A stretch of DNA of 64,000 nt, from assembly GCA_020241125.1 (NCBI GenBank), contig GCA_020241125.1_4708.1, one strand, 5' to 3'. The DNA is from a phage. The notes under the pieces are model-generated. The model did not search any database. It saw only the letters and a program-made list of their open reading frames with translations, and had not been told where the DNA came from. Each line of letters opens with the position of its first letter. Positions within the stretch are counted from its first letter, which is position 1. The translations under genes and the position numbers were made by a program. This document shows positions 1 to 64,000 of the stretch, piece after piece.

Positions 1-1704
1 CGTATCATGAACGTTTGCCTGTGCCCAGTCTTCCCACAGTTCTTCACTACCACTTACTAAACTCGAACCGAGACGAACGGCGATTTTATTTAGTGGTTTG
101 ATTGGGTCACTGTTGATTGTCTGGATAAAATGGATGGTGTAACTGCTCAATGTCTTAAGCAGCTGCAGCATTCCGTATTGAATATCCTTAAGACTGGTGA
201 CATCTTCCAAATCCTGGCCGGTGGCCTTTGTGAAGATATCGAGAGCCAGAATACCCGCCTCTTCTTGACTGATTGCGTCAAGCTCCCAATCCATCGATAA
301 GAACCATTCCTTGTAAAGCTGTCCAATACCGAAGTCGACACCAACATCCATGTAGAAGTTTTCAACGATTGCTTCAGCCATGCCTCGAGCTTGATAATGT
401 TCTTGGAGCTGATACATGAACTGATGGCGACGCCAGCCCTGGTAAATCTCGGTAACGGCGCTCAGAAACTCTTCAGTACTGACGACAGCACGCAGCGTCA
501 CTTGCTTATCCAAACACCACCAGATCAGTTTATCGGGAATGATAGCAGGATCGGTAATGCTACGGAGATGGTCGAATGTCGGTAGCGTTAACACCCTGAC
601 GTGGTTAGCATGGATCTTAGGTACTTCAATCAGCGTCATGCCCATCGAATAGTTCAGCAAATACAAGAACAGCTTGTATGCATCTTTCATCGACATCGTC
701 ATGGTATCACCCGTCACCGGGTTGGTTGTCGTTAACCGTGACTGATACATGCCTATCGCGCTAAGATGAATCCATTCGTTCAGCAGGAAATCATACTTAG
801 GATACAGTTCACTGTCTGTAAGGTCTTCGGCTTCACTTTCCAACACCTTGGTCGTTAAGGTATTGTTGTCATGCATCGACATCTTCTCTATCGTGCGGTT
901 AAGCTCGGTATAATACTCCGCTTCGTTATCCCGCGCTAAAGGGAACTGTTGCTGCATCACGGTGGTGACCTTACGTCTTACCGTGCCATTACCGACGATC
1001 TCTTGAAGGTTAAGCGGTTTACGCTCCATGTAAACAGCAGGTTTTAACGTCTGGGGTATCTCGGAAGCGTCTTGTTTGATCGAGAACGCACCGATTGGAA
1101 TTCCACGATCGGTTAATACCTTTTGAATGAGCTTATCGTAGTTTTCCGTTCTGCCCATGTTTCTTTCAACGTAAGCGATGTTACGATAGAACCAGAGCAT
1201 TTGGGATTCGGTCATGTATCGCTTGAATCGATCGAGACCTTGATGGCTTGCCAGATAACTCCAGATATGGAAGCTATGGGCATAATGGGTATGACAGTTT
1301 TCCCAACGAATACCTTTTATCATCTCAGGTATTTGTGTGAATAGGATGGCGTATAGCGCAGGCCAATGAAGCATATCGACGCTCTCGTATGCCGGATGTT
1401 CCCAGCGTCTGAAGTAATCGTCGATTTCTTGCTGTAAACGTGGAATAAGATTGGCCTCGCGTGACTCAACATCTTGTGTATCGTACCAGAGAATCTCATG
1501 ATTGCGTGCCGCAATTGCTTTCTCGATATCGATGGGGTTAAGGATACCCAAGATCAACATACGTTGTTCCGGGTACCGCGCAATTAAACGATTGAAATAA
1601 TCTCCACCATACGCGTACTCCCTTGCCGTCATGCGATGCCGTAACATGTTTTCCTTAGTGAACTCGATCTCTTCGAGCGTATCCAGGGAATTTACGGTCA
1701 TCAT
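1..1704 (-). CDS. hypothetical protein, N-terminal part (start ATG 1704; gene continues past window start)
   Basis: Manual translation gives a stop-free minus frame from 1704 to position 1 (MMTVNSLDTLEEIEF...); in-frame stop upstream at 1786-1788; absent from ORF track because truncated. Confidence 0.55.
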   Translation of the reverse strand, partial: MMTVNSLDTLEEIEFTKENMLRHRMTAREYAYGGDYFNRLIARYPEQRMLILGILNPIDIEKAIAARNHEILWYDTQDVESREANLIPRLQQEIDDYFRRWEHPAYESVDMLHWPALYAILFTQIPEMIKGIRWENCHTHYAHSFHIWSYLASHQGLDRFKRYMTESQMLWFYRNIAYVERNMGRTENYDKLIQKVLTDRGIPIGAFSIKQDASEIPQTLKPAVYMERKPLNLQEIVGNGTVRRKVTTVMQQQFPLARDNEAEYYTELNRTIEKMSMHDNNTLTTKVLESEAEDLTDSELYPKYDFLLNEWIHLSAIGMYQSRLTTTNPVTGDTMTMSMKDAYKLFLYLLNYSMGMTLIEVPKIHANHVRVLTLPTFDHLRSITDPAIIPDKLIWWCLDKQVTLRAVVSTEEFLSAVTEIYQGWRRHQFMYQLQEHYQARGMAEAIVENFYMDVGVDFGIGQLYKEWFLSMDWELDAISQEEAGILALDIFTKATGQDLEDVTSLKDIQYGMLQLLKTLSSYTIHFIQTINSDPIKPLNKIAVRLGSSLVSGSEELWEDWAQANVHDT

Positions 1705-1926
1705 TGTCTGACAAGGATGATACTCGCCAGCGAGATTCATGTAGTATAACCACGTGCGTGGGTCGTCCCCGACGGCCATCTGGTAGACTTCGGAAACCTT
1801 GAGGTTTAACCGTTCTGCCGTGATGTCGCTTTTAATAATCAGGGTGTCCGTTAGACGCTGCACGCTTTCCGAATAAAGCTGATAGTCAGTGTTGGACACG
1901 ATCGGTCCTCCAAGGAGCCAGTGTAA

Positions 1927-4836
1927 ATGAACGATATAAATAAAGGGCGCGTCGCCCTCGAACGTCAAATGAGCAATAATGACGTTGCGAAGGCACTCAT
2001 GAACAAATTTGTCGCTCCTGCTCCGCAGTCACGTCTTTATAATACACGTGATGCGGAAGGAGCGAACGGTCGTTTCGGGTTAGTTGTTCCCGACCAAATG
2101 ACGATGAACACGGTTACGCGTGCGACCGCGACAAACATCGAGGATAATAAAAACATCCTCGAGCTGTTCCCTGAACTTAAACGCGTGATGCAGATCTATG
2201 TTGCCGCGTTGACGAACCCTAACGATCTTAAGACGGTCGAGATGTTTATCGACAGCGAAGATTTCCCCGGCAGAGTCGCAGAAATCGTTCAGCCGATGAT
2301 CGATACCATCGACACGCATTTTAAGAATATCTATAAAATAAAGACGCTTATCCCTCGTATCATCGAAGACGTCTTCTTTATCAAGGGCAGTTATAACTTC
2401 GTTGTTCTGCCGGAAAGCACGCTCGACCGCGCCATTAATGGTAACGGTCAACTGAAACTTGAAGAATACGGATTTAAAGACAACCATTTTGCAAGTTGGG
2501 GGCTTCTAGGTAACGACAGTCGCAAACGCCACGAAAATCAATTACCTGCGACGGTTTCGATGGAAGATTATTTCTCGGGTGTTAATGAAACCATACCGTA
2601 CGATCCTGTTGTTCGCATAGACAGCATCAAGTTTACCAATACCCTGCTTCGCGATAAGGACGGTAAATTCATTGAAGCGAAGATCGATATTCCGGATATG
2701 GTTACGGTTGTCGATAACCCAGACATCCTCCGCATGCCTATTCTGCATCAACGTCGAGCAGCGACAGCAGTGCAGCGTGCGTTACGCGCAAACACGTTAG
2801 GAGGTAGTGGTTTGGTAACGCTGTCAGGCGATCCGACCCTAACCGCTAACCGACGTGAGCTGTCGCAAGAACAGGTTAACGAGATCTGGAATAAGCTCAA
2901 CATCCAGCGCCACACCAAGGTATCGCCCGTTTACGCGCTGGCAACCCCAGATACGCTTGATCGTCAAAGCGTTGGCCATCCTGGCGTGATGCATGTACCA
3001 CCTGAGGCATTAGAACCCGTACATGCGCCCGGTGATCCTGAGAACCATATCGGGTATTTGGTTCAGTTGGATGAGTTTGGTTATCCAGTACGTTTGGTTG
3101 AAGATGCGGCGTATTACAAGCAGTTGGAAGGTCGGTTGTCGAAGATCACCGCAGATATCGCAGGTACGTCAAGCAACGGCATGGCGAGCGAGATGATTGG
3201 TGCAGCCAAGAACATGATCCAAGGTACGTCATGTAATCAGGTAGACATGTCGGCCTTCGTATCATCGTACGAATCGCTGATGCAACGTTACATTGTCGAA
3301 CGTATCGTTAACGGTTATCTTGGCAGTGCGGTGGAGATCGGTGCGACATCATCGTTTTATCTGTCGATGCTTGCTCGTAGCCTCGCTCACAAGCAGACCC
3401 GTGTTTTGTTTATTCCTCGAGAGATGGTGACTTACATCGCCTATGAATACAACAAATACGGTATCGGTCGTTCGCTGCTTGAAAGTACGAAGATGATCTC
3501 ATCGCAACGAGCCATGCTCATGGTTCAAGAACTGATGGCGAAAATCAAAAGTTCGTTGAACTATACGACGCTAAGCGTAATGCTTGAAGACACCGACAGA
3601 AACCCGGTCGATACCGTCGAACAAGCACTGCATAGTTTCGCTCGTGTCTACCAGTCTGGTTTCCCGTTGGGTGAAACTAACCCGATGGATATCATCAACG
3701 CGTACGAACGAAGCTCGATTCGATTGAAGGTTGAGGGGAATAACCCACGCTTCCCGAAATTGAATACAGACGTCAGTGTTGAGCAGCGTAACTATCAGTC
3801 TCCTGATAATGAGCTGATGGATCGTTACCGTCGTGACCATTTCATGGGCTTGGGTGTGTCTCCGGAGATTATCGATACTTCCTACCAATCTGAATTCGCA
3901 GCTTCTGTGATTACAGCTAACGCGATGCAAGAGAAACAGTTCACGGTTTGTCGTGAGGTGATCACGAATGGGTTATCGGACCACATCAAGAAATATACGG
4001 CATACAGTCCCGTGTTGTTGACGTCGTTACGAAACACGGTTCGTGCGAACATGTCTAAGCTTTCCCAGGCACAATTGAAGCAGCTTTTTGGTAGCGATTT
4101 CGAAAACGGTGTTATCCGTAACGTTAACGCCTATCAGGAGATTGACGACCAATCAGCAACAATGGATCTGGATTACACTAAACCAGAAGTCCAGGAAGTT
4201 ATTGCCGATGCTTATGTGTCCATGTTCTTAAACAGCCTGCGTGTGCGTTTACCGGATAGCAATGCCCGTCGCCTTGAAGATCAGGTACGTGAATATAATC
4301 AGTACAAGGAAGCGATTACTGCGCAACTTGATGATTATTTAACGCCTGATTACGTCATGGGTCTGGGTGGGGTTGATGAAACAACGCTGCAGATGATCCG
4401 CGCATGCATTATTGGTACCGCGATGCGTACGTGGGCAAAAGAGAACAACTTCAATCAGGAGCTGGCTGATCTCTTCAGTCTTGACGATAAGAAGAATGCC
4501 GTGCAAGATTGGAAACGTATGTCCATGGAACATATTGAAGTCATGGGTAAATGCATGGGTGATTTTGCATTGTATATTCAGAATCTGACGAAGAAGATTG
4601 AAGAGAAGATGGGAGCTCAAGCACAGGACGGTAGCGTTTCATCTGATGGTTCGTGGTCATCCGATTCAAGTAGCGATACCGGTTCTTCTGATGACTTCGG
4701 TGGCGGTGACGATTTCGGAGATACCGATTTCGATACCGAAACGATGGAGGAAACCTCAACAGAAGAAACAACCACATCTGAGGAAACGACTACCGACACA
4801 ACGTCAGAAGACGATACTTCAGGTGACATTGTCTAA
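1927..4836 (+). CDS. large hypothetical virion-type protein (969 aa) with acidic Ser/Thr/Asp/Glu-rich C-terminal tail
   Basis: Long ORF; AAGGAG 9 nt upstream of ATG; C-terminal ~70 aa low-complexity (SSDSSSDTGSSDDFGGGDDFGDTDFDTETMEE...); portal-like size but no motif recognised. Confidence 0.8.
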   Translation: MNDINKGRVALERQMSNNDVAKALMNKFVAPAPQSRLYNTRDAEGANGRFGLVVPDQMTMNTVTRATATNIEDNKNILELFPELKRVMQIYVAALTNPNDLKTVEMFIDSEDFPGRVAEIVQPMIDTIDTHFKNIYKIKTLIPRIIEDVFFIKGSYNFVVLPESTLDRAINGNGQLKLEEYGFKDNHFASWGLLGNDSRKRHENQLPATVSMEDYFSGVNETIPYDPVVRIDSIKFTNTLLRDKDGKFIEAKIDIPDMVTVVDNPDILRMPILHQRRAATAVQRALRANTLGGSGLVTLSGDPTLTANRRELSQEQVNEIWNKLNIQRHTKVSPVYALATPDTLDRQSVGHPGVMHVPPEALEPVHAPGDPENHIGYLVQLDEFGYPVRLVEDAAYYKQLEGRLSKITADIAGTSSNGMASEMIGAAKNMIQGTSCNQVDMSAFVSSYESLMQRYIVERIVNGYLGSAVEIGATSSFYLSMLARSLAHKQTRVLFIPREMVTYIAYEYNKYGIGRSLLESTKMISSQRAMLMVQELMAKIKSSLNYTTLSVMLEDTDRNPVDTVEQALHSFARVYQSGFPLGETNPMDIINAYERSSIRLKVEGNNPRFPKLNTDVSVEQRNYQSPDNELMDRYRRDHFMGLGVSPEIIDTSYQSEFAASVITANAMQEKQFTVCREVITNGLSDHIKKYTAYSPVLLTSLRNTVRANMSKLSQAQLKQLFGSDFENGVIRNVNAYQEIDDQSATMDLDYTKPEVQEVIADAYVSMFLNSLRVRLPDSNARRLEDQVREYNQYKEAITAQLDDYLTPDYVMGLGGVDETTLQMIRACIIGTAMRTWAKENNFNQELADLFSLDDKKNAVQDWKRMSMEHIEVMGKCMGDFALYIQNLTKKIEEKMGAQAQDGSVSSDGSWSSDSSSDTGSSDDFGGGDDFGDTDFDTETMEETSTEETTTSEETTTDTTSEDDTSGDIV

Positions 4837-4859
4837 ACGGATGTAAAAAAAAATAACAC

Positions 4860-4908
4860 ATAGTTAACCTTCTCCCCAACCCGATGAGGGAAGGGGAGAA
4901 GGGCTATG
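4860..4908. terminator. GC-rich palindromic hairpin (CATA-/-TATG flanked family), between convergent genes
   Basis: CCTTCTCCCCAACCCGATGAGGGAAGGGGAGAAGG; A9 run just 5' on plus gives a U-tract after the hairpin for minus-strand transcripts. Confidence 0.5.
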
Positions 4909-4922
4909 CGCTATTTAATTTA

Positions 4923-5195
4923 TTACGAGGTTAACCACGATTCAATTGTGGTGAGTTTGCTTCTCAGTACGCGCCAACTAGGGTGTGGTGGGATCACAGC
5001 GCCTTTGTCGATTACGGTTAGCTGAACCTGGTACTTCTGTTGCATACGCGCTACCGTGTCGCTTATCGAGAGGAAAAGCTGGTAACGTTCATATGCCGTC
5101 AGTTCACTGTCCTGTTGAACTGCGTTGGCCGCTAACGTAATTTCGCGTAAGTCCTTTGCATCCACAGAGACGGTAATGAGTTTATATTGACTCAT
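4923..5195 (-). CDS. hypothetical protein (90 aa)
   Basis: ORF with AAGGAA SD 5 nt upstream of ATG. Confidence 0.55.
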   Translation of the reverse strand: MSQYKLITVSVDAKDLREITLAANAVQQDSELTAYERYQLFLSISDTVARMQQKYQVQLTVIDKGAVIPPHPSWRVLRSKLTTIESWLTS

Positions 5196-5214
5196 ACGGT
5201 TTCCTTATCAACTA

Positions 5215-5236
5215 GGGTATTGCAAATACAATACCC
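5215..5236 (-). terminator. intercistronic hairpin (not of the main family)
   Basis: GGGTATTG-CAAATA-CAATACCC, 8-bp stem between 5257 gene stop and 4923 gene start. Confidence 0.4.
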
Positions 5237-5256
5237 ACCGTCGGACGATAAGTTAA

Positions 5257-7815
5257 TTACTGCTCTTCACGTTCCAGCAGATACTCGGAAGCGGTAATAC
5301 CGTTTACCGTACGTACTGCTTTCAGACGAGTATCATCGCTCAGAATTACAGTAACAGATTGCAGACCTTTTACTTTGGTTTCGAAGGTCTTGAACACCTG
5401 ATCCAGCATACGAGCAATGCTTGGGTTGGTTGCAGCCGATGCGTGGGTGTAACCGCTTTGGTTCAGCTTCAGAATCTTGGCGTTGGTCGGTACGCGAACA
5501 ACAACATGCGGACGCATCGCGAACACGCTGTGATTGAACCAGTAAGCATCGTTGCTATCTTCGTCGGTAACGATGTCTGGATTAACACGCATATCCTCGA
5601 CAGCCGCATCCGCCAAACGACGTTCGATTTCATCGGCGTCCAGAGAGCCATCTTTCTCCAGTTCTGCACGATACTCACTCATGGCAACCAGATGACGTTC
5701 ACGATTCGCTGCGGATTTTTCGTGAGCGGCTTTCAGGTAGTCATGCATGTTGTACAGTTCTGCCATGGAAAGACGAATGTTCCACTGACCTTCGCCGTCA
5801 CGATTGCAGTAGAGACACTTCAGCATGTTGACCCAGGTATAGTAGCAATTGGAGAATTCATCTTCAATGAACTTCTGGTCCATTTTAAGATCGTGAATCA
5901 GCCAACCGGACAGTTCTCCGATATCATCAACGAAGCTAGAGATGGTGGTTTCAGAGAAGTTCTTCGGTACGATACGTTTGATCAGCTTATTGACGTCTTT
6001 GGTCATGCTATCGTTCAGGAAATGCCAAATACGCAGAGGAATAACATCTCGATACTGTTGCATGATCTGACGATAAGCTTTGATATCGTCGCTACGACCT
6101 TTATCAATAGACAACGCATCCAGGAATTCATGGATTGCATCCAGCTCTTTGTCGGTATAGGTTCCCAGATAGGAATTGACGGTGGCAAGGAATGCTAATG
6201 CGTCGTTTTGGTTAACGTCGGTGTTGGTCTGCTGAATGATTGCCACTGAAGCTTTGGTTTCAGCATCCTCAACGCTTGACGCTGCGATTGCGTCGGTGAC
6301 GGTAAACAGTTTCATTTCGCGCTGCTCACCGACAACGATTGGCTCACGTTGAACCGGTTTGTTAAGACTAACACGAACAACTTCTGCTTGCGCGATGCGA
6401 TCCAGTTTTGCCATTTCCTGCTCTGCCATACGACGAGCGGTTGGATCTGATTCAAGTTCGATGTATTCCACTTCTTCCTCCGTGAGGGATGTAATGTCAA
6501 CAATGGTTTCATGAAGAATTCCGTTTTCGTCGATACGTGCTCGACGAGCGAAGTGCCTGAAGTCATACAACGTCGGCCAACGACTATTAGGTGCAAAGTC
6601 TTTGGCTTTCAGACGCATCTGCATAAATTCTTCATGTTGAACAACACGACCGTAACGCTTAGCATCTTCGGTCGCATCAATTGGATTAACGGTCTTTGTT
6701 ACCGTAGCAGAACGAGCCGTACGAACGGGTTCCGGTTTCACCTGCGCAGGTTCAGGTTGAACGGGTTTCTGCTGCCCAGCCTTAACATGCCATTCTGGCT
6801 CTTCGTACTGCTCAGCAAATTGCTCAGCCGCTGCAAAGATATCGTTGATACCACCAATATCTCCTTCAGGATTTGTCGAGTAAATCCGTGGTTGTGGTGC
6901 CTCGTAACGCGGTGCTGTAGTAGCAGGTACCTCATCAACGATAGGATCGTCATCACCAACATCATACAAACGGTTGAACACACAATCCTTCGAATCAATG
7001 TACGATGGCGCTTGTGGTTGGACAACCGTCGGCCGAGGTTGTGCACCGTATCCTGGTGTTGTTGGAGCCATGCCGCGCATAACTGCCGGACTAGGTTGGT
7101 ATTGCGGTTGCGGATAGGTTCCACCATACATGGCGTACGCAGGCTGTTGTGGTTGACCATACCCGCTGCTAACCATCGCGCTTGCTTGCGGCCCACGATA
7201 AGTCATCCCCATCTGCATCACCTGCTGCTTCAAACCACGTGACTTCTGAGCGATTTGCGCTAGGCTTCCGCTTTTATTCAGCTGCGTGTACTTATTCGCG
7301 GCTTCCGGGTTAATGCGTGATAATTCAATCGCGCGATAATATTCCGGGTACTGATTCGGTTCAAAGAGCCACGTTACAAGATGATACAGCGCAACTGTAC
7401 TCACGGCAGCAGAGACGATCTGGTCATCGGACGCGTTCTGCGGCATCGGGTTGATGTAAGAGAACACGTTCCAACAACAGTCTTCAACAAGAGATTCCAT
7501 CATCATATCGTTATTGGTATAACGTGCGACGAACTCGGTTTGTATTTTGTCTTGCTGAGCGAAGTCTTTCAGGACATTAAAGATGGCTTGACGGATTTTG
7601 ACGATCGTCGCTTCTTGGGTGATGAAGTTATAGTTCTGCTGATATGAGGGTTGTTGGTATTGTGGTGGTTGATAGGCGTTATTCGGGTATGCGCCGTACG
7701 GCGATTGCTGATACTGTTGCTGACGAACCTGTTCAGCCGCATAATTAACCGTGCTCGTATAAGGGTTTTCGCTATAACCCATTTGTTGATACATGTTGTT
7801 ACTGCCATTATACAT
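5257..7815 (-). CDS. hypothetical protein (852 aa) with Gln/Tyr/Pro-rich low-complexity regions
   Basis: Long ORF; N-terminus MYNGSNNMYQQMGYSENPY...QPPQYQQPSYQQNY and internal GYGQPQQPAYAMYGGTYPQPQYQP. Confidence 0.8.
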   Translation of the reverse strand: MYNGSNNMYQQMGYSENPYTSTVNYAAEQVRQQQYQQSPYGAYPNNAYQPPQYQQPSYQQNYNFITQEATIVKIRQAIFNVLKDFAQQDKIQTEFVARYTNNDMMMESLVEDCCWNVFSYINPMPQNASDDQIVSAAVSTVALYHLVTWLFEPNQYPEYYRAIELSRINPEAANKYTQLNKSGSLAQIAQKSRGLKQQVMQMGMTYRGPQASAMVSSGYGQPQQPAYAMYGGTYPQPQYQPSPAVMRGMAPTTPGYGAQPRPTVVQPQAPSYIDSKDCVFNRLYDVGDDDPIVDEVPATTAPRYEAPQPRIYSTNPEGDIGGINDIFAAAEQFAEQYEEPEWHVKAGQQKPVQPEPAQVKPEPVRTARSATVTKTVNPIDATEDAKRYGRVVQHEEFMQMRLKAKDFAPNSRWPTLYDFRHFARRARIDENGILHETIVDITSLTEEEVEYIELESDPTARRMAEQEMAKLDRIAQAEVVRVSLNKPVQREPIVVGEQREMKLFTVTDAIAASSVEDAETKASVAIIQQTNTDVNQNDALAFLATVNSYLGTYTDKELDAIHEFLDALSIDKGRSDDIKAYRQIMQQYRDVIPLRIWHFLNDSMTKDVNKLIKRIVPKNFSETTISSFVDDIGELSGWLIHDLKMDQKFIEDEFSNCYYTWVNMLKCLYCNRDGEGQWNIRLSMAELYNMHDYLKAAHEKSAANRERHLVAMSEYRAELEKDGSLDADEIERRLADAAVEDMRVNPDIVTDEDSNDAYWFNHSVFAMRPHVVVRVPTNAKILKLNQSGYTHASAATNPSIARMLDQVFKTFETKVKGLQSVTVILSDDTRLKAVRTVNGITASEYLLEREEQ

Positions 7816-7849
7816 TTCTTACGATCCTTTTTATTTATTCGGTTATGTG

Positions 7850-9646
7850 TCAATCGATTATGTCGTGATCGTTAATTTCTACAATTTCTTCATCGAATCG
7901 ACCGACGTCTTTCTTCAAGCCTGCATTGGTTGCTGCAACGTCATTTGCAATTTGTGGGGTAATGATTAACCGACCGCGCTCATCGATAGGTGCGTACATA
8001 CTGAACTTCTGACGTCCGGTTGGTTCGGAGTGTGGAAGATTCAGATAGCTTGCACAGAACGGGATGGAACCACTAACCAAACGACTCTCGTCAGCCAATG
8101 CAGCACCGCCTGCGTTTTGGCTCTGGAGAACAACATGCGTGCTCACTTTGAACAGCATGCAATCACCTGGTGACTGAATCGATGTTGCCACTTTCTCACG
8201 TTTATCACGATTGCTCTGGATATTGAGAATCGCTTCCGTTGCAACTTGATTTCGCAACGCCTTCTGTACATCGCGATTGGTCATCTCTTTACGGTTGTTC
8301 TGTCGTTTACCACGTTCTGTGGTTTTAAGATGGAACCCCAGTTTAAAGATGCTCTTACGCACATCCTCCATGACATATTCCAACACCATCAATTCCTTAC
8401 CGAACATCGTCGTGGTATCAACACGACTCATTTCGATAGTGACATTGTCAATCAGATACGCCATAAATTCGTAGAAGTCGTCGCAAGGAATATTTTCCTG
8501 TTTGAACTTCTTCTGCTGAATCTCGTCAACGTAAAGATCGAGACTGTCGATGTGGTGATTTACATCACGTAACAAACGCGCATCCGCGTTGTTGTTATTA
8601 AAGATAATCAAACCGAGTAATGTACGCCAATGGTCTGGCGCATTCGCGAACTCCTCAACCGGATAGTCTTCCGGAAAACGATCGTAATAACGGTCGATGA
8701 GATACAAGAATGCACCGACAAGGCCAAGAACAATACGTTCCGTGCCTCCGCGTCTTACAGCAATTTGAATATCAGGATGTTTGTAACGTACAGCGCTAGC
8801 GCTACGGCTTTTACCGCTTTTGCTGATACTAAAGCCTTTAGGAATAACCCCCATGGTGCGATAGATTACCCATTGGTCACGCGGAAAATCGCGTTCAGCA
8901 AGGTTCCGTCCGGTTACGGCTTCGACACCTGCAAAACGTCGGAAACACTCACCCACCCCATACTTCGCAAAGAGATAGTGACCCAGTGTGGTTACGCTGG
9001 TGTGGTTGATGTTGTCACCGTTCACTTTACTTTGTTTAGTAAGATGGTAGATTTGCGACCAGGGTAACGACAGGTAATGACGATAATCGATACCGGTCGG
9101 TGTATCATTGCTCAGGAACTGATACGGTGTACGTTTAACCGTGATTTTGTCACGCGGAAGCATGATGAACGCCATGTCTTTCGTGTAACTGATTACCGGG
9201 TCAGCGAGCACTGCACTGAGAATGAAGTTCGCACCACGTAGACGCATTTTACCACCCTGACCTACCGCGGGTAATAGGAGAGGATGTCGGATAATGCAGT
9301 AGTCCTTTCCGGGTTCACGACGGTCACCTGATTCCATCGCGCCGTACCAGCGGAATTCTAGCATCACCATAAACACATCGGATGGCGCAAGGTCGAAGGT
9401 CAGCTTACCGCTATCCTTCCCTTTGGTTTTCTTTCCTCCGCTTAAGTAGTGGAACTGTTCGCGGGCCATACAGCGACGCAGGCCATGATACACCAGATCC
9501 TTAGGTAAACTATCTTTGCTGTTCCGCCAAAGACGATCAACATAGGACTCAACATCTTGCATCTTATCGACGACGATGTTGCGTGCTATCTTCTCGTTCA
9601 TCTTCGGTGCAAGCCCAGCGACAGCTTTGCAGAATCTAGGATCCAT
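7850..9646 (-). CDS. hypothetical protein (598 aa)
   Basis: ORF-track start is GTG at 9649; ATG at 9646 has AAGGAG 6 nt upstream. Confidence 0.8.
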   Translation of the reverse strand: MDPRFCKAVAGLAPKMNEKIARNIVVDKMQDVESYVDRLWRNSKDSLPKDLVYHGLRRCMAREQFHYLSGGKKTKGKDSGKLTFDLAPSDVFMVMLEFRWYGAMESGDRREPGKDYCIIRHPLLLPAVGQGGKMRLRGANFILSAVLADPVISYTKDMAFIMLPRDKITVKRTPYQFLSNDTPTGIDYRHYLSLPWSQIYHLTKQSKVNGDNINHTSVTTLGHYLFAKYGVGECFRRFAGVEAVTGRNLAERDFPRDQWVIYRTMGVIPKGFSISKSGKSRSASAVRYKHPDIQIAVRRGGTERIVLGLVGAFLYLIDRYYDRFPEDYPVEEFANAPDHWRTLLGLIIFNNNNADARLLRDVNHHIDSLDLYVDEIQQKKFKQENIPCDDFYEFMAYLIDNVTIEMSRVDTTTMFGKELMVLEYVMEDVRKSIFKLGFHLKTTERGKRQNNRKEMTNRDVQKALRNQVATEAILNIQSNRDKREKVATSIQSPGDCMLFKVSTHVVLQSQNAGGAALADESRLVSGSIPFCASYLNLPHSEPTGRQKFSMYAPIDERGRLIITPQIANDVAATNAGLKKDVGRFDEEIVEINDHDIID

Positions 9647-9685
9647 CACACACTCCTTTCAGAAAGTTGCTTAAGCAGATTAAAG

Positions 9686-11122
9686 TTACTTTTTCGATGA
9701 CACTTTCTCAAGAATCTTGAAAAAGGTCATACCTATACCGACAACGGCCGCGGTTATGCTCGCAGCGGCTTTCCAAACATCGACGTTACGTTGACGTCGC
9801 GCTTCTTCCGCTTCACGTTGTCTTTTTGCCTCTTCATCACGTCGACGTATCTCAGCAGCAAACTCGTCGTGCTTACGTTTGGATTCTTCGTCTCGACGAC
9901 GAAGTTCAGCGACGAATTCTTCATGTTTGCGTTTAGCCTCGTCGTCACGACGTTTTAAATCAGCTTGATAATCTTCGTGTATTTGTCTACGTAGATCATC
10001 TTGACGCTTCATTTCGGCTTGGTGTTGTTCCATCCTACGTTTTTGTTCGTCTTTAAGCTGATCGAGTTCGGCTTTATGTTGTTCATCACGCAGCTTTGCG
10101 TCGGCGCGATGCGCCTCATGCATCTGTGCGATAACTGCCTTGTGTTCATCCGCCATACGTCGCATTTCAGCCATCACCCCTTTAAGGGTTTCTTCTGATG
10201 CCTTACGTTCGTAGCTACGTTGGTCGAAATCATTTTTGTAGGCTTCTTTTTGGATGGGGTCGCGCCAATGCAATGCCGATTCACGTGTCGGAAAAACATT
10301 GTACTTCCACATCTCTTTTTCCAAATCTTCGACCGGTACGAAGATGGAGTCATTATTCCCGAAGGTAACCAACATACCTGGCGCGCCTGCTCCATTCGTT
10401 GGTTTTATTTCGAACGCTTTCCCCAACACGTTAACCCATAAGCTATACGGATTATGAAAGTCGGGCGGCGTCCAATGGATAGTGAGTTGCGTTCCGAGAA
10501 TCCGGAAACCCTCTGTTTTTCCCGTCAAGCTCCGCGCGCACGTTGCGATGTAGGGGTGATCAATCCCTTTCGTAACGTGGTCTGCGCTTTTGTATTCTCC
10601 TTTAACTTTTACGATTGCCACGTTGATTTGCGCGACATAAGCGGGTTGATTAAAGTTCAGCGTGTTGAGGTCAATTTGACATATCTCATCCAGCGTATCG
10701 TACCAGTCTTGCTGGTCTAATAGACGCGGCATTTTCTCAGCGTTAACAATACGACGGATATGCGGTTTCCTTATCGCGTAACCTGTACCGTTTTTAACAC
10801 GGAGTATATCCCGACGTCTACCCGCGTAGACGAAGTTTCTGAATGCACCATTCGCATTAGATACGTCATGGCTGTCAACTATTACAGGACTACGAAATTT
10901 TGAACGTCGTACGATCCTGAATGTATTGCCGTCCTCAACCCTACCAGGAATGTACTGGAACATATTGTCGGAGGTGATAACCAACACGGTATGGCCAGAT
11001 TCATTAATACATGCCCATCCTAATTCCAGGTCATATAACGGTTCAGCATAACCGTCAATGCGATAAGCGTGCGTACCATCCCACGGTTCGAACGCGGTAT
11101 CACATATTGGCATGGAGGGCAT
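9686..11122 (-). CDS. tail-anchored coiled-coil protein with tandem 19-aa charged repeats and C-terminal transmembrane helix (478 aa)
   Basis: ORF-track start is TTG at 11128; ATG at 11122 has GGAGG 6 nt upstream; C-terminus ...RRRDEEAKRKHEEFVAELRRRDEESKRKHDEFAAEIRRRDEEAKRQ... then AAASITAAVVGIGMTFFKIL. Confidence 0.8.
   Translation of the reverse strand: MPSMPICDTAFEPWDGTHAYRIDGYAEPLYDLELGWACINESGHTVLVITSDNMFQYIPGRVEDGNTFRIVRRSKFRSPVIVDSHDVSNANGAFRNFVYAGRRRDILRVKNGTGYAIRKPHIRRIVNAEKMPRLLDQQDWYDTLDEICQIDLNTLNFNQPAYVAQINVAIVKVKGEYKSADHVTKGIDHPYIATCARSLTGKTEGFRILGTQLTIHWTPPDFHNPYSLWVNVLGKAFEIKPTNGAGAPGMLVTFGNNDSIFVPVEDLEKEMWKYNVFPTRESALHWRDPIQKEAYKNDFDQRSYERKASEETLKGVMAEMRRMADEHKAVIAQMHEAHRADAKLRDEQHKAELDQLKDEQKRRMEQHQAEMKRQDDLRRQIHEDYQADLKRRDDEAKRKHEEFVAELRRRDEESKRKHDEFAAEIRRRDEEAKRQREAEEARRQRNVDVWKAAASITAAVVGIGMTFFKILEKVSSKK
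9790..9960 (-). repeat. in-frame tandem repeat (~57-bp unit, about 3 copies) inside 9686..11122
   Basis: Repeated CGTCGTC...GAATTCTTCATGTTTGCGTTT units encoding RRRDEE(A/S)KRKH(E/D)EF(V/A)AE(L/I). Confidence 0.7.
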
Positions 11123-11272
11123 CGTCAACCTCCATCAGATTGAAAACTATCACGCATAATACATTTCCCTTTTCTTGTTCTTATCGAGCCGACAGCCGAC
11201 GGTTTCAGCATCGTTCCTAGCGCGAGAACGACCTTACGTGTTGTCTATGCCTTATTCATCGCAGGCGTCTGT

Positions 11273-11296
11273 CACCTAGGTAATGTAAGCGTCAAA
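11273..11296 (-). promoter_or_regulatory. conserved ~31-bp motif, copy 1 (candidate phage promoter)
   Basis: CACCTAGGTAATGTAAGCGTCAAA on plus; lies between hairpin 11322..11370 and start of 9686..11122. Confidence 0.4.
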
Positions 11297-11321
11297 TTTT
11301 TTCTATTCGCAACAATAAACG

Positions 11322-11370
11322 GCATAGAAACCTCCCCCAACCCTTGCGGGCTGAGGGAGGCTGACTTATG
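11322..11370. terminator. GC-rich palindromic hairpin family member downstream of putative MCP gene
   Basis: GGCATAGAAA-CCTCCCCCAACCCTTGCGGGCTGAGGGAGG-CTGACTTATG. Confidence 0.5.
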
Positions 11371-11459
11371 TATCACGGTGCCGGATGAATGTCCGGTGCA
11401 ATGAAACCATCCGCAACGTTGTCGTCAAGAATATCATCCAACGAAGCAGCTACGGTAGT

Positions 11460-13682
11460 TCAGTTAGTCTGAACAGGCAGCTTGATGTTTTCAGTGTAGA
11501 CCTTACGCAGGTTCACAACGTTAATCAGACCCAGCAGCGGGCAGTTGTTAACGAAGCGGCAGCGCGGCTGAACCATGGTTTCTTTAGAAACCTGACCGTT
11601 ACGGGTAACCTGAGCAACAGATACCAGTTCCGGTACATACAGGAACATACCGAAGGTCAGCGGATCCGGAGAACCCTGGATACCACGAGACAGGGTCACG
11701 AAGATCTTATCGCGCAGCATGACGTTCGGGTTATCTACAACTACGAAGTTGAAGCTTACACCAACGGTACGGAAATCACCATCGGTCTGCAGGAACTGCG
11801 GGATGTAGTTGTCAGTTGCTACTACGCAACGCGGTTTCTCATCAGCGTTGGAAGACAGCAGCTGCAGAGCTGGCTGATAACCAGACTCGGAGTACATGCG
11901 GTATGCCATCTCACGAATCACGTTCATGATCGCAGCAGACACTTCAGCACGACGTTCTGCAGTGGTGGTACCCTGAACAGATTTCTCCAGGTCCAGATTG
12001 ATTTCTTCGAACCACGGACGGATCAGGTAACGACCGAAACCTTCGATCTGGATGTCACCGAACTGACGGAAGCGAGAGGTCGCAACCGCTTTCAGTGCGT
12101 CTTTGTAGCTGAACAGTTTCTCAACCATCAGGTTGTCGAAACGTGCGTTAGCAGCTTGGATCAGAACGTCCAGGTCAGCAGCGTTTTCTTCCCAATCCAG
12201 CGGACGAGGAATGGAGAACGGAGCCAGCAGGCCGATTGCGTAACGTTCTTGCTTCATGTTGAAGTCAAGGTGCTTACCGCGCTCACGACGGTTGCTGTTG
12301 TTACGGCGGATACGCAGTTCGTAACCAACCAGTTTGAAGCTCAGGTCTTCAGCCAGTTGTTTGAACTCTTCGCTCTTACGCGGTTGTTCGATGTTGTCCT
12401 GATCAACCAGGCGATACAGTTCAGCGTTAGCGCCGTTAACACGCAGACCGGCTTTCTCTACGTTGGAAGAACCGTAAACTTCGATCGCCAGCTGAGCAGC
12501 AGATTTCGCATCGATGATGTCCTGCAGCGCTTCAGCTTTCGCGCCTTTAACGTCTTTGGTGTTCTCATCAACGAAGATGGAGTGGGTGTCGAACGCCAGG
12601 GTCATTTTGCGGAAGTCGCCTTCCAGGGATTTCTGGAAACCGTTGGTGATCAGACCAGATACGTCGAACGGTACGTAAGAGGTTTTGCTGTGCTTGGTAG
12701 ATTTGATTTCCACCAGGATTTTGGTCAGCGTGATCTGGGCGTCCAGCGCGTCGGTGTTGTCGCTGTAACCGTTAGCCAGGATGCTATCGTCTTCAGCAAT
12801 ACCGATCATGTCGATCAGTTTATCAACAGCCAGGTAAGACGTTTTGTAAGTTACGCCTTTAATTTCGATGTCGCGCGGAGCAACGATAGCTTTGTCAACG
12901 AAGTACTGTGCGTTAGCATCGTCAGCACGATAGATCGGATGCAGATCGGTCACGTCGTTGGACAGAACGTCGTTGTACATGAACGCATCCAGCAGCGGAC
13001 GACGTACCCAATCAGCCGGAGTACCGTCAGCGTTACGACGCAGGTGGTTGAACACCAGCGGACGACGGAAAGATACGTCGTAACCGATCTGGTTCGGAGC
13101 CAGAACGATGGTGTTGTACAGTTCGTTACCCATGCGGCTCAGACGAGAAGCCTTCACGTTGAACACAACGGAGTACGGCATCATGTCACGCAGTTCTTTC
13201 TGGTCGTAGGACAGCTGAACCAGTTCTTCAGATTCGCAACCGCAGGAATCAGCAGCCATCATGACGAAGTTAGAGCTGTCAACTTCACGGCCAGACGGAG
13301 TGGTGCTGATGTTCATGGAACGTGCTTGTTTAGCATATTCTACCGGGTTACCATGAGCCAGCATGATCAGTGCTGCTGCACGAGCCTGCTGTGCGTTCAT
13401 GGTGAACAGCTGTTCTTCAATACGCTGCTTCTCTTCCGGAGTGGTGGTTTCGAAGCCCAGCATGGACAGAACCGGTTCTTCGGCTTTACGGATGTCGCTG
13501 CTGAAGCTCTTAACATCCATTTCGTTAACCAGTTTGTCCATGGATTTGAAATCAACCTTAGAAGCAGATTCCATAGACAGGAAGGTGTTCTCCAGACCTT
13601 TGTCTGCTGGTTTGCTACCATTAGCGGTCAGGAACTGGCGAGTGGCCGCGACCTGTTGGCTAAGAAGGGTTTTATCATTCAT
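11460..13682 (-). CDS. putative major capsid protein (740 aa; size comparable to phiKZ-type MCP)
   Basis: Strong host-optimal codon usage suggesting high expression; AAGGA SD 8 nt upstream of ATG; functional call from size and codon usage only. Confidence 0.5.
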   Translation of the reverse strand: MNDKTLLSQQVAATRQFLTANGSKPADKGLENTFLSMESASKVDFKSMDKLVNEMDVKSFSSDIRKAEEPVLSMLGFETTTPEEKQRIEEQLFTMNAQQARAAALIMLAHGNPVEYAKQARSMNISTTPSGREVDSSNFVMMAADSCGCESEELVQLSYDQKELRDMMPYSVVFNVKASRLSRMGNELYNTIVLAPNQIGYDVSFRRPLVFNHLRRNADGTPADWVRRPLLDAFMYNDVLSNDVTDLHPIYRADDANAQYFVDKAIVAPRDIEIKGVTYKTSYLAVDKLIDMIGIAEDDSILANGYSDNTDALDAQITLTKILVEIKSTKHSKTSYVPFDVSGLITNGFQKSLEGDFRKMTLAFDTHSIFVDENTKDVKGAKAEALQDIIDAKSAAQLAIEVYGSSNVEKAGLRVNGANAELYRLVDQDNIEQPRKSEEFKQLAEDLSFKLVGYELRIRRNNSNRRERGKHLDFNMKQERYAIGLLAPFSIPRPLDWEENAADLDVLIQAANARFDNLMVEKLFSYKDALKAVATSRFRQFGDIQIEGFGRYLIRPWFEEINLDLEKSVQGTTTAERRAEVSAAIMNVIREMAYRMYSESGYQPALQLLSSNADEKPRCVVATDNYIPQFLQTDGDFRTVGVSFNFVVVDNPNVMLRDKIFVTLSRGIQGSPDPLTFGMFLYVPELVSVAQVTRNGQVSKETMVQPRCRFVNNCPLLGLINVVNLRKVYTENIKLPVQTN

Positions 13683-13831
13683 TGAAAGTATCCTTTACAG
13701 AATTAACTTATATAAGTCGGTCGATAGACCATAGCGTACACGCGTGCATGCGCCACTATAGTATCAGTAAACACTTACCGTTATTGAGGTCGTGATACAA
13801 CACTAAAAATGCCGCATAACTTTTCCCTACG

Positions 13832-14452
13832 TCACAAACGACGCAGGCGATAATGGATGGAACGATTGGTGCAATATGAACGGAACAGCGGCAATTGCGC
13901 AACTTCCGCAAGACTCATATTAATTCGCAGGTGTTCAATAACGGCGCTGTAGTTATCAGCAATACGATCGCTCAATAACTCTTCTGCCAATAAAGGAAGA
14001 CAATCGACAACAATCGCGATCACATCCTCATTAACATAACGCACCCGAACACTCAACGGACGTTTGTCTGGGCTGTAAGTTGGATCCGCCAAACGACGTT
14101 CAATATCACGCGGATAGCTCGTCAGTAAATGGTAATAACCATTGTCATAACGATTGATGTACTCACACAGCACATCAACATTCTTCTCTGGCGGCAAACC
14201 TGTTTCGTCATAGTGATACGCAAACATACCACCAAGCAGGTTGTTAAGATGAACCGCAGGGTTCGCTTGTTCGTGTTCTTTCGTGATGAAGAAAGGCACG
14301 TTCTGGGCTGCGAAATAAAAACCTACATCATTGGGCGATAGTATGCCGAAAAGACTTTTAGGGTCTAATAACACCTGTAAGTCATCACGCGCATTTCGAA
14401 TAATCGCGTGTTCTACCCAATTCGGAACGACGAGATATCGGAGTTCCTTCAT
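13832..14452 (-). CDS. hypothetical protein (206 aa)
   Basis: ORF with AGAGG SD 8 nt upstream; divergent from 14492 gene. Confidence 0.7.
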   Translation of the reverse strand: MKELRYLVVPNWVEHAIIRNARDDLQVLLDPKSLFGILSPNDVGFYFAAQNVPFFITKEHEQANPAVHLNNLLGGMFAYHYDETGLPPEKNVDVLCEYINRYDNGYYHLLTSYPRDIERRLADPTYSPDKRPLSVRVRYVNEDVIAIVVDCLPLLAEELLSDRIADNYSAVIEHLRINMSLAEVAQLPLFRSYCTNRSIHYRLRRL

Positions 14453-14491
14453 TATGATTACCTCTTTGCAAGTATCGAAAGGATTGAGTCG

Positions 14492-16102
14492 ATGGACCCA
14501 AAACAGATAGCCATTAAGATTATTACGTTACTGTTTCGTAATGCACAATTGAACCATCCCGATCCCAGTACGATCGAACATGTTAAATCCGTCTTAGATA
14601 AAGTCGAACCCCCGAAAAACCATCTCGCTACAGACGTAGATAGAGAGGTTTTCAACAACCTGATGAATACCATTCATTGGATGTTGGAACAACCATTATC
14701 GGAACCTTTCGATAAACAACAGTTGTTACAAAGGATACGTTTGGATTGCCTTGAACAAAGCAATCTTTACGAGATTCTTGCCGACGGACTGTACGATATC
14801 GAAGACGACGCTCATATCAGTAAGGTCTGTTCACTCTATTACAACGAATTACGTAATCTGATTACCCGTCGTCGTGTTTTCGAAACCTTTAGAAACACGT
14901 ACATGGATATCAGTAACGGGCGACTTGGGGATAAAGAATTTTTCGATGCAATGGCGAATCTGAAATTATCGCTAGACAGTATCGAAATGGATACCGAAAA
15001 TCCCGAAGAGATGTCGTGTATGATTGACGGCTTTATCGCTGACAGCGAAGACGATATCGAGAAAGTCGAACGTATGTTCGTCAAAGCGATGGAACGTAAC
15101 AGTCCTGAAGGTGGATTTGTAACCGGCTGGCAAGGCTTTAATAAAATGTTGGGGTCGGTCGGTGTTTTACGTCGCGGTACCTTAGGACTGATTGGTGCAA
15201 TGCAGCACCGGAACAAGTCAGGCGTGTTGTTAAAACTGTTCACACATCTGGCATTGTACAACAAACCCCATTTCTTTTTCCCGGAGCGAGCAAAGAAAGC
15301 ATTACTGATTCATTTGTCGACAGAAAACGAAGTGGAAGAAAACACGCTTCAGATATACAAGAACATGCGAGAACAGGAAACAGGCGAATATGTCGATATT
15401 CGTAAGATTGACCCTCGCGAGGCATCACGTTATGTGTTGAAGGTGTTCAACGATGCGGGTTTCTCTGTTTGTATGCGTCGTGTTGATGGGATGAGTTATA
15501 AACAACTCGCTAATCTCATCGACCATTTCGAACGCATGGGTTATGAAGTCATGGCGTTGTTCATTGACTATCTGAAAATGTTCTCATCGGAAGGGCTGGA
15601 TAGAAATGGACCGACCGGCGCATGGCTCCAAGAACTCTTCAACAAAGTCCGTAACCTCTGCAGTGTTAAACGTATTTTAGGCATGACCGTACACCAGCTG
15701 TCATCCGATGCGAAGATGCGTGCACGTGATGGCAACGATGAAGAGTTTGTTGACCAAGTCGCAGGTTTAAGTTACTGGGATGGTTGTAAAGGGATTGACC
15801 GTGAGATTGACCTTGAAGTGATTGTTGATATCGTTAAGGAACCGGGCAAACGTCAAAGCTGGCAAGTCTTTGCATTAGGGAAAGACCGTCAACCGGATAA
15901 CGGTTCAACGAAACCTGAAGACAAACACTTCGCAATGCCATTCCAAACCATCGGGATGCTTCCTGATGATTACGGTAAGAAAGCAGTGTATTGCCGCAAG
16001 GTTGGCGGACAACCTGTCTCCGAGGGAGGTAAAGGTCCGTGGAACAAGTTCGATGAAAACGCAGCACCGAGTAATGAATTACAATTTGATTTAGAATTTT
16101 AA
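14492..16102 (+). CDS. DnaB-family helicase-like protein with non-canonical P-loop (536 aa)
   Basis: Start trimmed to ATG 14492 (AAGGA SD); DnaB-like blocks: LGLIGAMQHRNKSG (P-loop position, Gly replaced by Asn), ALFIDYLKMF (Walker B-like IDYL), MTVHQLSSDAKMR, FALGKDRQP. Confidence 0.7.
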   Translation: MDPKQIAIKIITLLFRNAQLNHPDPSTIEHVKSVLDKVEPPKNHLATDVDREVFNNLMNTIHWMLEQPLSEPFDKQQLLQRIRLDCLEQSNLYEILADGLYDIEDDAHISKVCSLYYNELRNLITRRRVFETFRNTYMDISNGRLGDKEFFDAMANLKLSLDSIEMDTENPEEMSCMIDGFIADSEDDIEKVERMFVKAMERNSPEGGFVTGWQGFNKMLGSVGVLRRGTLGLIGAMQHRNKSGVLLKLFTHLALYNKPHFFFPERAKKALLIHLSTENEVEENTLQIYKNMREQETGEYVDIRKIDPREASRYVLKVFNDAGFSVCMRRVDGMSYKQLANLIDHFERMGYEVMALFIDYLKMFSSEGLDRNGPTGAWLQELFNKVRNLCSVKRILGMTVHQLSSDAKMRARDGNDEEFVDQVAGLSYWDGCKGIDREIDLEVIVDIVKEPGKRQSWQVFALGKDRQPDNGSTKPEDKHFAMPFQTIGMLPDDYGKKAVYCRKVGGQPVSEGGKGPWNKFDENAAPSNELQFDLEF

Positions 16103-16106
16103 ACGC

Positions 16107-16119
16107 AAAAAAAAAAAAA
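16107..16119. repeat. A13 homopolymer tract
   Basis: 13 consecutive A immediately after stop of 14492..16102. Confidence 0.9.
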
Positions 16120-16125
16120 GATTGT

Positions 16126-16173
16126 GCGGTTCCCTCCTCCAACCCGTAAGGGAAGGAGGAGGGGTTATGACCG
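16126..16173. terminator. GC-rich palindromic hairpin family member between convergent genes, with adjacent A13 tract
   Basis: CCCTCCTCCAACCCGTAAGGGAAGGAGGAGGG with GTAA tetraloop; A13 at 16107-16119 gives a U13 tract after the hairpin for minus-strand transcripts. Confidence 0.55.
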
Positions 16174-16179
16174 CTTTGA

Positions 16180-16506
16180 TTAACTTATTGTCATGAATTC
16201 ATTAGGTGAAAATTTCCAGCCGTTCTCGGTGAGAAGCGTGTTGAGTTTCGCTGCAACGATAAGCCATGCGTGCATGGCTGTTACATCGTATTGGCGATTC
16301 ACTCGACGTTGGTTTTCGATATTGATTTGCTCCTGTTCAGTGATGTTTGGATAAAGTGCGATAGCGCTAGGTTTACCCAGCGCGCTAGTCATCACCGCCG
16401 TACATTCACTGATAATGTTGTTTAAGTGGTAGTTATACACCGTTCCACGCATGACGCGATGACGGCATTCGATAATAGCGTCGTAAATGATTTCTCGAGT
16501 AATCAT
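16180..16506 (-). CDS. hypothetical protein (108 aa)
   Basis: ORF tightly following upstream gene. Confidence 0.55.
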   Translation of the reverse strand: MITREIIYDAIIECRHRVMRGTVYNYHLNNIISECTAVMTSALGKPSAIALYPNITEQEQINIENQRRVNRQYDVTAMHAWLIVAAKLNTLLTENGWKFSPNEFMTIS

Positions 16507-16512
16507 GATAAT

Positions 16513-16914
16513 TTAAAACATACGGTCGTTTTTAGCACGGGCGTCCATTACCAGATCGTAGATGCCTGCGGTTCGTAAGCACTCTTCGTAGTAACGATGT
16601 GTGCCTTCCTCAGCCATCCACGATAACCCTCGGCTATCCGCAACGATAACCAGTTTGTTATTGTTGAACGCACACACCACACGGTATGTCGCGTTGTTAT
16701 TCGGATCGCGAGTGATGAGTTCATAGACGCCGTTAACAGGTTTACTGAATTCGCCGTTTAACGGAACGAGTTCGGTAGTACCTTCAGCAAACGTTACGTT
16801 GATCGGTGATGGATCTTTAGCGATAACAGTATATTCCACATTGTGTTCTTTACTGGTCATAATACCGAAGTAAGAACTCACAGGGGAACGCGGTACACTA
16901 AGAATATTAAACAT
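16513..16914 (-). CDS. hypothetical protein (133 aa)
   Basis: ORF. Confidence 0.55.
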   Translation of the reverse strand: MFNILSVPRSPVSSYFGIMTSKEHNVEYTVIAKDPSPINVTFAEGTTELVPLNGEFSKPVNGVYELITRDPNNNATYRVVCAFNNNKLVIVADSRGLSWMAEEGTHRYYEECLRTAGIYDLVMDARAKNDRMF

Positions 16915-16984
16915 AAATGTTGTCCTCTTAATTGGATTTAGATTGTTGGGTATGTGATTGGGAAATGAAAACGTTGTTTCGGTT

Positions 16985-17554
16985 TTAGACGATGAGTGAC
17001 CAGGTAGTAAGCACCCCGCTTGCGAATTCGAGCTTAAGACGTTTACCGATAAGTTGTTGCTGGATCATCTTCTCGGTGATACGTCGATCATGCTGAACCG
17101 CTTTATCAAACGCTTCTTTCGCTTCAGCTTGGTAGAAGTTCGTTTCTTCGTTTTCGTCGATCTCTTCGAGAGCATCGTCGTCGATGTCAGCAAGTTTCAC
17201 TCGACCGTTTTCATCAGGTTGTTCTGCAGGTTCATTGTCATACGGCGTGTCTTTTGTTGGTGCGACACGATGTTGCAACTCGACCTGCGTTAACATGATC
17301 TCCATCTCACCATCGATAGGAATGATTTCATCGGCGCTGCCGTTTTCGGTCAACTCTCGACTTTCCAGTAATGTCGTCGTAACAGAGAACACCTCTTCAA
17401 CAGGAACCTCATCATCGTCGATAGTGTTAACCGTATTGCTGGTAACTTCGGCAACGACCATCAAATCGAATGCGTGAGGATCGCCTGGCATTTTGATTCC
17501 TGGAAGTTTGTTGAGGTACCAAGGATCGAGAATCATGATTTCTGGATTGAACAT
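16985..17554 (-). CDS. hypothetical acidic protein (189 aa)
   Basis: ORF; Asp/Glu-rich. Confidence 0.6.
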   Translation of the reverse strand: MFNPEIMILDPWYLNKLPGIKMPGDPHAFDLMVVAEVTSNTVNTIDDDEVPVEEVFSVTTTLLESRELTENGSADEIIPIDGEMEIMLTQVELQHRVAPTKDTPYDNEPAEQPDENGRVKLADIDDDALEEIDENEETNFYQAEAKEAFDKAVQHDRRITEKMIQQQLIGKRLKLEFASGVLTTWSLIV

Positions 17555-17629
17555 CGTTTTTACCTTTCTATGTTAGGTGGGTTGCGGATAGAAGAATCAA
17601 TGCATAGACTGATTTAAGTTTGTTAAGGT

Positions 17630-18532
17630 TTACTTAGTCTTCGAGTTACAAGGACTGACATGTTGTTGTACTCGTTGAATCGTATCGTAGTACGGGTTAG
17701 ATTGGTTGAACATGCTGTTGTGTGGATGATAGCCGTATGGCGCATTTTGCCTTGTTGATGAGAAACCTTGTTGAGAAGGACGATTTGAATTAACCGCGAG
17801 TACGTAGTAAACCAAATTTTGACGGTCGAACGTTCCTTCGTTTTTGAAGGTGTCGGCGTAGGTGTTTATCGCTGGAGCGAGTCTATCACCATCGGCGGTA
17901 ATAATTGTACCGTCTGGGTAAACTTCACGAACGACGCACCATGTTCCGATAAGAACGTCTTTGGGCGGCGTATTGCCGTATCCGGTTGTAACGGTAAGGT
18001 AAGTATCGAACCCTTCAGAACAACAAGGATGACGATAGATAGGTCCTGTCATTTCCGTTCTATCGGTATCGTCGCATTTCTCTATCGAGAGCGATGGTGT
18101 GTCGGTTTTGAAATTGTCAAATTCTTTCTTTAAGTCGATTACAGGTTCTTTCGTATAGTACTTCTTGATTGCTTTGACGTAAAGATCAGGAACGGTTGTC
18201 AGCATTCCGTTATACCTGATTCTCAGGTTTTCGAGTAATCCAAAGATACTCGCGCATGCTTGTTCGCGAGGTTTTGTAAGATAAGAGATCCCCCCAGGAA
18301 CGCTGGGATCTTTGAGAAAGAAGATTGCGTTATTGTCGTTGTGCAGTGCGTTGAAGAAAACGATTGATTCGATATATACGGAGCATAGGCTGTCGTTGGC
18401 GTCGTCAGATAACACCCAGATGCACTCATCGGTCGTCTTGTTTAAAAGTTCTGTTTTGTCCACCAAACGTTGTTTCATTGCGAGGAAATGTGCCTGTTGT
18501 TCAGCGGATAATTCACGATAAATAGTGGTCAT
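17630..18532 (-). CDS. hypothetical protein, paralog A of an HPxC/YPDG pair (300 aa)
   Basis: Start trimmed to ATG 18532 (AAGGAG 6 nt upstream); shares PIYxHPxC, DxYLTxTxG, GxWxxxREVYPDGxIxT with 18618..19391. Confidence 0.75.
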   Translation of the reverse strand: MTTIYRELSAEQQAHFLAMKQRLVDKTELLNKTTDECIWVLSDDANDSLCSVYIESIVFFNALHNDNNAIFFLKDPSVPGGISYLTKPREQACASIFGLLENLRIRYNGMLTTVPDLYVKAIKKYYTKEPVIDLKKEFDNFKTDTPSLSIEKCDDTDRTEMTGPIYRHPCCSEGFDTYLTVTTGYGNTPPKDVLIGTWCVVREVYPDGTIITADGDRLAPAINTYADTFKNEGTFDRQNLVYYVLAVNSNRPSQQGFSSTRQNAPYGYHPHNSMFNQSNPYYDTIQRVQQHVSPCNSKTK

Positions 18533-18617
18533 GTTGAGCTCCTTGATTACGATAAGGATGATTGCGGTTTTGTGATGCTGGTAGGGCCCTAAACAAAGGA
18601 GCCCTACCAATATTGGG

Positions 18618-19391
18618 TTACTCAGGATCGGCGTAGAAATGGTGAGGATAGCCGGAGTACGATCCCGCGTTACCGGCTATGGATTCTTTCTGGGAATCGA
18701 CGACGAGCGCATAGAACTGTCGGGAATTTGTTAGCGTTGAGAAATAAGCGGAAAGGACTTTTTCATTCAACGCATCGCAAGGTAGACAGGTGCGACCGCA
18801 AAACGTCACGATACGGCCGTCGGGATAGATCTCACGAATCATTCTCCACTCACCGATATCCACTGGTGATGGCGCTGCTACACCACCTGTTATCGTTAAG
18901 TAACGATCGTACGTGGTATGGCATTCAGGATGAATATAGATCGGCTTGTTCGTTTCGACAGGTTCCGAAGTATCTCGACGACTAAGAAGCTCAACGACTT
19001 CAAGATAAATCGTTGGTAGATCGCGGAGAATACCGGTGCTACGACGTTTCTTTGTGATTCGCGGACGAATCTCGTTGAGAGCGTATTCGAGCTTACGTTC
19101 AGCTTCGTACGCATCGAGTTTTATCAGGCGACCCGGTTCATCGGAATGATCCTGAGTTACGTAAACGAAATACGCGTTGCCTTTTGCAGCGTGAAAGATT
19201 CGAGCGACCTTAAATGTTTCTACGGTACGATACCCAAGGCGCGATTGATTTTCCACAGGAGAAAATATCCAATGTCGTCCTTCGTCCGCCTCAACAATTT
19301 CGTTGAAACTATCCGTTTGTTCTGGGACCTGGTAGTCAGCCATTAATGTATCAAGAGCGTCGTCAGCCAGTTTGATGTAAATATCTGTCAT
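18618..19391 (-). CDS. hypothetical protein, paralog B of an HPxC/YPDG pair (257 aa)
   Basis: ORF-track N-terminus (GTG 19604) reads through the hairpin and motif; ATG 19391 has GAGGA 7 nt upstream. Confidence 0.75.
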   Translation of the reverse strand: MTDIYIKLADDALDTLMADYQVPEQTDSFNEIVEADEGRHWIFSPVENQSRLGYRTVETFKVARIFHAAKGNAYFVYVTQDHSDEPGRLIKLDAYEAERKLEYALNEIRPRITKKRRSTGILRDLPTIYLEVVELLSRRDTSEPVETNKPIYIHPECHTTYDRYLTITGGVAAPSPVDIGEWRMIREIYPDGRIVTFCGRTCLPCDALNEKVLSAYFSTLTNSRQFYALVVDSQKESIAGNAGSYSGYPHHFYADPE

Positions 19392-19447
19392 GTTTGTATC
19401 CTCGGCTATTAAGAGAAATTTACAGTGATAACAGTAACCGTTGTTAT

Positions 19448-19478
19448 CACCTAGGTAATGTAGTCGCGAAATAAACTG
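19448..19478 (-). promoter_or_regulatory. conserved ~31-bp motif, copy 2 (candidate phage promoter)
   Basis: CACCTAGGTAATGTAGTCGCGAAATAAACTG; between hairpin 19490..19531 and ATG 19391. Confidence 0.45.
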
Positions 19479-19489
19479 GGTTAGACAGT

Positions 19490-19531
19490 ATATGACCCTC
19501 TCCCAACCCGTAAGGGAAGGGAGAGGGAATA
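19490..19531. terminator. GC-rich palindromic hairpin family member
   Basis: CCCTCTCCCAACCCGTAAGGGAAGGGAGAGGG directly after stop of 19532..20899. Confidence 0.5.
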
Positions 19532-20899
19532 TTAAACGGTTGGACGAACAGTATTGTCTTTTTCTGGTGCAATCCATAACGTGACTGTACCATGGCATGT
19601 CCACTGCGGTTCACGCACAGAAGAACCTGCCATTGTAACAGCGCAATCGGTACGCATGATAACCCCGTATGCTTCGCAGAGATTGTTATCCTGCATCCAC
19701 ACAACTTTAGCGGGCATGCCAGGATACAACAAATCCATGTTTGCGTATTCCCACACCAACTGCATCGTTCTACCGCGTAATCCGGCAGTATTGCTTAATT
19801 CACGCCATCGGTTATCGGTTACGCGTCCCATCCCTTTCGCCACTTTCACGTTATCGCTACGTTCTTCAGTTACGTACTCGCTAACGTTTACGGTACGACT
19901 GATGATCGTATCACCCCCTTTTGATAATGTCATTCCCTGACTCATCTGACTTGCCGAAACAAAACGCCCACCCGCATTACCTAACAACGAAGCCGCGTTA
20001 TTGATGTCGCTTACCGACGCCCCTCTCGTACACGCAATTTCCACGTATTTGTCACGATTGATCCAGGTCTTGTCCATGCCCGGAAACATATCGGCAGGAT
20101 AGTTGTAAAAGATCGCCGTGCGCCGACCGTCAGAGAAACGGGTTTCGTCGTATAAGGGGTAGATATACAGATACGGGGATTGATAATAACAACCGACGTC
20201 AGCTGAATAAATACCGACCTGGTTCTGTATTTTATCTACGAGATCCATCGCATTGGTACCGTGTGGAAGAATAAGCAACTTGAATGGGTTGTCGTTATTC
20301 GGTGCAACAATATCCACACCCTGCATTTTGAATCCGGTGTCAGCTTCAACCGCAGAAAGTATCTTGCTGAATTCAAGTCGCAGTACATCCAGCACTTTCG
20401 ACCCAGTATAGTTCTCACCGGTTTCTGATTGCATGAAGCTTTCAAGAACAGGATCGAACAGTTGAAATTGAAGATCGACCATTTGTTCGTAGTCTTTCTT
20501 CGAAGAATCGGTTGCGGTACGTTCGTCGGTAGCGGACATACGACTGTCTACGGTTGTTAAACAAACCGCTCGGTAGACGTAAGCTTGTGCGGCATCGTCT
20601 ACGGTTTGGCGTTGTCCGCGCATCAGGCTGTACGCCTGCACGATGATGCGCATTTTAAGTTGTTGTTGGTACGGTAGAATGTATTTTCCGTAACTGCCGG
20701 GCGGGAACTTTACAGAGATATAGAGTTCATCTCCAGCGTTACGTTCATAGTCTCGATACGTGTGGACTTGAGTCACTAAAGGAACAGACACCGTCATTGA
20801 CGGCGTGATTAATTCCGCGGTGACTTTATACGCAACAGCAACTGCTTCCTGCGCAAATGTACCGATATACCGTCCTAACGGCGTCTGTTTGTAATCCAT
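19532..20899 (-). CDS. hypothetical virion-type protein (455 aa)
   Basis: ORF; stop of upstream gene 2 nt before ATG. Confidence 0.8.
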   Translation of the reverse strand: MDYKQTPLGRYIGTFAQEAVAVAYKVTAELITPSMTVSVPLVTQVHTYRDYERNAGDELYISVKFPPGSYGKYILPYQQQLKMRIIVQAYSLMRGQRQTVDDAAQAYVYRAVCLTTVDSRMSATDERTATDSSKKDYEQMVDLQFQLFDPVLESFMQSETGENYTGSKVLDVLRLEFSKILSAVEADTGFKMQGVDIVAPNNDNPFKLLILPHGTNAMDLVDKIQNQVGIYSADVGCYYQSPYLYIYPLYDETRFSDGRRTAIFYNYPADMFPGMDKTWINRDKYVEIACTRGASVSDINNAASLLGNAGGRFVSASQMSQGMTLSKGGDTIISRTVNVSEYVTEERSDNVKVAKGMGRVTDNRWRELSNTAGLRGRTMQLVWEYANMDLLYPGMPAKVVWMQDNNLCEAYGVIMRTDCAVTMAGSSVREPQWTCHGTVTLWIAPEKDNTVRPTV

Positions 20900-20901
20900 G
20901 T

Positions 20902-21507
20902 TTAACGACCCCGTTGCTGTTGTTGAATGATGAATTCTTCGATCTTCGTACCACGGAATTCGCTGTGACGAACCGCTTGCAGTTGCTCTTCAACGGTTGG
21001 GCCTGCATTGAGACCACCACGACGTGCGCGGTTGATGCCGATTTTACGGCGCTGACCGATTTCACGTAAACGTGAAGATAATCCGCTCATTTCGGTTGGG
21101 TCTTTAATGCGACCGCGTGCAACGTTCCACAGACCACCCATGAACTCTTCGAGGATACGGCTGGCTTCGAGAGACGGTACGCGCGCGTTAGGGTCGTTTT
21201 CGAGATTGTATTTAACGTATTCCGTATGTTCCAGAAGAAGCATGAACATCTTCATGGCGTTCACGTCAGGATTTGCAATACGCATAGGAACACCACGAGA
21301 ATGTTTTTCAGCAGCCTGCGGTACGGTAAGCTGTGCGGGCACCTCTTCGTTCATGGCCATATCGTCGATTTCTGCAACCCCTGAAGAGTAGACGCCGCTG
21401 ACCTCATTGGTGTAATTGTCCACCATGAATTTACGGGGAATCCAGAATTCGAATTTACGTTCAAATAGACGTTTGGTTGGGGTACCTTTAACGTGTTGTA
21501 GACTCAT
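20902..21507 (-). CDS. hypothetical protein (201 aa)
   Basis: ORF; ATGA start/stop overlap with upstream gene. Confidence 0.75.
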   Translation of the reverse strand: MSLQHVKGTPTKRLFERKFEFWIPRKFMVDNYTNEVSGVYSSGVAEIDDMAMNEEVPAQLTVPQAAEKHSRGVPMRIANPDVNAMKMFMLLLEHTEYVKYNLENDPNARVPSLEASRILEEFMGGLWNVARGRIKDPTEMSGLSSRLREIGQRRKIGINRARRGGLNAGPTVEEQLQAVRHSEFRGTKIEEFIIQQQQRGR

Positions 21508-22820
21508 GGTTCAATAGCTCCTGCTCGTAACAGCATAATAACGAACGGTGTGAAATAATAACGATCCAGCGGAGAAAGCAACGGTAATGCGTCAACCATC
21601 TGTTTCAGTGCTGGATGACTGATTGCTTTCTCATCGACCATATCACGTACCATACTCTCAATGATTGTCATTGGGGCTTGATTGCGATAGAAAGCCTCTG
21701 TGAAAACATAGTACGGATCGTCCGCTACAGATGGAAACAACGGAACGCCGTCATACTCCATCGATGTAAGGTTGGTCACCAACGGATTTGTCGGTGGTGT
21801 GTTTTCAGGTACAGCCAACTCTTTACCTACGTCTTCACCGAGCGACGTGGTCGCAGGCCACATACAGAACCGCGCACCACTAAAACGAATCCCACCTGCA
21901 GCCGGGTACTGATAGAAACGCTTTGTTGACAACAGTGTGAATTTCACCGTCAACCGCGCCTCGTCTTCCCGACGTCCGTCCATTACCCATTCAAAGACAG
22001 AAATCGCATTCGCTTCCTGGCTGTCGTCTACGTTAAGACGTCCGAAGTTCCATGAAGGTTTTCCTTCAAGCGACGACCATAATTTCGTAAACGCGTTAAC
22101 ACACCAGGGATCGTAGGTTGCCGCATCCTGACCAGGAACAAGTAATGTGTTTAATTCACGGCTGTAGAATTCATGGTAGTACGCGTGACAAAGTCCCAGC
22201 GCACGACGGAGATAATCATACTTACGATTGTATTTCTCCGTTGCCATTACGGGATGTTTTCCGTGCTTTAACTGGTCTTGGTCGTACAGCGTATCCTCAA
22301 CGATTTTCGCTTCCAGTTCGATAAGCTGTTTTTCGTCAAGAATACGCTGGAAGGAAATATCGCATTCGTAAGCCGGTGCTAAGCTAATGTTCTTCGGCGT
22401 GATTCGGGTGATCGTGTACACCGCGATACGATGATCGAGACCGGAGATTAACAGCATGTTACCTAAAAGAGGAACCGATACCGCCGGAAGTATACACGTA
22501 CCCTCGGATTGAAAACGTGCGGTCCCGTTGTCGTACGACGGCGTCAATGACGACATTAACTTGATAGGGTAATGTCTGATGCGACGGTACTGCTGTTCAG
22601 CGATGTCTCGGTTAGCTTGAAAACTGCTTTGTTCATCATCGCGACCGAGAATCTGTTCGTAATAATCACATTCTACGGAATAACCGGATGCGTAATTCAC
22701 TAACCCGATTTGACTATTGTATTGCTCATCCACCACCGCAGAACGATAAACATCGTCGCGAGCCTTCGCGGGTTGTTGGGGGTTGATGGTGGGTTTCGCG
22801 GGCTTCTTAGCGAGCGCCAT
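21504..22820 (-). CDS. hypothetical virion-type protein (438 aa)
   Basis: ORF. Confidence 0.8.
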   Translation of the reverse strand: MALAKKPAKPTINPQQPAKARDDVYRSAVVDEQYNSQIGLVNYASGYSVECDYYEQILGRDDEQSSFQANRDIAEQQYRRIRHYPIKLMSSLTPSYDNGTARFQSEGTCILPAVSVPLLGNMLLISGLDHRIAVYTITRITPKNISLAPAYECDISFQRILDEKQLIELEAKIVEDTLYDQDQLKHGKHPVMATEKYNRKYDYLRRALGLCHAYYHEFYSRELNTLLVPGQDAATYDPWCVNAFTKLWSSLEGKPSWNFGRLNVDDSQEANAISVFEWVMDGRREDEARLTVKFTLLSTKRFYQYPAAGGIRFSGARFCMWPATTSLGEDVGKELAVPENTPPTNPLVTNLTSMEYDGVPLFPSVADDPYYVFTEAFYRNQAPMTIIESMVRDMVDEKAISHPALKQMVDALPLLSPLDRYYFTPFVIMLLRAGAIEP

Positions 22821-24372
22821 AGCGTTTCACTCCTACGATGGTACCGACAAGAATTCTCGGTACGAATAAACTACGATGTTTGAACCACGAAGCGGTTGTT
22901 GGGATACGTTTGATGGCTTCGATAAGCCCGATTAGCGTATAGCACCCCCGACTGTTCTTCTTAGGCCAGTACTTTTTATCTAGACCTAATACTGCAAACA
23001 GCTCATCCACCAGATTGGGATAACAACACAACGCTTCAAGTGTTTCAACCTGTAACTGACTTAAATCTAACAGTATCGCCAGACGAACGTGGTAATCACT
23101 CCGTAAGTCTAACGGATCTTTCGCTTCAAGATCGCCAACGTCGGTTAATGTCCACGCGTCTCTTGCGTAGCGGTATTTGCCCTTCCAAACCTCAAGGAAA
23201 AAAGGAGACTGGTAATGACATTTTGACCATTCTGGGTACTCACGGAACCACCGAACAAGATCGGGATGGAATTCACCTTCTTCGGCTAACGAGTCCAACG
23301 TCACCAACAGGTTAGGTTGTTCAGGATCGATGGCAAGCAGCGCGGTGAAAAGCGTGCTTGATGGAAGTTCGGTTTCCACACTTGATGGCGGTAGCCATTC
23401 ATCCAGATCAGGATACCGATACGCTTGAATCGACGCACCCTGCTCGGGCAAGAACGAATCACGAAGAATGTCCTGATACTGCACCACCATACCACCACGA
23501 CGCGCACGGGATTTATCACGCACCGAAAGGCTCGGTTTGTAAAGGTACTCTTCGGGGAGTATCTGTTGGTGTACTTGAACAGGATACCGTGCTACGATAT
23601 GTGTTGGCGTGTCGTACGTGTAACGGTAAGAGAAGGTTGCGTTGTACGAAGAACTGTTCTCATTCTTCTCTGGCTTCGGAGCGTCGGTGAAATCAAATTG
23701 ACCAGAGATCTCTTCTTGCATTTCCCTGATAACCAATTTAACGCTCTTACCGTCACCGGCAACTGTCGTCATGGTGGTTGCGCGGTTGTCGAACCCGTCT
23801 CTAAGGTATTCGCTGAACTTATCCCCGTAACCCGCTATTGCTTCCCGGTGTGTATGAATAACTTTTAACAACATGAGAAACTGTGTTGGGATCGCATAGC
23901 TGTATTCGGCGCTAAGGAAGGCAGCGACATGCTGACTTGTGAGCAACCGTTTCATGTCGTACCACCAACGTTCGGCAGTGACCTGATCTTCGAACCGTTT
24001 GGTGATCTGCATGGTTGCAACCATCGTACTGTAAACAGGTACTAACGATACGCCAAGGTTACGGTCTTCAAATACGGGAAGACTGTTTCGTTTGTAAACG
24101 GTATCGTACATAGAGGCCTGTTCTTCAGGGACAATGTTAAGCTCAATTTGGATAAACCCGTCAGCAGGCCCCTTTACATCCTGATCAACAACTTGCGGCG
24201 GTTGCTCGTTCGCAGCACTCATTTTAGCGTGAAGAGCTTCCCCTCGAAAAAGAATGTTCTCCCGACTATAATCCCACCCGCAAAGCTCGCTGATCTGCCG
24301 TAACACCGCGATTGCAACCGGACGTGTTACCGTCGCGTATACGTCATTGATTTTTCGATCAAGTTTAGGCAT
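22807..24372 (-). CDS. hypothetical virion-type protein (521 aa)
   Basis: Start trimmed to ATG 24372 (GAGGA 9 nt upstream). Confidence 0.75.
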   Translation of the reverse strand: MPKLDRKINDVYATVTRPVAIAVLRQISELCGWDYSRENILFRGEALHAKMSAANEQPPQVVDQDVKGPADGFIQIELNIVPEEQASMYDTVYKRNSLPVFEDRNLGVSLVPVYSTMVATMQITKRFEDQVTAERWWYDMKRLLTSQHVAAFLSAEYSYAIPTQFLMLLKVIHTHREAIAGYGDKFSEYLRDGFDNRATTMTTVAGDGKSVKLVIREMQEEISGQFDFTDAPKPEKNENSSSYNATFSYRYTYDTPTHIVARYPVQVHQQILPEEYLYKPSLSVRDKSRARRGGMVVQYQDILRDSFLPEQGASIQAYRYPDLDEWLPPSSVETELPSSTLFTALLAIDPEQPNLLVTLDSLAEEGEFHPDLVRWFREYPEWSKCHYQSPFFLEVWKGKYRYARDAWTLTDVGDLEAKDPLDLRSDYHVRLAILLDLSQLQVETLEALCCYPNLVDELFAVLGLDKKYWPKKNSRGCYTLIGLIEAIKRIPTTASWFKHRSLFVPRILVGTIVGVKRYGAR

Positions 24373-24748
24373 CGATGTCGTCCTCGCTAATTTCCTCACC
24401 TCCTTGTTGTCGATATCCGGTATAATGAATCAGACTGCTCTGTAGAAGCTCTTTAACGAGCCCTAGACGCGTTTTATCTGTTTCATTGGACGTTTCCATT
24501 AATGTTTCTATTTCGTTGTTTAAAACAGCGTATAGCGCTTCTAACGGCAATCCTTGGATGATTGGTTTGATGGTACCTTCCGGTAGTGCCGCAACAGGAA
24601 TCTGCACGACGGTTTCGTGTGCGGTATGTGGGTTAATACGGCAAATATACATACCGGGTACTGAATGTCGCGGGCACGCCGCTACCAAGCATGTCTGTTG
24701 CTGCGCACCGTTAAGTGCGAGTGAAAGAAATTTTGCTTCACGTGTCAT
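24365..24748 (-). CDS. hypothetical protein (127 aa)
   Basis: ORF. Confidence 0.6.
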   Translation of the reverse strand: MTREAKFLSLALNGAQQQTCLVAACPRHSVPGMYICRINPHTAHETVVQIPVAALPEGTIKPIIQGLPLEALYAVLNNEIETLMETSNETDKTRLGLVKELLQSSLIHYTGYRQQGGEEISEDDIDA

Positions 24749-24792
24749 CGCAGATTCCTGTTTGAAAGATAAGATATCACATGATGGTCGAC

Positions 24793-24830
24793 AGCATAAA
24801 GCCCACCCCGAAGGGCGGGCTGTTTATGCG
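24793..24830. terminator. GC-rich palindromic hairpin family member
   Basis: AGCATAAA-GCCCACCCCGAAGGGCGGGC-TGTTTATGCG. Confidence 0.45.
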
Positions 24831-24836
24831 TACGGA

Positions 24837-27800
24837 TTACTTGTAGGCACCGCAATGGGCTTTGATGAGGAAAAGCACCGCTTGCATCGGTTTATTGAAC
24901 TGTTGCCATAACGTCAATGCCGGATGGAACAACCAATCTTCCAGGCCGAGAACAATACCGTAGTTAACGACATTATTAACATCGTTCTCAACGTTGAGTT
25001 CGCTATCCAGGAATTTATCGATTGAACGCAGGGTCTGCATGGCGTTGTCAGCAATAAGCCAAGCTTCATGTGCTTCACGAGCCGCACGCAGCACTGCCTC
25101 CAGTTCGCTGATAGTAGCTACCGGTAATTCCTCACTGGTGAGGTCGTCAGAAACCGTAAACTGGCGATTGATACCGGTGTAGATCCACTGCATCAGTTTC
25201 GCTGCTTCCTCGTTCGGGTTGTTACGCGTTGTCGCATAAGTCGCGCTCACCTTCACGATGTGCGTTTCACCAAGATACGCTTTGGACCCAACACCTTTAC
25301 GATCGCTGTCTTTCCACGGTTGTACGGTAGCGACCATGAGCTTATCCCATTTCTGAATAGGAATACGCTTCAGACCAACAACCGATCCAGCGGATGTTTC
25401 GGACTGGTTGCTCTTCCGCACGTCGCTGAGCTCACGATCGATCGCAACGATTAATTCACGCGTCATGTTACCAAGCATTTTGATTTCACCCAACGCAGCG
25501 ATGAGCTTCTTCACATCGGTAACAGGTTCACCACCGATGGTAAGATGACGGATGAAACGTTTCAGAATAATCCGTTCTGCTGCTGGGTTACCGCGACGCG
25601 CTTTGGCCAGCGCTTGCTGTGTTTCGGCGAACAGCTTATCCCATGGAGCCGTAGCGGCGGTATAGTAACGATGGTTGGTTTCAATCCAGTTACCGATACG
25701 GTTAACCGCGCTCTTAACGGTATCCATGAATCCTTCCATCGCAATTTCGGTAGCTTCGACGTTACCCTGGAAGTTATCGGGACCGATCTCGCGTGCCGCT
25801 ACCAGAATACCTTCCACCGCGCTCACCGCGTGGCGACCGATAGCCAGATTTCGCTGCGCTTCTTCAGCACGCTCAACGAATTCCACCACCGCAGGATTAT
25901 CAACGATTTCCGCCTCGGCAACAACACGTGTACCGGCATCGCCTTCCAGTGTTTCGATGGTGACAACAGGATCGTTTTCACCAGCAACATCCTGGTATTC
26001 TTCCTGTTTGAGATCGCCGTTATCAGCCGCTGCGACAGCGGTGAGTATACGAACGGTAACATCGCCGAGTTCTTTTGCAGCGAATCCGTAAACGGTGCAT
26101 GCGGTCGTTGCAAAGTTCATCAGGGTACGTGTGCGCTGCGTGACGTAGCGTGCGCCCGATTCGTTTTCCACTTTGTCCAGATCGCGGAGTAACTGCTCAG
26201 CCGTCTCCTGAAGTTGAGTAACTGCTTTCAGGAGGTCTTCGTCAAACAGTTTCGTTGCCGCACCGATCAGCATTTCAACGCTAACGTTGGACGGCACAGC
26301 ATCATCCTGTTGTTTCATGGCGCTAAGTTCGTCACGGAACTCACGAATGCCGTTTAACGCATCGTCGATAGAATATCCGAACGCTTTCACGCCCGCCATT
26401 CCAAGAGCTGCTTTCATTTCAGCTGGATGCTGAACTTGCTCGCCTTCCTTGCTGTTCTTTAACTCATCGAAATATTTCTTCGACGCGTCCGCAATACGTT
26501 TACTGTCTTTAACCGCATTTACGATCTTATCGACAGATTTCGAGTCGTTTGCGAGCAGCGTATCCAGTTTATTCCACTCAACGTCAACCTTCTTGGTGTC
26601 GCTCGGCGGAGGAAGCAGTTTCATCACTGGTGCTGTGCGTTGTTCTTTGGTCAGCTTGTCGGCCTTCTCTTCGATTTTTTTCTTATTAACACCAAAGAGA
26701 TTTTTCAAACGCGCCACGAGGGCTTTTAAGAACTTCGCGACCGCTTCGTAAACCGATTTCAGAATCTGTTTAAAGCGACCCGGCTGCTTTTCCCCGTCTT
26801 CCAGATTGAGATCGCTGTTCAGTGCGACATCAAGCTGTTTGTACGATTCCATGATGTATTCGTCTTTGATTTCAGGACGAATCTCGAAGCTTTCCATCGG
26901 ACCTTCAGCCGGACGGAATTCCATTTTCAGTTCGCCTTGCAGGGTAGGGTCGACAATGGCGATCGCTTCACCCTGACCATCAGCGTTAAAGCGTTCAGCG
27001 TAACGAGTACGGCGAACAATAACACTCTTATCCCCATCAAGACGACGTACCACCATGGTGCCAGGAATGTACGGTTGTTCTGTTTCAATGACGGTTACAT
27101 CTGTTTCACCCTCACCGAGAATAACAGATGCACGCTGTTCAACAACAGGAACATCTAATACACCACGGGCTTCCAGCTCTTGATGAATTTCGAACGACTC
27201 TTGTTTCAGATCTTCATCTTCTTCGTTTTCGTCGTCTTCATCATCGTCACCTTTGGTGTTTTCATCACCCTTGGTGGTTGTGTCGTCGGTGGCACCAGCG
27301 TCAGCGTCGGTGTTAGCAGGTTCTTCGGACGCAGGTTCGGTGGTGTTGTCCTCCGTGGACGACCCGTCAGTGTTATCGACATCAACATCACCTTGCAGTT
27401 CTGTTTCCTGAGCAACTGCTTCGGCTTTCTGCTCGCCGGTATTGCCGTCATTAGCGTCAACGACAGGTTGTTCGTCAGCGACGGTATCTTCAACCTTTTC
27501 TACTTTCTCCACGACACGTTTAATCACGGTGACTTTGATGGGTTCTTCCGTTGTTTTGGTTTCTGGCGTCACCTCGGTTGCCGCAGCCGCTGTTTCAGCA
27601 ACAGGTTCTGCTTTTTCCGGTTCGACGACATTACCTTTAACACCTTCGGTGGTTTCTGCAGGTTGCGCTGCCTGTTCGATTTGCGCCGGATTGGTTGGAT
27701 CGATGGCGTTAGCCGCATCCTGAATCTTGTTCTTCAGGTTGTCGCGGTCAGCGTTAACGGTCGGGTCGTTGGTCACTTTCGGTGCCGGTGTTTCGGTCGG

Positions 27801-28214
27801 TGCGTTTGCCGGATACGGGTTCTTCGGCTCTTCGCCAGGTGCGGTCGGTACCGCGATCAGAACGAACGGTTGAACATCGTTACCGTCTTCCATGGTTACG
27901 CCACCGTTGCTCGGTGTGAAACGAATTCGTAAACTACCATCAATAGGACGGGTCACAATAACAGCACGTACGACATCCTCACCGTTCTCATCCGTGCTAC
28001 GAATCACACGAACAGCGTCATCAACGGTAGCCCCTTCCTCGAGCGTATCTGATTCGATCGTCGCTTCGATGCTGTCTGGCCGTGCCGCTGTAGGTAATGC
28101 GATCACTTGCTCTTCTTTATCAGTAGAAAGCGTTGCTTTGACTTCGATAGGTGTATCGCCGCTTTCCAGGTTAAGATGCGACTTACGCATCAGATCAGCT
28201 AACGATTTTTTCAT
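24837..28214 (-). CDS. very large hypothetical virion-type protein (1125 aa) with acidic low-complexity linker
   Basis: Long ORF; GAGGA upstream; internal DDEDDENEEDEDLKQ and Thr/Asp/Glu-rich stretch. Confidence 0.85.
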   Translation of the reverse strand: MKKSLADLMRKSHLNLESGDTPIEVKATLSTDKEEQVIALPTAARPDSIEATIESDTLEEGATVDDAVRVIRSTDENGEDVVRAVIVTRPIDGSLRIRFTPSNGGVTMEDGNDVQPFVLIAVPTAPGEEPKNPYPANAPTETPAPKVTNDPTVNADRDNLKNKIQDAANAIDPTNPAQIEQAAQPAETTEGVKGNVVEPEKAEPVAETAAAATEVTPETKTTEEPIKVTVIKRVVEKVEKVEDTVADEQPVVDANDGNTGEQKAEAVAQETELQGDVDVDNTDGSSTEDNTTEPASEEPANTDADAGATDDTTTKGDENTKGDDDEDDENEEDEDLKQESFEIHQELEARGVLDVPVVEQRASVILGEGETDVTVIETEQPYIPGTMVVRRLDGDKSVIVRRTRYAERFNADGQGEAIAIVDPTLQGELKMEFRPAEGPMESFEIRPEIKDEYIMESYKQLDVALNSDLNLEDGEKQPGRFKQILKSVYEAVAKFLKALVARLKNLFGVNKKKIEEKADKLTKEQRTAPVMKLLPPPSDTKKVDVEWNKLDTLLANDSKSVDKIVNAVKDSKRIADASKKYFDELKNSKEGEQVQHPAEMKAALGMAGVKAFGYSIDDALNGIREFRDELSAMKQQDDAVPSNVSVEMLIGAATKLFDEDLLKAVTQLQETAEQLLRDLDKVENESGARYVTQRTRTLMNFATTACTVYGFAAKELGDVTVRILTAVAAADNGDLKQEEYQDVAGENDPVVTIETLEGDAGTRVVAEAEIVDNPAVVEFVERAEEAQRNLAIGRHAVSAVEGILVAAREIGPDNFQGNVEATEIAMEGFMDTVKSAVNRIGNWIETNHRYYTAATAPWDKLFAETQQALAKARRGNPAAERIILKRFIRHLTIGGEPVTDVKKLIAALGEIKMLGNMTRELIVAIDRELSDVRKSNQSETSAGSVVGLKRIPIQKWDKLMVATVQPWKDSDRKGVGSKAYLGETHIVKVSATYATTRNNPNEEAAKLMQWIYTGINRQFTVSDDLTSEELPVATISELEAVLRAAREAHEAWLIADNAMQTLRSIDKFLDSELNVENDVNNVVNYGIVLGLEDWLFHPALTLWQQFNKPMQAVLFLIKAHCGAYK

Positions 28215-28229
28215 AAAGCGTTATTCCTC

Positions 28230-29336
28230 TTAAAAGTAATATTTCAGCGCCTCGCGAGAGACATCAAGCATAGCCGCTGTTGAATTCGTAAAGAACTCGG
28301 CATAGCCCACAAGCGGCACCTTGATCCACGCGGTATACGCTGTAAGGTATCGAGAAAGGGCTACCATAGCATCATCAGAAGCAGTAGTAACTGACAACTG
28401 ACCTTGTTGACGATAAACGTCGTTAAGTTTTGCTTGTAGATTCCCTGCGATTTCGAGTAACTCGTTGGCGTACTTTTTACGATGGTAACTAACCAGTAAA
28501 TCAACACCCGTATTTACCGACTCGAGTAGCACACCAACTTGTTCTAATGTTGGCATTGTAACCACCATATCCCGTTCAACGGACGGTACATCCTGGACTT
28601 CAAACCGTGCGGATTGAATAGCGAGGGACTGTTGAATTGAACCAGAACCTGAGGTGGTAACCTGATCGAGTCGTAGCGTACGGTTGCCCAGTAACGTTAC
28701 ATTGACGAGTCTCGATTCGTTCAGCGTACTGTAGACTTTATGCAATAACGTATACGCATCACGATTAATCACATCGATTAATGCGGTATCCGTCTGTTTT
28801 AAGATAATGTCGAGTGCTCTATCTAACGTATTAGCGAACTGCTTAAAATCATCACGGAACGACGAAGACAAGAGATATTCAGCGATTGCCAAATTCTGTT
28901 TGTATAACGTATTCCCAGTTGTGAAGTCGAATCCAAAACTGTTCCCATACCGTAGGTGCGGTGCCAGCGTTGACGAAGCTTCGAAGCTTTGCGCGATGGG
29001 TTTACGACCAACGGCTTTTGTGTAGTGACGGCGGATGTTGCTGAGTTCGAGCTGTAGTGCGCGACTACGATCGATAAACCGGGCGATAAACGCAGTGATG
29101 TTCCGCAACGTTGTCCAGATCGCATCGATGATGGCTTTGATGATTTTCATCGCAAGCTGATTGTACGATTCCATCGTGAGGAGATCAGCACTTTCTGTGG
29201 TATAACCGGTTGCCGGAATACCGCCTGCTTGCTGATAAATAAGCTGGTGAATTTGTCGTTGCGTTGCTGTCTCTGGCACAGGTAATGTTTTTAACAAGCT
29301 TAACGCTTGAATCTGTCCGTCATAGGTCTGCAGCAT
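28230..29336 (-). CDS. hypothetical protein, member of head/internal-protein-like paralog family (368 aa)
   Basis: Start trimmed to ATG 29336 (GAGGAAA 6 nt upstream); architecture similar to the next three genes. Confidence 0.75.
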   Translation of the reverse strand: MLQTYDGQIQALSLLKTLPVPETATQRQIHQLIYQQAGGIPATGYTTESADLLTMESYNQLAMKIIKAIIDAIWTTLRNITAFIARFIDRSRALQLELSNIRRHYTKAVGRKPIAQSFEASSTLAPHLRYGNSFGFDFTTGNTLYKQNLAIAEYLLSSSFRDDFKQFANTLDRALDIILKQTDTALIDVINRDAYTLLHKVYSTLNESRLVNVTLLGNRTLRLDQVTTSGSGSIQQSLAIQSARFEVQDVPSVERDMVVTMPTLEQVGVLLESVNTGVDLLVSYHRKKYANELLEIAGNLQAKLNDVYRQQGQLSVTTASDDAMVALSRYLTAYTAWIKVPLVGYAEFFTNSTAAMLDVSREALKYYF

Positions 29337-30621
29337 TGCTGGTTTCCTCAAGTTCGAGATGCGCGTCAAGATAATCATTAAGACCGTCGATGACGTCGCA
29401 GACAGTTAACAGGAATCGGGCAAAAGCAACCGCCTGGAAGCCGACGACGTTACGCGCGATACCCACACGTTGAACGATAGCGGATGCGGTGGTATCGTCG
29501 TTGTCCATCTGTTGTAGCAAACGCTCGTAAGGTTGAATCCATTCGTCCTGGTCGGCAAGGCCTGCTTCAAGACAACGTTTAAATTCCAACTGTCGTAGCG
29601 TAGACCATAATGTACTTAATGCGTTGATGATTGTATTGGTTCCGTCGATAACGTCGTTCAACGGTAAGAAACGGAATCCGTCTTTTGCTGATTGGAACGG
29701 TGCAGCCTCCCACACAACGCTGAATTGTGTTCCTGTTGCGTCTTCGATGTTGTGTAATTTAAGGTAGGAAGCACCAACAGGTGCGTCAACGACGATATCG
29801 TCTGTTCCGGTAGGCTTTAACGGCTTCTCGCATAACGCGTCGTTGATGACTTCGAGGATATTCTCCCAACAGGCTTCGTTTTCTGCAGCGATACCTTCTT
29901 TGTTATCCGCTGATGGTGCTTTTAGTAGCTGCATTAATAACGGATCGAGTTGACGATGCCATGCTGCGAGGATTCCTGTGTTCGTTACGATGTTTTCTGC
30001 GGTTTGTCGTAAATCAGCAATGCTGCTTACCGCACCGCCTTTCGGATGAAGATATCGCCAGTTGTAGGGAAAGTTCTCCCAGAATGCGTTATCTTCATCG
30101 ACGTCGTATTCGGAAATAGTTTTCAACGCAGCCGCTTTCTTTAATAACGGCTTCACCTGACGAACGAATCGACGATAACAGCGATTACAGATATCGATCG
30201 CATAGCGGTATAATTCGTTCATGTAAAGCCATAACGCTCGGGTTGCTTCTTTTGCGGTCTTGTCAAAACTTTCCATGTTCAAGCTCATCCCGCTGGAAGT
30301 TTCCTCTTCCAGACCCTCGATGATTTGGTTTGGGTCCATTCCCATTCCGGCTGCTGCGGTTGTTGCGATATGTTTGATCGTGCTGATATCGCGTTCTTCA
30401 ACTTCAGCCATGTTTGGGACAATATCCAGCCGGAGTTTATTTAATGTTTGAAGGTGTTGTTCACCTTCTTTCATCACCGTGTTTGTTTCGTCGATTGAGT
30501 GAAACTGATTCTCAATATTACTGGCATCGAGAATGTTGCCAGCGATACCGAACGATTCTACAGGTTCATCATCAATCCCTTGAAACAACGATGTCATGGG
30601 TTGTTGCAACACGTTTTCCAT
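29320..30621 (-). CDS. hypothetical protein, paralog family member (433 aa)
   Basis: ORF; N-terminal module RDISTIKHIATTAAAGMGMD resembles 30771 and 32070 products. Confidence 0.8.
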   Translation of the reverse strand: MENVLQQPMTSLFQGIDDEPVESFGIAGNILDASNIENQFHSIDETNTVMKEGEQHLQTLNKLRLDIVPNMAEVEERDISTIKHIATTAAAGMGMDPNQIIEGLEEETSSGMSLNMESFDKTAKEATRALWLYMNELYRYAIDICNRCYRRFVRQVKPLLKKAAALKTISEYDVDEDNAFWENFPYNWRYLHPKGGAVSSIADLRQTAENIVTNTGILAAWHRQLDPLLMQLLKAPSADNKEGIAAENEACWENILEVINDALCEKPLKPTGTDDIVVDAPVGASYLKLHNIEDATGTQFSVVWEAAPFQSAKDGFRFLPLNDVIDGTNTIINALSTLWSTLRQLEFKRCLEAGLADQDEWIQPYERLLQQMDNDDTTASAIVQRVGIARNVVGFQAVAFARFLLTVCDVIDGLNDYLDAHLELEETSNAADL

Positions 30622-30721
30622 TTGGGACTCCTACGTAGGAAAATCTTGGCGGGTGATCATGTCCGCCATTTACCTTCTGAACCGTTGATTCAGAAGTCAA
30701 AAGATAACCGGATACCAACGC

Positions 30722-30764
30722 CATAAAACCTTCCTCCAACCCAACAGGGAAGGAGGAAGGGATA
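30722..30764. terminator. GC-rich palindromic hairpin family member
   Basis: CCTTCCTCCAACCCAACAGGGAAGGAGGAAGG after stop of 30771..32060. Confidence 0.5.
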
Positions 30765-30770
30765 TAGTGG

Positions 30771-32060
30771 TTATGCTTTTTCGGTTACAGCGTCGAAGTA
30801 TTTCGCTGCAGCAAATACAGCATCCGCATATTGGCGTATCGAAGCGCGAAGAATCTTGGTTGACAATACAGTACTTAAGCGCGCCATTTCAGAAACCGCG
30901 CTTACATAAGGACGGATGGTTTCACGATCGGCTTCAGGCAGCTTGTCGAGCATATCACCCCACTTCGTTTTGATTTTCATGCCGTTGAGTTTAGCGGTAC
31001 GCTCCACAGAACCGGCCAAAGCTTCAACCATGTGGAAATAAGAGGAGTCTATCGTACGGAACACGTTAAGATAGGAAGTCAATGCACCTTTCAGTTCGTT
31101 ATCGTCTTTGAAAATGTTTGCGTTCTCTATCTCACCGGTCACCGTCGTCTCGGCTTCAACCCGAATATTTTTCACCAACGTATAGGCTTTAATCGCATCG
31201 TGTTCGTTTTCGACGGCGTCGAGACCTTGAATAACGAATTCCTTCCCACCGCTCTCTGGAAAAACAACTTTATTCAGAGCTGATTTGATCGCCAGCAGGT
31301 ATTTGTCTAAGATAGACGGAAGCAGTGTGAGGTCAGTGAGGTCTGCGACCTTTTTATTGATATCAGCCACATGCTTAAACAGTGAATCCGTCCCGCTTGC
31401 GCTTGCAGCGAGTTGTTCGATATGCTTGCTTGCAAACACGGCATTCGCTGATTTAGCATTAGGGAACATATTGACCATATTTCCAGTGGGCTTATCCAAC
31501 TGTTTGATATGGCGCTCACCTTTATTCACAGCGGTTGCGATCTTGACAATTTTGTTGTATGCAACGACCAGGTTCTTGAACAACATCTGGAACAGTTTGA
31601 ACAGTTGCTCAGCGATATTCGCAATGATTACCCAAACTGCGTATAACGCTTGTGCTGCGCGTTCTTTAAAGCCTTCCAGCACAATAGCTTGCCCTTCCAC
31701 CAAACGATCGTCAGCTTGGAACATGTCTTCATCGGACATCCCCAGGTTAGCCGCTGACGTCGAAGCAATCTGACGGATAAGGGCGATGTCGCTCGCACGT
31801 GCTTCAGGGATCGTAGGTGCGATCATGTACGCGGTATCTTCCAGCGTTGCTGAGGTACGCACCGCAATTTCAGCCAGTTCGCTGGATTCGTCGATCGTCT
31901 CGTCGGTGCGTCGAACCACCAACTCAACTTCGTCCTCTTCGATTTCTGCGTTGGGATCATTTTGCTCCGCTGGAATTGCCGCAAGAAGATCTTCGGCGCT
32001 GAGCAGTGCGAGTTCGAATGCGTTTTTATTGACGTTATCAAAAAGAGAGATGCGGGCCAT
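30771..32060 (-). CDS. hypothetical protein, paralog family member (429 aa)
   Basis: ORF; ARASDIALIRQIASTSAANLGMSDED...VEGQAIVLEGFKE module. Confidence 0.8.
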   Translation of the reverse strand: MARISLFDNVNKNAFELALLSAEDLLAAIPAEQNDPNAEIEEDEVELVVRRTDETIDESSELAEIAVRTSATLEDTAYMIAPTIPEARASDIALIRQIASTSAANLGMSDEDMFQADDRLVEGQAIVLEGFKERAAQALYAVWVIIANIAEQLFKLFQMLFKNLVVAYNKIVKIATAVNKGERHIKQLDKPTGNMVNMFPNAKSANAVFASKHIEQLAASASGTDSLFKHVADINKKVADLTDLTLLPSILDKYLLAIKSALNKVVFPESGGKEFVIQGLDAVENEHDAIKAYTLVKNIRVEAETTVTGEIENANIFKDDNELKGALTSYLNVFRTIDSSYFHMVEALAGSVERTAKLNGMKIKTKWGDMLDKLPEADRETIRPYVSAVSEMARLSTVLSTKILRASIRQYADAVFAAAKYFDAVTEKA

Positions 32061-32069
32061 GTTAGTTCC

Positions 32070-33410
32070 TTAACCTTTGGTATAAGCTTTAACGAGAGTG
32101 TTGATAAATGAGGTCAATGCACGAAGATATTGGTAAGCGAATTGGTTTTCAATACGGTTCTCTTTACCGCAAAGCAGAATCGCGCGCTTAACGAGCTTAG
32201 GATAGATCTCAACGTACGGTTGGTAGCTCGCATCAAAATTCTGCTCGTTGAAGCGTTTCATGGTAACGTATTGGATGCGTTCCATGGTACGGATTTTATT
32301 ACGAGAGAATATCTCAGAGAAAGCACGCCCACGTTTTGTTACCATCAACAGATCTTTCGCGAACGTCAGTTGTCGAACGCTACGCAAATCGTCAGGTGTC
32401 GGCAGGACGTACGTTTCCGGGTCACTATCCCATTCAACATCTTCAACGACAATATCCAAATCGAGGTAACGTTTAACCGCATCGATGATATTGTCTTTTG
32501 ACGCATCGAATTCTTTCAAGAAGACTGCACCGTTGACGTAGCGGATGCGTTTTCCGGAAACCGTTGGGGTGATAACGTCAGTACCTTCCACGGAACCGCG
32601 ATTTTCCAGTGTCGATTTGACAGCGTTCAAGAAAGTCAGATAATCAACGGGAAGTTTTTCAACTTTATCTAAATGGAAGTCGATGATGTTTAATCCTAAC
32701 CCATCAATAACTGAATAACCGTCCGATTTAAGGAACATCTGATTGAAGGTATCGATGTTGCTTTTCAGCGCGTCTACACCACCAACGTTGTTACGGTTAG
32801 GGAAAAGTGTCCGCCACTCCGCTTTAAACGCAACTTCTTTATTTTCCTCGTATTTGCCTTTAGGCATTTGTTCGAGGTCTGCAACGGCTTTCTGAAAATT
32901 GCGCGTCTCGTCGTAAACAAGACGGGTAAGCTTCTCGAAGGCTGCTGCCAGAGTCAGGGCAATATCAACGATGATATCCCAGATCTTTTTCATGGCTTTT
33001 ACAACGGTGTCCTTAAACCCTTCAACAACCAAAGCTTCTCCAACCTCAACACGATCGGTTGGGGTCAGCAATGCTTCGGAGGGTAGACCCAGAGCAATCG
33101 ATGCGGATTCTTGAACGTTACGAACTAATGCAACGTCACTGTAGTTAGCCGATTCGATAGTCGGAGCAACATCAAAACTGATTTCCCGCAGTGCAGCAAC
33201 AGCAGGGAAAGCACGATCAAGTGCATCTTCATGTTCGTCGATTGTCGCTAAACGTAATTCAACACCATCGGCGTCGATGACTTCAGTGGTAGGCTCCACG
33301 GCAAGCGCCTCAGCAACAATAGGATCTTTTTCAAACGCCTCAAGGCTGATATCGCCCTGGGTCGCAAATAGCGGTATGTGTACCATGTGTTGTCTCCAGT
33401 AATGATTCAA
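32070..33410 (-). CDS. hypothetical protein, paralog family member (446 aa)
   Basis: ORF; ANYSDVALVRNVQESASIALGLPSE...VEVGEALVVEGFKD module clearly aligns with 30771 product. Confidence 0.8.
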   Translation of the reverse strand: MNHYWRQHMVHIPLFATQGDISLEAFEKDPIVAEALAVEPTTEVIDADGVELRLATIDEHEDALDRAFPAVAALREISFDVAPTIESANYSDVALVRNVQESASIALGLPSEALLTPTDRVEVGEALVVEGFKDTVVKAMKKIWDIIVDIALTLAAAFEKLTRLVYDETRNFQKAVADLEQMPKGKYEENKEVAFKAEWRTLFPNRNNVGGVDALKSNIDTFNQMFLKSDGYSVIDGLGLNIIDFHLDKVEKLPVDYLTFLNAVKSTLENRGSVEGTDVITPTVSGKRIRYVNGAVFLKEFDASKDNIIDAVKRYLDLDIVVEDVEWDSDPETYVLPTPDDLRSVRQLTFAKDLLMVTKRGRAFSEIFSRNKIRTMERIQYVTMKRFNEQNFDASYQPYVEIYPKLVKRAILLCGKENRIENQFAYQYLRALTSFINTLVKAYTKG

Positions 33411-33426
33411 AAGATAAACCTGAGCG

Positions 33427-33472
33427 GCATAGAACCCTCTCCCAACCCGTAAGGGAAGGGAGAGGGGATATG
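33427..33472. terminator. GC-rich palindromic hairpin family member
   Basis: CCCTCTCCCAACCCGTAAGGGAAGGGAGAGGG (core identical to copy at 19496) after stop of codon-optimised 33489..34811. Confidence 0.5.
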
Positions 33473-33488
33473 TCAGTTTATTAACTGA

Positions 33489-34811
33489 TTACTGCTGTGC
33501 TGCGTCAGCCGGTTTCTCAGCCGCCTGGCCGCCGTACTCTTTCAGCATTTTAGCAACGCCATCCAGGACAGCGTTACCTGCCTGAACACCGTATTTCATC
33601 AGACCGGTCTGCGGGTTCACGTAGCAGGAACGTGCGTCTTTCAGTGCAGACAGTACAGCTTGAACACGCTGTTTTTCCTGAGCGGAAACTTCGCCTTTCT
33701 TAGACAGATCGGCTTCCATATCGTCACCGAATTTAACAGCGTCTTTGAAGCCCTGGGATTTCTTACCGATGTTGCCTTTCAGCGCCAGCAGTTTGTCGGC
33801 CAGTGCTTCAACACCGCTAACCGCAGCAGCCAGCTGATTCAGGGACAGGACGGTAGCTTCAACTTCTTTTGCTTCGCCAGAGCGTTCCCAGGTTACTTTA
33901 CCATCATTGGCTTTGAAACCCCAACCTGCCGGGCCAGCAACGTCAGCAATCGCCGGAGCGTTCAGTTTATCAGCGTACTCGGTGTGAGATTTAGCAACAA
34001 CGGTACCAACGAATTTATCAGCACGATCGTCAGCAGCCTTCATTGCTTTCTCGAAGGTGTCAGCGATTTTGGTCGCGCCGGTAACCAGATCATCACCACC
34101 GATGTAACCAGAAACGCCGCTACCCAGTTTAACTTTGGTATTTTTAGCAGCGCCTTTACGCTTGGCGATCATTTCTTTCAGTTTAGCAGCACGTGCTTTC
34201 AGTTTGGTCGCGCCGTCGAAGATGCGATCCATGAACTTCACGAAGGTTTCCCAGGAAGTCTTCAGGAAGTTCTTGATGGTTGCCCACAGTTTCTGCCACC
34301 ATTTTTGTTCTTCCAGGAAGATCATGTTGGTTGCATCGTAGCGGGAAGCGGAACCACCGAAGCTTTCGAAGGAAGGCATGGTTTCCGGCAGTTTGAAACC
34401 GATAGTACCACACAGACGTTTCAGATTACGCATGTGTTCTTGCGCGGTCTGTGCAGACATACCACCGTCTTTCAGGTAGCTTTCGGTTGCAACAACGGTT
34501 TCCGTCAGTTCATCCATGGCTTCGTCCATGGCTTCTGCGGTTTCGTCGTCTTTTGCAATTTCGATAACAACAGCATCAACCTGCTCGATATCACCACGAA
34601 CTTCGATAGCCAGTTCGGTTTCAGCTGCGGTATCTTCAGCGATTTCAGCACGTTCGGTCAGTTCAGCCACAACGGTTTCATCCGCTGGTGCAGCATCAGC
34701 TGCCGGTTCTGCTTCAACGGTTGCCGCTGCATCCGGGTCGATCTCAGCAGCCAGTTGAACCAGCTGTGCGTTAGATGGATTTGCGACAAGACGATCAAAA
34801 ATAGAAGGCAT
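33489..34811 (-). CDS. abundant virion or scaffold-like protein with acidic Ala-rich N-terminal region (440 aa)
   Basis: Host-optimal codon usage like the MCP gene; N-terminus rich in A/E/D/T; function inferred. Confidence 0.75.
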   Translation of the reverse strand: MPSIFDRLVANPSNAQLVQLAAEIDPDAAATVEAEPAADAAPADETVVAELTERAEIAEDTAAETELAIEVRGDIEQVDAVVIEIAKDDETAEAMDEAMDELTETVVATESYLKDGGMSAQTAQEHMRNLKRLCGTIGFKLPETMPSFESFGGSASRYDATNMIFLEEQKWWQKLWATIKNFLKTSWETFVKFMDRIFDGATKLKARAAKLKEMIAKRKGAAKNTKVKLGSGVSGYIGGDDLVTGATKIADTFEKAMKAADDRADKFVGTVVAKSHTEYADKLNAPAIADVAGPAGWGFKANDGKVTWERSGEAKEVEATVLSLNQLAAAVSGVEALADKLLALKGNIGKKSQGFKDAVKFGDDMEADLSKKGEVSAQEKQRVQAVLSALKDARSCYVNPQTGLMKYGVQAGNAVLDGVAKMLKEYGGQAAEKPADAAQQ

Positions 34812-34875
34812 AATTTGTTTCCTTTACAATAAATTGCACATTAGCTAATGCGGCTTAAGTGAACCGTCAGCTCAC

Positions 34876-35406
34876 TTAAAAGCCCTTAAAACCCGGTGCC
34901 ATAGGTTGCCCAAACACCGCATTCAAAGTACATATGATGTCCTGGATGCCATTGTCCCAATGGAGCCAAGTACGCACCATCTCTTCGTCTGACAACGTGA
35001 TATAACTCATAAGTTTACCGCTGCTTTCCAGGCGTTGGTGTGAACTTAACGACTGACGATCTGACCAGTTATCAATCAATTGACCAGCAATCTGAACGTT
35101 CGTGTCTCGTCTACCCGTGTGAATGAACCGTAGCGTATCACGGATAAACTCCAGACTGGTGAAGTTCAGATTTGGGTTATGGCTGTTCATTTCCACCCAA
35201 TCGGTGATGGGGTACATCAAACGATAAAGGGTAGAAAGAACCTGGCGTTCATATTTCCAGTCATCGAGAGGAGTACCGTCGACCAGACGCTGATACAAAC
35301 TAACAACGTCACGATCGTAGTTCTCCTGGCGTTTTACACCGTTAACCGGAAATCCGAAGAACCCGGTACCGTATAACGTTAAAGGGACGTCACGAAGTGC
35401 ATTCAT
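34876..35406 (-). CDS. hypothetical protein (176 aa)
   Basis: ORF; 4-nt overlap with upstream gene. Confidence 0.65.
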   Translation of the reverse strand: MNALRDVPLTLYGTGFFGFPVNGVKRQENYDRDVVSLYQRLVDGTPLDDWKYERQVLSTLYRLMYPITDWVEMNSHNPNLNFTSLEFIRDTLRFIHTGRRDTNVQIAGQLIDNWSDRQSLSSHQRLESSGKLMSYITLSDEEMVRTWLHWDNGIQDIICTLNAVFGQPMAPGFKGF

Positions 35407-36305
35407 ACAGCCGCCTCTTCTTTTCGTTTAATATCATAACGAAGTTTCTTCAGTCGCTCTTCGTGATATTCGATCTGCTGCTGGATTTTTGGATCGTTGC
35501 CCGCATTCTGCTGTTTTTGCTTCAGTGACAAAATCCAATACTCCAACGCTTGGGCTTCTTCTTTGGCTGCTTGTAACGACGCTTCTTCACGTTCGCTGCG
35601 CCAGATGCGATAACGGTAAATAAGCGTGTTGGTCATTTGAGTGTCGGACCATGAGCCCATACGCATCGGGTCAGTATTACCCGCGTTGTACAATCCATTA
35701 CCAACACCGTCTTCATCAGAAACCACAACATCCGGGATTTTATCCAACCCAGCAAGGATCTGTTGTTTCTGTCCACACAGCACCTCGGTGGCGATGGCGA
35801 AACCGTACATGTTGGCGGTCAGGTAAGCAATCTCGTTTTTGGTGAAGAACTCACCAAGTGCTTTATCACCACCTGGCATGCTTTCGCAGATGACCGTCGC
35901 ACGAAGCAGCGTACGAGCGTAGCTAACGTAGAAGCCCAGGGACTCAACAAGACGTACCAGAGCGGCTTCTTTGAAACTCAGACCGTCAGCAGCAACATCG
36001 ATTTCCAGGTTTTTGTTAACACGTTTAACAATTTCTGGAATCAGATCAACAGCATTACGTAGCGCTAAGTGAACGTTTTCTACCCAGCTTCCAGAGCGAA
36101 CGCGGGTTAAACGCTGGTGCAGATCCTTATCAGCAAGTTTCCATAAGGCGCTTTCTCCCTTTTGGAGAAGCGAAGCGGATGTCTCGTAGTAAGGAATCGC
36201 GGTGTTGTTGATTTCGTCACGGATTGATTCAAGTGCGTCAGCAACACCGGTGCGTTTAAAAAGCGGCTTCAAACCGCGAATGAATTCTTTAAAATCGATT
36301 GCCAT
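35403..36305 (-). CDS. hypothetical protein (300 aa)
   Basis: ORF. Confidence 0.75.
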   Translation of the reverse strand: MAIDFKEFIRGLKPLFKRTGVADALESIRDEINNTAIPYYETSASLLQKGESALWKLADKDLHQRLTRVRSGSWVENVHLALRNAVDLIPEIVKRVNKNLEIDVAADGLSFKEAALVRLVESLGFYVSYARTLLRATVICESMPGGDKALGEFFTKNEIAYLTANMYGFAIATEVLCGQKQQILAGLDKIPDVVVSDEDGVGNGLYNAGNTDPMRMGSWSDTQMTNTLIYRYRIWRSEREEASLQAAKEEAQALEYWILSLKQKQQNAGNDPKIQQQIEYHEERLKKLRYDIKRKEEAAV

Positions 36306-36344
36306 GAGTGAGCACCTATGCTATTTCGAAACAGGTTGCGTATA

Positions 36345-37451
36345 TTAACGAATCTGTGGGACGTTTCCGGTACGGAGCGCCTGGAGGATCGTCAGGAGAT
36401 CGGAACCCGAGGTTGACGAACTGTTGGATTTTTCCAGCTGCTTGAAGCTTACGGTGGTCCCTTGATCCAAGCTGTGGAAATAGAAGGTCACCATCTCTTC
36501 AGCTTCGTCGATGATGATCAACTGCATTGCGAGGGCTTCAGCCATGACTTTCTGACGTGTGGTATAATCAGATAAACGACGTCCGATCTTACGCTCGATG
36601 GCTTCCTGGTTAGCCTTAGAGATGATATAGGTGGAGGCGATGGCTCCAGAAGAAGGGATCTTTGTGCTCGCTGCAGCTTTTGCGGCATTGATGCGCGCAG
36701 CATTAACAGCCTTACGGATACCCTCTTTATCCATGCGTGAGATTCGTTTGTGTTCGCGAACCAGATCGCTAAGCAGGATCATATCGCTCCAGAAAGACAG
36801 CTCACCGGCCATCATGCGATGCCAACGTGCTCGCCAGGTGTTCTGTGGGCCGCCAATCGCTAAAATCGACGCAAGCACTTCCGCTGGAGAGCTTGCAATA
36901 CGCATGCTGATGTTCAACGGCATTTTCATCGTTGCCTGACCATCGGTCAGCGTCACGGTTAAGAACTTGCCGGTGACCGCGTTTGCATCTTTGTTCAGCA
37001 ATTCGATCGCCGCGTCGCTGGCTCCAACATCGAGGCTATTTTTTTGTTTCCCCTGTAGGTTGAATCCTTTGTCATCAAGGAAAACAAGGCTTTTGCTATC
37101 CGCACTTTCCAGCGCTAATTTAACGGCCTTATCCATCAGGTTAGCGTTACGGTTTGGGTTCACACGACCCAGCGTTTTATCGACACTGATGTTACCCACC
37201 TGCATGATGGTATTCAACGCCAGTAAATAGAACCCGGTATACATGTTTTCAGCGGTGCGCATGCAGTTGCCTAACGCATTGCGTGCGTCGCTATAATACA
37301 ACTCACGTTCAAAGATCAACGGCGCGATAACGCGTGAAGGTTGTGAGAGTTCAACCAGCGAACCTGGCTGGATAAGTTTATTAACTTCGTAGACTTTAGC
37401 GATACCTGACGCAACAACATTAACAGCGTCGGCAATTTCTGATGCTACCAT
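36345..37451 (-). CDS. hypothetical protein (368 aa)
   Basis: ORF; divergent from 37486 gene. Confidence 0.75.
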   Translation of the reverse strand: MVASEIADAVNVVASGIAKVYEVNKLIQPGSLVELSQPSRVIAPLIFERELYYSDARNALGNCMRTAENMYTGFYLLALNTIMQVGNISVDKTLGRVNPNRNANLMDKAVKLALESADSKSLVFLDDKGFNLQGKQKNSLDVGASDAAIELLNKDANAVTGKFLTVTLTDGQATMKMPLNISMRIASSPAEVLASILAIGGPQNTWRARWHRMMAGELSFWSDMILLSDLVREHKRISRMDKEGIRKAVNAARINAAKAAASTKIPSSGAIASTYIISKANQEAIERKIGRRLSDYTTRQKVMAEALAMQLIIIDEAEEMVTFYFHSLDQGTTVSFKQLEKSNSSSTSGSDLLTILQALRTGNVPQIR

Positions 37452-37485
37452 ATTGAAATCCTTATTTACAAATAAAGGAAAGAAA

Positions 37486-38691
37486 ATGTCTAATTACTAC
37501 GACCAAGCTATTCAAACCATTCAGGAGAATAATGCGTCGTTAACACCCGAAGCTGTGGAGGCAGCGGGCAATGCGGTGTTATTCACTGATTCGGATTGGG
37601 CAATAGCGCGGAAGAATATTCGTACCAGTGTCGGTCAAGGGACATACGAGGACAGTATCGCCAGACGGTATCGGAATGTGTCGCCTATTCCTGGTAACAG
37701 CCCGATCCCGATTAACCGCGATCATGCCGGTATTACCTTCTTCACACGACCTAATTTACATCTTACCGACGCGAACTTAAAACGAGATCGACGTTTGTGG
37801 TCGTTACGTACGGATAACCCTAACAGTATTCAGGCTGTTGTCCGTGACTACTTGGACCCTGTGGGTGCCAGAAAGCGGAACCATCGAGGACGTGCCATCG
37901 TCGATGAGCGCAATCCATTCATAAGTATACTGACGGACAACCTGACGGATATCAGCGGTTTCAATGACATGGAAATGCAGGTCTATCAGGGTAAACCGGG
38001 ATTACGCCAAGAAACCGTTGTGATGGCTGACGGTTCAGTGGATATGTTCCAGCCTTATAACCTGAACGCGACGTTCAAGAACATCATGGGTAACCCCATC
38101 ATGTTCCTTCATTATATTTGGTTGATTTACATCGCAGGCGTGCATAATGGTGAACTGACGCCAAGCCCTCAGGCCATCATCGACAATGAAATGGATTACT
38201 GGACAAGATGCTATCGTATCATCCTGGATCCGACTGGGATGTATGTTCGTTATATCTTCGCACCGACCGCGATGTTTCCTGTCGGGTTACCGATTGGTAA
38301 TATGGCTAACTACAGCATCGATAAACCCTTCACGCAAGATAACGAACGTATCACTATTCCATATCAGGCGGTTGGTAACAACGCGTTCGATGAGATTCTG
38401 AAGGATGAATTCAATCGACTTGTCCTGATGTTCTATTACGGTGAGAACGATACCCGTACGTTCCTTGAAGATGAGGAGCTGGTACCTATCTCACCCTACG
38501 AGCGTCGAATCATGTCGTATCGTGTCGATATGTATCCATTTATTCATCCGTTGACCTCAGAGCTTCTTTGGTTCGTACCCGCTGATGATTACAACGAATT
38601 CTATCTGGATCTTGAGCCGTCGGCGTTACCACCGGATACGTTCAGTCGCGATCTTGTCCGTACCACCATTCCGCAAAATTACGAGGGATAA
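37486..38691 (+). CDS. hypothetical protein (401 aa)
   Basis: ORF-track start is TTG 37453; ATG 37486 has AGGA SD 6 nt upstream. Confidence 0.75.
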   Translation: MSNYYDQAIQTIQENNASLTPEAVEAAGNAVLFTDSDWAIARKNIRTSVGQGTYEDSIARRYRNVSPIPGNSPIPINRDHAGITFFTRPNLHLTDANLKRDRRLWSLRTDNPNSIQAVVRDYLDPVGARKRNHRGRAIVDERNPFISILTDNLTDISGFNDMEMQVYQGKPGLRQETVVMADGSVDMFQPYNLNATFKNIMGNPIMFLHYIWLIYIAGVHNGELTPSPQAIIDNEMDYWTRCYRIILDPTGMYVRYIFAPTAMFPVGLPIGNMANYSIDKPFTQDNERITIPYQAVGNNAFDEILKDEFNRLVLMFYYGENDTRTFLEDEELVPISPYERRIMSYRVDMYPFIHPLTSELLWFVPADDYNEFYLDLEPSALPPDTFSRDLVRTTIPQNYEG

Positions 38692-38694
38692 TAA

Positions 38695-41688
38695 ATGAGC
38701 GTAACCAACAAAGATCTTGCTGAACAGCTCAATCGCTATATGCTTTCACCTATTGAAATGCAGGCTGTTGCAAGCGATATGATCCGTTTGGCCTCTGATG
38801 GCGAGTTAACCCTGGTTGACCCCAGCTGTCCGTTTGTTTATCTGCTGGAGGTTGCAACGGCAACGGCTGCGAACCAGAACGCACGAGATGAGTCCCGTGT
38901 TCGCGAACTGTATCCGAAGCTTGCAACCAACTGGAGCCAGCTCTATCGTTGGATGTATGATGAGTCGTACGTCGGACGTTTCGCAATGCCGGGTAAAACG
39001 GAAATCATTTATTCGTTAGGGTATCAGGAAATCCTCGATCGCGCTGTAGAGATTCCCAACACCATCGCCTCCGATGATTTGAGCCGTTCTTACAGCCGTA
39101 AGTTAGTGATACCACGTACGACAGCGTTTACGGTAGCCGGAATGGATTTCGGGTTACATTATCCCATCGAAATCCAAGTACAAGCGCACGACCAGATCCG
39201 CGTCGTTTATAACACCGATAACATCAGCCCATTGCAAACCTTGGAGAGTAACCAAGTTGAGTACGGGGTCGTTCGTGTAAAAGCGGGTAAAGTGTTGGTG
39301 ATGCGTATCCCGCTGTTCCAGTTTAAAACGCTGGTAAAAGATGTGCCGTTTAACAGCGTTCACGGGATGAACAGCAGTATTACCTTCGAAGATCAGTTTT
39401 ACCATTGTCGTGCGTATATGTCGTCGGATAACGATACCTGGACGGAGATAGCGACAACGCACAGTCAACAGATCTACGATCCGTTAACACCAACCATCGC
39501 GTTACAAGTAGAAGGGAACAAACTTAACTGGCGTGTTCCTGAAATTTATTTGTCTCAAGGTACGATGGATAAAAGCACCATTCGACTTGAGGTGTTGACG
39601 ACGAAAGGGAAAATCAGCGTCGACCCGTCTGATTACGACGTGACCGACTGGAAAGATAATTACATCGATTTGTCACCAAAAGCCGAACAGAAATACAGTG
39701 CGCCGCTAAGTGCATTCAACATTAAAGGGATTTATAGCGAGGGGGCGTTGTCTGGTGGGCGATCCGCGTTAACGTTCGAGGAACAACGTGAACGCGTTAT
39801 GGCGGGAGTGAACAAAACCAAGGTACCAATCACAGGAACGCAGGTCGAGCTGGTGCTTCAAGATGCGGGTTATGGGATGGTGACCACCATCGACAACGTA
39901 ACCAATCGTTCGTTCCTGGCAACCCGAGATTTACCGCAATTGAGCGACAGCGTGCCGCAAGCCGGTTCGTTGATGGGGTCTTTCTATACGTCAGCTGCAG
40001 CATTGGTGAAAAGTAAGTTTGTCGCTGATAACGGCGACAGTATTACGATTAAACCTGATTGCTTGTATCGTGACAGTAACGGAAGTATCACGCTGTTGTC
40101 AGACGATGAAATTGACCGTATTAATGCAGGTGACTCTGATGCGAAGTTGAACGCGGTAAACAACGCCATGTTGTTCTACAGTCCGTTTCATTACGTATTA
40201 GATGCGACAAGCGATTTCGACATCCATGCTTATTACCTGGATGCCCCTAAGATCGGCACACAAGCCTTCCTCGACGCGAACGAGACAATCCCGTTAACCG
40301 CTATGGTGACCGGATACCGTCTGGATCGTATCGCCGAAGGATATCGTCTAAGCCTCATTGTAGAAGGTAACGACGCATGGAAAGCGCTCGACGATAAAAA
40401 CGTGCACATCCAGCTGGGGTTCAATCCGCGTGGTGAGGGTGATTACGCAACGATGTTAGCATCGCCTACAACCGATGAACAAGGTCGTCGTTTGTTCACT
40501 TTCGATATCACCACGAATTATGATTTTACGCGAATCCTGGCCGATGATTCCACGGCGTATGAACCATATATCGCATTGACTTCGTTCTCGATGTATGAAT
40601 CGACACCGCGGGATTATTGGGCATCACTGCAGCAGTATTTGGAAATATTCCATGTGGTGACGGATTACGCACCGGAAGATGTCGACGGTATTTTACACAG
40701 CGCTTCCGATAATTACCTGGTTAAGAAACTCACGCTTCAAAATGGGTATTGTTTCTACCGTGAACGTCTCACCGCAACCTTTGGTTATGATCTGGATGGT
40801 CTTTGGATGCGTTCTCGTACGGTAGCCTCGGAGATCACGTATAAACGTTACACCGAGAACATTCCGTGGGTGTATGATGAAGATATCCCAGCGACGGATG
40901 AGACCGGTTCTGTTATCATTGAGCAAGGCGATGATGGTACGTTGTCGGTTAAATATCTGCATCGTAAAGGAGATCCGAAATTAAACAGTGATGGAAGCCA
41001 AGCCTATCGTTACCTGAAAGGCGACATCATGAAAGATAATTACGGTAATCCGATCCCCGTCGATGAACGTGAGGTTCTGCGTAACCTGGACATGTTCTTT
41101 ATTGATGCGTCGTATCTGTTAGCGAACGATACAGACGTGATTGAGTACCGTAATGCGATTCCTACGCAGCTTATCGAATGGATCCAGAACGATATCGACA
41201 CGTTCAGGAATTTCTGTTATGAAGAAACAGAGATTTCACTGTATCCTAAGCAATCGCTGGGGTATGTGGATGTTATTGTGGAAAACGGATTGGAAACGAC
41301 GCTTCCTGCTGCCTTATCGTTCAACGTGACACTGTACTTACCAGCTAAGCAATACGCCGACCTGGATTTACGTCAAGTCCTTCAAGCGATGGTGTCGAAA
41401 GTCATCAATGAATGCTTGACATCCCGTACGGTGGCTAAAGCAGAAATGATCGCGATGATTCGTGAGGAGGGCGGTGACGACATCCTTAACGTTGAAATCG
41501 ATGATTTTGGACCAGGTAAGAACCTCAGTGTTTATACCGCGAAGAACGACGGTGTTCGTTGTGCGGTGAAGAAAGAGCTTTATGTGAAAGCGGATGGTAT
41601 CTTGTCCGTACGTGAAGCGATCGATGTAAGTTTTGTGAAACACGCACAAAGCAACAGTTCAGCGCTAGCGCAAGGCCTTCGTGTCTAA
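38695..41688 (+). CDS. large hypothetical virion-type protein (997 aa)
   Basis: Long ORF 3 nt after upstream stop. Confidence 0.85.
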   Translation: MSVTNKDLAEQLNRYMLSPIEMQAVASDMIRLASDGELTLVDPSCPFVYLLEVATATAANQNARDESRVRELYPKLATNWSQLYRWMYDESYVGRFAMPGKTEIIYSLGYQEILDRAVEIPNTIASDDLSRSYSRKLVIPRTTAFTVAGMDFGLHYPIEIQVQAHDQIRVVYNTDNISPLQTLESNQVEYGVVRVKAGKVLVMRIPLFQFKTLVKDVPFNSVHGMNSSITFEDQFYHCRAYMSSDNDTWTEIATTHSQQIYDPLTPTIALQVEGNKLNWRVPEIYLSQGTMDKSTIRLEVLTTKGKISVDPSDYDVTDWKDNYIDLSPKAEQKYSAPLSAFNIKGIYSEGALSGGRSALTFEEQRERVMAGVNKTKVPITGTQVELVLQDAGYGMVTTIDNVTNRSFLATRDLPQLSDSVPQAGSLMGSFYTSAAALVKSKFVADNGDSITIKPDCLYRDSNGSITLLSDDEIDRINAGDSDAKLNAVNNAMLFYSPFHYVLDATSDFDIHAYYLDAPKIGTQAFLDANETIPLTAMVTGYRLDRIAEGYRLSLIVEGNDAWKALDDKNVHIQLGFNPRGEGDYATMLASPTTDEQGRRLFTFDITTNYDFTRILADDSTAYEPYIALTSFSMYESTPRDYWASLQQYLEIFHVVTDYAPEDVDGILHSASDNYLVKKLTLQNGYCFYRERLTATFGYDLDGLWMRSRTVASEITYKRYTENIPWVYDEDIPATDETGSVIIEQGDDGTLSVKYLHRKGDPKLNSDGSQAYRYLKGDIMKDNYGNPIPVDEREVLRNLDMFFIDASYLLANDTDVIEYRNAIPTQLIEWIQNDIDTFRNFCYEETEISLYPKQSLGYVDVIVENGLETTLPAALSFNVTLYLPAKQYADLDLRQVLQAMVSKVINECLTSRTVAKAEMIAMIREEGGDDILNVEIDDFGPGKNLSVYTAKNDGVRCAVKKELYVKADGILSVREAIDVSFVKHAQSNSSALAQGLRV

Positions 41689-41702
41689 AACAAAATAGCA
41701 TG

Positions 41703-41748
41703 AGCATAACCCTCCTCCAACCCAACAGGGAAGGAGGAGGGAATATGC
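41703..41748. terminator. GC-rich palindromic hairpin family member between convergent genes
   Basis: CCCTCCTCCAACCCAACAGGGAAGGAGGAGGG. Confidence 0.5.
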
Positions 41749-41750
41749 TG

Positions 41751-44543
41751 TTATCTTACGTTAGTGTTATTCTGTTGTTCACTGAACCAACCATACACCT
41801 TGAGATCGGTACCGTATCTCAGTGCGATATACGCATTCAGCGCAGCACAGAACAAAGACGCGAATGCCCATATCAGCGAAGGATCAACATCTTCCGTTAC
41901 CACTGGGAGAGTATTATCCGGTTCCCATGATGGTGAACTGTCCATGAACGTTGCGTACCATCCCCGCCGTTGTTCTTCAGTGGTAAAGTCGCTATGAGGT
42001 TCCAACGCTTCTTTTGCCAGACGTCGATATTCGAACATATGCGTTGCTAAAGCCGATGAGTTACCAGATTCGCCTTCATAGTTCGGATCCACCGCATAAC
42101 AGAGTTCTGTTGAATCTAACAAAGCAACCGCCTGTGTGATGCTGTCGGCAGTACCTGCACCATAGAGCTCGATAGACCGCGAAAGCTTCTCACAGAACGC
42201 ATTTAACGCGGAAGGATTGGACACCTGAAGGTCAAGGCCTAATGTCCACGGATAGTTACTGAATACACCCGTAAACCGCGGCATAACACCCAACAGATGT
42301 TGTCCGATTACAGCACGGTTATAAACAGCCCTGTTATAGACTTGAAACGCAGCCTCCAGGGCTTGGTTATAATGACGACGAAGTTCGTCACGCGAGTTGC
42401 GGAATCTGTTTGCCGCAAGACTCGTGGCTGCGACGCTACAAACATCGTAATTGGTGGACGAGAGCACAACTTCGTTAAGATCGAACGCTTCCTGTTTCAA
42501 TGTTCCGCTAACAGCCGCTGCTTCGCTGTTCGCTTTATCGACAACTGTACTCAAAGCGTTAATATAACGTTTAGCTCGGACTTCCAACCATTGTGCGATA
42601 CCGAGAATATCCACCGCAGCTTTAGCAAGATCGCGTGCGTTCACGATTTCGTTCTTCAAAGCCCCTAAACCTTTATTTTCAGGCGATGAGGCTTGTTGAC
42701 GAATCATGCTGTTTAACATGGTAAGCAGATTATCCAGCTCATGTCCGCTGACCTTGTTGCGCGCATCGGTAATCGGCCCTTGCAGGAATTTACGGCAACC
42801 ATCGTTGTATCGAATCAGTTTATCCACATCGATAGATTCGTTCGTGGATTCCTTGAACTGATCCTTCAATTCTTCACGGTAGTCATGGATTTCACTTGCG
42901 AGATTATCGATAGTGATACCGTTATGTCCAAGAAGAACTTTATTGAAGTTACCTTTCTCGAATGCCAGAGCAAGACCTTCACGAATCTTAGCGAGTTTAT
43001 CCTGATCGAGTTCACGACCGTTCGATAGCTCTTTCACTTCCGAGCTGATTAATGCCGAAACGTTACCCAGATTGTCGGTAACCCCTTTGAACGCTCCCGA
43101 CCAGATCGTTCCTGCTTCAGCATATTTCGCAATGGTCTGAATACCGACGGTGTGCAGCGACGCTAAACGTTTCTTCGTGCCTTCGGTAAGCAGAGCGTCT
43201 TTAGCTCGCGTAAGCTGACTGTTATTAGCTTCCGCCTGCTGAATCGCTGCTTTCGCACTTCCATTACGCCAGCTCTTAACTAACCAATCAACCAAACGTT
43301 TTAGGATATTGACGGTGTATTCCATTGTCCGCCGTAACGTTTCCCACGCGCTTTCTGCGGTATAGATGCCGTACCCTTCCATCTTCGTTGGGTCAAAGAA
43401 ACCTTCCTGCACGAGATCGATACGTGTGTAGCCATCAGCAGCTTCTACTTCCGCCTGGGTTTTATCCCAGAAGTCGTCGCTCTTTGCAGCAATCGCTGTA
43501 TCTTTAACGTCCAGGATGATCTGACCAACCGTTTGTGCAAACAGCAAGGCCGCACGTACCGATTGTGCGAACATCCGCTGATATTTGATTCGAACGCATT
43601 GCATCTGGGTTAGCAGATTCAGTTGTGCGATCCCATCCAAGGTGCTATCCTGAGCAAGCCCTTCGGCTTTAGCGATAACCTGTTTTACACGTTCAGCGAC
43701 ATCACCGTACTGCTGGCAAACATCCCGCAGAATACGTGTTGCGAAGACCCCGGTACCGATATAGTTCAATAGGTCTTTTAACGACCATTCGGTCGGACAA
43801 TCGGTCGGCGCAATAGGGAGTAAGCAACCATCACCGTCCATGAATCTCTCTAATGCGCTAATATCCTGATTTTCTACGCTCATGGGGATATCGACATCAG
43901 CCGCTTGCAGATCCAGCATCTGTTGTAGGATGTTGGTATCGGCTTGTACAAGCGTCGCAAGCGCTTGGCTGTGTGCGATTATTGGTAACGCAGGCGACCA
44001 TACTGCAGCAAGCTTGTCGGCGTGACGTTGAATGGCATACCCCATATCCTCGATCACATCGGGATGCTCGATAACCCCCTGAAGCGTTTGATGTAGCTCA
44101 CCGAGTTGCTGAGACAGATCGACCATCATGGTGTTGAAGGTTTCGCCATCCTCTTTGTGGTTGTCCAGACGCTCGAGTTCATGTCGAAGCAATATGACGA
44201 GCTGTCCGTTGCCTTCTTGCTTCAGCTTGCTTTCCATTAACGTAATGGCTTTATCGACGATCTGGCACGCTTCACGAAAACCGGTTGTGGAAGGAAGCTC
44301 TGTCCATAACGCCAGCGGTTTACCGTCAAGGGCTTCCGGCATCGATAACGAAAGCATAGACAGTTGTTGACGTGATACTTGCTGTTCACAGTGTAATGTT
44401 TCTTTTAACGCCAGGAGATCGTCAAGAAACGCGCCGTTAAGGGTGGTCGTACGCGGTGTTGAATTAATACCGTCAGTTAACGATTCAAGCACCAGGAGAC
44501 CGTTATCAGCTGAAGAGAGTCCCGCGGCAAGATATTTGTTCAT
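41751..44543 (-). CDS. large hypothetical alpha-helical protein (930 aa)
   Basis: Long ORF; GGAG SD. Confidence 0.85.
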   Translation of the reverse strand: MNKYLAAGLSSADNGLLVLESLTDGINSTPRTTTLNGAFLDDLLALKETLHCEQQVSRQQLSMLSLSMPEALDGKPLALWTELPSTTGFREACQIVDKAITLMESKLKQEGNGQLVILLRHELERLDNHKEDGETFNTMMVDLSQQLGELHQTLQGVIEHPDVIEDMGYAIQRHADKLAAVWSPALPIIAHSQALATLVQADTNILQQMLDLQAADVDIPMSVENQDISALERFMDGDGCLLPIAPTDCPTEWSLKDLLNYIGTGVFATRILRDVCQQYGDVAERVKQVIAKAEGLAQDSTLDGIAQLNLLTQMQCVRIKYQRMFAQSVRAALLFAQTVGQIILDVKDTAIAAKSDDFWDKTQAEVEAADGYTRIDLVQEGFFDPTKMEGYGIYTAESAWETLRRTMEYTVNILKRLVDWLVKSWRNGSAKAAIQQAEANNSQLTRAKDALLTEGTKKRLASLHTVGIQTIAKYAEAGTIWSGAFKGVTDNLGNVSALISSEVKELSNGRELDQDKLAKIREGLALAFEKGNFNKVLLGHNGITIDNLASEIHDYREELKDQFKESTNESIDVDKLIRYNDGCRKFLQGPITDARNKVSGHELDNLLTMLNSMIRQQASSPENKGLGALKNEIVNARDLAKAAVDILGIAQWLEVRAKRYINALSTVVDKANSEAAAVSGTLKQEAFDLNEVVLSSTNYDVCSVAATSLAANRFRNSRDELRRHYNQALEAAFQVYNRAVYNRAVIGQHLLGVMPRFTGVFSNYPWTLGLDLQVSNPSALNAFCEKLSRSIELYGAGTADSITQAVALLDSTELCYAVDPNYEGESGNSSALATHMFEYRRLAKEALEPHSDFTTEEQRRGWYATFMDSSPSWEPDNTLPVVTEDVDPSLIWAFASLFCAALNAYIALRYGTDLKVYGWFSEQQNNTNVR

Positions 44544-44558
44544 AAAACACTCCGTTGG

Positions 44559-44589
44559 CCTAGGGGAAGGTTTTCAGCCTTCCCCTAGG
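44559..44589 (-). terminator. intercistronic perfect 12-bp hairpin (distinct sequence)
   Basis: CCTAGGGGAAGG-TTTTCAG-CCTTCCCCTAGG between 44603 stop and 44543 start. Confidence 0.45.
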
Positions 44590-44602
44590 GTTATAAACAC
44601 AA

Positions 44603-47398
44603 TTAAGCTAATTTACCGAAACCGGCTTTCTGCAGTTTCTCGTTGATGATTTTCGCTTCAGCGAAGACGTAATCGCGGTAGGCGGTCACTAACGCATCCA
44701 CACGTGAACGCAAGGCTTCTTCGAAGCTATACCACGCTGCGATTTCACGAATCTGTGCGTTGATATAATCAACGGTTGAGCGAAGCTCGGTTGCGTTTTC
44801 TTGCGGAACGGCTTTCACCTGGCGAGCAACGTCATTTAAACGGCGGAACTGTGTTTCGATTTCTTTAAACTTACTGTCGGCAAGTTTGCTGAATTCGTCA
44901 CCAGAACGGGTAAATAACAGATAGCTGTTGCCGTCAAGTGCGGTCGCTAACTGCTGAAGTACGTTGGTGTCCGGATACACAGGAGTACCGCTTTGCAGTA
45001 CTTTCTCACCGAATTCCGCGAAGTCCTTCGGTGGTAAGTGTGCAGACGTTGTCAATTCGTTGAAACGGAAAGTCAGCGAATTATCATACAGCATCCGGTA
45101 CGCTTCCATACCCTGTTTCATGGTACCGGCCAGGTTAGCCAGACGCGGAGCAATCTCGCCTTCTTTAGCGCGTTTCTGGTCTTCTAACGCCCCTTCGAGT
45201 TCTTTACACTGGTCGTTCAGATACACGATACGATCAGGACGTAGACGACGCATCTCACGAAGAATAGTATCCAGCTTACCTTCCTGGAAATAACCCAACG
45301 TTAAAGACGTACACGCTTGCTGAAGACGATCGAACACCGGTAAGGTTACCATCTCCTTACGGATACCATCAACAATCGCAGAAACAGCCGAAAGTTTCTG
45401 TTCTGTAGTCAATGGAACATCAGAGGCCGACTTGCTGGGTGCACCAACAACGTTACGCATTGCGTCGGTATCCTCGGTTTTATCAACCTCTTTACGAACA
45501 TGCTCATCAGGAACATAAACGTTCGCGTTACGTTTCGCCTGCTTGATGGCGTCGTTGGCCGCTTTTTCGGTGGCCGCTACGCTATCGGCACGTTTCTTCA
45601 AGAGTTCAATAATCCAGAGCAACAGACGACGAATCGCAGTGTAGGCTGTCGTGATGATGACACCGATAACAGCCATCTTCATGATACCGAACGATTCCAT
45701 GGTCGGCTCTAACGCTTGGTCTGGCATATACCGTTCACGCAGCTCCAGATAGATCTGCTCATCTGGTTTGCTGACCTCACCACGATGCGAAGTCCGATAA
45801 ATGGCTTCGTCAATCTCAACAAGATCTTTGCGTGCCTGACGGTCAGATTCTGTTAGGTAAGCACAACCGGATACGTCGTCTTCGAAGCTTAAGAATTTGA
45901 AAAAGTCACTGACGTCGATCTTGATCTTCTTCGCTTCATTATCGACATCGATAACATCTTTTTTCTGTGCCTGATATTCCGCTTTGATGTCGTTCACCGG
46001 CTTCAACGCACGTTCTTTTAATACCTGCACGATCTGTTTCCAGTCGGCGTCACGCTCAAGAACAAGGAAGTAATTCTTGAGTTCAAAAGCACGGTAACGC
46101 GCAACGAGTTGTTCTACCTGAATATGAGCGAGTTGCACATCCATCAGCCAACGCGACATTGCTGAGATCAAACGGCTATAAGCAAGCAATGTCTGATATG
46201 TTAGCTTCATGTGCTTTTCGTACAGCTCAATATCGCCGTCTTGAATATCAGCCGTTGGGTTCATTTCCTTCGTTGCTTTGAAGATCTGTTCGGCCTCATT
46301 TAACGTTTGTTCGAATTTGACTTCATTAAACGTGTCAAACGGTTCAGCCAACTCCATCATTCGATCGTGAAGCTCACGAACCCAGGCTTCCTTATTGTTG
46401 CGAATAGCTGCGTCATCGTGAAGTTCAGTTTGATGTTTCTGTACCCATTCTTCGACGATATCAGCGGCGGCAACAATTCCTGTACCATCGGAAACTAACG
46501 GAACAACTCCAGCAAGTACGCCTACACACGCCGGGGTTTTCCAATAATCGTTCAAAGCGTTTCTGAATTCAACGATGGATTGTACGTTTGGTACCGTATC
46601 CAAAAACGTACTGCCGTTACGGCTCATTGTCGTTACGATATCAGCGAATTCCTTCTGCTTAGCGGTAACAAAAGGAACCAGGACCATAAGCCATTCAGCA
46701 ACCGACTTCGCTTTCTCTTTCAGATTTTTGTCAGCGATTTCCTTAAGGTTTATCGCACCACCGTAACCTGCAAGCTCTTTATATACGTCGCTAAGGGTCA
46801 TCTGTTTATCCAACATTTCTTTGAAACGTGGGTAATCAGCACCTAACGCATCGACAATATCGTTGATTACGTCATCAGTTGTTGCGATAAACTTCTTCGT
46901 ATCAACGTTTGAATATTTCCAGACGTATCGTACTGCTTTCTTGATTCCTGCAAAGATAAACGCCCAGATACGCTTGATGAGTTCCCAGACTTTCTTCGCG
47001 CCATCGACAAACAGTTTAGAGACCTTGGCAACGAATCCTTCCTGCACCAATTCAACGCCGTTACGTGATGGGATTTCCGTGAAGAAAGCATCCGGCAGTT
47101 GTTTCGGGAATGCGTCACCAAGACGCATACGCAGTTCCGGTACATCAGCACGAGAAATACCGCGTGTTACTAATTGTTCGTGAAGACGAACGTTTTCTTC
47201 ACCAGAGGTCACGAATTCGTCAACATCGAAGGAGACCATTGTTTCCTGATCTTCGGTGGTAACGACGCTTGAACCATCACTGGTTTGGATGTCTTCGTCA
47301 GGGAATGCCATGAGCATACCGTGACGCATTTCAACCACCCCGTAATCGGTTGCTAAACCGAATTCGTTGTGGTCTGGGGTAATAACTGGGATACTCAT
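44603..47398 (-). CDS. large hypothetical protein with internal hydrophobic helix (931 aa)
   Basis: Long ORF; hydrophobic segment MKMAVIGVIITTAYTAIRRLLLWIIELL. Confidence 0.85.
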   Translation of the reverse strand: MSIPVITPDHNEFGLATDYGVVEMRHGMLMAFPDEDIQTSDGSSVVTTEDQETMVSFDVDEFVTSGEENVRLHEQLVTRGISRADVPELRMRLGDAFPKQLPDAFFTEIPSRNGVELVQEGFVAKVSKLFVDGAKKVWELIKRIWAFIFAGIKKAVRYVWKYSNVDTKKFIATTDDVINDIVDALGADYPRFKEMLDKQMTLSDVYKELAGYGGAINLKEIADKNLKEKAKSVAEWLMVLVPFVTAKQKEFADIVTTMSRNGSTFLDTVPNVQSIVEFRNALNDYWKTPACVGVLAGVVPLVSDGTGIVAAADIVEEWVQKHQTELHDDAAIRNNKEAWVRELHDRMMELAEPFDTFNEVKFEQTLNEAEQIFKATKEMNPTADIQDGDIELYEKHMKLTYQTLLAYSRLISAMSRWLMDVQLAHIQVEQLVARYRAFELKNYFLVLERDADWKQIVQVLKERALKPVNDIKAEYQAQKKDVIDVDNEAKKIKIDVSDFFKFLSFEDDVSGCAYLTESDRQARKDLVEIDEAIYRTSHRGEVSKPDEQIYLELRERYMPDQALEPTMESFGIMKMAVIGVIITTAYTAIRRLLLWIIELLKKRADSVAATEKAANDAIKQAKRNANVYVPDEHVRKEVDKTEDTDAMRNVVGAPSKSASDVPLTTEQKLSAVSAIVDGIRKEMVTLPVFDRLQQACTSLTLGYFQEGKLDTILREMRRLRPDRIVYLNDQCKELEGALEDQKRAKEGEIAPRLANLAGTMKQGMEAYRMLYDNSLTFRFNELTTSAHLPPKDFAEFGEKVLQSGTPVYPDTNVLQQLATALDGNSYLLFTRSGDEFSKLADSKFKEIETQFRRLNDVARQVKAVPQENATELRSTVDYINAQIREIAAWYSFEEALRSRVDALVTAYRDYVFAEAKIINEKLQKAGFGKLA

Positions 47399-47835
47399 GC
47401 ATTCTCTCCTTGCAGTGCGTTAGCGAAAGCCGTTGCGAGTTGCGCAACCAGCTTAGGATCAACACCTTCGATAACGTCGGGCAGCCCTGCGGTTTCTTGG
47501 TCACGAACGGCGGAGGCTAATAACAGCATGGTTTCAGGTGCGGTCGGCTCATGCACCATGCGGTAACGCAGGCACCAGAAGTAGCGGGCAACGTCTAACG
47601 CATCGGCCAGCCCAATAACCAGTACCTTGTTCAGCTTATCCAGCCCTTCACGGATTTTAGGGAGATGTTCGCGAACGAAAATGCTATCTGCGGTCAGATC
47701 TTCTTTTTCAGCGAATACGGGCATGCTGTAACCAGCGATATAACCTGCGGCAATACTTAGCGCACGGGTCTGTTGTTCGGCTGGGAAATCACGTACCAGG
47801 TCTTTCAGCTGAACGGCGAAATCAGAAATATTCAT
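47395..47835 (-). CDS. hypothetical protein (146 aa)
   Basis: ORF; 4-nt overlap with upstream gene. Confidence 0.65.
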   Translation of the reverse strand: MNISDFAVQLKDLVRDFPAEQQTRALSIAAGYIAGYSMPVFAEKEDLTADSIFVREHLPKIREGLDKLNKVLVIGLADALDVARYFWCLRYRMVHEPTAPETMLLLASAVRDQETAGLPDVIEGVDPKLVAQLATAFANALQGENA

Positions 47836-47867
47836 GTTAAATTCCTTTATAGTAAAAATAGAAGAGA

Positions 47868-49178
47868 TTAGGCGATAATGGAGTCAAGAGTCGCTGCGGT
47901 TTTGAACAGATCGCTGTTCATTGTAGAAGAAAGGACTTGCTGAATTTCTTCCTGTTTAACCGCTTTACGAACCCCAGGACGAAGGATAAGCGTAACCATC
48001 TGTGAAAAGGTACGATTATTGTTCATCGCACTCAGCGTTTCATCGATTGTTTTGATGGCATCCAGCGTCATGGAACGAACATCGCTTGGGATATCACGAT
48101 CTTTCAAGCGTATAATTAAATCTTGTTTGATTTTACGGAATCGTTCCATGTCGTTATCGTAAATGCTGTATGTCGGATCTAACCAAACAGAAAGCGCGGT
48201 TACAGCGACAACAACCAACACGCCGATAGCACCAACAGAAGCTAAACCTATCGCCATCATAGAAGCTATAGTAGCATCCATGATGAAGGAGAGCCAGAAC
48301 ATCGTTTTGGACTTCACGGAGTCTTTGCTATAAAGCCGATACATTTTAGCAAGCCCGCTAACGAGATACTCCCCACCGCCATGACGCGTAGCGAACTGAT
48401 CAGCCATGAATTCGGAAGCAACGTCGGTATATCGTCCAGCGTTGTTTACGTTTCTTAACTGCATCGCTCTGTTAGACACGTAAACCGTGTACCAGACACT
48501 ACCGTCGTCTGAATCACTGATTTTGTCTACGTCGACGTTGGTATCCAACGTTTTGTTTAACGCTTTCGCCAGTTCGATACGTTTTACCTTATCGGTTGTC
48601 CCCAACAGTTCACGCTGTACGGTCATGATTGAGGCTTCGACACGAACCGTTTCCGACAATGTTTCAAGGAAGGTAAATGCGTGCCCGATTTCATGCAGCA
48701 TTATGGCTGCTTTTTCTTCCGGAAGAAAGGGTTCTGTCGCCGTTAGCAGTTCATACGTGATGGCAGAACGAATCTTCAATTCTTCAAAAATACCGTAAAC
48801 ACGACCTTTTTCTAAATCGACGTAACCGACAGGTGTATCTTTAATCTTCTTAAGGAGCGTAACACCATCAGCACCGCGCATCCATAACCGATGATAGTCT
48901 GCCAGGATTGTGTTGTTTGTCGAAATATCCGGCGGGTACACGTAGGCATTCATCCGGCCCATTTTCACGTCGACCGAGAATTCGATGTTCAACCCCGTAT
49001 AGCGTTTAACCATCTCGGTTAAACGACCGTCCTTGAAAACGTTTAAAACCTCTTTTTTATCCAGTCCCTGTTTGCTTCTGAAGAACTCGGTCATTTCCTT
49101 GAACAAGGAACCATCTTGAAACTTGATGGCCTCCATCGTTAATTCGTCATGACCATACACGCGTTGTAGTAATGACAT
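47868..49178 (-). CDS. putative membrane-associated HExxH zinc metallopeptidase, possibly M48/HtpX-like (436 aa)
   Basis: HEIGH motif (AAIMLHEIGHAF); candidate third-ligand Glu ~85 aa later (SEFMADQ); hydrophobic stretch FWLSFIMDATIASMMAIGLASVGAIGVLVVVAVTALSVWL. Confidence 0.6.
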   Translation of the reverse strand: MSLLQRVYGHDELTMEAIKFQDGSLFKEMTEFFRSKQGLDKKEVLNVFKDGRLTEMVKRYTGLNIEFSVDVKMGRMNAYVYPPDISTNNTILADYHRLWMRGADGVTLLKKIKDTPVGYVDLEKGRVYGIFEELKIRSAITYELLTATEPFLPEEKAAIMLHEIGHAFTFLETLSETVRVEASIMTVQRELLGTTDKVKRIELAKALNKTLDTNVDVDKISDSDDGSVWYTVYVSNRAMQLRNVNNAGRYTDVASEFMADQFATRHGGGEYLVSGLAKMYRLYSKDSVKSKTMFWLSFIMDATIASMMAIGLASVGAIGVLVVVAVTALSVWLDPTYSIYDNDMERFRKIKQDLIIRLKDRDIPSDVRSMTLDAIKTIDETLSAMNNNRTFSQMVTLILRPGVRKAVKQEEIQQVLSSTMNSDLFKTAATLDSIIA

Positions 49179-49399
49179 TGTACACTCTCTAAATTTACGT
49201 AAATTTAAGGGTTCATGGATCGGCTGGCCGCACCAATCACAATGTGTCCGCTGCTATGCAACGGCATTCATAGAAATACCTTTTGACGGTAACATCACCG
49301 TTCATACCCCAAGCAATAAGAGTGGTCGGTTAAAAACAACAGAACGTGAGGATGATATAGAAAATCACCTTTTAACACTTATTACGAGTTTATCAAGCC

Positions 49400-51151
49400 A
49401 TGAGCGAACAAGAACGAAAACCTAAGAAGAAACTGCTCGGTATTCAATGTCGACACATCAGCTATAACGAAGCGAACGATGGCAGCAAGAACGACCTCAT
49501 GATCGCAAAAGAGATCATGTTCTTCGATGATAATACGCAAGCGACGAACCTTCGCTTCTTCGAGAATTACAAACGTCCGTTTTGGGTGACGGTAGAGAGT
49601 AAACGTAAGAACAAATATAAAAAGGAAAGCGAGAAGCTCTCGCATGTGCGTCGCTACGATGTCCGCCAAAGCGAACTGGTTGAAAAGATCAGCTCGGTAC
49701 TTTATAAAAGACGTGCTGACGATAACACCCGTTTACAGCAGCTTGCACGGAGTCCATACCTCTATGGAACGGACGTTAGCGCCAGCTGTTATTTAAAAAC
49801 CCAGTACAACACAAAATGGCCGGAATACGTCGATAAATTACCCGCTTCCATTGCCTGTTTCGATATCGAAACCGACGTTGTCCACGGACACGGTAAGATC
49901 GTTTGTATGTCTATTACAATGGGATACAATGCGATACTTTGCTATACCAAGGACTTCGTTGGTCATATTCCGAATGCCATTGAGAAAACCCATGAGAAGA
50001 TTCGATATTACCTGGCCGAACGTCTGAATACCAAAGAAGATCCCCACGCATTCGAAAAATATCAGTACGATGTTCGAATCGTAGAAAGCCCGGCACAAGC
50101 GGTCATCCAATGCATGCAGAAGGTTCACGAATGGCAGCCGGATTATCTCCTTGGCTGGAATATCGCGTTCGATATTCCGCGCATGCTCCAGGCACTGAAC
50201 GAGGAAGGGTATCGTCCCGAGGATGTTTTCTCCGATCCCCGTATACCACCTAAATATCGTATTGCTCGCTGGGTACCACCGAAGACCGACAAGGTATCTG
50301 CTTCAGGTCGTAAAACCAACCTTACCCTTGAGCAAACCTGGCCGATGTTTTATACGATGGCTACGTATCAGGTTATGGATGCGATGTGTGGCTATAAGTT
50401 CGTTCGTTTAGGAAGACCGGATGAAGGACGCTATTCACTCGATGCGGTGTTAGAGCGAAATAAATGCCATACGAAATTAAAAGCTATTCCTGGTACAGAG
50501 GGGTTCACGGAGCTTGCCTGGCACGAAGAGATGCAAACGAACCATCAAATCGACTACGGCGTATATAACCTTTGGGATAACCAGGGTATTGAGGCGTTGG
50601 ACCAGAAAACAAAAGACTATTCGATGACCATCCCTATCCGTTTAGCGGCGTCGGATTTGAAAGATTTCAGTTCTAACCCTAAACGTATCTGCGATAAACT
50701 TTTCTTCGTTTATCTTAACCGTGGGGAAGTCATGGGATGTACCGCTGACGACATGACCCAGGAAGAAGATAAGTGGGTTATCTCACGAGCTGGACATATC
50801 GTCACATTACCATGCGATCTCATGGCTGACAACGGCATTCATCTCTTCTGGGATATGCCGAACCTGAGAAGTTATATCCGTCTATTCGTTGCAGACCTTG
50901 ACATTAGCAGTTCATACCCGAATGGGCAGATCCTGTTGAATCTATCCAGAGCGTGTGTTTTTCGCGAGCTCTCACGCATTGAGGGCGTCTCTGACTATCA
51001 ATTCAGGAAGTTAGGTATCAACTTTATTACCGGAGGTAAAACGAACGCTGTAGACTTCTGTAGAATCGTTTATAAAGCACCATCGATGTTTGAACTTTTA
51101 GAACATTTCGATGCAACGCGTCCAAAAGAGGAAGCGCGGACCATCGAATGA
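49400..51151 (+). CDS. family-B DNA polymerase N-terminal fragment: 3'-5' exonuclease domain plus polymerase motif A (583 aa)
   Basis: Exo I ACFDIETD, Exo II YLLGWNIAFDIPRML, Exo III YSLDAVLER, motif A DISSSYPN, degenerate motif B-like KLGINFITGG; ORF ends before any motif C (YGDTDS). Confidence 0.75.
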   Translation: MSEQERKPKKKLLGIQCRHISYNEANDGSKNDLMIAKEIMFFDDNTQATNLRFFENYKRPFWVTVESKRKNKYKKESEKLSHVRRYDVRQSELVEKISSVLYKRRADDNTRLQQLARSPYLYGTDVSASCYLKTQYNTKWPEYVDKLPASIACFDIETDVVHGHGKIVCMSITMGYNAILCYTKDFVGHIPNAIEKTHEKIRYYLAERLNTKEDPHAFEKYQYDVRIVESPAQAVIQCMQKVHEWQPDYLLGWNIAFDIPRMLQALNEEGYRPEDVFSDPRIPPKYRIARWVPPKTDKVSASGRKTNLTLEQTWPMFYTMATYQVMDAMCGYKFVRLGRPDEGRYSLDAVLERNKCHTKLKAIPGTEGFTELAWHEEMQTNHQIDYGVYNLWDNQGIEALDQKTKDYSMTIPIRLAASDLKDFSSNPKRICDKLFFVYLNRGEVMGCTADDMTQEEDKWVISRAGHIVTLPCDLMADNGIHLFWDMPNLRSYIRLFVADLDISSSYPNGQILLNLSRACVFRELSRIEGVSDYQFRKLGINFITGGKTNAVDFCRIVYKAPSMFELLEHFDATRPKEEARTIE

Positions 51152-51190
51152 TTCAAGTAGGTTGATCCTCGCTTAACAAAAAAGAAAACA

Positions 51191-51245
51191 CATGCGAAGC
51201 CCCTCCCCCTGGCGGAAGCCGGAGGGAGGGGTGAGGTTTATGCGC
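51191..51245. terminator. GC-rich palindromic hairpin family member between convergent genes
   Basis: CCCCTCCCCCTGGCGGAAGCCGGAGGGAGGGG with GGAA loop. Confidence 0.5.
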
Positions 51246-51723
51246 GTTCGTTACCAACCGTTACTTTGTAGTCAGCGTCGGTTAAGAAAATAGACAGGAA
51301 TCCATGTTCTTTGCAAATCTTACTAAGGATGTCAGCAATGATTTCGTTGATCATCGGCTTGTTTGCAAGGGCATAGATGTACCCGGGTGTAAAAGAAAGT
51401 GCGTGATTGATCATAGGCTCATGAGAAGCCAAGATAAGGATCACATGATGCTTCCCATCGTCGGTAACGACCGCTTGCGTAGACACGAAGAAATCAGTGA
51501 AGCAGCAGCGATCACAGGCTTTAGGTATATACAAGTCACCCAGAGCTTCGTCACGTGCTTTTACGTGTGTTTCAGGGGTGATGCTGCTAAGTTGATCTTC
51601 AGCGAGATCCAAGACATCCTCAATCGTTTTAAGAATAGCGTTGCGGAAATCCTCACGGTAGAATGGGATGATATCACGATCGTTCATGTAATCGCCGGAT
51701 TCGATAGTAAAGTTGATGTTCAT
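51238..51723 (-). CDS. hypothetical small protein (161 aa), first gene of small-protein array
   Basis: ORF. Confidence 0.65.
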   Translation of the reverse strand: MNINFTIESGDYMNDRDIIPFYREDFRNAILKTIEDVLDLAEDQLSSITPETHVKARDEALGDLYIPKACDRCCFTDFFVSTQAVVTDDGKHHVILILASHEPMINHALSFTPGYIYALANKPMINEIIADILSKICKEHGFLSIFLTDADYKVTVGNERA

Positions 51724-51793
51724 TGAATGCTCCTAGTGGTTATGTCGATTGATCGATGTATTGATTTATGTTTGAAGGTGTTGTTCACCTTCG

Positions 51794-52258
51794 TTAGATA
51801 TCGTCATCCGTGGTGCCGTAGGACATATGCTGAATTAATTTTCTCGGCTCGATGAAAATACGACATGTGATAAACACATCGGGATCGTATTGCTCCACGC
51901 AACGTCCGAAGGTTTGTTTTGCGGCTTGGCGCATCGATGTTATTTCCTGATCGTTCATCGCATTATCGAATTCGATGTTGATCGCGATTTTATCGGGAAA
52001 TAAATAGATAAAGTAATCGCCGCTGATACCACCATCATCAAAGTGACGTTCATTGTAGCACTGGACGAGCTTACCTTCACGTTCTTTCTGATACCACCCA
52101 AGGATACTATTAAGACCTCTGTCCACGCATTCGAATGCTTGAGTAATAACATCCTCAACGACGGATGCAGGCGTGGGACCATTGAATAGACGATCTAAGC
52201 GCTTTTTCATCGATTTGGTTTTCTCGTTCATGATTTCTTTTCCTGTTATAATCGGCAT
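51794..52258 (-). CDS. hypothetical small protein (154 aa; alternative start ATG 52231)
   Basis: First ATG lies inside the palindromic flank of hairpin 52255..52300; internal ATG 52231 has AGGAA SD. Confidence 0.65.
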   Translation of the reverse strand: MPIITGKEIMNEKTKSMKKRLDRLFNGPTPASVVEDVITQAFECVDRGLNSILGWYQKEREGKLVQCYNERHFDDGGISGDYFIYLFPDKIAINIEFDNAMNDQEITSMRQAAKQTFGRCVEQYDPDVFITCRIFIEPRKLIQHMSYGTTDDDI

Positions 52259-52300
52259 ACAACCCTTCCCCGGCCTGATGGCTAGGGAAGGGGCTATGCT
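52255..52300. terminator. GC-rich palindromic hairpin family member, intercistronic
   Basis: GCATACAA-CCCTTCCCCGGCCTGATGGCTAGGGAAGGGG-CTATGC; overlaps first ATG of 51794..52258. Confidence 0.45.
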
Positions 52301-52306
52301 ACGTTG

Positions 52307-52705
52307 TTATGCTTCGCAATCAGCTGAAGGCGTCGCGCCTTTCTTACCAGCGATACGCCAAATCCGACACGCTGGGTAATGGTTAACCTCTAGAGAGCAA
52401 GGAATGTTATATTTCTCTTCCAGCGCATAAAGACATTTCGTTAGCTGCTCCAGCGCGTTCTCGTCGTGTCGTAACGCGTGGTGGCCTAATCGATGTTGGT
52501 CGTTCTTTATATACGCCTCGAAGAGAACATGTTGGCGATGTACGCTGACGTTTACAGCCTCGAGTATAGCTTGGTCGAGCATACGACTAAAGCACATCAA
52601 CGAGTCAGATACGTTTTCTCGCTTAACCAGATCGATCATGGCGGGAATATACGAATGGTCGATGTTATCGATGACCGCTTTAGCGACGGAATCAGCAACG
52701 TTCAT
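52307..52705 (-). CDS. hypothetical small protein (132 aa), tandem paralog of 52743..53138
   Basis: Shares VKAVxDNIDH and EEKYNIPxSLEVN blocks with the next gene. Confidence 0.7.
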   Translation of the reverse strand: MNVADSVAKAVIDNIDHSYIPAMIDLVKRENVSDSLMCFSRMLDQAILEAVNVSVHRQHVLFEAYIKNDQHRLGHHALRHDENALEQLTKCLYALEEKYNIPCSLEVNHYPACRIWRIAGKKGATPSADCEA

Positions 52706-52742
52706 CTTTTTTAATCCCTAGTTTGTTATTGATCACGTATAT

Positions 52743-53138
52743 TTACTCTTTGACGTCAGTTGTCGTTTCGACATGCTTCTCACTACTGACGTACCAGAGC
52801 AGGTACGCTGGGAAAAGATTGACCTCTAAGCTAAATGGGATATTGTATTTCTCTTCCATTTTACAGAGATGTTCTTTAAGTAAATTTCTCGCGTCTCTGT
52901 CACCACGAACAGAGTGCCAGTCTAGTTCTTTGTTCTCCTTTACCAGGACCTCTACGATGATACGTTGCTCGTGAACCTCGGTTTTCACAGTGAAAAGTAA
53001 ATCGCTGCTATCCAAACGGGTAAAACGAATGTATGAACCAGGTGTTTTTTCTTGTTTAATAATATCGATCATGGTAGAAATGCGCGGATGATCGATGTTG
53101 TCGTTAACAGCTTTAACGATGGATTCTACAATGCTCAT
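52743..53138 (-). CDS. hypothetical small protein (131 aa), tandem paralog of 52307..52705
   Basis: Shares conserved blocks with previous gene. Confidence 0.7.
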   Translation of the reverse strand: MSIVESIVKAVNDNIDHPRISTMIDIIKQEKTPGSYIRFTRLDSSDLLFTVKTEVHEQRIIVEVLVKENKELDWHSVRGDRDARNLLKEHLCKMEEKYNIPFSLEVNLFPAYLLWYVSSEKHVETTTDVKE

Positions 53139-53170
53139 TTTTTATCCTTAATGTTATCGATTTGGAAATA

Positions 53171-53938
53171 TTACTTATTTTTGCTTTCTTTATAGACAGT
53201 TGTTACCCACGATGGGAAAGCCGGATGGAAACAGAGCGTGAACGTAACTGTCGTATCGTATTTAAACGCACAGTTCACTAACCGGGTATCTAACGTTTTC
53301 CTTAATCCGTCATCATCGTTATCGATGATGGTCATATCTCTTAATATCCCAAGCACGTTAACGCCATCGGGTGTCTGGGTTACGACAAGTCGTCGTAATG
53401 GCCCGCATGTATAGTCACGTACAAATCCTTTCTTCGGGTCCGATACCCTGTTTAACGCATCGTGATTTTTGATGAATTCATCGGCGATACAATAGGTTTG
53501 TTCCCTTGCTTTATCGGGATCGTATTCTGCTAATAGTTCCTTCGTGTCGAATGTTATCGCGTTATTAGCATTCGATTCAGAAGGGAAACATAAAACTAAA
53601 CGAACAGGGTATTCATATTGATCTGTTCTCGTTTCGAAAGCATTAGCTAAACACGGCTTGTATGCCTTTGCGTCGACATTGTCCAAACACGGATGCAATA
53701 ATGCGTGAATAACGGCACCATCGTCAGTTAAACCGAATTCCAGAAATTGTGTTTCATCGACATCCGTGACGGTTTTCTGAAGATACGCTTTACCGTTAAC
53801 GATATCGGTATCCCACATATCGTCGTTTAACGATTCTTCAAACTTATCGAATATATGGTTTACGAAATTGATGAGTTCATCAATACGACACTGTTGGTTG
53901 AATTCGATTAATCGTTGAACTTTATCTCTGATAGACAT
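53171..53938 (-). CDS. hypothetical protein (255 aa)
   Basis: ORF. Confidence 0.7.
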   Translation of the reverse strand: MSIRDKVQRLIEFNQQCRIDELINFVNHIFDKFEESLNDDMWDTDIVNGKAYLQKTVTDVDETQFLEFGLTDDGAVIHALLHPCLDNVDAKAYKPCLANAFETRTDQYEYPVRLVLCFPSESNANNAITFDTKELLAEYDPDKAREQTYCIADEFIKNHDALNRVSDPKKGFVRDYTCGPLRRLVVTQTPDGVNVLGILRDMTIIDNDDDGLRKTLDTRLVNCAFKYDTTVTFTLCFHPAFPSWVTTVYKESKNK

Positions 53939-53940
53939 GA

Positions 53941-54405
53941 TTACTCCTTAGTTCCTTCTTCGTTGGACGTATATTCCACATAGTGGAATTCACGGCCGTC
54001 GATAAACTTGAGTGCTACTGTAATAGGGAAATCACACGGCATAGCGGATTTCGTAAATGCGTTATCAGCAACATCAGATAACCGACGTATGGTATTCTCC
54101 CCTTTTGCTATGAATGGGAATTTAATGTTAATAAGGATACGGTGTTTGTAAATAGTAAAGACGACAGTGCTGTCGAAATGTACCCCAGTTAAAGTCATTG
54201 TTGGGATACGTTTTACAACGGAGAAATGTGTCCCGTCAATATCGCTACTTCCCACTGACCATTCATCGGAATTGCGTAGACTTTTCTTGAGGATATCAAC
54301 GCTTTGCGTGACCACCTCAGCAACTTGTACGACGTACGTGTCTTTATGCATGTCGAAAAGTTCGTTGACGTTAGATTTGAATGAATAAACCGTTGCCATT
54401 ATCAT
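53941..54405 (-). CDS. hypothetical small protein (154 aa)
   Basis: ORF; C-terminal HYVEYTSNEEG resembles neighbours. Confidence 0.65.
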   Translation of the reverse strand: MIMATVYSFKSNVNELFDMHKDTYVVQVAEVVTQSVDILKKSLRNSDEWSVGSSDIDGTHFSVVKRIPTMTLTGVHFDSTVVFTIYKHRILINIKFPFIAKGENTIRRLSDVADNAFTKSAMPCDFPITVALKFIDGREFHYVEYTSNEEGTKE

Positions 54406-54860
54406 ACCTCTTTTTTCATCTTCATCGGAACAGCGAGTGCAGCACTCGCTGTTCCATTATCCGGCTCATATTCCAATGTAACGAGATTGCAGCCGTCCGA
54501 TAATTCATAATCGATCGCTAGGGGGAACGAGATACCGTGCGACTTTATGCATTTACCAAATGTCTCGTTGGCTGTATACATTAGAAGTTGCTTTGCGGCA
54601 AGCCCGTTTACGCTGAAAGGTAATTGTGCTGTCGCAGCGATACGATTATTGTAAACTCTGATATCGGTGATATCTACAATCGTAGCATTGCCGTGTTGTG
54701 TTGATGGAACGGATAGGTTGTAGAAGTAAGGTTCGGAGTCGGAATCGGGCTCGTTAAATAATTCCCAGCACCCGTCCTCCTGCAATCTTACTTCGAGTAT
54801 TTCAAAGCTTTTAATTATCGATTCTACCAGCTGCTCACCGTAAGAATCCCATGTCGTCAT
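54402..54860 (-). CDS. hypothetical small protein (152 aa)
   Basis: ORF; C-terminal LEYEPDNG motif. Confidence 0.65.
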   Translation of the reverse strand: MTTWDSYGEQLVESIIKSFEILEVRLQEDGCWELFNEPDSDSEPYFYNLSVPSTQHGNATIVDITDIRVYNNRIAATAQLPFSVNGLAAKQLLMYTANETFGKCIKSHGISFPLAIDYELSDGCNLVTLEYEPDNGTASAALAVPMKMKKEV

Positions 54861-54931
54861 TTTTTAACACCTTCGACACCTTTTAACCGATACGTGTCCC
54901 ATCTAACAAGGGACACGATATCGTTGATTAA

Positions 54932-55432
54932 TTACTCTTCTGTGTTTTCATTGTCAGGATCGTAGTGGAATTCGAACAGCCCTGAACCGTCGTGTCCGTT
55001 GATTGTTAGTATAACGGGCATATCGAATCCTCGGACACGCGAATGAAAACATTGTGCTAATTTTAGTTTGGCGTATGCCGCTACTTCATTGACAGCAATA
55101 CACGATTCACCTGTTATACTCAGTATAACGTCGATACTAACAATGTTGTCGTGCAACGCAAAACGCCAGCGATCGATACGATTATTATCTTTATCGGTTG
55201 TCTCGTTTACGAGATAGACTTTATCGTCAACCGACAAAGCGGGACTCCAGCAACGATCGTTTATTAAATTCGCCTGGAGTTTTAGTATCGTCTGATCGAT
55301 AATATCCCAACACGTAACCAGCGTGGTGTCAGGCACTGAGTAGAGAAGGGCGTGCACTTTATCCTTTATTTTAAGTGCTTCCGCAGGACGTCCGCAAATA
55401 CCATGCATTTCGACTTTCTTATTCATATTCAC
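54932..55432 (-). CDS. hypothetical small protein (166 aa)
   Basis: ORF; C-terminal FEFHYDPDNEN motif. Confidence 0.65.
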   Translation of the reverse strand: MNMNKKVEMHGICGRPAEALKIKDKVHALLYSVPDTTLVTCWDIIDQTILKLQANLINDRCWSPALSVDDKVYLVNETTDKDNNRIDRWRFALHDNIVSIDVILSITGESCIAVNEVAAYAKLKLAQCFHSRVRGFDMPVILTINGHDGSGLFEFHYDPDNENTEE

Positions 55433-55470
55433 TTCTTTCTTAATCTAAATGTTAGTTGGGGGTGGGATGC

Positions 55471-56103
55471 TTACATGCTTTCTAGCATATTGACGATCAT
55501 GGAACCCATACCGAAACTCGGTCTCTCACCGATATACTCAGCAAGCTGGCGATGGACGTCTTTTGGATTTCCTTCTTCACCGTCAGCATCGATGTAGACT
55601 GAAAAAGAAACCGAATCGGAATCCACGCTGATAACCAGACGACGTTCATTGCGTTCCTTGAGCGTGTCGACGATAGATGCTTTCAGTACCGGGATCGCAT
55701 TCATCGCGTGCAAGATATCTCCATCGGGTTTCGGCAGATCGATCTTTTCTTTCAGGTCGATATTGATGTTGGTTACAATTGGGTTGAGGTCGACCTTGAC
55801 GTAATCGTTAGGGTACATGCGAATAATCGCACGATCGATATCTGAACCGTAAAAGTCAACACGTGGCTTTAACACTTCTTTGTTTGGATCCATGTTTTCA
55901 TCCATACCCGCCTGCAAGAAACGTTCTACGTTATCCAGTTCACGATAAACTAACGCTTCGATTTCTTTCAGATAGTTGGCTGCGGTTTCATGTTCTTTAC
56001 GCAGCTCGTCTTTAAGGAGCTGTACGGTGGTTTCACTGGAACGAATGCTGTTCGCGAATTGGGTAATTGACATATCGAATTCCTTAAATTCTCTTGAGTT
56101 CAA
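55471..56103 (-). CDS. hypothetical protein (210 aa)
   Basis: ORF. Confidence 0.7.
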   Translation of the reverse strand: MNSREFKEFDMSITQFANSIRSSETTVQLLKDELRKEHETAANYLKEIEALVYRELDNVERFLQAGMDENMDPNKEVLKPRVDFYGSDIDRAIIRMYPNDYVKVDLNPIVTNINIDLKEKIDLPKPDGDILHAMNAIPVLKASIVDTLKERNERRLVISVDSDSVSFSVYIDADGEEGNPKDVHRQLAEYIGERPSFGMGSMIVNMLESM

Positions 56104-56171
56104 TTAATGATGAAAAGCTGTAAAAAAAGGTGGGGCGAACCCCACCAAAACGTCAGACACACGCGGGAAAA

Positions 56172-56597
56172 TTAATTCAGTGATGCATATAAGGCATAAC
56201 GACTGTAGATCTCAACCGCCGGTCCGTTATGCGTTAACAGACCGTCTCGGCTGTAATACTGGAAAAATGAATAACGTTTGTCGAAGTGATAAACAAAAGC
56301 AATGTCTTTGCCGTCAAAACCTGTGATGCGTGGTCTGTTTTTATCTAGCAATGCTTTGACTTTTAACAGTGTTGCCGCACGTGCTTTAACGTTAGGGATC
56401 AAGCCATCACAATCGATATAAACAGTGTAACCTGTTTCAGATGTTGCGACGGTCGTATTGCGATTGACGCGGAAGATTTTTGTTTCGTATGTACTATCTT
56501 CAAGAATTGGGTTTTGTTTTTCGTATTTTCGTTTACGCAGAAATTCTACAACGGTGATATAGTTAGCGGTAATATGCCCGGTTATAGCTTGTAACAT
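56172..56597 (-). CDS. hypothetical protein (141 aa), preceded by conserved 31-bp motif
   Basis: ORF with AAGGA SD 8 nt upstream. Confidence 0.7.
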   Translation of the reverse strand: MLQAITGHITANYITVVEFLRKRKYEKQNPILEDSTYETKIFRVNRNTTVATSETGYTVYIDCDGLIPNVKARAATLLKVKALLDKNRPRITGFDGKDIAFVYHFDKRYSFFQYYSRDGLLTHNGPAVEIYSRYALYASLN

Positions 56598-56665
56598 CTT
56601 GACATCCTTTTATATTGGATTGGTTGCAATTGTCTTAAATAGATGATAAGATATTTTGCTCTTAT

Positions 56666-56696
56666 CACTAAGGTAATGTAGTCGCGAAATAAACTG
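56666..56696 (-). promoter_or_regulatory. conserved ~31-bp motif, copy 3 (candidate phage promoter)
   Basis: CACTAAGGTAATGTAGTCGCGAAATAAACTG; between hairpin 56719..56770 and ATG 56597. Confidence 0.45.
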
Positions 56697-56718
56697 CGTT
56701 AACACGAAATAAAAAACA

Positions 56719-56770
56719 GCATAGAACCCTCCTCCCACATCCTTCAAGAGGACGGTGGGAAGAGGGAGAG
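56719..56770. terminator. GC-rich palindromic hairpin family member
   Basis: CAGCATAGAA-CCCTCCTCCCACATCCTTCAAGAGGACGGTGGGAAGAGGGAG. Confidence 0.45.
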
Positions 56771-56771
56771 A

Positions 56772-57173
56772 TTAAATGTCGTGGACGGCAATGCCGTTTA
56801 ACCAGCAATACAGCTTAACGCGACAGGAATACCGCTTCGTTGCGGCAACCATTTCATCGCGTAAACGCTGGTATATTTCATCCTGGTGTTCACGATCAAT
56901 GGGGTAATCAGCCCAACATTCGATCATGACGTCACCATTCGTCAGAATCGTCGTACGCATCCTGTCCTGGATACGGCGGTCTTTCCCGGCATTAGGGAAA
57001 TACATTCCTTCAGTACGAATAAGGTCGCCGCAAGGCATGACTAACCATTCGTTCGTTTTGCCGGTATTCTTATAATCCATTACAGCTTGCATTGCGGTGT
57101 CAACGCTAAAAGAAACATAATTCCAAACGGATGTCCAACGATAGATTGCGGGTTGTTCGAGTGTTTCGTTCAT
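56772..57173 (-). CDS. hypothetical protein (133 aa)
   Basis: ORF. Confidence 0.65.
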   Translation of the reverse strand: MNETLEQPAIYRWTSVWNYVSFSVDTAMQAVMDYKNTGKTNEWLVMPCGDLIRTEGMYFPNAGKDRRIQDRMRTTILTNGDVMIECWADYPIDREHQDEIYQRLRDEMVAATKRYSCRVKLYCWLNGIAVHDI

Positions 57174-57219
57174 GGAGTGCTTTTCCTATTTTTATTTTCT
57201 GCACAGGATAAATTCAACG

Positions 57220-57266
57220 GCATAAAGCCCTTCCCTGCCCTTATATGGGGCGGGAAGAGTTTATGA
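57220..57266. terminator. GC-rich palindromic hairpin family member in 214-bp noncoding gap
   Basis: GCATAAA-GCCCTTCCCTGCCCTTATATGGGGCGGGAAGAG-TTTATG. Confidence 0.4.
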
Positions 57267-57387
57267 CCGCAATGAGAATCTCTCACGACAAGCTCACGAC
57301 GATTATCGCATCACCCCGCGAGTGAGGGAGATCAGGATCACCTCCTACGTCGTAACGACAGTAATCCCGTTAACGTCGCCTTAGGCA

Positions 57388-58014
57388 TTATGCGAAGCGA
57401 CGCATGTAACCTGCCAGATAGTTACGTGTATCGAAGTAAGCAATTTCAGGAATTGCGATATTAAGGTCGATAGCACGGATTTCAACCTGGCGACGGCTTT
57501 CATCATAGATCGCATCCATCAGACGCAGTACTGTCAGGAAAGCCATGCGGGTATGGTAGTCCAGCGGCATGTTATCGATGCCACGATACAGATAACGGTT
57601 TGCATTAAATGCTCCTTCGCTGTTATCTTTCCAGATCTTCAGAATATCAGCAAAGGCGGTGCGGAAAACCTCAGGATTATCCACATCCAGTAACGCACGG
57701 AAGGCAGACATTAAAGACCGCTGATGGCGGATCAACGACTGCGGTGTTTGCGGCATGGTCGGACCCATTTCTTCCGCATATTTCTGGAACGGGGCAACCA
57801 GGGTTGCGGCACGAGAAGCCACGATAGAAACAGCAGGCGATTCTTTCACCGCTGGTTTCGCAGGCTTTTCTTCAACAACGGTTTCCTTCTTCTCAACAGC
57901 GACCGTTTCCGGCTGTGCTACAACATCACCAACCGGAGCATCTGCAACGGTGGTTTCTACCGCAGTAATCTCCTCGTCCATTTTTGCAGAACGTTGGTCT
58001 TTATTCTTGCTCAT
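57388..58014 (-). CDS. hypothetical protein with Ala/Pro/Val/Glu-rich N-terminus (208 aa)
   Basis: ORF immediately downstream of beta-prime-like gene. Confidence 0.7.
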   Translation of the reverse strand: MSKNKDQRSAKMDEEITAVETTVADAPVGDVVAQPETVAVEKKETVVEEKPAKPAVKESPAVSIVASRAATLVAPFQKYAEEMGPTMPQTPQSLIRHQRSLMSAFRALLDVDNPEVFRTAFADILKIWKDNSEGAFNANRYLYRGIDNMPLDYHTRMAFLTVLRLMDAIYDESRRQVEIRAIDLNIAIPEIAYFDTRNYLAGYMRRFA

Positions 58015-58039
58015 GTTTATTTCCTTTCATTTAACAAGG

Positions 58040-59341
58040 TTAACTAATATAAAGTTCGGGATCGTAAGGCGCTAACGATACACTGGCGTTATGCATTGCT
58101 TTCATCATAGTGTTCATGAAAACGTTGTTTACACCGGTGATCTCTGCCCCGATCGCGTCTGGGGTTGGAGCCATCGCGTTACCGCAACAGGTAGCACAGT
58201 ATTCCAGTGGGCCTGCTTTACAACGTTGAGGATCACGTAACTTGATGGTCTGTCCTTCCAAGGAAGCAAGTAATTCAGCATCAATAAGTTTAAGCGCTGC
58301 GCCGTCGATCATGTAACGGCCGACAAGCAGCTTATCTTTGATATGATCGCGGTTTACCGTGAACAGAATATGTTCGTGGGTACCACAGTCGTCCATCGTG
58401 ATTTTAAGGTTCTGTGTCGCACGTTGTGATTCTTTCGCCGTCTGTCCCGCTAAAGCGGTCAGTGCGCCACGTGAGAACGAACCTGCACGTGCGCTGTTGT
58501 TGTACTCCGCCCAATGGTCGACACGCATCCCTTCAGCCAGGCTGTGTGTGATAACGTTACGTTTACCAGGGTCAACGAAGTCGGCTTCAACCCCCATCAT
58601 GATGTGCGTTTTCTTTCGAGTATTACCGAAACTCTTACCGGGGTTAATATAGAACCCTTCCGATTCATCACCCTTAAAGGATTCCTTATCCATTTTGGTC
58701 AGCGTGGCTTCGAGTTTGATCAGTTCTTCAGGCGTGAACTTACCTTCCTCTTGTAAGCGTGCTAACTCTTTATCGCGATAGGCAATAATATCATCATCGA
58801 CCGTTAACGCTTTATCACTCATTGATGGAACAATTAAACGGTTGATAGCGGTTAACGCACTAATATTGTTGGTGAATTTCTTCACTTCGCTTGCGTACAA
58901 CGGACCAATTGGACGTTCGTTAGGATCGGGTATTCCCTCTTCAGGATCGTCAGCGACGCGTGGCGCAATCAGTGACTCCAGTGTACCGCTGGTCAACCGT
59001 CCTGCCTGGTATTCAATCTGAATACCGAAAGCATCATAAAGGACGTACATATTGAACAACGCTTCACCGAAGGTTGTGGTGGTTGTATTCTTAACCGACG
59101 GTAGATCACCAGGTGCAAGCTCCAATGGCTCCCAGAAACTCAACAGGGGTTTTGTTGGCTCGGTTTCCCATTGGTGTTCTTCACCGTCGATGGTAACCGT
59201 AACGACGTTACCTTGACGACGTAATTTAGGCTGATACTTCTCAGCGCCGCCTTCCGTAAAAGCAAATGCGTCGTTAATCCATTCAAGATAACGGTAGTGC
59301 CCTTCACGCATCGCGTAAAGGAAATATTCACGAGGTGTCAT
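58040..59341 (-). CDS. multisubunit RNA polymerase beta-prime C-terminal-like subunit (433 aa)
   Basis: Exact DDCGTHE motif; segment GSFSRGALTALAGQTAKESQRATQ aligns to the beta-prime bridge helix region; CATCCG near C-terminus; no NADFDGD, so this is a split C-terminal piece. Confidence 0.75.
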   Translation of the reverse strand: MTPREYFLYAMREGHYRYLEWINDAFAFTEGGAEKYQPKLRRQGNVVTVTIDGEEHQWETEPTKPLLSFWEPLELAPGDLPSVKNTTTTTFGEALFNMYVLYDAFGIQIEYQAGRLTSGTLESLIAPRVADDPEEGIPDPNERPIGPLYASEVKKFTNNISALTAINRLIVPSMSDKALTVDDDIIAYRDKELARLQEEGKFTPEELIKLEATLTKMDKESFKGDESEGFYINPGKSFGNTRKKTHIMMGVEADFVDPGKRNVITHSLAEGMRVDHWAEYNNSARAGSFSRGALTALAGQTAKESQRATQNLKITMDDCGTHEHILFTVNRDHIKDKLLVGRYMIDGAALKLIDAELLASLEGQTIKLRDPQRCKAGPLEYCATCCGNAMAPTPDAIGAEITGVNNVFMNTMMKAMHNASVSLAPYDPELYIS

Positions 59342-59354
59342 GTAACAACTCCTT

Positions 59355-60233
59355 TTAAACCCGGGTCAGGTCACCGTGACATGAAACGAACTCTGATAAC
59401 GCTCGGGTTGCTTCTTTGGATTCTTCAGCCATCGGGAAGTTTGCGGTAATAAGTTCTCGTAAGACAGGGACGAGTTCATTATCTTCGAGATCGGAAGCTA
59501 AGGCGAATGCAATCAGTTCTTGGGTGTATGCATACGGTTGCTGACGTAATGCAGTAAGCTGATCCCGACACTGCGACATTAGCAGGTCCAGTGGAACCGC
59601 TATCGTACCCCCTTCATCAATATACTGGCTGAACACTGGTGGGAACGCATCGCTGATGACACGAATACGTCGACGAATATGATCCGGAATCTGGACGTTT
59701 TCTTCATCGACGACGTTTTCGCTATCTTTCTCCAGCTTCTTGGTCAGTACCTCTTGAATGCGTGGAAGTAAGCTTGAATGCACGAAACCGATTAATGGGG
59801 TTACGTTAACAGCATCAACGCCGTAAATATAATGCGCGCATTCCGCTAGCGCTTCAGCTGTGGTGTAGTCTTCATCTTCAACGATAGCGAGTAGAAAAGC
59901 GGTATCGTCGTGTGTTTCCAGGTCTAATAACGTAGACGCTAGCGCATGAAGATATTTCAGGCTATCCAGAGTTAGCTGCCCTTCGTTAATTCGGATCCCG
60001 AAGGCAAGCAATTGTTGTTTATAAAGTTCGATACATCCGTTTGTTAAAATGATGTCTAATTCGTTTAAATCGTATTGTTCCCCAGCACCTGACAACATCG
60101 TACTGCAGAACGTTTCCAGTTGTTCACATTTAAAATCTTGGTATAAACGATGTATGCAGTGCTGTAACAGCGTACGCCTTGTTTCAGGGATCTTACCTTC
60201 TAACAAAGCCAAGACGGAATCAATCATATCCAC
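59355..60233 (-). CDS. hypothetical protein (292 aa)
   Basis: ORF. Confidence 0.7.
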   Translation of the reverse strand: MDMIDSVLALLEGKIPETRRTLLQHCIHRLYQDFKCEQLETFCSTMLSGAGEQYDLNELDIILTNGCIELYKQQLLAFGIRINEGQLTLDSLKYLHALASTLLDLETHDDTAFLLAIVEDEDYTTAEALAECAHYIYGVDAVNVTPLIGFVHSSLLPRIQEVLTKKLEKDSENVVDEENVQIPDHIRRRIRVISDAFPPVFSQYIDEGGTIAVPLDLLMSQCRDQLTALRQQPYAYTQELIAFALASDLEDNELVPVLRELITANFPMAEESKEATRALSEFVSCHGDLTRV

Positions 60234-60323
60234 TCCGATGCGGTAAATGTCTACTAGCTCTCATAATCTATTGAAGAAACTACCAGCTTACGCCAACTTA
60301 GATTAATCAGGAGTAACCATCCC

Positions 60324-60797
60324 ATGCCAGTTTCATCCAAACCAAGAAAAAAATCCGTAGGAAACCCTAAAGCTCAGGAAACAACAGCAATTCGTTGGGA
60401 CGAGTTACGTGAACCTATCGAAAACTGCGAATTGTTATTAGGTACCCTGGGTGCAGCTATTTACCAAGCGACGCAACCCTGTCGTTTACGATTAACCCAA
60501 AACAAACGTGATGAGTTCGTTGCATTATCAACAAGCACGAATAAAGATCTGACCGAACTTCAAACCGAGTTGACGACGATCAAGAACTCCATCACGCCGA
60601 TGTACGGTAAAGAAGTTGATGAACAAAGTATTCTGTTACAGTACAACTACGGGATGTCGTTAATGAACATCCTGGAACGCGCATCCGATATTCTGCGTCC
60701 TGACGTTGCACGCCTAAGCCAGCTGCGTGTCGAAGGGATGGAGAACCAGATCCGATTCGCTAACAGTGTTAAATCTCAAGGAGCCACCGAAGCATGA
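60324..60797 (+). CDS. hypothetical protein (157 aa)
   Basis: ORF with AGGAG SD; 4-nt overlap with next gene. Confidence 0.65.
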   Translation: MPVSSKPRKKSVGNPKAQETTAIRWDELREPIENCELLLGTLGAAIYQATQPCRLRLTQNKRDEFVALSTSTNKDLTELQTELTTIKNSITPMYGKEVDEQSILLQYNYGMSLMNILERASDILRPDVARLSQLRVEGMENQIRFANSVKSQGATEA

Positions 60798-62458
60798 GCG
60801 AACAAGAAAAAGAAGTCGTGACGAATCAGGAAGCCGTTGAGCGTTCAGAGTCGTCCGTTGAAACAACGATTCCGGCAAGTTCCGAGCCTGTTGGTTCCAC
60901 ACAGCAGGAAAGTAAAGACGAAGTAGTGGCTCCAGAAGCAACCCGTGAAGAAGAACCATCACATCCACCGCTGGTCGATTTCTCGAAGGCAACGATACGT
61001 TTCCAATGCGAAGACATTCGTCCTAAGAGTCCGAAGAAAACAAAACGTCAGCCGTTGGTGTTACCGCTGTATTCTCCACGTGTGCAGACAACGTATTACC
61101 GGGAATACATCAACGAAGCAATGGATACCGTGCAAGCCATTGTCGCTCAACGCGGTAAACCGACAGACGAACAATTTGATAAATTCAGTAAAGCGGTGGT
61201 GCAATCGGTTGCTGATGGACAATATCATCCGCGTGGCCCAGCTCACGATCGCGCCTTGGAACGTAAGGGCAGTCAGTGGACTAACGTACCCGTAGACTCA
61301 TCGGGTGTTGGTCGCGTTATTCCTGGCATTCCACAACCGAACCATATCCCTGATGATGTCGAAGCGCCGCTGACAGGAACCGATGCGATCTATTTTGCCA
61401 TCCGTAATACGAAATCAGGTGCGCCTGCGGTAATGCCGTTATGGCATAGCGGTATTAAGCTGCAGTTTAATCCGCCGTCAAATGAACGTGTTGCAATTAT
61501 GCACGAACGTATTGCACGCGATAAAATCCTGGGTGGACGTGATAGTACCGGTTTCCTGTTTTCAGCAACCTCGATTATCACCATGAAGCACGCTATCGAA
61601 TTAGCATTAGAATGCTGCTACATGGCCAACGTACCGAACCTGGATATCCAGCGTTTGAAAGACATTATTCCGGTTACCGATGTTCCAGCGTTATTGCTGA
61701 ACGTGCTGGTAACCATGTACCCGTACGGATATCCTTACGTACAGACCTGCTATCAGAATCCAGAAACCTGCGACTATCGTGTTGAAGATACCGTAAGCTT
61801 TGCGAAACTCTATCAAGTTGACAACAGCGCGATAACCAAACGTATGCGACAGATCATGACCGAAGGTCCGGTCATGACGGATGAACTTTTGCGTGAGTAT
61901 GCAAACGAACTGGGTGAAACAAACTCCCGTACGCTGGATCTGTCCGACAACGGTTCTGTTATCATTGAACTTGAAGTACCGAAGATTTCACGTCAGATCG
62001 CCATGGGCGAACGCTGGTTAAGCGATACCCTGGAAGATCTGCGTGATATTCTATCGCGTCCGTCAATGACCGAAGAAGAGCGTGATCGTGTTATTCGTGA
62101 ACGTCAGTTCTATAGCTGGATGCGTCAGTATGATGCGTGGATCAAATCGATGCACGTGTCAGTAAACGGTACCATGCGTCGTGTAAGCGATGCAGATACG
62201 GCAACGGTATTAGCACAGCTGTCACGAGACAGCGACCTTCGTGAACGTTATATTGACGGGTTGATGCAATTCATCGGTGATTCGACGATTGCGCTCGCAG
62301 CGATGCCTGCCTGGAAATGTCCGAAATGTAATGCCGATATTGCTGACAATCTGCGTGACCAGAAATACTACGATCTGATTGCTTTGGATGTACCCCAGCT
62401 TTTTTTTACCCTAAACTCCGTCCAATCTCTTCAGGAGGGGATGGACGCGGTATTCTAA
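60794..62458 (+). CDS. hypothetical protein (554 aa) with C-terminal CPKC element
   Basis: ORF with GGAG SD. Confidence 0.75.
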   Translation: MSEQEKEVVTNQEAVERSESSVETTIPASSEPVGSTQQESKDEVVAPEATREEEPSHPPLVDFSKATIRFQCEDIRPKSPKKTKRQPLVLPLYSPRVQTTYYREYINEAMDTVQAIVAQRGKPTDEQFDKFSKAVVQSVADGQYHPRGPAHDRALERKGSQWTNVPVDSSGVGRVIPGIPQPNHIPDDVEAPLTGTDAIYFAIRNTKSGAPAVMPLWHSGIKLQFNPPSNERVAIMHERIARDKILGGRDSTGFLFSATSIITMKHAIELALECCYMANVPNLDIQRLKDIIPVTDVPALLLNVLVTMYPYGYPYVQTCYQNPETCDYRVEDTVSFAKLYQVDNSAITKRMRQIMTEGPVMTDELLREYANELGETNSRTLDLSDNGSVIIELEVPKISRQIAMGERWLSDTLEDLRDILSRPSMTEEERDRVIRERQFYSWMRQYDAWIKSMHVSVNGTMRRVSDADTATVLAQLSRDSDLRERYIDGLMQFIGDSTIALAAMPAWKCPKCNADIADNLRDQKYYDLIALDVPQLFFTLNSVQSLQEGMDAVF

Positions 62459-62550
62459 TCGATCCGCGATACGGGTTACATGACGGACAACTTGTTCGTA
62501 ATGATGAAAAAATCTGGGAATTGCTATTAGCCCGTAAAGGCGACGGTGGC

Positions 62551-62880
62551 ATGAAACTGAACATCGAAATGGGTATTGCGTACGATACCATGTTTGGCTT
62601 GTACGATCGTGTTAACGACTGGACGCCGTTGAAATGGGTTGCTCAGCATCCCGCTGAAGATCCCTGGGACAGATTGGGGATTAAACCCTTAATCGAAGAT
62701 TATGTCCGATTCGGTATTAAAGAGTTCATGACGCTGGATGCGTTTTTACAAGCACCGTATCCTTACGCGCAAACGGTACTCAAAATCGCACAAGACGAAC
62801 TGCGGAAACGTAGTGCGGTACTGGACGACGATGAGGACAAGTTACGACGAGAAGAAGAACGTTTACGAAACGGAAAATAA
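62551..62880 (+). CDS. hypothetical protein (109 aa)
   Basis: ORF-track start is TTG 62521; ATG 62551 chosen. Confidence 0.55.
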   Translation: MKLNIEMGIAYDTMFGLYDRVNDWTPLKWVAQHPAEDPWDRLGIKPLIEDYVRFGIKEFMTLDAFLQAPYPYAQTVLKIAQDELRKRSAVLDDDEDKLRREEERLRNGK

Positions 62881-62881
62881 A

Positions 62882-63391
62882 ATGGCGAGATTTACCAGTT
62901 TGATTGGGTTGGATATTTGGGAAACACCGGCTGACGTTCGGGTTATTCCTGTTAACACCGTCGGTGTGATGGGACGTGGTCTTGCCAAACAGGCAGCCGA
63001 TCGTGTACCCGGTCTTCTTGAAGCGTACCGTAAGCAATGTCAAGATGGGTTTAAGGTGGGCGAAGTCGTGTCGTATCAACACGGTGATAACGATCAACTC
63101 ACCTACGTGTTGTTTCCATCAAAATCGGATTGGCGTGAAAGAACACGACGCGAGTATATCGTTAACGGTTTACTGGCGTTAAAAGCATGGTTACTGGAGC
63201 TTCAGTTCGAAAGAGACGGCTTCTCATATCGGCGTCCGGCTGAACCGCTGATCGTTGCAATTCCTCCGGTTGGTTCTGGTTGCGGTAATATCGGTTACGG
63301 ACAATCCGAAACAATCCAGCCTCAGTGGGTACGCGCACAAATCAAACAGTATCTTGCCACCGTACCGAACGTTCATTTCTACTTGTTCTAA
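62882..63391 (+). CDS. macro-domain protein (ADP-ribose binding/processing fold, 169 aa)
   Basis: GLDIW...VRVIPVNTVGVMGRGLAKQAADRVPGLLE matches macro-domain N-terminal blocks (GDIT...VNAAN...GGGV); LIVAIPPVGSGCGNIGYGQ matches the second macro motif; starts 1 nt after upstream stop. Confidence 0.7.
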   Translation: MARFTSLIGLDIWETPADVRVIPVNTVGVMGRGLAKQAADRVPGLLEAYRKQCQDGFKVGEVVSYQHGDNDQLTYVLFPSKSDWRERTRREYIVNGLLALKAWLLELQFERDGFSYRRPAEPLIVAIPPVGSGCGNIGYGQSETIQPQWVRAQIKQYLATVPNVHFYLF

Positions 63392-63401
63392 CGCAACGGT
63401 A

Positions 63402-63447
63402 ACATAACCCTCTCCCTTCCCTGCTGGGTTGGGAGAGGGCTTATGCT
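63402..63447. terminator. GC-rich palindromic hairpin family member between convergent genes
   Basis: CCCTCTCCCTTCCCTGCTGGGTTGGGAGAGGG (core is reverse-complement orientation of the 19496 copy), flanked ACATAA / CTTATG. Confidence 0.5.
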
Positions 63448-63456
63448 GTTATGCTA

Positions 63457-63831
63457 TTAATGTTCGTTCCAGATGGCATCTTCCGGTGGAACAATAGGAT
63501 CTTTCTTCGGCATTGATGGCACTTCATGGCGATGTTTACGGAACTGCCTATCAATAACCTCACGAAGCCGGTACGCATCAACCCATGTTGATTTATTGAA
63601 CAGCTCCAATGTCACAGTTAATCGTGTTCTTGACATTGAATAGCTTTTCTTTGCAATCAAATTGGGATAATTCAGTTGAGCGAACCACGCACGTATTTGT
63701 GCTTCGGTAAAAGCGATGCTGTAATAACTAAGTTTACCGTCATTAAAATCGTGCGCGTGGGTGTAACGTCCAGCGTAACGCCAGACAAGATGCACATTCA
63801 GATCGATCCATGGTGGGGTGGTATCAGCCAT
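63457..63831 (-). CDS. hypothetical protein (124 aa)
   Basis: ORF with GAGGG SD 7 nt upstream. Confidence 0.65.
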   Translation of the reverse strand: MADTTPPWIDLNVHLVWRYAGRYTHAHDFNDGKLSYYSIAFTEAQIRAWFAQLNYPNLIAKKSYSMSRTRLTVTLELFNKSTWVDAYRLREVIDRQFRKHRHEVPSMPKKDPIVPPEDAIWNEH

Positions 63832-63840
63832 GTGTTACCC

Positions 63841-64000
63841 TCAACGATTCTTCATCACTTTACCCAGGCTTTCGATATTATCCCAAAAGCGATTTTTACT
63901 TGGCGCATCGCCGACGATAACCGACATCAAATCACGACGTTCGCGACTGATGATGCCTTGTGATTTCCAGATCACCATCGTCCAGCAAGCGGCCAGAACG
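63841..64000 (-). CDS. hypothetical protein, C-terminal part (gene begins beyond window end)
   Basis: Manual translation gives a stop-free minus frame from window end to TGA at 63841-63843. Confidence 0.4.
   Translation of the reverse strand, partial: VLAACWTMVIWKSQGIISRERRDLMSVIVGDAPSKNRFWDNIESLGKVMKNR

Follow-up and report, generated by a model that had tools for sequence, protein, structure and literature searches.

Helicase with a divergent P-loop

The locus studied here raises the question of whether a helicase of the DnaB type can be active when the glycine is missing from its P-loop. The window, i.e., the whole stretch of 64,000 nucleotides that was analysed, shows ~98% identity to Escherichia phage Goslar. 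It contains an ORF whose product had been read, from the sequence alone, as a DnaB-family helicase with asparagine in place of the P-loop glycine, and two interpretations had been offered: an active atypical helicase, or a diverged ATPase recruited to another role. Our evidence favours the former. The ORF likely encodes the active replicative helicase of a nucleus-forming jumbo phage (chimallivirus) resembling Goslar, belonging to the divergent DnaB family PF20307. Here, this reading is based on the family assignment, the fold and the conserved motifs of the protein and on a gene that is present once, is under purifying selection and keeps its neighbours in related phages, to which the literature adds a nuclear orthologue in Erwinia phage RAY and the transposon intolerance of PhiKZ gp118; the hexamer, NTP hydrolysis, polarity and fork role we only infer. 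The features of the locus are as follows, with counts referring to an alignment of 170 family members.

14479..14483, plus strand: Shine-Dalgarno-like AAGGA, with an 8-nt spacer to ATG 14492; region identical in Goslar
14492..16102, plus strand: CDS of the divergent DnaB-like helicase, 536 aa plus stop; PF20307 match; 99.6% protein identity to Goslar gp043
14492..14926, plus strand: N-terminal all-helical domain, residues ~1-145 (model secondary structure; Foldseek against full-length DnaB)
14927..15106, plus strand: linker or hinge, residues ~146-205 (model; alignment)
15107..15970, plus strand: RecA-like ATPase core, residues ~206-493 (Pfam, profile alignment, model, Foldseek)
15197..15223, plus strand: Walker A motif or P-loop AMQHRNKSG, residues 236-244 (translation; family profile alignment)
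15314..15331, plus strand: H1a motif LSTENE with the predicted catalytic Glu278 (Glu in 170/170; aligns to DnaB 'SLEM')
15554..15574, plus strand: Walker B motif ALFIDYL with Asp359 and Tyr360 (Asp in 170/170, Tyr in 169/170; aligns to DnaB 'VDYLQL')
15686..15703, plus strand: H3 motif TVHQLS, with Gln402 as predicted gamma-phosphate sensor (Gln in 167/170; aligns to DnaB 'AQLS')
15875..15889, plus strand: H4 motif LGKDR, with Lys464 and Arg466 as predicted trans-acting Lys and Arg finger (each in 166/170)
15971..16099, plus strand: disordered C-terminal tail, 43 residues, 494-536 (pLDDT <50 from residue 504; the tail pattern recurs across the family)

Family membership and conservation of the ORF

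The ORF has a second possible start, GTG 14408, upstream of ATG 14492. As judged from sequence comparison, ATG 14492 is the supported start: the AAGGA element, the Goslar annotation and the N-termini of the homologues (all MD.K or MN.K) agree on it. At 99.6% identity, the protein's counterpart in Goslar is gp043 (YP_009820728), which carries the RefSeq name "DnaB-like replicative helicase" and has the same length and motif set. Between the two genes there are 36 synonymous and 2 non-synonymous codon differences (pN/pS ~0.014), with both amino-acid replacements in the N-terminal domain. The helicase gene is thus under strong purifying selection.

The proposed placement in a helicase family holds, as profile searches lead to PF20307, PHROG 3213 and DnaB structures. 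The match to Pfam PF20307 ("divDNAB, Divergent DnaB-like ATPase") spans model positions 3-355 of 356 (402.7 bits, E=1.4e-120; gathering cutoff 26 bits), and that to PHROG 3213 ('DnaB-like replicative helicase') has E=1.2e-122, with the general DnaB PHROG 19 at E=3.5e-11. By these scores, the PF20307 and PHROG 3213 matches are far beyond chance. The Pfam scan of the helicase found no domain beyond divDNAB, Pfam DnaB_C gave no score at E<=1, and an NCBIfam scan returned no match. Three relatives have precomputed PF03796 matches. The family profile matches solved DnaBs (4nmn, E=4.8e-6; 2vye; 2r6a), and the Walker A, H1a, Walker B and H3 motifs line up. A single-sequence phmmer search against PDB sequences gave nothing meaningful, and DnaB was reached only with the family profile. 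The family is found in 282 phage records and, among the records listed, all are jumbo phages of ~200-320 kb; clustering at 50% identity (E<=1e-30) yielded 656 family representatives.

The gene, the family and the glycine-less loop are already known through RefSeq annotation, Pfam curation and a motif noted in 2021. In that year, Iyer et al. named a divergent DnaB, its ATP-binding motif modified, among the genes that define PhiKZ-like jumbo phages, and predicted it to be active (PMC7824862). Prichard et al. (2023) list the helicase as a core gene of block 5, together with the major capsid protein (MCP) (PMC10299810), and Basu et al. (2026) give the divergent DnaB as the chimallivirus replicative helicase (PMC13648687).

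The P-loop without glycine

As originally read, the P-loop lacks the glycine of GK(S/T) and keeps its Lys-Ser pair: Asn241 (15212..15214) stands in place of the canonical glycine, followed by Lys242 and Ser243. In the alignment of the family profile with Aquifex DnaB (4nmn), 'ALqhnfKsG' lies over 'ARPGMGKTA'. As this alignment is gap-free, Asn241 corresponds to the P-loop Gly position and Lys242-Ser243 to the Lys-Thr position. A search across the whole helicase ORF for a canonical Walker A motif ([AG]xxxxGK[ST]) found none.

Loss of the glycine had implicitly been treated as an oddity of this protein. The family alignment indicates instead that it is the consensus state of the whole curated family PF20307, as described in 2021. 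The position is held by Tyr in 72 of the 170 members, Phe in 63, Asn in 17, Trp in 7, Gly in 4 and His in 4. It is aromatic (Tyr, Phe or Trp) in 142 members (84%) and Gly in 2%, the canonical residue being absent from 166. By the same counts, Asn is a minority variant (17/170), Tyr or Phe being the usual residue. The P-loop of the window protein, A-M-Q-H-R-N-K-S-G, conforms to the family signature A-[LM]-Q-H-x-x-K-[ST]-G, in which Lys and Ser/Thr are each found in 170 of 170 members, Leu/Met in 162, Gly in 155, Ala in 152, His in 148 and Gln in 116. The divDNAB family lost the canonical glycine early, mostly to Tyr or Phe, and the Asn of the Goslar clade is one of about a dozen (~12) independent secondary substitutions.

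As His239 and Gly244 are family-specific conserved residues, the P-loop looks remodelled rather than dead, and phosphate contacts at the substituted position may be made via backbone amides. In the ligand-free AF2 model, helix alpha-1 begins at His239, three residues ahead of Lys242, which hints at a loop geometry differing from that of canonical DnaB. Active P-loop NTPases very rarely have a residue as bulky as Tyr, Phe or Asn at the last position of the loop, so activity may be lowered or altered. The glycine-less loop is real but ordinary, as it belongs to a known Goslar-type helicase and is a described hallmark of the whole family; it carries little weight as a discovery. As a motor that is essential and apparently active yet hardly ever has the 'invariant' glycine of GK[ST], the divDNAB helicase offers a useful natural experiment on the role of that glycine.

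Other catalytic motifs and the predicted mechanism

The DnaB blocks TGWQGFN, Walker A, LSTENE, IDYL, HQLS and GKDR are present and in order. That they are DnaB-like, as first read, is confirmed by the family alignment and by the profile alignment to DnaB. Asp359-Tyr360-Leu361 form the DYL of Walker B, and the H4 motif LGKDR is presumably the counterpart of DnaB 'KQRNG', with which we equate it by position only.

If the protein works like DnaB and T4 gp41, six subunits would assemble into a ring and bind nucleotide where neighbouring subunits meet. In each such site, Lys242 and Ser243 would contact the beta/gamma-phosphates and Mg2+, water would be activated by Glu278, and Gln402 would act as the gamma-phosphate sensor, with Asp359 as the Walker B residue; the adjacent subunit would contribute Lys464/Arg466 in trans. 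The ring would translocate on single-stranded DNA inside the phage nucleus, unwinding DNA ahead of the split B-family DNA polymerase.

The missing glycine might also mark a ring that binds nucleotide but is catalytically weak or dead, i.e., a pseudo-helicase that provides the split polymerase and Rhc with a scaffold, a sliding collar or a loader. Unwinding would then be done by something else, e.g., polymerase strand displacement, SF2 helicases or RNAP. The absence of the glycine from nearly all members is in line with this, as are the two SF2 helicases that the phage encodes and a literature in which we found no ATPase, helicase or oligomerisation assays on any PF20307 member, the PhiKZ-type helicase included. 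However, loss of activity in an ATPase normally goes with loss of the catalytic Glu, Walker B Asp and Arg finger, whereas here these are kept in 166-170 of the 170 members, and the P-loop Lys and Ser/Thr are conserved as well. The very strong purifying selection on the gene and the case made by Iyer et al. for activity point the same way.

Two data sets from PhiKZ bear on the same question. In the TnSeq supplement, PHIKZ118, like the MCP gene, received no transposon insertions (0 in 1,476 bp), and adjacent small genes received many (PMC12676376), which argues against a catalytically weak or dead ring. In an antisense-oligomer screen, PHIKZ118 was targeted by two ASOs, of uncertain knock-down efficiency, and no phenotype was scored, whereas many other core genes scored + to +++ (PMC12571901); this fits a catalytically weak or dead ring. 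The TnSeq (no insertions) and ASO (no phenotype) results for PhiKZ gp118 conflict. Overall, we consider a catalytically weak or inactive ring unlikely and retain the active replicative helicase as the preferred reading.

Domain architecture

Structure prediction bore out the DnaB assignment, as the AF2 model (pLDDT 76.6 overall, 81-90 in the P-loop region) gave DnaB, T4 gp41 and SPP1 G40P as its top matches. These accounted for all of the top 50 Foldseek matches in the PDB (best E=1.3e-15), with ~500 aligned columns against 441-aa DnaB chains, N-terminal domain included. The modelled architecture is a helical N-terminal domain, a linker and a RecA-like C-terminal domain, as in DnaB SF4 hexameric helicases. 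The N-terminal domain, which includes the ITLL and LLQRIR motifs conserved in the family, matches that of DnaB. Within the linker, residues 169-183 form an acidic insert (pLDDT <50). The tail consists of a basic patch (CRKVGG), a Gly-rich linker and an acidic/aromatic end (…PWNKFDEN…NELQFDLEF), where many relatives have …PFWDF….

An active DnaB-type motor could also act mainly in recombination and branch migration, like RadA/Sms, or in recombination-dependent replication restart, rather than in fork unwinding. RadA/Sms is reported to be a DnaB-type helicase that acts with RecA (PMC5512693), and chimalliviruses encode RecA/UvsX-like proteins. Jumbo phages may use recombination-dependent replication widely, as proposed by Iyer et al. 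(PMC7824862), and the N-terminal domain has no known primase partner. However, the architecture is DnaB-like, the best structural matches are the replicative DnaB, gp41 and G40P, and the protein is the sole hexameric-helicase candidate in the genome. In RadA/Sms, an N-terminal zinc finger and a C-terminal Lon-protease-like domain flank the RecA-like core, whereas the window helicase has an all-helical DnaB-like N-terminus and a 43-residue disordered C-terminal tail; RadA's extra domains were seen neither in the model nor in the Pfam scan. The helicase tree has also been reported to agree with the trees of the DNA polymerase and of further conserved proteins (PMC10299810). A main role in recombination is thus quite unlikely, and the replicative helicase remains the reading that we follow.

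Genomic neighbourhood

The sequence-only reading had remarked on the position of the gene, divergent from the capsid-side genes and outside any obvious replication module. The divergent position is real: the helicase gene is separated by a 39-bp spacer from a 206-aa ORF at 13832..14452 (-; gp042-like), beyond which lies the major capsid gene at 11460..13682 (-), which matches the PhiKZ-type MCP PHROG 3231. It is not odd, however. PhiKZ has a matching order of RNAP subunit gp123, MCP gp120, small gene gp119 and then the divergent helicase gp118, and in both PhiKZ and RAY the helicase gene likewise lies next to the capsid gene. As the order is conserved in PhiKZ and is part of core block 5, in which all chimalliviruses combine structural genes with the helicase and an RNAP subunit (PMC10299810), the capsid-side location is not suspicious. 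Replication genes form no contiguous module in these phages, and those of Goslar are scattered.

Pfam and PHROG scans of the neighbours 13832..14452, 16180..16506, 16513..16914, 16985..17554 and 9686..11128 gave no matches. We rejected the 'polymerase' at 7850..9649 as the DNA polymerase of a local replication module; it occupies the place of PhiKZ gp123, which is a non-virion RNAP subunit in the TnSeq paper (PMC12676376), and block 5 of Prichard et al. contains an RNAP beta subunit (PMC10299810). In the DNA polymerase gene, an Rfam scan of a Goslar-specific insertion found no group I intron at the gathering threshold.

Its place beside the major capsid gene, divergent from it and from the gp042-like ORF, could by position alone suggest a capsid-associated or packaging ATPase. 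The DnaB fold and motifs, the mixed content of block 5 and the presence of a separate terminase large subunit gene in Goslar (gp222) argue against this. In addition, the RAY orthologue gp315, tagged with GFP, is nuclear, i.e., it lies inside the phage nucleus with the DNA and not with the capsids (PMC10299810). We regard a packaging role as highly improbable. No second DnaB-like ORF was found in the window or the whole Goslar genome (next-best match E=0.25), and the only other annotated Goslar helicases are gp160 and gp164, both SF2. As the genome has no other DnaB-type gene, the remaining catalytic residues are conserved and the RAY orthologue is nuclear, the earlier suggestion of recruitment to another role is without support.

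By annotation only, Goslar has no primase or helicase loader, and none has been identified in chimalliviruses (PMC7824862, PMC13648687). For this reason, the replisome context of a replicative helicase here differs from that of DnaB. The chimallivirus replisome is only now being reconstituted, with the split DNA polymerase and Rhc in a 2026 preprint. In the window, DNAP-N of the split polymerase lies at 49400..51151. As a speculative extension, which we hold with low confidence, the replaced glycine together with the conserved His239 and Gly244 might provide a distinct phosphate-binding geometry in an active SF4 helicase, with altered nucleotide preference or inter-subunit coupling. It might have co-evolved with a primase-less, clamp-less split-polymerase replisome inside the phage nucleus, in which the conserved acidic/aromatic C-terminal tail could be a tether to the polymerase or Rhc.

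Comparison with known systems

The closest systems are the other PF20307 members: Goslar gp043, PhiKZ gp118/PHIKZ_p43 (NP_803684) and RAY gp315, as well as the 201phi2-1, SPN3US-type and Vibrio jumbo phage orthologues. They have the glycine-less P-loop signature, the MCP-side synteny and the C-terminal tail pattern in common with the window helicase. The Goslar clade differs from other members in having Asn241 where most have Tyr or Phe, Arg240 instead of Asn and GKDR instead of GKHR in H4, together with a longer acidic linker insert and a longer C-terminal tail.

Bacterial DnaB (Aquifex aeolicus 4nmn; Geobacillus 2r6a, 4esv and 2vye; Vibrio cholerae 6t66 and 9dls; E. coli 7t20) has the same two-domain architecture and the same order of H1, H1a, H2, H3 and H4, with Lys-Ser/Thr, Glu, Asp-Tyr-Leu, Gln and Lys/Arg conserved. 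However, sequence identity is only 12-15%. Unlike in DnaB, the P-loop glycine is replaced, R-P-x-M has become [LM]-Q-H-x, and a glycine follows the Ser/Thr. The window helicase also has an extra disordered acidic/aromatic C-terminal tail, and no DnaG primase or loader partner is known in these phages.

The C-terminal tail of T7 gp4 and the C-terminal peptide of E. coli SSB are flexible, acidic and aromatic-ended, and tether replisome partners. The end of the window helicase (…NELQFDLEF) resembles these tails, a resemblance only, for which we claim no homology. T4 gp41 (8gao, 8dtp) and SPP1 G40P (3bgw), both phage-encoded replicative hexamers, have the same fold as the window helicase (Foldseek E ~1e-13). 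They carry canonical GK[ST] P-loops and have known primase or loader partners (gp61, gp59 and G39P). Among jumbo phages, such a 'standard' DnaB of the gp41/G40P type defines group 2 and not the PhiKZ-like group 1 (PMC7824862).

Identity of the helicase gene

14492..16102 (+), helicase ORF, 536 aa from ATG; a longer reading starts from GTG 14408

The ATG at 14492 is supported by an AAGGA Shine-Dalgarno sequence 8 nt ahead of it (14479..14483); it also agrees with how the orthologue is publicly annotated and with where 22 homologues begin when aligned. The protein matched nearly the whole of Pfam model PF20307 ('divDNAB, Divergent DnaB-like ATPase'; E=1.4e-120, 402.7 bits against a curated cutoff of 26), as well as PHROG 3213 ('DnaB-like replicative helicase', 1.2e-122) and the general DnaB PHROG 19 (3.5e-11). 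By tblastn, the divDNAB family was found in 282 phage records, with hosts in Pseudomonas, Erwinia, Salmonella, Vibrio, Serratia, Aeromonas, Klebsiella and Ralstonia. Every listed record is a jumbo phage of ~200-320 kb, and the annotation is mostly DnaB-like or putative helicase. An exhaustive profile search (E<=1e-30) yielded 656 representatives after clustering at 50% identity.

Escherichia phage vB_EcoM_Goslar, a jumbo phage that forms a nucleus (a chimallivirus), has 98.1% DNA identity to the window over 13000..17000; Goslar 31979..94037 is collinear with the window, a few indels excepted. The helicase protein shares 99.6% identity with Goslar gp043, named 'DnaB-like replicative helicase' in RefSeq.

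Asn241 occupies the P-loop glycine position

Helicase residues 236-244 read AMQHRNKSG (nt 15197..15223), exactly the string reported in the sequence-only reading. A profile built from 23 divDNAB members and run against solved structures matched Aquifex 4nmn (E=4.8e-6) and Geobacillus 2vye and 2r6a. In the gap-free 4nmn alignment, 'lrrGelvvigALqhnfKsGfll' lies over 'FHPGDLIILAARPGMGKTAFML', which places Asn241 at the glycine position of GK[ST] and Lys242-Ser243 at the Lys-Thr position. The profile alignment also paired the DnaB motifs 'islEn'/'FSLEM', 'liDYLkml'/'AVDYLQLL' and 'HQLS'/'AQLS'.

The NKS loop had been proposed for structure prediction. In the AlphaFold2 model (mean pLDDT 76.6; 81-90 around the P-loop), a beta-strand at 231-236 leads into a helix starting at 239, as expected for the strand-loop-helix of a P-loop. 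The top 50 PDB Foldseek matches were replicative DnaB-type helicases only (best E-value 1.3e-15), from V. cholerae, Geobacillus, E. coli, Aquifex and Thermus, T4 gp41 and SPP1 G40P, in alignments of ~500 columns that include the N-terminal domain. The sequence-only reading would have been refuted by placement in a non-helicase family or by a canonical Walker A elsewhere. Profile and Foldseek searches both gave DnaB-type helicases, and no [AG]xxxxGK[ST] was found in the rest of the helicase ORF; the proposed DnaB-family identity stands.

Loss of the glycine across the divDNAB family

An alignment of 170 family members was made from the window protein, 22 word-index homologues and the best 150 representatives.

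Residues at active-site positions among 170 divDNAB members
Position 239, family-specific neighbour: His 148/170
Position 241, canonical P-loop Gly: Tyr 72, Phe 63, Asn 17, Trp 7, Gly 4, His 4, Ser 1, Asp 1
Position 242, P-loop Lys: Lys 170/170
Position 243, P-loop Ser/Thr: Ser/Thr 170/170
Position 244, family-specific neighbour: Gly 155/170
Position 278, H1a catalytic Glu: Glu 170/170
Position 359, Walker B Asp: Asp 170/170
Position 402, H3 Gln: Gln 167/170
Positions 464 and 466, H4 Lys and Arg: 166/170 each

The family consensus is G-A-L-Q-H-N-[FY]-K-[ST]-G. Judged from this alignment, loss of the P-loop glycine is a trait of the divDNAB family and not peculiar to the window gene; with Gly in only 4/170 members, the motif is not the anomaly of this gene that had been supposed. 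On a crude neighbour-joining tree, the root state at this position was reconstructed as aromatic. Asn occurs there in approximately 12 separate lineages, one of them the Goslar clade (the window protein and three homologues), and the four members with Gly stand singly, scattered over the tree.

In a canonical P-loop, the residue at this position contributes its backbone amide to phosphate binding and takes up a conformation that favours Gly; of the other residues, Asn tolerates such conformations best. The prevalence of Tyr/Phe in the family, the conservation of His239 and Gly244 and a helix that begins early in the model nevertheless suggest, taken together, that the P-loop geometry may have been remodelled. 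The residue roles are presumed by homology to DnaB and gp41. The pattern is that of an active site remodelled at a single position, not of a decayed ATPase. A hydrolysis-dead scaffold ring is unlikely, as the catalytic Glu, Asp, Gln and Arg are conserved.

The feature is already known at the family level. Iyer et al. (PMC7824862, section 3.4.1) described divDNAB, with its modified ATP-binding motif, in a sentence that names Walker B. The 170-member alignment has the modification in Walker A and an intact Walker B (D-Y-L), so Walker A was probably meant. Our small additions are the residue statistics and a conserved C-terminal tail pattern. A literature search found no biochemical study of any divDNAB member.

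Gene neighbourhood

7850..9649 (-), 'polymerase' gene, PHROG 2943, Goslar gp039, at the PhiKZ gp123 position
9686..11128 (-), hypothetical protein of 480 aa, Goslar gp040 equivalent, between the non-virion RNAP (nvRNAP) subunit and major capsid genes
11460..13682 (-), PhiKZ-type major capsid gene, PHROG 3231 (E=1.5e-164), divergent from the helicase gene
13832..14452 (-), gp042-like ORF of 206 aa, divergent from the helicase gene

The location beside capsid genes had also been taken as anomalous, which proved wrong. The PhiKZ-type capsid neighbourhood belongs to the conserved core 'block 5', which unites the replicative helicase, major capsid protein and an RNAP beta subunit (Prichard et al. 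2023, PMC10299810), and in Erwinia phage RAY, as in the window, the major capsid gene (gp317) lies near the helicase gene (gp315). Replication genes are scattered in Goslar (DNA polymerase parts gp068 and gp244, ligase gp121, RNase H gp190), so a missing 'replication module' is normal for this phage family. The replicative helicase is also among six conserved proteins used for chimallivirus phylogeny (PMC10299810). An October 2026 preprint (PMC13648687) lists 'a DnaB-like replicative helicase' in a distinctive chimallivirus replication set without an identified primase or clamp; the split DNA polymerase was characterised there, the helicase not.

The gp042-like ORF and the helicase gene diverge from start codons only 39 bp apart (14453..14491, identical in Goslar); PhiKZ has ~211 bp at this junction. 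The promoters of the two window genes would overlap coding sequence, or transcription would come from further away. The product name 'polymerase' for 7850..9649 is ambiguous; we rejected a DNA polymerase, since its positional equivalent, PhiKZ gp123, is a non-virion RNAP subunit. The 9686..11128 protein, without a match in Pfam and PHROG scans, carries a canonical Walker-A-like string, ARSLTGKT, at ~residue 200, which could be due to chance or mark an unrecognised P-loop protein.

A search with the family HMM (filters off, ORFs >=80 aa) found no second DnaB-like gene in the window or the complete Goslar genome, the next-best match having E=0.25. The only other annotated helicases in Goslar are the SF2 enzymes gp160 and gp164. 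A RadA-like recombination motor is quite unlikely, given the DnaB-type N-terminal domain and the lack of another replicative helicase candidate.

Selection and function

The helicase gene differs from Goslar gp043 at 39 nucleotides in 38 codons, of which 36 are synonymous and two non-synonymous (pN/pS ~0.014); both replacements, N55S and R134K, lie in the N-terminal domain. The PhiKZ orthologue PHIKZ118 (1,476 bp) has 0 insertions in one table of a transposon-sequencing supplement and, in a second, 12 low-count insertions, a density equal to that of the major capsid gene; small adjoining genes have 3-25 insertions with thousands of reads (PMC12676376; column meanings inferred). The genome-wide density of ~1 insertion per 42 bp (PMC12676376) implies ~35 in PHIKZ118 by chance. 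In the part of the PMC12571901 supplement consulted, a PhiKZ antisense oligomer (ASO) screen gives no phenotype for 'Putative DnaB helicase 118' with two ASOs. This is weak negative evidence, because depletion of gp118 is not documented there.

Most likely, the protein serves the phage as its active hexameric replicative helicase. Our analyses showed its family and fold, the conserved motifs, the single copy, the selection on the gene and its synteny, and insertion intolerance (PMC12676376) and nuclear localisation (PMC10299810) come from orthologues; hexamer formation, hydrolysis, polarity and a role at the fork are predicted. A capsid or packaging role is highly improbable, being contradicted by the location of RAY gp315 inside the phage nucleus (Prichard et al. 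2023, PMC10299810) and by the separate terminase.

Other differences from Goslar

17630..18610 (-) and 18618..19604 (-), tandem paralogue ORFs of 326 aa and 328 aa, in a window-specific stretch
49400..51151 (+), DNA polymerase N-part gene, uninterrupted 583-aa ORF, PHROG 3011 full length
53171..53938 (-), ORF in a second window-specific segment

The Goslar orthologue of the polymerase gene, gp068, has an annotated length of just 499 aa, and behind it lies an insertion of 1.78 kb (NC_048170 81183..82966) with the NUMOD1/HNH endonuclease gene gp069. This insertion is missing from the window (junction near 50892/50915), and the difference looks like a presence/absence polymorphism of a homing-endonuclease element. 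When the insert was scanned with Rfam, no group I intron reached the gathering threshold. Conversely, 17614..19386 (~1.77 kb) has no Goslar counterpart, Goslar having ~80 bp there. The tandem paralogues share 26% identity (E=1e-17) and the core 'IY.HP.C...YLT.T.G...W...RE.YPDG.I.T', and neither has a PHROG match. The segment 52316..53982 (~1.67 kb) is also absent from Goslar; its flanks are only 79-82% identical to Goslar, marking a local hypervariable region.

C-terminal tail

Helicase residues 494-536 (15971..16099) form a disordered tail, in which a basic patch and then a Gly-rich linker lead to an acidic/aromatic end. The pattern is conserved in the divDNAB family, with ends such as PFWDF, here PWNKFDEN…QFDLEF; 98/168 members have an aromatic pair within the last 14 residues, and Gly, Asp and Trp are enriched in the tail relative to the whole protein. 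T7 gp4 and SSB have tails that tether partners, and the divDNAB tail is reminiscent of these.

Follow-up and report, generated by a model that had tools for sequence, protein, structure and literature searches.

A variable tandem array of predicted two-domain orphan proteins behind an early-type promoter element in Goslar-like jumbo phages

The window analyzed here is a stretch of 64,000 nucleotides of phage DNA (GenBank assembly GCA_020241125.1, contig GCA_020241125.1_4708.1) from a phage closely related to Escherichia phage vB_EcoM_Goslar, a jumbo phage of the Chimalliviridae that forms a nucleus. It is collinear with the Goslar genome, at 80–98% identity per aligned block and at least 90% in large blocks. 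Two adjacent genes on its minus strand, termed B (18618..19391; 257 aa) and A (17630..18532; 300 aa), each have an ATG start and a Shine–Dalgarno sequence and are surrounded by genes for neck, head, and inner-body proteins. The 5′ neighbor of the pair (19532–20899) is a homolog of Goslar gp48, the baseplate spike cap, with stopper and tail-terminator genes farther upstream (preprint 10.64898/2026.04.21.720040). The 3′ neighbors are homologs of Goslar gp46, gp45, and gp44, small proteins without assigned function. As far as the available part of the Goslar virion data extends, the products of these three downstream genes are absent or present in trace amounts; gp45 is found at ~6 copies per virion, and gp46 does not appear among the virion proteins in that part of Table S4.

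The first-pass annotation had described an adjacent paralog pair with alignable C-terminal halves, and this description holds. Both open reading frames are present, and pairwise alignment with BLASTP (E=4e-18) covers 153 residues at 30% identity in the C-terminal halves, which carry the motifs PIYIHPEC, YLTITGG, and REIYPDG in B and PIYRHPCC, YLTVTTG, and REVYPDG in A. Profile–profile comparison (hhalign) of the two subfamilies aligns their C-domains with 99% probability (E=5e-19) and also their N-domains, over 119 columns, with 95% probability (E=3e-8). Because the N-domains are homologous as well as the C-domains, the paralogy is full-length; the N-domains have diverged much further. In B, the N-domain (approximately codons 1–135; 18987–19391, minus strand) is followed by the basic linker RPRITKKRR, the conserved C-domain (codons 150–234; 18690–18944, minus strand), and a Tyr/His/Pro-rich tail. 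In A, the N-domain (approximately codons 1–125; 18158–18532, minus strand) leads through a long acidic linker to the conserved C-domain (codons 164–248; 17789–18043, minus strand) and a basic tail of 52 residues. Both proteins are acidic (pI 5.3–5.6), carry no transmembrane or hydrophobic segment, and are predicted to be soluble.

Word-indexed searches returned five clusters for A and 19 for B, all of them unnamed, whose members come from contigs of ~236–250 kb in Escherichia coli, Shigella, and Salmonella assemblies, from metagenome contigs, and from short contigs. An exhaustive HMMER profile search of 1.84 billion representatives recovered four real 50%-identity clusters, corresponding to classes A, B, C (P0025), and D (P0026), which share pairwise identities of 26–33%. 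The remaining matches were P0029, a family fragment of 40 aa, and P0027 and P0028, which are repeat or low-complexity proteins. The family was found only in Goslar-like phages; tblastn with A and B found no match in 50,697 phage genomes, and a genome-contig scan with the spike-cap protein found no relatives.

Profile searches of the kind proposed by the first-pass annotation assigned neither A nor B to a known structural family in Pfam, PHROGs, PADLOC, NCBIfam, or the PDB. Pfam gave no match for either protein at E≤1, and queries of Pfam, PHROGs, PADLOC, and NCBIfam at permissive thresholds with classes A to D and 11 diverse members returned nothing useful. Specifically, PADLOC yielded nothing for A, B, and D and one chance-level match for C (E=0.019); PHROGs yielded nothing at E≤0.1, bar scattered single matches at E 0.06–0.4; and a profile search of PDB sequences produced chance matches alone (E above 0.7), with no fold match for the family. 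Known defense and anti-defense families likewise gave no match, nor did profiles of the HNH, GIY-YIG, and LAGLIDADG homing endonuclease domains in Pfam or NCBIfam. PF12699, the phiKZ inner-body family, was not matched by any of 11 diverse members at E≤10. Taken with the alignments, A and B are real, diverged copies of an orphan two-domain protein confined to one phage lineage.

Invariant His, Cys, Asp, and Glu positions had been proposed in the initial description as a small catalytic or metal-binding core. Among 26–28 family members, the polar positions that are invariant or nearly so are H154, D162, R186, E187, D191, and T196 (B numbering), and the residues common to all four classes are Y152, H154, P155, D162, Y164, L165, V177, G180, W182, R186, E187, D191, G192, T196, G199, and P204. 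Positions occupied by His, Asp, Arg, Glu, and Asp do survive in four paralog classes with just 26–33% identity. The Cys does not: at the position of C157, class D (P0026) has His and P0012 has Tyr. Three further Cys residues of B (C198, C202, and C205, in FCGRTCLPC) are found in class B and not in A, C, or D, so that no set of four Cys4 or Cys3His zinc-ribbon ligands is conserved family-wide; a zinc site restricted to class B is possible. An HNH or zinc-finger identity was rejected because the Cys ligands are not conserved, and an H-Y-E type ADP-ribosyltransferase was rejected as the identity of the C-domain by reasoning from residue spacing and domain size.

Part of this conservation may have a different origin. 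The REVYPDGxIxT..G stretch of the C-domain aligns, via the repeat protein P0028, with a blade of NHL-repeat propellers (..IRRIxPDGxVxTxAG..), a generic strand–turn–strand motif; several of the "invariant" residues may therefore be structural. The family contains a single copy of ~17 residues rather than a six-bladed repeat and has no Pfam NHL match, and the likeness appears to be one of local structural motif, not of family membership. A small catalytic or metal-binding core of His, Asp, and Glu/Asp in the C-domain is possible. AlphaFold2 models built with a 26-sequence alignment place the N-domain of B in an alpha/beta fold with fair confidence (block-mean pLDDT ~70–92 over residues 1–140), and confidence is lower overall for A. 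The C-domain is modeled as beta-rich with low confidence (pLDDT 43–70), for which reason a metal or catalytic site cannot be checked on it. At the N-terminus (MTxIYxxL), all 26 A- and B-class sequences have M1, T2, Y5, and L8; across the four classes and an N-domain-only fragment, M1 and T2 alone are invariant and Y5 nearly so. This conserved N-terminus is modeled as the first strand of the folded domain (pLDDT ~87).

Goslar itself lacks the pair. Breakpoints from megablast and blastn show that homology to Goslar ends at 17613 and restarts at 19387, and the intervening segment (17614..19386), which holds both genes, is replaced there by 82 bp. This slot is one of only two insertions of more than 1 kb that set the window apart from Goslar over 64 kb. 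The Goslar remnant is a 25-codon open reading frame, MTLLIRDPSEYENTRYNHNQFGNNF, in which the N-terminus is joined to the C-terminus of the class D paralog P0026; this fusion identifies it as the product of an internal deletion. The same remnant occurs in an IMG/VR genome (L019). Goslar keeps the same promoter ahead of its remnant, and the annotated Goslar "gp47" is mostly translated promoter region.

An HMM census of related loci shows that copy number per genome ranges from a remnant up to three. The B–A arrangement of the window recurs in L002, L012, L013, and L014; L005/L006 carry an N-domain-only gene followed by B and A; L003/L004 carry B, C, and D; L009/L021 carry B, C, and a C-domain-only fragment of D; and Goslar and L019 have the remnant only. 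In related genomes, protein identity to the window is 95–100% for the flanking genes gp44–gp50, 49–96% for B, and 60–97% for A. Close alleles of both genes are under purifying selection, with Nei–Gojobori dN/dS of 0.13–0.16 for B and 0.15–0.21 for A (0.02–0.05 for the structural flanks), and these values of 0.13–0.21 mark A and B as real, constrained genes.

More distant alleles reveal a modular pattern. Between the window and L012, the first ~148 codons of B are saturated (dS=2.6, dN=0.76), and the C-domain differs no more than the flanks do (dS=0.18, dN=0.016). Nucleotide identity drops from more than 90% to 28–65% only from ~19391 to ~18947, that is, from the start codon to the start of the PIYxHP motif. 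Because identity falls exactly between these two points, the N-domain of B is best described as an exchangeable allelic cassette, for which allelic types I–III are distinguished. The slot as a whole is a hypervariable, dispensable array, whose variation arises by in-place duplication, truncation, and domain swap rather than by insertion at new sites.

The array is headed by a 31-nt element, GTTTATTTCGCGACTACATTACCTAGGTGAT (19446..19476, minus strand), which matches the early-type chimallivirus promoter with a position weight matrix (PWM) score of 39.3. The initial description had placed a conserved motif upstream of one copy only, and the scores bear this out: 39.3 bits before B versus −9.0 before A, where the 95th percentile of the background is −6.9. 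Sites of this element occur at three positions in the window (11287, 19462, and 56680), all on the minus strand. When the Goslar genome was assembled whole from annotated stretches and scanned with the weight matrix, 13 sites were found, each on the minus strand and in the same orientation as the genes downstream of it; shuffled sequence contained none. The long 23-nt motif was at one stage taken for a private repeat of two loci; that view was replaced, as its core is the 13-site promoter class. The Goslar consensus is AAAnATTTCACGnCTATATTACCTAnGTGAT. Among the genes with a site upstream are the nuclear-shell gene chmA and gp40, the latter located before gp39, the gene for a subunit of the non-virion RNA polymerase (nvRNAP).

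The same consensus is the promoter reported for OBP, N1M2, 201phi2-1, EL, and phiKZ (TATATTAC in the last) and is deemed early in OBP (PMC7058600). In phiKZ, early genes, including the shell gene PHIKZ054 (a chmA homolog), carry an early motif read by the virion polymerase (PMC8244752, PMC11077065). The element before B matches the consensus that defines this class, a T-rich stretch with TATATTAC and GTG, and lies upstream of a gene in the same orientation. It agrees nearly base for base with the phiKZ-like early promoter (TATATTAC in phiKZ; TTTCARRYAKATATTATYWAAGTG in OBP and N1M2), a likeness in sequence that concerns the regulatory element and not the A and B proteins. A literature search found no Goslar transcriptome, and a scan for sigma-70 promoters and intrinsic terminators was uninformative, as expected for a phage of this type.

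The presence of the motif at one copy had been taken to suggest duplication followed by regulatory divergence. This explanation is not supported by the relatives: each related genome has the element once per array, ahead of the leading family member and regardless of copy number, and the downstream paralogs share a ribosome-binding hairpin of their own. That hairpin is a small translation-initiation element, ATCATCCTTATCGTAATCAAGGAGC (18538..18562, minus strand), in which the Shine–Dalgarno sequence AAGGA pairs with TCCTT; in all related loci it stands before paralogs of classes A, C, and D and is missing before B. A single motif ahead of the first member and a shared downstream element argue that a single promoter serves the whole array as one transcription unit. 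On the simplest reading, then, the lack of a motif before A would reflect the layout of an operon forming one early transcription unit.

Other structured elements flank the genes on the minus strand. Directly 3′ of the spike-cap gene stop lies a GC-rich hairpin, CCCTCTCCC...GGGAGAGGG (19496..19527); the 144-nt intergenic RNA that contains it folds at −43.4 kcal/mol (z=−4.35). The hairpin is conserved in Goslar and recurs at a second position in the window, and in L014 it follows an extra gene, X210, instead of gp48. The late structural operon upstream probably ends at this hairpin. X210, a gene carried by relatives, is a tentative candidate for an R-S-E transferase that would act by ADP-ribosylation. 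A perfect palindrome, GTGATAACA-N8-TGTTATCAC (19425..19450), falls in the predicted 5′ leader of B, and the gp75 homolog has an element copy upstream followed by a similar GTGATAAG...CTTATCA. Between B and A lies a further hairpin, TTGGTAGGGC...GCCCTACCAG (18578..18610), which lacks a U-tract; the 93-nt intergenic RNA folds at −29 kcal/mol (z=−4.75). Its stem is kept in L002 and L012–L014 via compensatory changes, and its loop is inverted in L014 and L002. Paralogs in the second and third positions have the Shine–Dalgarno-sequestering element in front and, in most cases, a hairpin of this kind too.

Taken together, these observations are most consistent with A and B being early, dispensable host-interaction or counter-defense proteins, a reading to which we assign a probability of about 45%. 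The two would be members of a lineage-restricted tandem array of acidic, soluble two-domain proteins in Goslar-like nucleus-forming jumbo phages, inserted between the late baseplate-hub operon and a small-gene cluster and transcribed from an early-type promoter whose class is ascribed to the virion RNA polymerase. Transcription would start a few bases 3′ of TACATTACCT, at ~19440–19450. The proteins would be made early, in the host cytoplasm, and would act at the phage–host (or phage–phage) interface in counter-defense or host takeover. The variable, exchangeable N-domain would confer target specificity, and the C-domain (PIYxHPx[C/H]...D.YLT...G.W..RE..DG..T..G..P) would supply a shared activity or docking function, possibly via a His/Asp/Glu-type metal site. 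Phage genes that combine presence/absence variation, allelic cassettes, and an early promoter typically act on variable targets in hosts or competitors. This interpretation is favored because copy-number variation, fragment decay, N-domain cassettes, purifying selection, and an early-type promoter coincide at one locus. Against it, the pair adjoins the baseplate spike-cap gene in a structural region, and close alleles show purifying rather than positive selection. An "arms race" would accordingly be suggested by the allelic cassettes and the presence/absence variation, not by dN/dS above 1.

A bolder and less likely version holds that classes A to D constitute a new fold family of E. coli and Salmonella nucleus-forming jumbo phages: early cytoplasmic effectors with a metal-dependent C-module and an exchangeable N-terminal recognition cassette, whose alleles track polymorphic host immunity. 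If so, the immunity tracked by the allelic types might, for example, be that of systems acting against chimalliviruses before the phage nucleus forms or outside it, and natural phages with zero, two, or three copies would differ in host range.

The location of the pair directly downstream of the spike-cap gene gp48, amid neck, head, and inner-body genes, raises the alternative that A and B are virion cargo, carried inside the head or bound close to the baseplate hub and entering the cell together with the DNA, with MTxIYxxL or the C-domain as a packaging or docking element. Such cargo would be likened to T4 internal proteins or to the injected proteins of chimalliviruses, which package many proteins of unassigned function. 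The invariant N-terminal residues of the 26 A- and B-class sequences would suit a targeting element; however, they are modeled within a folded domain rather than in a free targeting peptide. The promoter class does not exclude packaging because, among the Goslar genes behind the element, gp214 and (via gp159) gp158 encode abundant virion proteins, at more than 200 copies per virion, whereas gp75 and gp40 do not. On the other side, neither a PF12699 nor any other virion-protein signature is present, the pair is set apart from the late hub operon by the hairpin and by an early-type promoter of its own, Goslar forms infectious virions although it lacks the family, and the downstream neighbors are absent or at trace level in the available part of the Goslar virion data. 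On balance, we consider packaging rather unlikely. It is improbable that A and B are instead phage-internal regulatory or nucleus-associated factors, such as nucleic-acid-binding or shell- or import-associated proteins, that tune the program of the phage itself rather than acting on the host. A selfish or mobile cassette, homing-endonuclease-like or of the addiction type, whose patchiness reflects mobility rather than benefit to the phage, is very improbable: presence/absence boundaries are sharp in genomes otherwise 95–98% identical and Goslar has free-standing HNH/NUMOD1 genes at other sites, but no library searched gave a nuclease, integrase, or toxin–antitoxin signature, and the family always occupies the same slot and is found nowhere else in 1.84 billion representative proteins.

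A role of A and B in host interaction or counter-defense has its closest parallel in the hyperplastic loci of T4-like phages (ipI/ipII/ipIII), whose internal-protein genes are non-essential, are variable or missing between near-identical phages, are interspersed with conserved genes, have a short conserved N-terminus in common, and are presumably shaped by host defense. The T4 protein IPI*, for instance, reportedly blocks the GmrS/GmrD restriction system. The A/B array resembles these loci in dispensability, variability, setting among conserved genes, and a conserved N-terminus, although there is no relation in sequence or fold. T4 internal proteins bear a cleaved capsid-targeting sequence and are packaged, whereas A and B are known from their sequences and have an N-terminus modeled within a folded domain; unlike the T4 proteins, they also have an early-type promoter, two folded domains, and a swappable N-domain. 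Closer at hand, the PF12699 array (phiKZ gp92–97, Goslar gp53–58) likewise consists of tandem diverged paralogs in the same chimallivirus region, ~5 kb away in the window, and each of the two families is specific to this virus group. PF12699 proteins are conserved and abundant in virions, whereas the A/B family is absent from Goslar, the only relative with virion mass spectrometry, varies in copy number and sequence, and has no PF12699 match.

Hypervariable arrays of accessory genes are already familiar from large phages; what appears to be new is a protein family without detectable relatives or fold match and its clean two-module evolution. Goslar is an E. coli model for nucleus-forming phages, and the slot may bear on how such phages cope with defenses active in the cytoplasm or ahead of nucleus formation. 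Were the genes neutral in a comparison of host range and defense sensitivity, the locus would be merely another phage ORFan island; interest would rise if phages with the remnant, two copies, and three copies differed in either respect. Isogenic-like genomes in all three states exist in nature.

Goslar-like phages carry a sharply defined promoter class with the sequence AAAnATTTCACGnCTATATTACCTAnGTGAT, which agrees, by sequence match, with the early promoter consensus of the phages OBP, N1M2, 201phi2-1 and phiKZ. Sites of this class occur on the minus strand of the window at 11257-11287, at 19446-19476 (ahead of B, the 257-aa paralog) and at 56650-56680 (ahead of the gp75 homolog), and 13 more are present in Goslar itself (NC_048170); the nuclear-shell gene also has such a promoter upstream. 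We found no account of this promoter class for Goslar.

The gp75 homolog (141 aa; window 56172-56597, minus strand) corresponds to a protein detected at trace level in Goslar virions. It is preceded, at 56598-56771, by a cassette of about 100 nt comprising a hairpin, a promoter and a palindromic leader, and this cassette is a near-duplicate of the one ahead of B. Because the 23-nt core TTTATTTCGCGACTACATTACCT is identical at the two sites, the sequences suggest that B and the gp75 homolog are under common regulation.

The same interval (56598-56771) also counts among the minus-strand intergenic occurrences of a repeated module, together with 11129-11459, 24749-24836, 33411-33488 and 57174-57387. 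Each consists of a GC-rich hairpin, which resembles a terminator, followed directly by (T)TCTATGC(C/T)G, which resembles the TATG-type late promoter of phiKZ. In the slot occupied by the A/B paralogs, the sequence is TCATATACTG in the window versus CTTATGCTG in Goslar. A further hairpin, in the B-A intergenic region (window 18578-18610), differs from its counterparts in the related loci L014 and L002: the strains share the outer stem but carry the inner stem and central loop in opposite orientations, one the reverse complement of the other (TCCTTTGTTTAGG versus CCTAAACAAAGGA). The difference is an inversion inside a palindrome.

In Goslar, the annotated gp47 (NC_048170 49584-49772; 62 aa) appears to be an artefact. 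Its codons 1 to ~37 are the promoter and leader in translation; the only part that has its own ribosome-binding site is an ORF made up of the final 25 codons. This short 3' ORF is the remnant of a D-class paralog left by deletion. A second window-specific insertion (52316-53982; ~1.7 kb versus 55 bp in Goslar) holds two small genes, whose products are 131 and 255 aa long, plus portions of adjacent genes; the two small genes have no Pfam match and fall outside the A/B family. The window phage also lacks gp69 (window 50892-50915 versus Goslar 81183-82966), a free-standing NUMOD1/HNH homing-endonuclease gene adjoining the DNA polymerase gene in Goslar.

Some relatives carry an additional 210-aa gene, X210 (plus strand; L014:3226-3858, L005:3738-4448 and L019:7385-8017). 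It lies between the spike-cap gene, from which it is separated by 22 nt, and the hairpin, and thus belongs to the late hub operon. Its protein pattern LYRG ... SFTD ... QREY is reminiscent of R-S-E ADP-ribosyltransferases, a likeness that received no backing from Pfam, PHROGs or PDB sequence searches. By tblastn, X210 matches hypothetical proteins in jumbo phages of Erwinia, Shewanella, Serratia and Klebsiella.

Follow-up and report, generated by a model that had tools for sequence, protein, structure and literature searches.

Minor paralogs of a Goslar-like jumbo phage as probable members of a six-gene phiKZ-type internal head protein array

Four adjacent minus-strand genes, at positions 28,230 to 33,410 of a 64,000-nucleotide stretch of phage DNA (the window; GenBank assembly GCA_020241125.1), raise the question of how their products are related and what these might do in the virion. 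A preliminary description, made from the letters alone, presented them as a family of four paralogs lying between a 1125-aa protein and a codon-optimised 440-aa protein, and likened them to the internal head or ejection proteins of giant phages. With a probability of roughly 0.85, the genes at 28230, 29320, 30771 and 32070 belong, as low-copy members, to a tandem array of six genes for phiKZ-type internal head proteins (Pfam PF12699); the phage itself is a Goslar-like, nucleus-forming jumbo phage. The family was already in the literature, as was the occurrence of the Goslar orthologs in virions, and the identification is correct but ordinary. PF12699 proteins are present in thousands of copies per virion, and some enter the host in the early-infection vesicle; to the question of what they do in nucleus-forming phages the window adds nothing categorical, but it offers three small, testable pointers.

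Composition of the array and kinship of its members

Escherichia phage Goslar is a close relative of the window phage (93.4% nucleotide identity over the region), and the genes of the two correspond one to one in identical order and orientation. All six members of the array lie on the minus strand. The first and dominant one is the ortholog of Goslar gp58 (33489..34811), the major internal head protein of 440 aa and a full-length PF12699 protein. It is followed by the minor paralogs, the orthologs of gp57 (32070..33386, within an ORF to 33410; 438 aa), gp56 (30771..32060; 429 aa), gp55 (29320..30621; 433 aa; the most divergent member) and gp54 (28230..29336, within an ORF to 29378; 368 aa), and then by a large terminal member, the gp53 ortholog (24837..28214; 1125 aa), which is the positional counterpart of phiKZ gp97. 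Amino acid identity to the Goslar orthologs is 97% for gp54, gp55 and gp57, and 79% for gp56. The count of four has to be raised to six, as both boundary genes also belong to the family by profile comparison. The four ORFs originally delimited are all present, but two of their starts were probably placed too far upstream: the product of 28230 shortens from 382 to 368 aa if translation begins at the ATG at 29336, which has a GAGGAA sequence 7 nt upstream, and that of 32070 from 446 to 438 aa with the ATG at 33386, which has GGAGA 6 nt upstream. Both of these ATG codons match the starts in the Goslar annotation.

The position of the array is itself conserved. Its upstream anchor is a gene for a phiKZ gp91-like vertex-binding protein (34876..35406, minus strand; Pfam PF25618 PhiKZ_gp91, E=1e-46), which was found by tblastn in 97 phage records; in every locus examined an internal head protein array comes next. 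The order gp91-like gene, array, gp98/99-like gene holds in 9/9 lineages examined, and the window genes lie downstream of the gp91-like gene and upstream of the gp98/gp99-like genes, in the slot that phiKZ gp92-97 and the equivalent arrays of seven other chimalliviruses occupy.

The N-terminal module ascribed to 29320, 30771 and 32070 is shared well beyond chance. In BLASTP comparisons 30771 and 32070 match with E=4.7e-18 (27.6% identity over 326 aa), and 29320 matches 30771 (7e-9) and 32070 (1.8e-8) over ~175 N-terminal residues; in hhalign comparisons of ortholog profiles, the pairwise probabilities within this trio are 98.5%, 90% and 85%. Judged from these alignments, the homology of 30771 and 32070 is full-length, and that of 29320 to them is confined to the ~175 N-terminal residues and a short C-terminal helix. 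The kinship claimed for 28230 holds in part: this protein has no direct similarity to the trio (no BLAST match; hhalign ≤0.3%) and is linked to it only via the wider family profile. Because the shallow, 5-sequence ortholog profiles left gp53, gp54 and gp58 unlinked to the trio in hhalign, a profile from other phages was needed. The one used comprises 36 proteins from eight non-Goslar phages (phiKZ, PhiPA3, SPLA10, PhiEaH1, PCH45, Moabite, FBKp24 and LucasX) and was built without any Goslar-like sequence.

Against this family profile the 440-aa protein scores E=2.2e-26 by HMM search and 98.9% by hhalign, and it lies above the Pfam PF12699 gathering threshold (79.3 bits, E=4.4e-22). That threshold, 27 bits, is the operational cut-off of one model rather than a biological definition. 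In the 382-aa ORF at 28230, aa 68-381 match the family HMM with E=4.2e-15, and the hhalign value of this protein is 96.9%; its Pfam score of 21.5 bits is under the cut-off, and its ortholog cluster, P0035, has a precomputed PF12699 hit. The hhalign value of 32070 is 89%, rising to 95.7% once gp56 is added to the profile; its Pfam score is 22.3 bits (aa 36-162), again under the cut-off. The hhalign values for 30771 alone and for the merged trio are 77% and 94.6%; 29320 alone reaches only 43%, on its C-terminal helix. The Pfam PF12699 search returned no match for 29320, 30771 or the 1125-aa protein. Accepted phiKZ members are likewise marginal or missed in this search (gp96, 31.8 bits; gp97, no hit). 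By these comparisons, a helix-rich C-terminal domain homologous to that of accepted PF12699 members is present in 28230 and in 30771 together with 32070; the membership of 29320 would follow from its N-terminal homology to 30771 and 32070 and from a published AlphaFold3 model. In an exhaustive, library-wide HMMER search, a gp56/57 profile found only 11 representatives, among them P0073 (2.9e-18) and P0074 (1.7e-5), both of which exceed the PF12699 cut-off (28.6 and 144 bits). The sub-threshold or absent Pfam matches and the 43% of 29320 count against the assignment, as does the place of the Pfam match of 32070, which covers the N-terminal, propeptide end of the model; the unrelated vertex protein phiKZ gp86 matches that end too.

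The large terminal protein has an acidic N-terminal half and a full PF12699-like domain from aa 822 to about 1125 (nt 24840-25751), just before which stands the motif AME|GFMDT (the bar marks the putative cleavage position). The C-terminal domain (aa 822-1127 in the alignment) matches profile columns 122-444, with an hhalign value of 93.8% when the entire protein is compared and 92.5% when this segment is taken alone. A stretch at aa ~480-522 aligns with columns 134-176 at 91%, which suggests that the protein may contain a second, partial family unit there; these signs are one of the testable pointers.

Given identities of only 18-28% among helix-rich proteins, one could suppose that the similarity is only compositional, a product of helical, low-complexity sequence in genes that are not true paralogs. 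However, E-values reach down to 5e-18 despite composition-based statistics, five neighbouring, helix-rich genes score ≤1.4% by hhalign against the same family profile, the motifs are in register and synteny is conserved. Compositional similarity is already refuted by these controls and has practically no likelihood left. BLAST was unable to link the family: when 28230, 32070 and the 440-aa protein were compared by tblastn with 50,697 phage records, the only matches were Goslar and one weak Pseudomonas phage hit; word-indexed protein searches returned Goslar-like orthologs only. The later rounds of an unrestricted iterative search were discarded, since the trio was reached only after its own orthologs had joined the profile (gp57 of the window stood at E=0.032 in round 3). 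That search also drew in the phiKZ gp86 family and a 930-aa protein of the window.

The fold of 30771 could be compared directly. Its AlphaFold2 model (pLDDT 74.1, pTM 0.61) gave 47 Foldseek hits with E≤1e-3 in BFVD, all of them chimallivirus internal head or virion structural proteins (best E=2e-7), in full-length alignments. These matches have TM-scores of only 0.3-0.4, low values of the kind that long, flexible helical bundles are expected to give; no solved homologue of 30771 was found in the PDB, and PDB sequence searches were empty. The AlphaFold2 model of 29320 was unusable (pLDDT 39), although its order of helices and strands is like that of gp56. For Goslar, gp53-58 are reported to share the PF12699 fold by AlphaFold3 (bioRxiv 10.64898/2026.04.21.720040, Fig. 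S14). The preliminary description had named the lack of a shared fold and absence from virions as grounds for its rejection; a shared fold was found here for 30771 and in the preprint for all six, and purified Goslar virions contain the orthologs, so that both checks come out in its favour. Synteny, family-profile matches, the library-wide profile search and the fold search all support its assignment to internal head or ejection proteins.

Virion content, expression and selection

Presence in virions has been shown by others, for Goslar. All six proteins were detected by LC-MS/MS in CsCl-purified particles, at ~70 (gp54), ~50 (gp55), ~60 (gp56), ~50 (gp57), ~330 (gp53) and ~2150 (gp58) copies per virion (bioRxiv 10.64898/2026.04.21.720040). 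The orthologs of the minor paralogs have 31-45% sequence coverage in mature virions, and individual peptides are confirmed in the part of Table S4 that runs from A to ELK, including C-terminal-domain peptides of gp56 (AALTSYLNAFR, aa 325-335) and gp54 (ALQLELSNIRR). These measurements were made on whole virions, so that a location in the head rather than the tail is presumed. Injection into the EPI vesicle has been shown for gp58, the sole Goslar array member for which this is so; ejection into the host has also been shown for several phiKZ members. By cryoEM no inner body is seen in Goslar, a point against the proposed identification.

Codon bias in the window tracks copy number. The effective number of codons (Nc) is 31.6 for the 440-aa gene, close to the 30.1 of the major capsid protein, versus 49-58 for the four minor genes, which bears out the earlier remark that the 440-aa gene is codon-optimised. 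Between the gp58 gene and the next paralog lies a two-tier hairpin (33435..33467, minus strand; -27.5 kcal/mol, z=-4.8), followed by TTCTATG. A second copy (30729..30761, minus strand; -27.7 kcal/mol, z=-4.5), followed by TTTTATG, comes after the 30771 gene. The two are homologous, their stems covary between copies, and the element occurs six times in the window against 0.01 expected. A further hairpin at 30647-30668 (-12.8 kcal/mol, z=-3.1) is a terminator in the Goslar annotation. The drop in expression after gp58 is probably set by the hairpin at 33435..33467, acting as a terminator and perhaps carrying a promoter; a consensus scan for sigma-70 promoters and terminators gave nothing above shuffled expectation. 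The strong hairpins would divide the array into three units, gp58, gp57-56 and gp55-54-53, and this partition and the codon bias would fit one dominant protein, gp58, with dozens of copies of each minor paralog.

All array genes are under purifying selection (dN/dS 0.04-0.19 across four related genomes). Within the same genome pairs, gp56 and gp57 have dS values of 0.85-2.2 versus 0.07-0.3 for their neighbours, and amino acid identities of 67-85% versus 95-100%. The gp56 allele of the window is markedly divergent from that of Goslar, with a dS of 0.85 versus 0.07-0.2 for neighbouring genes. Allele replacement confined to these two paralogs is another testable pointer.

The glutamate motif and the roles proposed for the paralogs

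The "VEGFK" motif singled out in the preliminary description aligns with a conserved Glu that is the prohead protease cleavage site in relatives. The motifs of the minor paralogs are VVE|GFKD in gp57 (aa 120-125), VLE|GFKE in gp56 (aa 127-132), NME|SFDK in gp55 (aa 115-120) and TME|SYNQ in gp54 (aa 54-59), in which the N-terminal region is short. They sit in register on the second conserved Glu column of the family. The same column holds the only SQE motif of phiKZ gp86 in the region, and cleavage of gp86 is reported at SQE-122 (PMC5694885); numbering from the start now annotated makes this Glu residue 116, and the longer ORF makes it residue 123. The mature N-terminus of SPN3US gp53 is (E)|GWKETLKDLFER (PMC10052503), a site that was placed on the Glu column through the SPLA10 paralog (VSLE|GIKETLRNWW) rather than by direct alignment of SPN3US.

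Each protein would consist of an N-terminal region of ~55-130 aa, ending at a hydrophobic-x-Glu|(Gly/Ser)-(Phe/Tyr) motif, and a helix-rich domain of ~300 aa. If the proteins behave like phiKZ gp93/gp162 and SPN3US gp53/gp54, their N-terminal region would carry them into the prohead, where the prohead protease would release the helical domain at the conserved Glu; the freed domain would remain in the DNA-filled head and exit with the DNA into the EPI vesicle. For the four minor paralogs, capsid targeting, cleavage and ejection are thus all proposed by analogy. Cleavage in the Goslar lineage is doubtful, because residue P3 is atypical and uncut peptides that span the gp53 motifs exist. At P3 the four genes carry V, V, N and T, and A or F also occur at the motif; phiKZ and SPN3US favour S, A or G at this position. 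In its portion from A to ELK, the Goslar peptide list contains uncut peptides across both gp53 motifs and detectable though weak peptides from the N-terminal regions of gp58 and gp55, and this portion holds none from the N-terminal regions of gp56 and gp57. Peak areas in this list are too non-comparable to quantify propeptide loss, and semi-tryptic peptides starting with G or S lie outside the A-ELK range. The conserved junction motif can be searched for in existing mass-spectrometry data, and is in this way a pointer to processing in the Goslar lineage.

Other roles can be envisaged. The paralogs might be mainly capsid-bound minor capsid (cementing) proteins, whose N-terminal arms or helical bundles line and stabilise the T=27 shell and stay behind after DNA ejection. 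The N-terminal segments of phiKZ gp93 (aa 14-84) and gp162 are indeed fibre-like capsid proteins that bridge hexamers (PMC11297242), unassigned helical-bundle density beside the Goslar vertex complex is described as "reminiscent of the PF12699 fold" (bioRxiv 10.64898/2026.04.21.720040), and ~50-70 copies is near the 55-60 copies of vertex-associated proteins. However, the same phiKZ proteins do both after cleavage, so this role is compatible with ejection, and family members are reported to have their helical domains injected; a mainly structural role is considered rather unlikely. It is somewhat less probable that the minor paralogs are diversified injected effectors, acting in host take-over, anti-defence or the EPI vesicle, with the N-terminal module as a mere packaging signal and with exchange between lineages in an arms race. 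The divergence of gp56 and gp57, far greater than that of their neighbours, would fit, as would the variation in paralog number from 2 to 8 among phages, the tolerance of several phiKZ paralogs to transposon insertions, and the example of phiKZ gp184/Tad1, a capsid-anchored, protease-released anti-defence factor. Yet dN/dS is 0.06-0.17 in the minor paralogs, and therefore there is no gene-level sign of positive selection; no enzymatic or other domain was detected in them, and their fold is the common helical domain.

A more specific and more speculative form of this idea, improbable in our estimation, is that the minor paralogs, far from being redundant filler, form a cassette of injected factors, each distinct, with nothing in common but a module for packaging and release (the N-terminal region and the Glu|(G/S)(F/Y) junction). 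Here gp56 and gp57 would be swapped by recombination between Goslar-like lineages because the pair meets host-specific targets, such as the EPI vesicle or defence systems, in the first minutes of infection, and the junction might no longer be cut, given the atypical P3 and the uncut gp53 peptides; release would then differ from that in phiKZ and SPN3US. As long helical proteins encoded beside head genes and bearing Glu-containing, protease-like motifs, the paralogs could also serve as scaffold or core in prohead assembly, to be degraded and expelled at maturation. This is very improbable and largely refuted by virion mass spectrometry, as the Goslar orthologs, C-terminal-domain peptides included, are found in CsCl-purified mature virions.

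Comparison with T4, SPN3US, Goslar and phiKZ

The T4 internal proteins IPI, IPII and IPIII work in a way similar to that proposed here: an N-terminal capsid-targeting sequence directs these small-to-medium proteins to the prohead core, the prohead protease cleaves them behind a Glu, and they are injected along with the DNA; IPI serves as an effector against restriction. They have no sequence or fold relationship to the window proteins, and are much smaller, with targeting sequences of ~10 aa.

The ejection proteins gp53 and gp54 of SPN3US (paralog family A) are PF12699 paralogs from which N-terminal propeptides of 125-137 aa are removed by the prohead protease gp245. The start of mature gp53, (E)|GWKETLKDLF, aligns via the SPLA10 paralog with VLE|GFKERAAQAL of the window. 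However, SPN3US has just two members, at >600 copies each, and is cleaved after A-x-E, whereas the window trio lacks A-x-E at that site. The preprint on Goslar gp53-58 (bioRxiv 10.64898/2026.04.21.720040) does not discuss where processing occurs, the N-terminal motif that the proteins have in common or the hairpins between the genes.

The inner body proteins gp92-gp97 of phiKZ (also gp162 and gp163), which belong to PF12699 (phiKZ_IP), resemble the window array in forming six tandem genes of which the last is large, although gp97 has 816 aa and its window counterpart 1125 aa. Several phiKZ paralogs each reach ~100-200 copies, in contrast to the single dominant member of the Goslar lineage, and the phiKZ inner body has no counterpart seen in Goslar. 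P3 of the motif is S or A in phiKZ-type proteins, versus V, N, T or F in the window. Sequence identity between the phiKZ and window proteins is below BLAST detection; what they have in common is a helix-rich C-terminal domain and, ahead of it, a conserved Glu motif.

A six-gene array in the Goslar lineage

Between positions 28230 and 33410, the window shares 93.4% DNA identity with vB_EcoM_Goslar, a nucleus-forming jumbo Escherichia phage. Genes of this region match Goslar gp53-gp59 one-to-one, lie on the minus strand throughout, and are named here by their orthologs: gp53 (24837-28214, 1125 aa), gp54 (28230-29336, 368 aa), gp55 (29320-30621), gp56 (30771-32060), gp57 (32070-33386, 438 aa), gp58 (33489-34811, 440 aa), and gp59 (34876-35406), a gp91-like neighbour (PF25618, 1e-46). 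In GenBank, Goslar gp53-gp59 are labeled hypothetical proteins, nothing more. The four ORFs of the preliminary description (gp54-gp57) are present; two of them begin slightly downstream of the starts chosen there (RBS GAGGAA before the ATG at 29336, GGAGA before the ATG at 33386). Downstream of the array, the Goslar virion model assigns 21504-22820 as the tail adaptor (gp50) and 22807-24399 as the tail terminator (gp51), and precomputed Pfam matches for both are head-tail joining families. Thus, the array lies between capsid-vertex genes and neck genes.

The preliminary description proposed a four-gene paralog family. In an all-against-all BLASTP, gp56 and gp57 match over 326 residues (E=4.7e-18), and gp55 matches either one over the first ~175 residues (E about 1e-8). 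The N-terminal motifs quoted earlier are present in these three proteins as SDIALIR/SDVALVR/RDISTIK, LGM/LGL/MGM, and VLEGFKE/VVEGFKD/NMESFDK. When each gene is represented by a profile of its orthologs (window, Goslar, and three additional Goslar-like genomes), gp56 and gp57 align along their entire length in hhalign at 98.5%, and gp55 reaches 85-90% with either of them. Consequently, paralogy of the three is solid. The fourth gene, gp54, has no BLASTP match to the other three, and the trio has no direct hhalign link to gp54, gp53 or gp58 with the ortholog profiles; the similar architecture attributed to gp54 is recovered via the wider family only. The observation is therefore confirmed with corrections: the family in the window comprises six genes, not four. 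All are under purifying selection (dN/dS 0.04-0.19).

In matched genome pairs, gp56 and gp57 exceed the neighbouring genes several-fold in both synonymous and non-synonymous divergence: dS is 0.85 for gp56 versus Goslar (0.07-0.2 for neighbouring genes) and 1.7-2.2 for gp57 versus two other relatives (L003 and L002). Relaxed constraint would be one explanation. However, dN/dS of the two genes is 0.06-0.17 across the window and four relatives (L001-L004), and high dS and dN together with low dN/dS argue instead for allele replacement by recombination. As judged from the sequences, the pair looks like a mosaic in which such replacement is confined to these two paralogs.

Codon bias parallels the published Goslar copy numbers. 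The effective codon number (Nc) is 31.6 for gp58, near that of the capsid protein (30.1), in agreement with its earlier description as codon-optimised; gp53 has 42 and the four minor genes 49-58. The major capsid protein gene (11460-13682, -) and gp58 are the two most codon-biased genes, and each faces a very long, stop-free antisense ORF, 11385-13685 (+, 766 aa) and 33660-34832 (+, 390 aa), respectively. Codon bias itself most likely accounts for these ORFs. In Erwinia phage PhiEaH1, an ORF of this type (CF95_gp225, antisense to the internal head protein gene) has even been annotated.

A pair of homologous hairpins that covary (each about -27.5 kcal/mol, z about -4.7) splits the array into gp58, gp57-56, and gp55-54-53. 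Both are copies of a two-tier hairpin, CCCTCYYCC-TTCCCT-NNN-GGGTT-GGRRGAGGG, whose outer stems covary and which is present in six copies in the window versus 0.01 expected, at 16139-16156 (-), 19503-19520 (-), 30736-30753 (-), 33442-33459 (-), 41717-41734 (-), and 63415-63432 (+). Each copy with checked flanks sits on the coding strand, directly downstream of a gene, and TATG follows within a few bases in at least three of the six. The element is probably a terminator family proper to this phage and may also include a late promoter.

Membership in the phiKZ internal head protein family

Profile matches, synteny, and a fold search support placing these genes, as Goslar-type representatives, in the phiKZ internal head protein family (PF12699), and likewise support the earlier reading of them as paralogous internal head or ejection proteins. 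In Pfam, gp58 matches PF12699 ('phiKZ-like phage internal head proteins') with 79 bits; gp54 (21.5 bits, C-terminal domain) and gp57 (22.3 bits, N-terminal part) are sub-threshold. A family HMM grown from phiKZ gp93 inside eight other phages only (36 proteins) recovers gp58 (E=2e-26) and the whole C-terminal domain of gp54 (E=4e-15). Against the family alignment, hhalign gives 98.9% for gp58, 96.9% for gp54, 95.7% for gp56 and gp57 merged, 94.6% for the merged trio, 93.8% for gp53 residues 822-1125, 89% for gp57, 77% for gp56, and 43% for gp55; five neighbouring head genes, used as controls, give <=1.4%. Thus, gp53 ends in a full internal-head-protein domain (residues 822-1125). A further match to the first long helix of this domain, at gp53 residues ~480-522 (91%, hhalign), suggests a degenerate second unit. 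A motif, (M)E(S/G)(F/Y), is repeated in gp53 at about aa 440, 456, and 827, and residues ~120-340 form an acidic low-complexity stretch.

Syntenic loci fetched through the gp91-like neighbour (PF25618) came from phiKZ, PhiPA3, SPLA10, PhiEaH1, PCH45, Moabite, FBKp24, and LucasX. In all eight, a tandem run of two to eight genes of the PF12699 kind comes after the gp91 homolog, and in six, gp98/gp99-like genes follow the array within the stretch fetched; the fetched PhiPA3 locus contains the gp98 start only, and no gp98/gp99-like gene was identified in that of LucasX. When 1.84 billion representatives are searched exhaustively with HMMER and a gp56/57 profile, only 11 proteins are retrieved, two of which exceed the PF12699 threshold (P0073, 28.6 bits; P0074, 144 bits). 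The metagenomic contig encoding P0069 and P0073 is laid out as the window is: gp91-like, PF12699 protein, P0069, P0073, PF12699 protein, 1666-aa protein. A more distant metagenomic relative, L013/L014 (ENA ERZ27271673 k141_32367), has a five-gene array (447, 461, 452, 387 aa, with the 1666-aa protein last). Since the trio corresponds to two genes there, a lineage-specific duplication in Goslar-like phages is indicated.

The AlphaFold2 model of gp56 (pLDDT 74, pTM 0.61) matches 47 BFVD structures at E<=1e-3 over ~400 aligned columns, every one a chimallivirus internal head or virion structural protein; in the PDB, nothing resembles the fold except generic helical hairpins. The gp55 model was of too low quality for fold comparison. 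AlphaFold3 models of Goslar gp54-57 share the PF12699 fold (bioRxiv 10.64898/2026.04.21.720040). Lack of a shared fold had been named as a refutation of the family; these models favour the family.

Junction motifs and putative processing

Two Glu columns, spaced by about 15-20 residues, are conserved in the family alignment: PS(M/L)E↓S(Y/F) and (V/I)S(L/T)E↓(G/D)(L/I/F)K, both of the S/A/G-x-E type that marks the chimallivirus prohead protease. Cleavage of phiKZ gp86 is reported at SQE-122 (PMC5694885); this Glu, residue 123 in the longer ORF used here (116 when counted from the start now annotated), belongs to the only SQE motif of gp86 in that region and falls in the second column. In SPN3US gp53, the mature protein begins at (E)↓GWKETLKDLFER (PMC10052503), which corresponds to the same column by way of the SPLA10 paralog VSLE↓GIKETLRNWW, its stand-in in the alignment. 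By hhalign, VLE↓GFKE, VVE↓GFKD, and AME↓GFMDT of the window, and PSFE↓SF ... FLE↓EQKWW of gp58, fall exactly on the family Glu columns. Therefore, the 'N-terminal module' of the preliminary description consists of a propeptide-like region together with its junction to the helical domain. The junctions of the Goslar lineage have V, V, N, T, A or F at P3; the major capsid protein of this lineage keeps the canonical motifs G-C-E150 and S-E-E153, shortly ahead of the first cryoEM-visible residue (about 158).

The N-terminal segments of phiKZ gp93 and gp162 attach to the inner face of the capsid (PMC11297242); the protease splits such capsid-bound segments from the helical domains, and the latter are injected during the following infection. 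By analogy, our best guess is that the window proteins would follow the same course as gp93/gp162: binding of the N-terminal regions to the inner capsid surface, their separation from the helical domains by the prohead protease, and injection of the freed domains when the phage infects again.

The published Goslar peptide table was covered for peptides starting A to ELK. Within this range, both gp53 motifs are spanned by uncut peptides, and the N-terminal half of gp53, which is thus kept in virions, gives abundant peptides. Peptides from the gp58 N-terminal region are weak (areas 927-4,880, where the 87 peptides of the protein sum to 1.08e7), that of gp55 gives one weak peptide, and none of the four checkable gp56/gp57 N-terminal peptides is present. 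For gp58 and gp53, this part of the table fits loss of most of the propeptide in the former and a retained N-terminus in the latter.

Iterative search also draws to the internal-head-protein profile a 930-aa protein (41751-44543, -; Goslar gp64), which has no Pfam match, and the phiKZ gp86 vertex-binding family. phiKZ gp86 (L005, 4415-5683) matches PF12699 only in its N-terminal (propeptide) part (17.7 bits). These similarities suggest a propeptide module common to several head proteins.

Comparison with known systems

Membership of these genes in the phiKZ internal head protein family is not new. A 2026 Goslar virion preprint (bioRxiv 10.64898/2026.04.21.720040) assigns PF12699 to gp53 and gp58, notes the synteny with phiKZ gp92-97, sees no inner body, and calls the function of internal head proteins 'a key unsolved mystery'. 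It detects all six products in purified virions, at ~330 (gp53), ~70 (gp54), ~50 (gp55), ~60 (gp56), ~50 (gp57), and ~2150 (gp58) copies; absence from virions had been the other proposed refutation. Given the shared fold, the presence in virions, and the published family, the earlier interpretation is right. The present analysis adds the six-gene count, the gp53 terminal domain with its hint of a second unit, the codon bias, the hairpins, and the gp56/gp57 divergence.

Assemblies now contain ~60 Goslar-like genomes. Such genomes also occur in assemblies named as bacterial isolates (Enterobacter hormaechei, E. coli including O157, Shigella sonnei, Salmonella enterica; protein clusters P0015, P0018, P0031, P0044, P0050, P0064, P0065), several as contigs of 190-245 kb, which are near-whole phage genomes. 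Such contigs suggest a carrier state or contamination of the sequenced cultures.

Goslar gp58 is injected and remains with the EPI vesicle; gp58, gp60 and gp61 have been packaged into virions as GFP fusions and imaged 10 min post infection. In phiKZ, transposon insertions are tolerated in several paralogs. Family size is variable, with two to seven members noted for SPN3US and PhiPA3. The phiKZ array consists of six genes (gp92-97), the last of which is large, and the layout in the window is alike.

Follow-up and report, generated by a model that had tools for sequence, protein, structure and literature searches.

A candidate M48-like metallopeptidase with a putative membrane anchor, encoded in a head-gene block of a Goslar-like jumbo phage

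Described systems and identity of the gene

Nucleus-forming jumbo phages first house their genome in a membrane vesicle, and the formation of this vesicle, the exchange of molecules and the release of the genome are listed as open questions. The proteins which travel with chimallivirus DNA are mostly without a function in annotation. Two groups of described systems are useful for comparison with the gene analyzed here. The first is the M48 metallopeptidases (HtpX, BepA/LoiP/YcaL, Ste24/ZMPSTE24 and Oma1; PF01435), among which HtpX has two N-terminal TM helices and two more between its motifs, while Ste24 is built as a 7-TM chamber. The second is proteins of the phage head, namely the T4 internal proteins (e.g. 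IPI*, which is ejected with DNA), SPN3US gp47 with its TM helix, the N4 vRNAP with a conserved HExxH in its C-terminal domain, and the head proteases phiKZ gp175 and SPN3US gp245, which are serine-type and cut after S/A/G-X-E (phiKZ motif from PMC10449902).

The gene lies in a 64,000-nucleotide stretch of phage DNA (contig GCA_020241125.1_4708.1; hereafter the window), which shares ~92% identity with E. coli phage Goslar, and its source is a Goslar-like nucleus-forming jumbo phage. The ORF occupies 47868..49178 on the minus strand, starts with ATG and encodes 436 aa plus a stop, exactly as delimited in the preliminary description. Its protein shares 91% aa identity with Goslar_00067 (Goslar gp67), matches SPN3US gp45 over the full length (E 4e-25) and matches PHROG 2767 with coverage of residues 12-432 (E 6e-82); PHIKZ084 was assigned as orthologue by synteny. 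The orthologues are thus Goslar gp67, phiKZ gp84, SPN3US gp45 and RAY gp286, with which the ORF shares motifs, synteny and full-length homology and from which it shows no structural difference. In the core gene table of Chimalliviridae the ORF is cg22, which is one of 72 core genes and is present in every chimallivirus. This assignment agrees with the full-length homology and with the position of the gene, which adjoins the DNA polymerase and is upstream of the gp85/gp86 homologues, an arrangement which Goslar, phiKZ, SPN3US and relatives from metagenomes share.

The literature searched, including that on phiKZ gp84 and Goslar gp67, gave no functional statement on the cg22 family. A few automated GenBank annotations label its members 'beta-barrel assembly-enhancing protease' and are the only ones to name a function; databases and papers otherwise give 'virion structural protein' only.

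Catalytic motifs, M48 relationship and hydrophobic segment

The ORF protein has the appearance of a divergent zinc metallopeptidase of the M48 type (gluzincin). Its putative catalytic domain, residues 17-285 (48324..49130, minus strand), begins with helices and a beta-sheet, after which come the long active-site helix, an insert of helical structure and finally the helix bearing the glutamate. The motif HEIGH at residues 162-166 (48681..48695, minus strand) is located within the predicted helix 153-193 and is predicted to provide two zinc-binding histidines (H162 and H166) and the catalytic glutamate (E163). On the downstream helix is the ExxAD-type motif EFMADQF (E256, D260, F262) at residues 256-262 (48393..48413, minus strand), in which E256 is the predicted third zinc ligand. 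The preliminary description had noticed HEIGH followed ~85 residues later by SEFMADQ, and the pair is present as described; by translation SEFMADQ was placed at residues 255-261, the actual spacing being 89 residues from the end of HEIGH, and its conserved core is EFMADQF.

H162, E163, G165 and H166 are invariant in 26/26 aligned sequences, as are E256, D260 and F262 in the alignment of 26 sequences. HExxH with a downstream ExxxDx[FYWL] was found in 189/189 family representatives, the median distance from the start of HExxH to the distal Glu being 95 residues across these 189 members. The composition of the ORF protein would give 0.003 HExxH motifs by chance, and this value together with the occurrence of the motif pair in all representatives excludes a chance origin of HEIGH. 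The two catalytic helices are also the best-conserved parts of the family; that all 189 representatives, spanning <=25% identity, keep the HExxH residues H, E and H as well as the distal E/D, and that these helices are so conserved, is the pattern which selection on catalysis leaves. E172, which is >=90% conserved and stands six residues past H166, was considered as a metzincin-style third ligand and was rejected: the predicted helix runs on through E172 without a break, a Gly at +3 is lacking, and the ligand falls at E256 in the M48 alignments.

In these alignments HEIGH is matched with HELGH of ZMPSTE24 and HEISH of HtpX, and EFMAD with EFQAD (E415) of ZMPSTE24 and EFHAD (E222; SRHREFHAD) of HtpX. 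E415 of ZMPSTE24 and E222 of HtpX are the zinc ligands in published structures, and E222, A225 and D226 are invariant among four E. coli M48 enzymes. With hhalign at default settings against these four enzymes the HExxH segment alone was aligned, the Glu motif being aligned only in relaxed or alternative alignments and in weak HMMER domains.

The cg22 family straddles the curated gathering threshold of Pfam PF01435, which is 20.3 bits. The ORF protein itself has no PF01435 match even at E up to 10 and is below every Pfam and NCBIfam threshold, while SPN3US gp45 scores 17.7 bits, the relatives P0029, P0031 and P0039 score 16-18 bits, and the relative P0043 exceeds the threshold (24.6 bits, profile positions 38-171 of 186). 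PF01435 was matched by 15/26 family members when E values up to 1 were allowed. The Pfam search with the ORF protein returned only sub-threshold SCAMP and CASP matches on the hydrophobic segment, and NCBIfam and phmmer against the PDB returned nothing. Foldseek against the PDB gave no significant match for the full model or for the re-predicted catalytic-domain model. The HExxH on a helix and the ExxAD-type Glu on a downstream helix agree with M48 membership and with an M48/minigluzincin catalytic fold, though the fold evidence is marginal. For M56 (BlaR1/MecR1), neither a profile match nor the sensor domain was found in the ORF protein.

The ORF protein is nevertheless highly divergent from the known M48 enzymes. 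A helical insert of ~60 residues widens its motif spacing, it has none of the TM helices that in HtpX precede or separate the motifs, it is without the 7-TM chamber of Ste24 and without the signal peptide or TPR domain of BepA, and it is virus-encoded and capsid-packaged. It has instead one hydrophobic segment past the catalytic domain, followed by a unique helical C-terminal domain of 100 aa. The earlier proposal of an M48/HtpX-like integral membrane protease is partly supported: the M48 relationship holds, and the topology of HtpX or Ste24 does not, the single hydrophobic region being C-terminal to both motifs.

This segment, M293-L333 (48180..48302, minus strand), is a putative membrane anchor which may form one span or a tight helical hairpin. 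With its 41 aa, beginning ~31 residues past the Glu motif, it corresponds to the ~40-residue hydrophobic stretch which the preliminary description had noticed after the catalytic region. Kyte-Doolittle 19-residue means reach 2.57, A302-L333 is a 32-residue run without charge, and helices are predicted by AF2 at 291-314 and 316-333. A hydrophobic segment is located downstream of the motifs in 188/189 family representatives; it falls into length classes, a central Pro/Gly is seen, and in most relatives it consists of an amphipathic helix and one uncharged stretch of 17-30 residues. It tops all regions of the protein in sequence entropy, gaps and hydropathy, and a sequence which is so variable and yet always hydrophobic is of the kind that inserts into bilayers, which makes membrane insertion a putative property of 293-333. 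The C-terminal helical domain, residues 338-436 (47871..48167, minus strand), opens with a conserved Y340-D motif and R346; its entropy is 2.37 bits, it is better conserved than the N-domain, and profile searches gave no match of this domain to any known family.

Head-gene block, packaging and N-terminal processing

The next two co-oriented genes encode homologues of capsid vertex-binding-complex proteins, and the preliminary description was therefore correct in placing the ORF in a virion-type gene block. The first of these genes (47395..47835, minus strand; 146 aa) follows after a 32-nt gap and encodes the homologue of Goslar gp66/phiKZ gp85, and the second (44603..47398, minus strand; 931 aa) overlaps the first by 4 nt and encodes the homologue of Goslar gp65, an enlarged phiKZ gp86 homologue. 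Goslar gp66 and gp65 were described as vertex-binding-complex proteins in the Goslar cryo-EM preprint (10.64898/2026.04.21.720040). The adjacency of gp84 and gp85 is kept in distant relatives, where synteny persists at <=28% identity, and the arrangement on the strand suggests a shared transcript for the ORF and the vertex-binding-complex genes. Scanning of 44400-49500 revealed no terminator-like site on the minus strand, and the terminator scans, with counts at or below shuffle expectation, were uninformative; the same applies to the sigma-70 promoter scan, these phages using their own RNA polymerases. A fusion homologue of 1,237 aa (P0161) was considered as a 'Rosetta stone' and discarded, since its N-terminal 800 aa neither resemble the neighbouring vertex-complex protein detectably nor give informative Pfam matches. 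Between the two neighbouring proteins of ~930 aa no paralogy was detectable.

Published data on the orthologues show that the protein is a component of the virion, Goslar gp67 being present at ~48 copies per virion (range 32-76). The transposon data of phiKZ contain zero insertions in gene 84, which is apparently indispensable in that phage; the protein encoded in the window is probably essential.

In SPN3US, an N-terminal propeptide of ~20 residues is cut off gp45 by the serine prohead protease gp245, and the authors liken this 20-residue propeptide to the capsid-targeting sequences of T4. In the ORF protein, residues 1-16 (MSLLQRVYGHDELTME; 49131..49178, minus strand) are the probable counterpart, a propeptide or capsid-targeting peptide which the serine prohead protease of the source phage probably cuts off after T-M-E16. 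E16 is >=90% conserved and is followed by A/S-I; an xxE followed by [AS...] occurs near residue 12 in 179/189 members, and in 166 of those the P3 residue is S/A/T/G. The ORF protein is comparable with phiKZ gp175 and SPN3US gp245 as a (predicted) protease of the head, and its SPN3US orthologue is a substrate of gp245, not a relative. The earlier view that it is unlikely to be the head-maturation enzyme is in line with this, and no match to the phiKZ-type prohead protease profile was obtained with the ORF protein.

With the T4 internal proteins it shares the N-terminal peptide (10-20 residues) cut by a prohead protease and a low-to-moderate copy number inside the head. Those proteins are small, soluble and non-enzymatic or anti-restriction, whereas the ORF product has 47 kDa, is predicted to be a protease and carries a putative hydrophobic anchor, and for it ejection is only inferred. 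It resembles SPN3US gp47 and the N4 vRNAP likewise in being packaged in the head, in TM or HExxH features and in a proposed action on the host envelope at entry, a likeness of features which does not imply a sequence relationship.

Proposed role and competing readings

The explanation which we tentatively prefer, while giving it slightly less than an even chance, is that a capsid-packaged divergent M48-like metalloprotease is ejected and, once anchored in the inner membrane or in the early-infection vesicle, cleaves its substrates there. In this scheme residues 1-16 would be cut post-translationally by the serine prohead protease, the peptide possibly serving as a capsid-targeting signal, and a few dozen copies of the product, which is encoded in what is apparently one operon with the inner-vertex (vertex-binding-complex) proteins, would be retained in the mature capsid. 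The catalytic domain 17-285 would bind zinc via H162, H166 and E256, with E163 acting as general base. At infection the protein may exit the capsid with the DNA and other ejected proteins, and segment 293-333 may anchor it in the inner-membrane-derived early-infection (EPI) vesicle or in the inner membrane, where it would cleave one or more substrates close to the membrane, be they proteins of the host envelope or phage proteins ejected along with it, in a step needed for productive infection.

A more specific form of this proposal, which we regard as doubtful, makes the enzyme essential to chimallivirus entry: after ejection it would insert into the EPI vesicle, and its proteolysis would build or stabilise the vesicle, clear captured host envelope proteins (e.g. 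nucleases or defence sensors), or open the vesicle so that the genome can pass to the phage nucleus as it forms. If true, EPI-vesicle biology would gain its first assigned enzyme, and the M48 proteases their first phage-injected member. Any action at the vesicle would open a way into vesicle biology, and the enzyme might then be targeted by vesicle-directed host defences or counter them. The cg22 product has now a falsifiable identity, that of a putative zinc protease with a membrane anchor, and the motif assignment defines the point mutations H162A, E163Q and E256A and metal chelators as tools.

It is rather unlikely, in our estimate, that the protein works solely in the procapsid or capsid with the vertex-binding complex, as a second metal-dependent processing enzyme or an assembly factor whose hydrophobic segment packs against head proteins. 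The apparent co-transcription with the gp66 and gp65 genes and the persistent synteny described above speak for such a role, the copy number of ~48 (32-76) is compatible with 55, i.e. one per vertex-complex unit, the Goslar map has unassigned helical density around the vertex complex, and injection of the ORF protein is itself an inference, the proteins followed after infection in Goslar having included gp60, gp61, gp208 and gp209. However, the Goslar authors likened that density to the PF12699 fold and not to gp67, and the head cleavage sites of SPN3US are all ascribed to gp245 in a paper which mentions no second protease, those of phiKZ fitting S/A/G-X-E. Further, phiKZ orf85-86 can be deleted whereas orf84 has no insertions, so the vertex complex does not explain the importance of orf84, and no region varies more in sequence and length than the hydrophobic one, unlike a specific interface. 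A site inside the capsid would mean that a second protease is at work when giant-phage heads assemble, and with the vesicle or the capsid as the site alike, the label 'virion structural protein' is due for replacement.

That the segment holds nascent procapsids or their core at the host inner membrane, with protease activity then releasing or remodelling the particle, is considered improbable. Chimallivirus capsids are reported to assemble on the membrane and later to traffic to the nucleus, and the ORF protein is a head component with a membrane-type hydrophobic segment, which fits this idea; yet the protein stays in mature virions and only the short N-terminal cleavage is known (SPN3US), which leaves the extraction of a membrane-embedded segment unexplained, and ~50 copies is not a single-vertex stoichiometry.

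Least probable is a non-catalytic structural protein on a zincin-like scaffold, for which the existing annotation and the marginal fold evidence speak and against which the invariant catalytic residues stand, or another role suggested earlier such as late lysis regulation, against which head packaging and the location in a block of head genes and not in a lysis cassette argue.

Predicted catalytic motifs of the 436-residue protein

The ORF of 436 codons was located on the minus strand from its ATG start at 49178 to 47868, exactly where the preliminary description had placed it, and the three features named there were all present in the translation, namely HEIGH (residues 162-166), SEFMADQ (residues 255-261, 89 residues beyond the end of HEIGH) and a hydrophobic stretch of 41 residues (M293-L333). 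By chance, 0.003 HExxH motifs are expected in a protein of this amino-acid composition. The suggested relationship with M48 metallopeptidases was supported by the family, as HExxH together with a downstream ExxxDx[FYWL] motif was found in 189/189 representatives (median of 95 residues from the start of HExxH to the Glu of the second motif) and the family profile matched human ZMPSTE24. In an alignment of 26 sequences with identity down to 20%, the invariant columns of the catalytic region were H162, E163, G165, H166, E256, D260, F262 and G267, and conservation along the protein is greatest in the two helices bearing the motifs (entropy 1.7-1.9 bits against 2.4-3.0 elsewhere).

The ZMPSTE24 match was obtained at E 0.0015 by searching the family profile against all PDB sequences. 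The family segment '...EEiaAilLHEiGHa' was aligned on 'EEVLAVLGHELGHW', and 'tssEflADqFAtRhGaGrdLvtaLdKlnk' on a 29-residue segment with the motif of Glu415, the third zinc ligand of that enzyme. Peptidase_M48 was the sole Pfam family matched repeatedly when members were scanned singly (15/26); one member, P0043, exceeded its curated cut-off (24.6 against 20.3 bits, profile positions 38-171 of 186), and SPN3US gp45 and three other members scored 16-18 bits against the same cut-off. The window protein itself gave no M48 match in Pfam and no useful match in NCBIfam. Comparison by hhalign with the aligned E. coli enzymes HtpX, BepA, LoiP and YcaL gave a probability of 85% and E 7e-6 over the strand-plus-HExxH segment only, and both motifs were weakly aligned to HtpX by HMMER. 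AlphaFold2 models of the whole protein (pLDDT 74, pTM 0.75) and of residues 17-288 (pLDDT 83.7, pTM 0.81) both contain a small beta-sheet and two long helices, the active-site helix and, beyond a helical insert, the one with E256; neither had a significant Foldseek match in the PDB. The protein is probably a highly divergent M48-type gluzincin, with strong purifying selection acting on its active site.

A further acidic residue, E172 (48663-48665, minus strand), lies six residues past the second His in HEIGHAFTFLE and shows conservation of 90% or more across the family. Near this position the cellular M48 enzymes of the E. coli alignment usually have His or Asp (HExxHxxxxH/D), and E172 is an unlikely third zinc ligand.

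Family, packaging and processing

Over the 8 kb around the ORF the window shares 92% identity with Escherichia phage vB_EcoM_Goslar, one of the nucleus-forming jumbo phages in the Chimalliviridae, where Goslar_00067 ('hypothetical protein') has 91% protein identity to the window ORF. Full-length relatives at 20-28% identity were found by tblastn in 218 phage records, and among the matches listed all were phiKZ-like jumbo phages, of Pseudomonas, Erwinia, Salmonella, Serratia, Ralstonia, Vibrio and other hosts. By homology and synteny phiKZ gp84, whose record carries the note 'structural head protein', and SPN3US gp45 (BLASTP E 4e-25 over the whole length) are orthologues, and the window protein clearly belongs to the phiKZ gp84 family. 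This family is PHROG 2767, labelled function unknown; when 1.84 billion cluster representatives were searched with a profile, 1,749 members were found at E <=1e-30, with a length of 410-455 aa in nearly all of the 150 matches listed. Prichard et al. 2023, in their supplementary table, give core gene cg22 (Goslar gp067, phiKZ gp084, RAY gp286) as 'putative virion structural protein'. No functional statement for the family was found in the accessible literature, and Pfam has no family for gp84, though gp85 and gp86 each have one; the label 'beta-barrel assembly-enhancing protease' occurs on only a few automated GenBank annotations, such as those of Salmonella phage MET_P1_082_240 and Proteus phage 7.

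In CsCl-purified Goslar virions gp067 was recovered with 19 peptides (47% coverage) at about 48 copies per virion (range 32-76); it lies outside the atomic model, stands in the table without annotation and is absent from the text (cryo-EM and proteomics preprint 10.64898/2026.04.21.720040). In SPN3US, gp45 is located in the head and is cleaved by the serine prohead protease gp245, in agreement with the earlier suggestion that the window protein is unlikely to be the maturation protease. The short N-terminal propeptide that gp45 loses is given as 20 residues in most passages, while the Discussion of the 2023 paper swaps 20 and 24 between gp45 and gp225, and the authors compare it to T4 capsid-targeting sequences. 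In the family alignment E16 is at least 90% conserved, and x-x-E followed by A or S was found near residue 12 in 179/189 members, 166 of these 179 having S/A/T/G at P3, which agrees with the S/A/G-X-E specificity of these prohead proteases; the cut site of the window protein is predicted at T-M-E16|A17. Packaging in the head and N-terminal processing of the protein are very probable.

The metagenomic homologue P0161 (1237 aa) has a complete gp84-like module at residues 812-1228, after about 800 residues with two hydrophobic segments, and its junction retains a site of prohead-protease type (LPGME|SIDH). Its N-terminal part showed no detectable similarity to the window vertex-complex protein and no informative Pfam matches; the fusion-like arrangement may be genuine or an error of gene calling.

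Transposon sequencing of phiKZ (PMC12676376) gave 0 insertions for PHIKZ084 (1,242 bp) in the filtered table, as for chmA and the major capsid gene, against 15 for the dispensable gp93; in the unfiltered table the counts are 10 reads (noise level) against 3,762. At the genome-wide density of one insertion per 42 bp, PHIKZ084 should have received about 30. The phiKZ gp84 gene appears indispensable; orf85-86 are likewise without insertions yet deletable, and orf84 was not individually validated by the authors (PMC12676376).

The hydrophobic segment and proposed action after ejection

In M293-L333 the 19-residue Kyte-Doolittle means reach 2.57, and an uncharged run of 32 residues lies inside. Such a segment follows the Glu motif in 188/189 representatives, beginning at a median of 39 residues past the Glu, and no other region has as high a mean hydropathy (+1.63) or sequence entropy (2.95 bits), or as many indels, a pattern that would be expected of lipid-facing helices and not of a conserved buried core. 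Most relatives have an amphipathic helix with a conserved E-A-x-K and then a single stretch of 17-30 uncharged residues that has Pro or Gly at its centre; the Goslar group has a longer segment of 32 uncharged residues, modelled by AlphaFold2 as two helices (291-314 and 316-333). Among the members, the uncharged stretches fall into length classes of <26 residues (n=47), 26-33 (n=63) and >=34 (n=69). The segment may thus be either a single transmembrane span or a tight hairpin, and we lean slightly towards insertion of the protein in a membrane. The HtpX-like integral-membrane architecture proposed earlier was not supported, since the window protein, unlike HtpX and Ste24, has no hydrophobic helices preceding the catalytic motifs or lying between them, and its putative anchor is followed by a conserved helical domain of some 100 residues. 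The protein combines a known catalytic scaffold with a new order of parts, namely putative targeting propeptide, catalytic domain, C-terminal anchor and helical domain, and the setting of an M48-like scaffold inside a virus capsid is new.

The protein has a conserved M48-like active site and a conserved anchor-like hydrophobic segment, and its gene is grouped with those of inner-capsid proteins. In the mechanism that we propose, H162, H166 and E256 would bind zinc and E163 would act as base in peptide-bond hydrolysis; the protein would exit the capsid together with the DNA, its hydrophobic segment would enter the inner membrane or the inner-membrane-derived early-infection (EPI) vesicle, where these phages place their genome and virion proteins, and membrane-proximal substrates would be cleaved there. 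This whole chain is offered as a tentative though credible scheme; its catalytic part, an M48-like metallopeptidase, is probable, and that it acts once ejected, at the vesicle or the inner membrane, is possible but more doubtful. An entry-stage role is favoured because it is hard to see what a bilayer-type segment would do in a capsid that has no membrane, because the known cellular M48 enzymes all act on envelope or membrane proteins, and because SPN3US gp47, of the neighbouring locus, is an essential transmembrane-bearing protein inferred to be ejected; the ejected phage N4 vRNAP with its conserved HExxH offers a precedent. This gives a concrete and mutable biochemical handle on a core and probably essential protein that nucleus-forming phages carry in the capsid, with a possible link to the biogenesis of their entry vesicle.

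The gene neighbourhood and alternative roles

The gene (gp67 in Goslar naming) is co-oriented with those of gp66 (47395-47835), gp65 (44603-47398) and gp64 (41751-44543), all on the minus strand, with a gap of 32 nt between gp67 and gp66, an overlap of 4 nt between gp66 and gp65 and a gap of 59 nt before gp64. These genes are probably co-transcribed, as no minus-strand terminator-like site was found in a scan of 44400-49500. In Goslar, gp66 (homologue of phiKZ gp85) and gp65 (enlarged homologue of phiKZ gp86), encoded immediately downstream, are part of the 'vertex binding complex', which lines the inside of every non-portal vertex and is surrounded by helical density without assignment (10.64898/2026.04.21.720040). 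The conserved operon, this density and a copy number close to 55 are what a role confined to the capsid alongside the complex would account for; we hold it to be unlikely, though the foremost alternative, as phiKZ orf85-86 are dispensable, no cleavage site was found beyond those attributed to the serine protease, and the hydrophobic segment is poorly conserved. A tether for procapsid assembly at the inner membrane agrees with the reported assembly site of the capsid but leaves both the retention in mature virions and the invariant active site unexplained, and is improbable. Lysis regulation, among the roles suggested in the preliminary description, is unlikely, and a reading as non-catalytic structural protein or lysis regulator has very little probability against motifs conserved in 189/189 and packaging in the head.

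The gene is divergent from that of the DNA polymerase (49400-51151, plus strand), and the order of DNA polymerase (opposite strand), gp84-like, PhiKZ_gp85 (PF25615), PhiKZ_gp86 (PF25617) and gp87-like (opposite strand) genes is the same in metagenomic relatives only 28-29% identical to the window protein. The polymerase is one intact ORF of 583 aa in the window, whereas in Goslar (L001 8269-11779) it is split past residue 499 by about 1.76 kb with the NUMOD1/HNH homing-endonuclease gene Goslar_00069, both halves being 99% identical to the window polymerase; the window phage is therefore without that mobile, intron-like insertion. The gp66 homologue, assigned structurally as the phiKZ gp85 equivalent of the capsid vertex complex, gave no Pfam match to PF25615 at E up to 0.1, while this label is present on distant metagenomic neighbours of gp84-like genes, and the gp85-type protein of the Goslar group seems unusually divergent. 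The adjoining gp65 (931 aa), the vertex-binding-complex protein, has hydrophobic stretches of its own, e.g. MKMAVIGVIITTAYTAI; gp64 (930 aa) had no family match at all and, despite the near-equal length, no paralogy with gp65 detectable by BLASTP. In a distant relative (L009 7780-10561, L010 6614-9395) an extra small Phage_gp49_66 (PF13876) gene lies between gp85 and gp86 of the conserved gp84-gp85-gp86 block, and PhiKZ_gp86 is present as a tandem pair of genes (401 and 411 aa), against the one enlarged homologue of Goslar. Two adjacent minus-strand ORFs of about 131 aa each (52307-52705 and 52743-53138) resemble tandem paralogues, having in common an N-terminal 'KAV.DNIDH' and a C-terminal 'EEKYNIP.SLEVN'.
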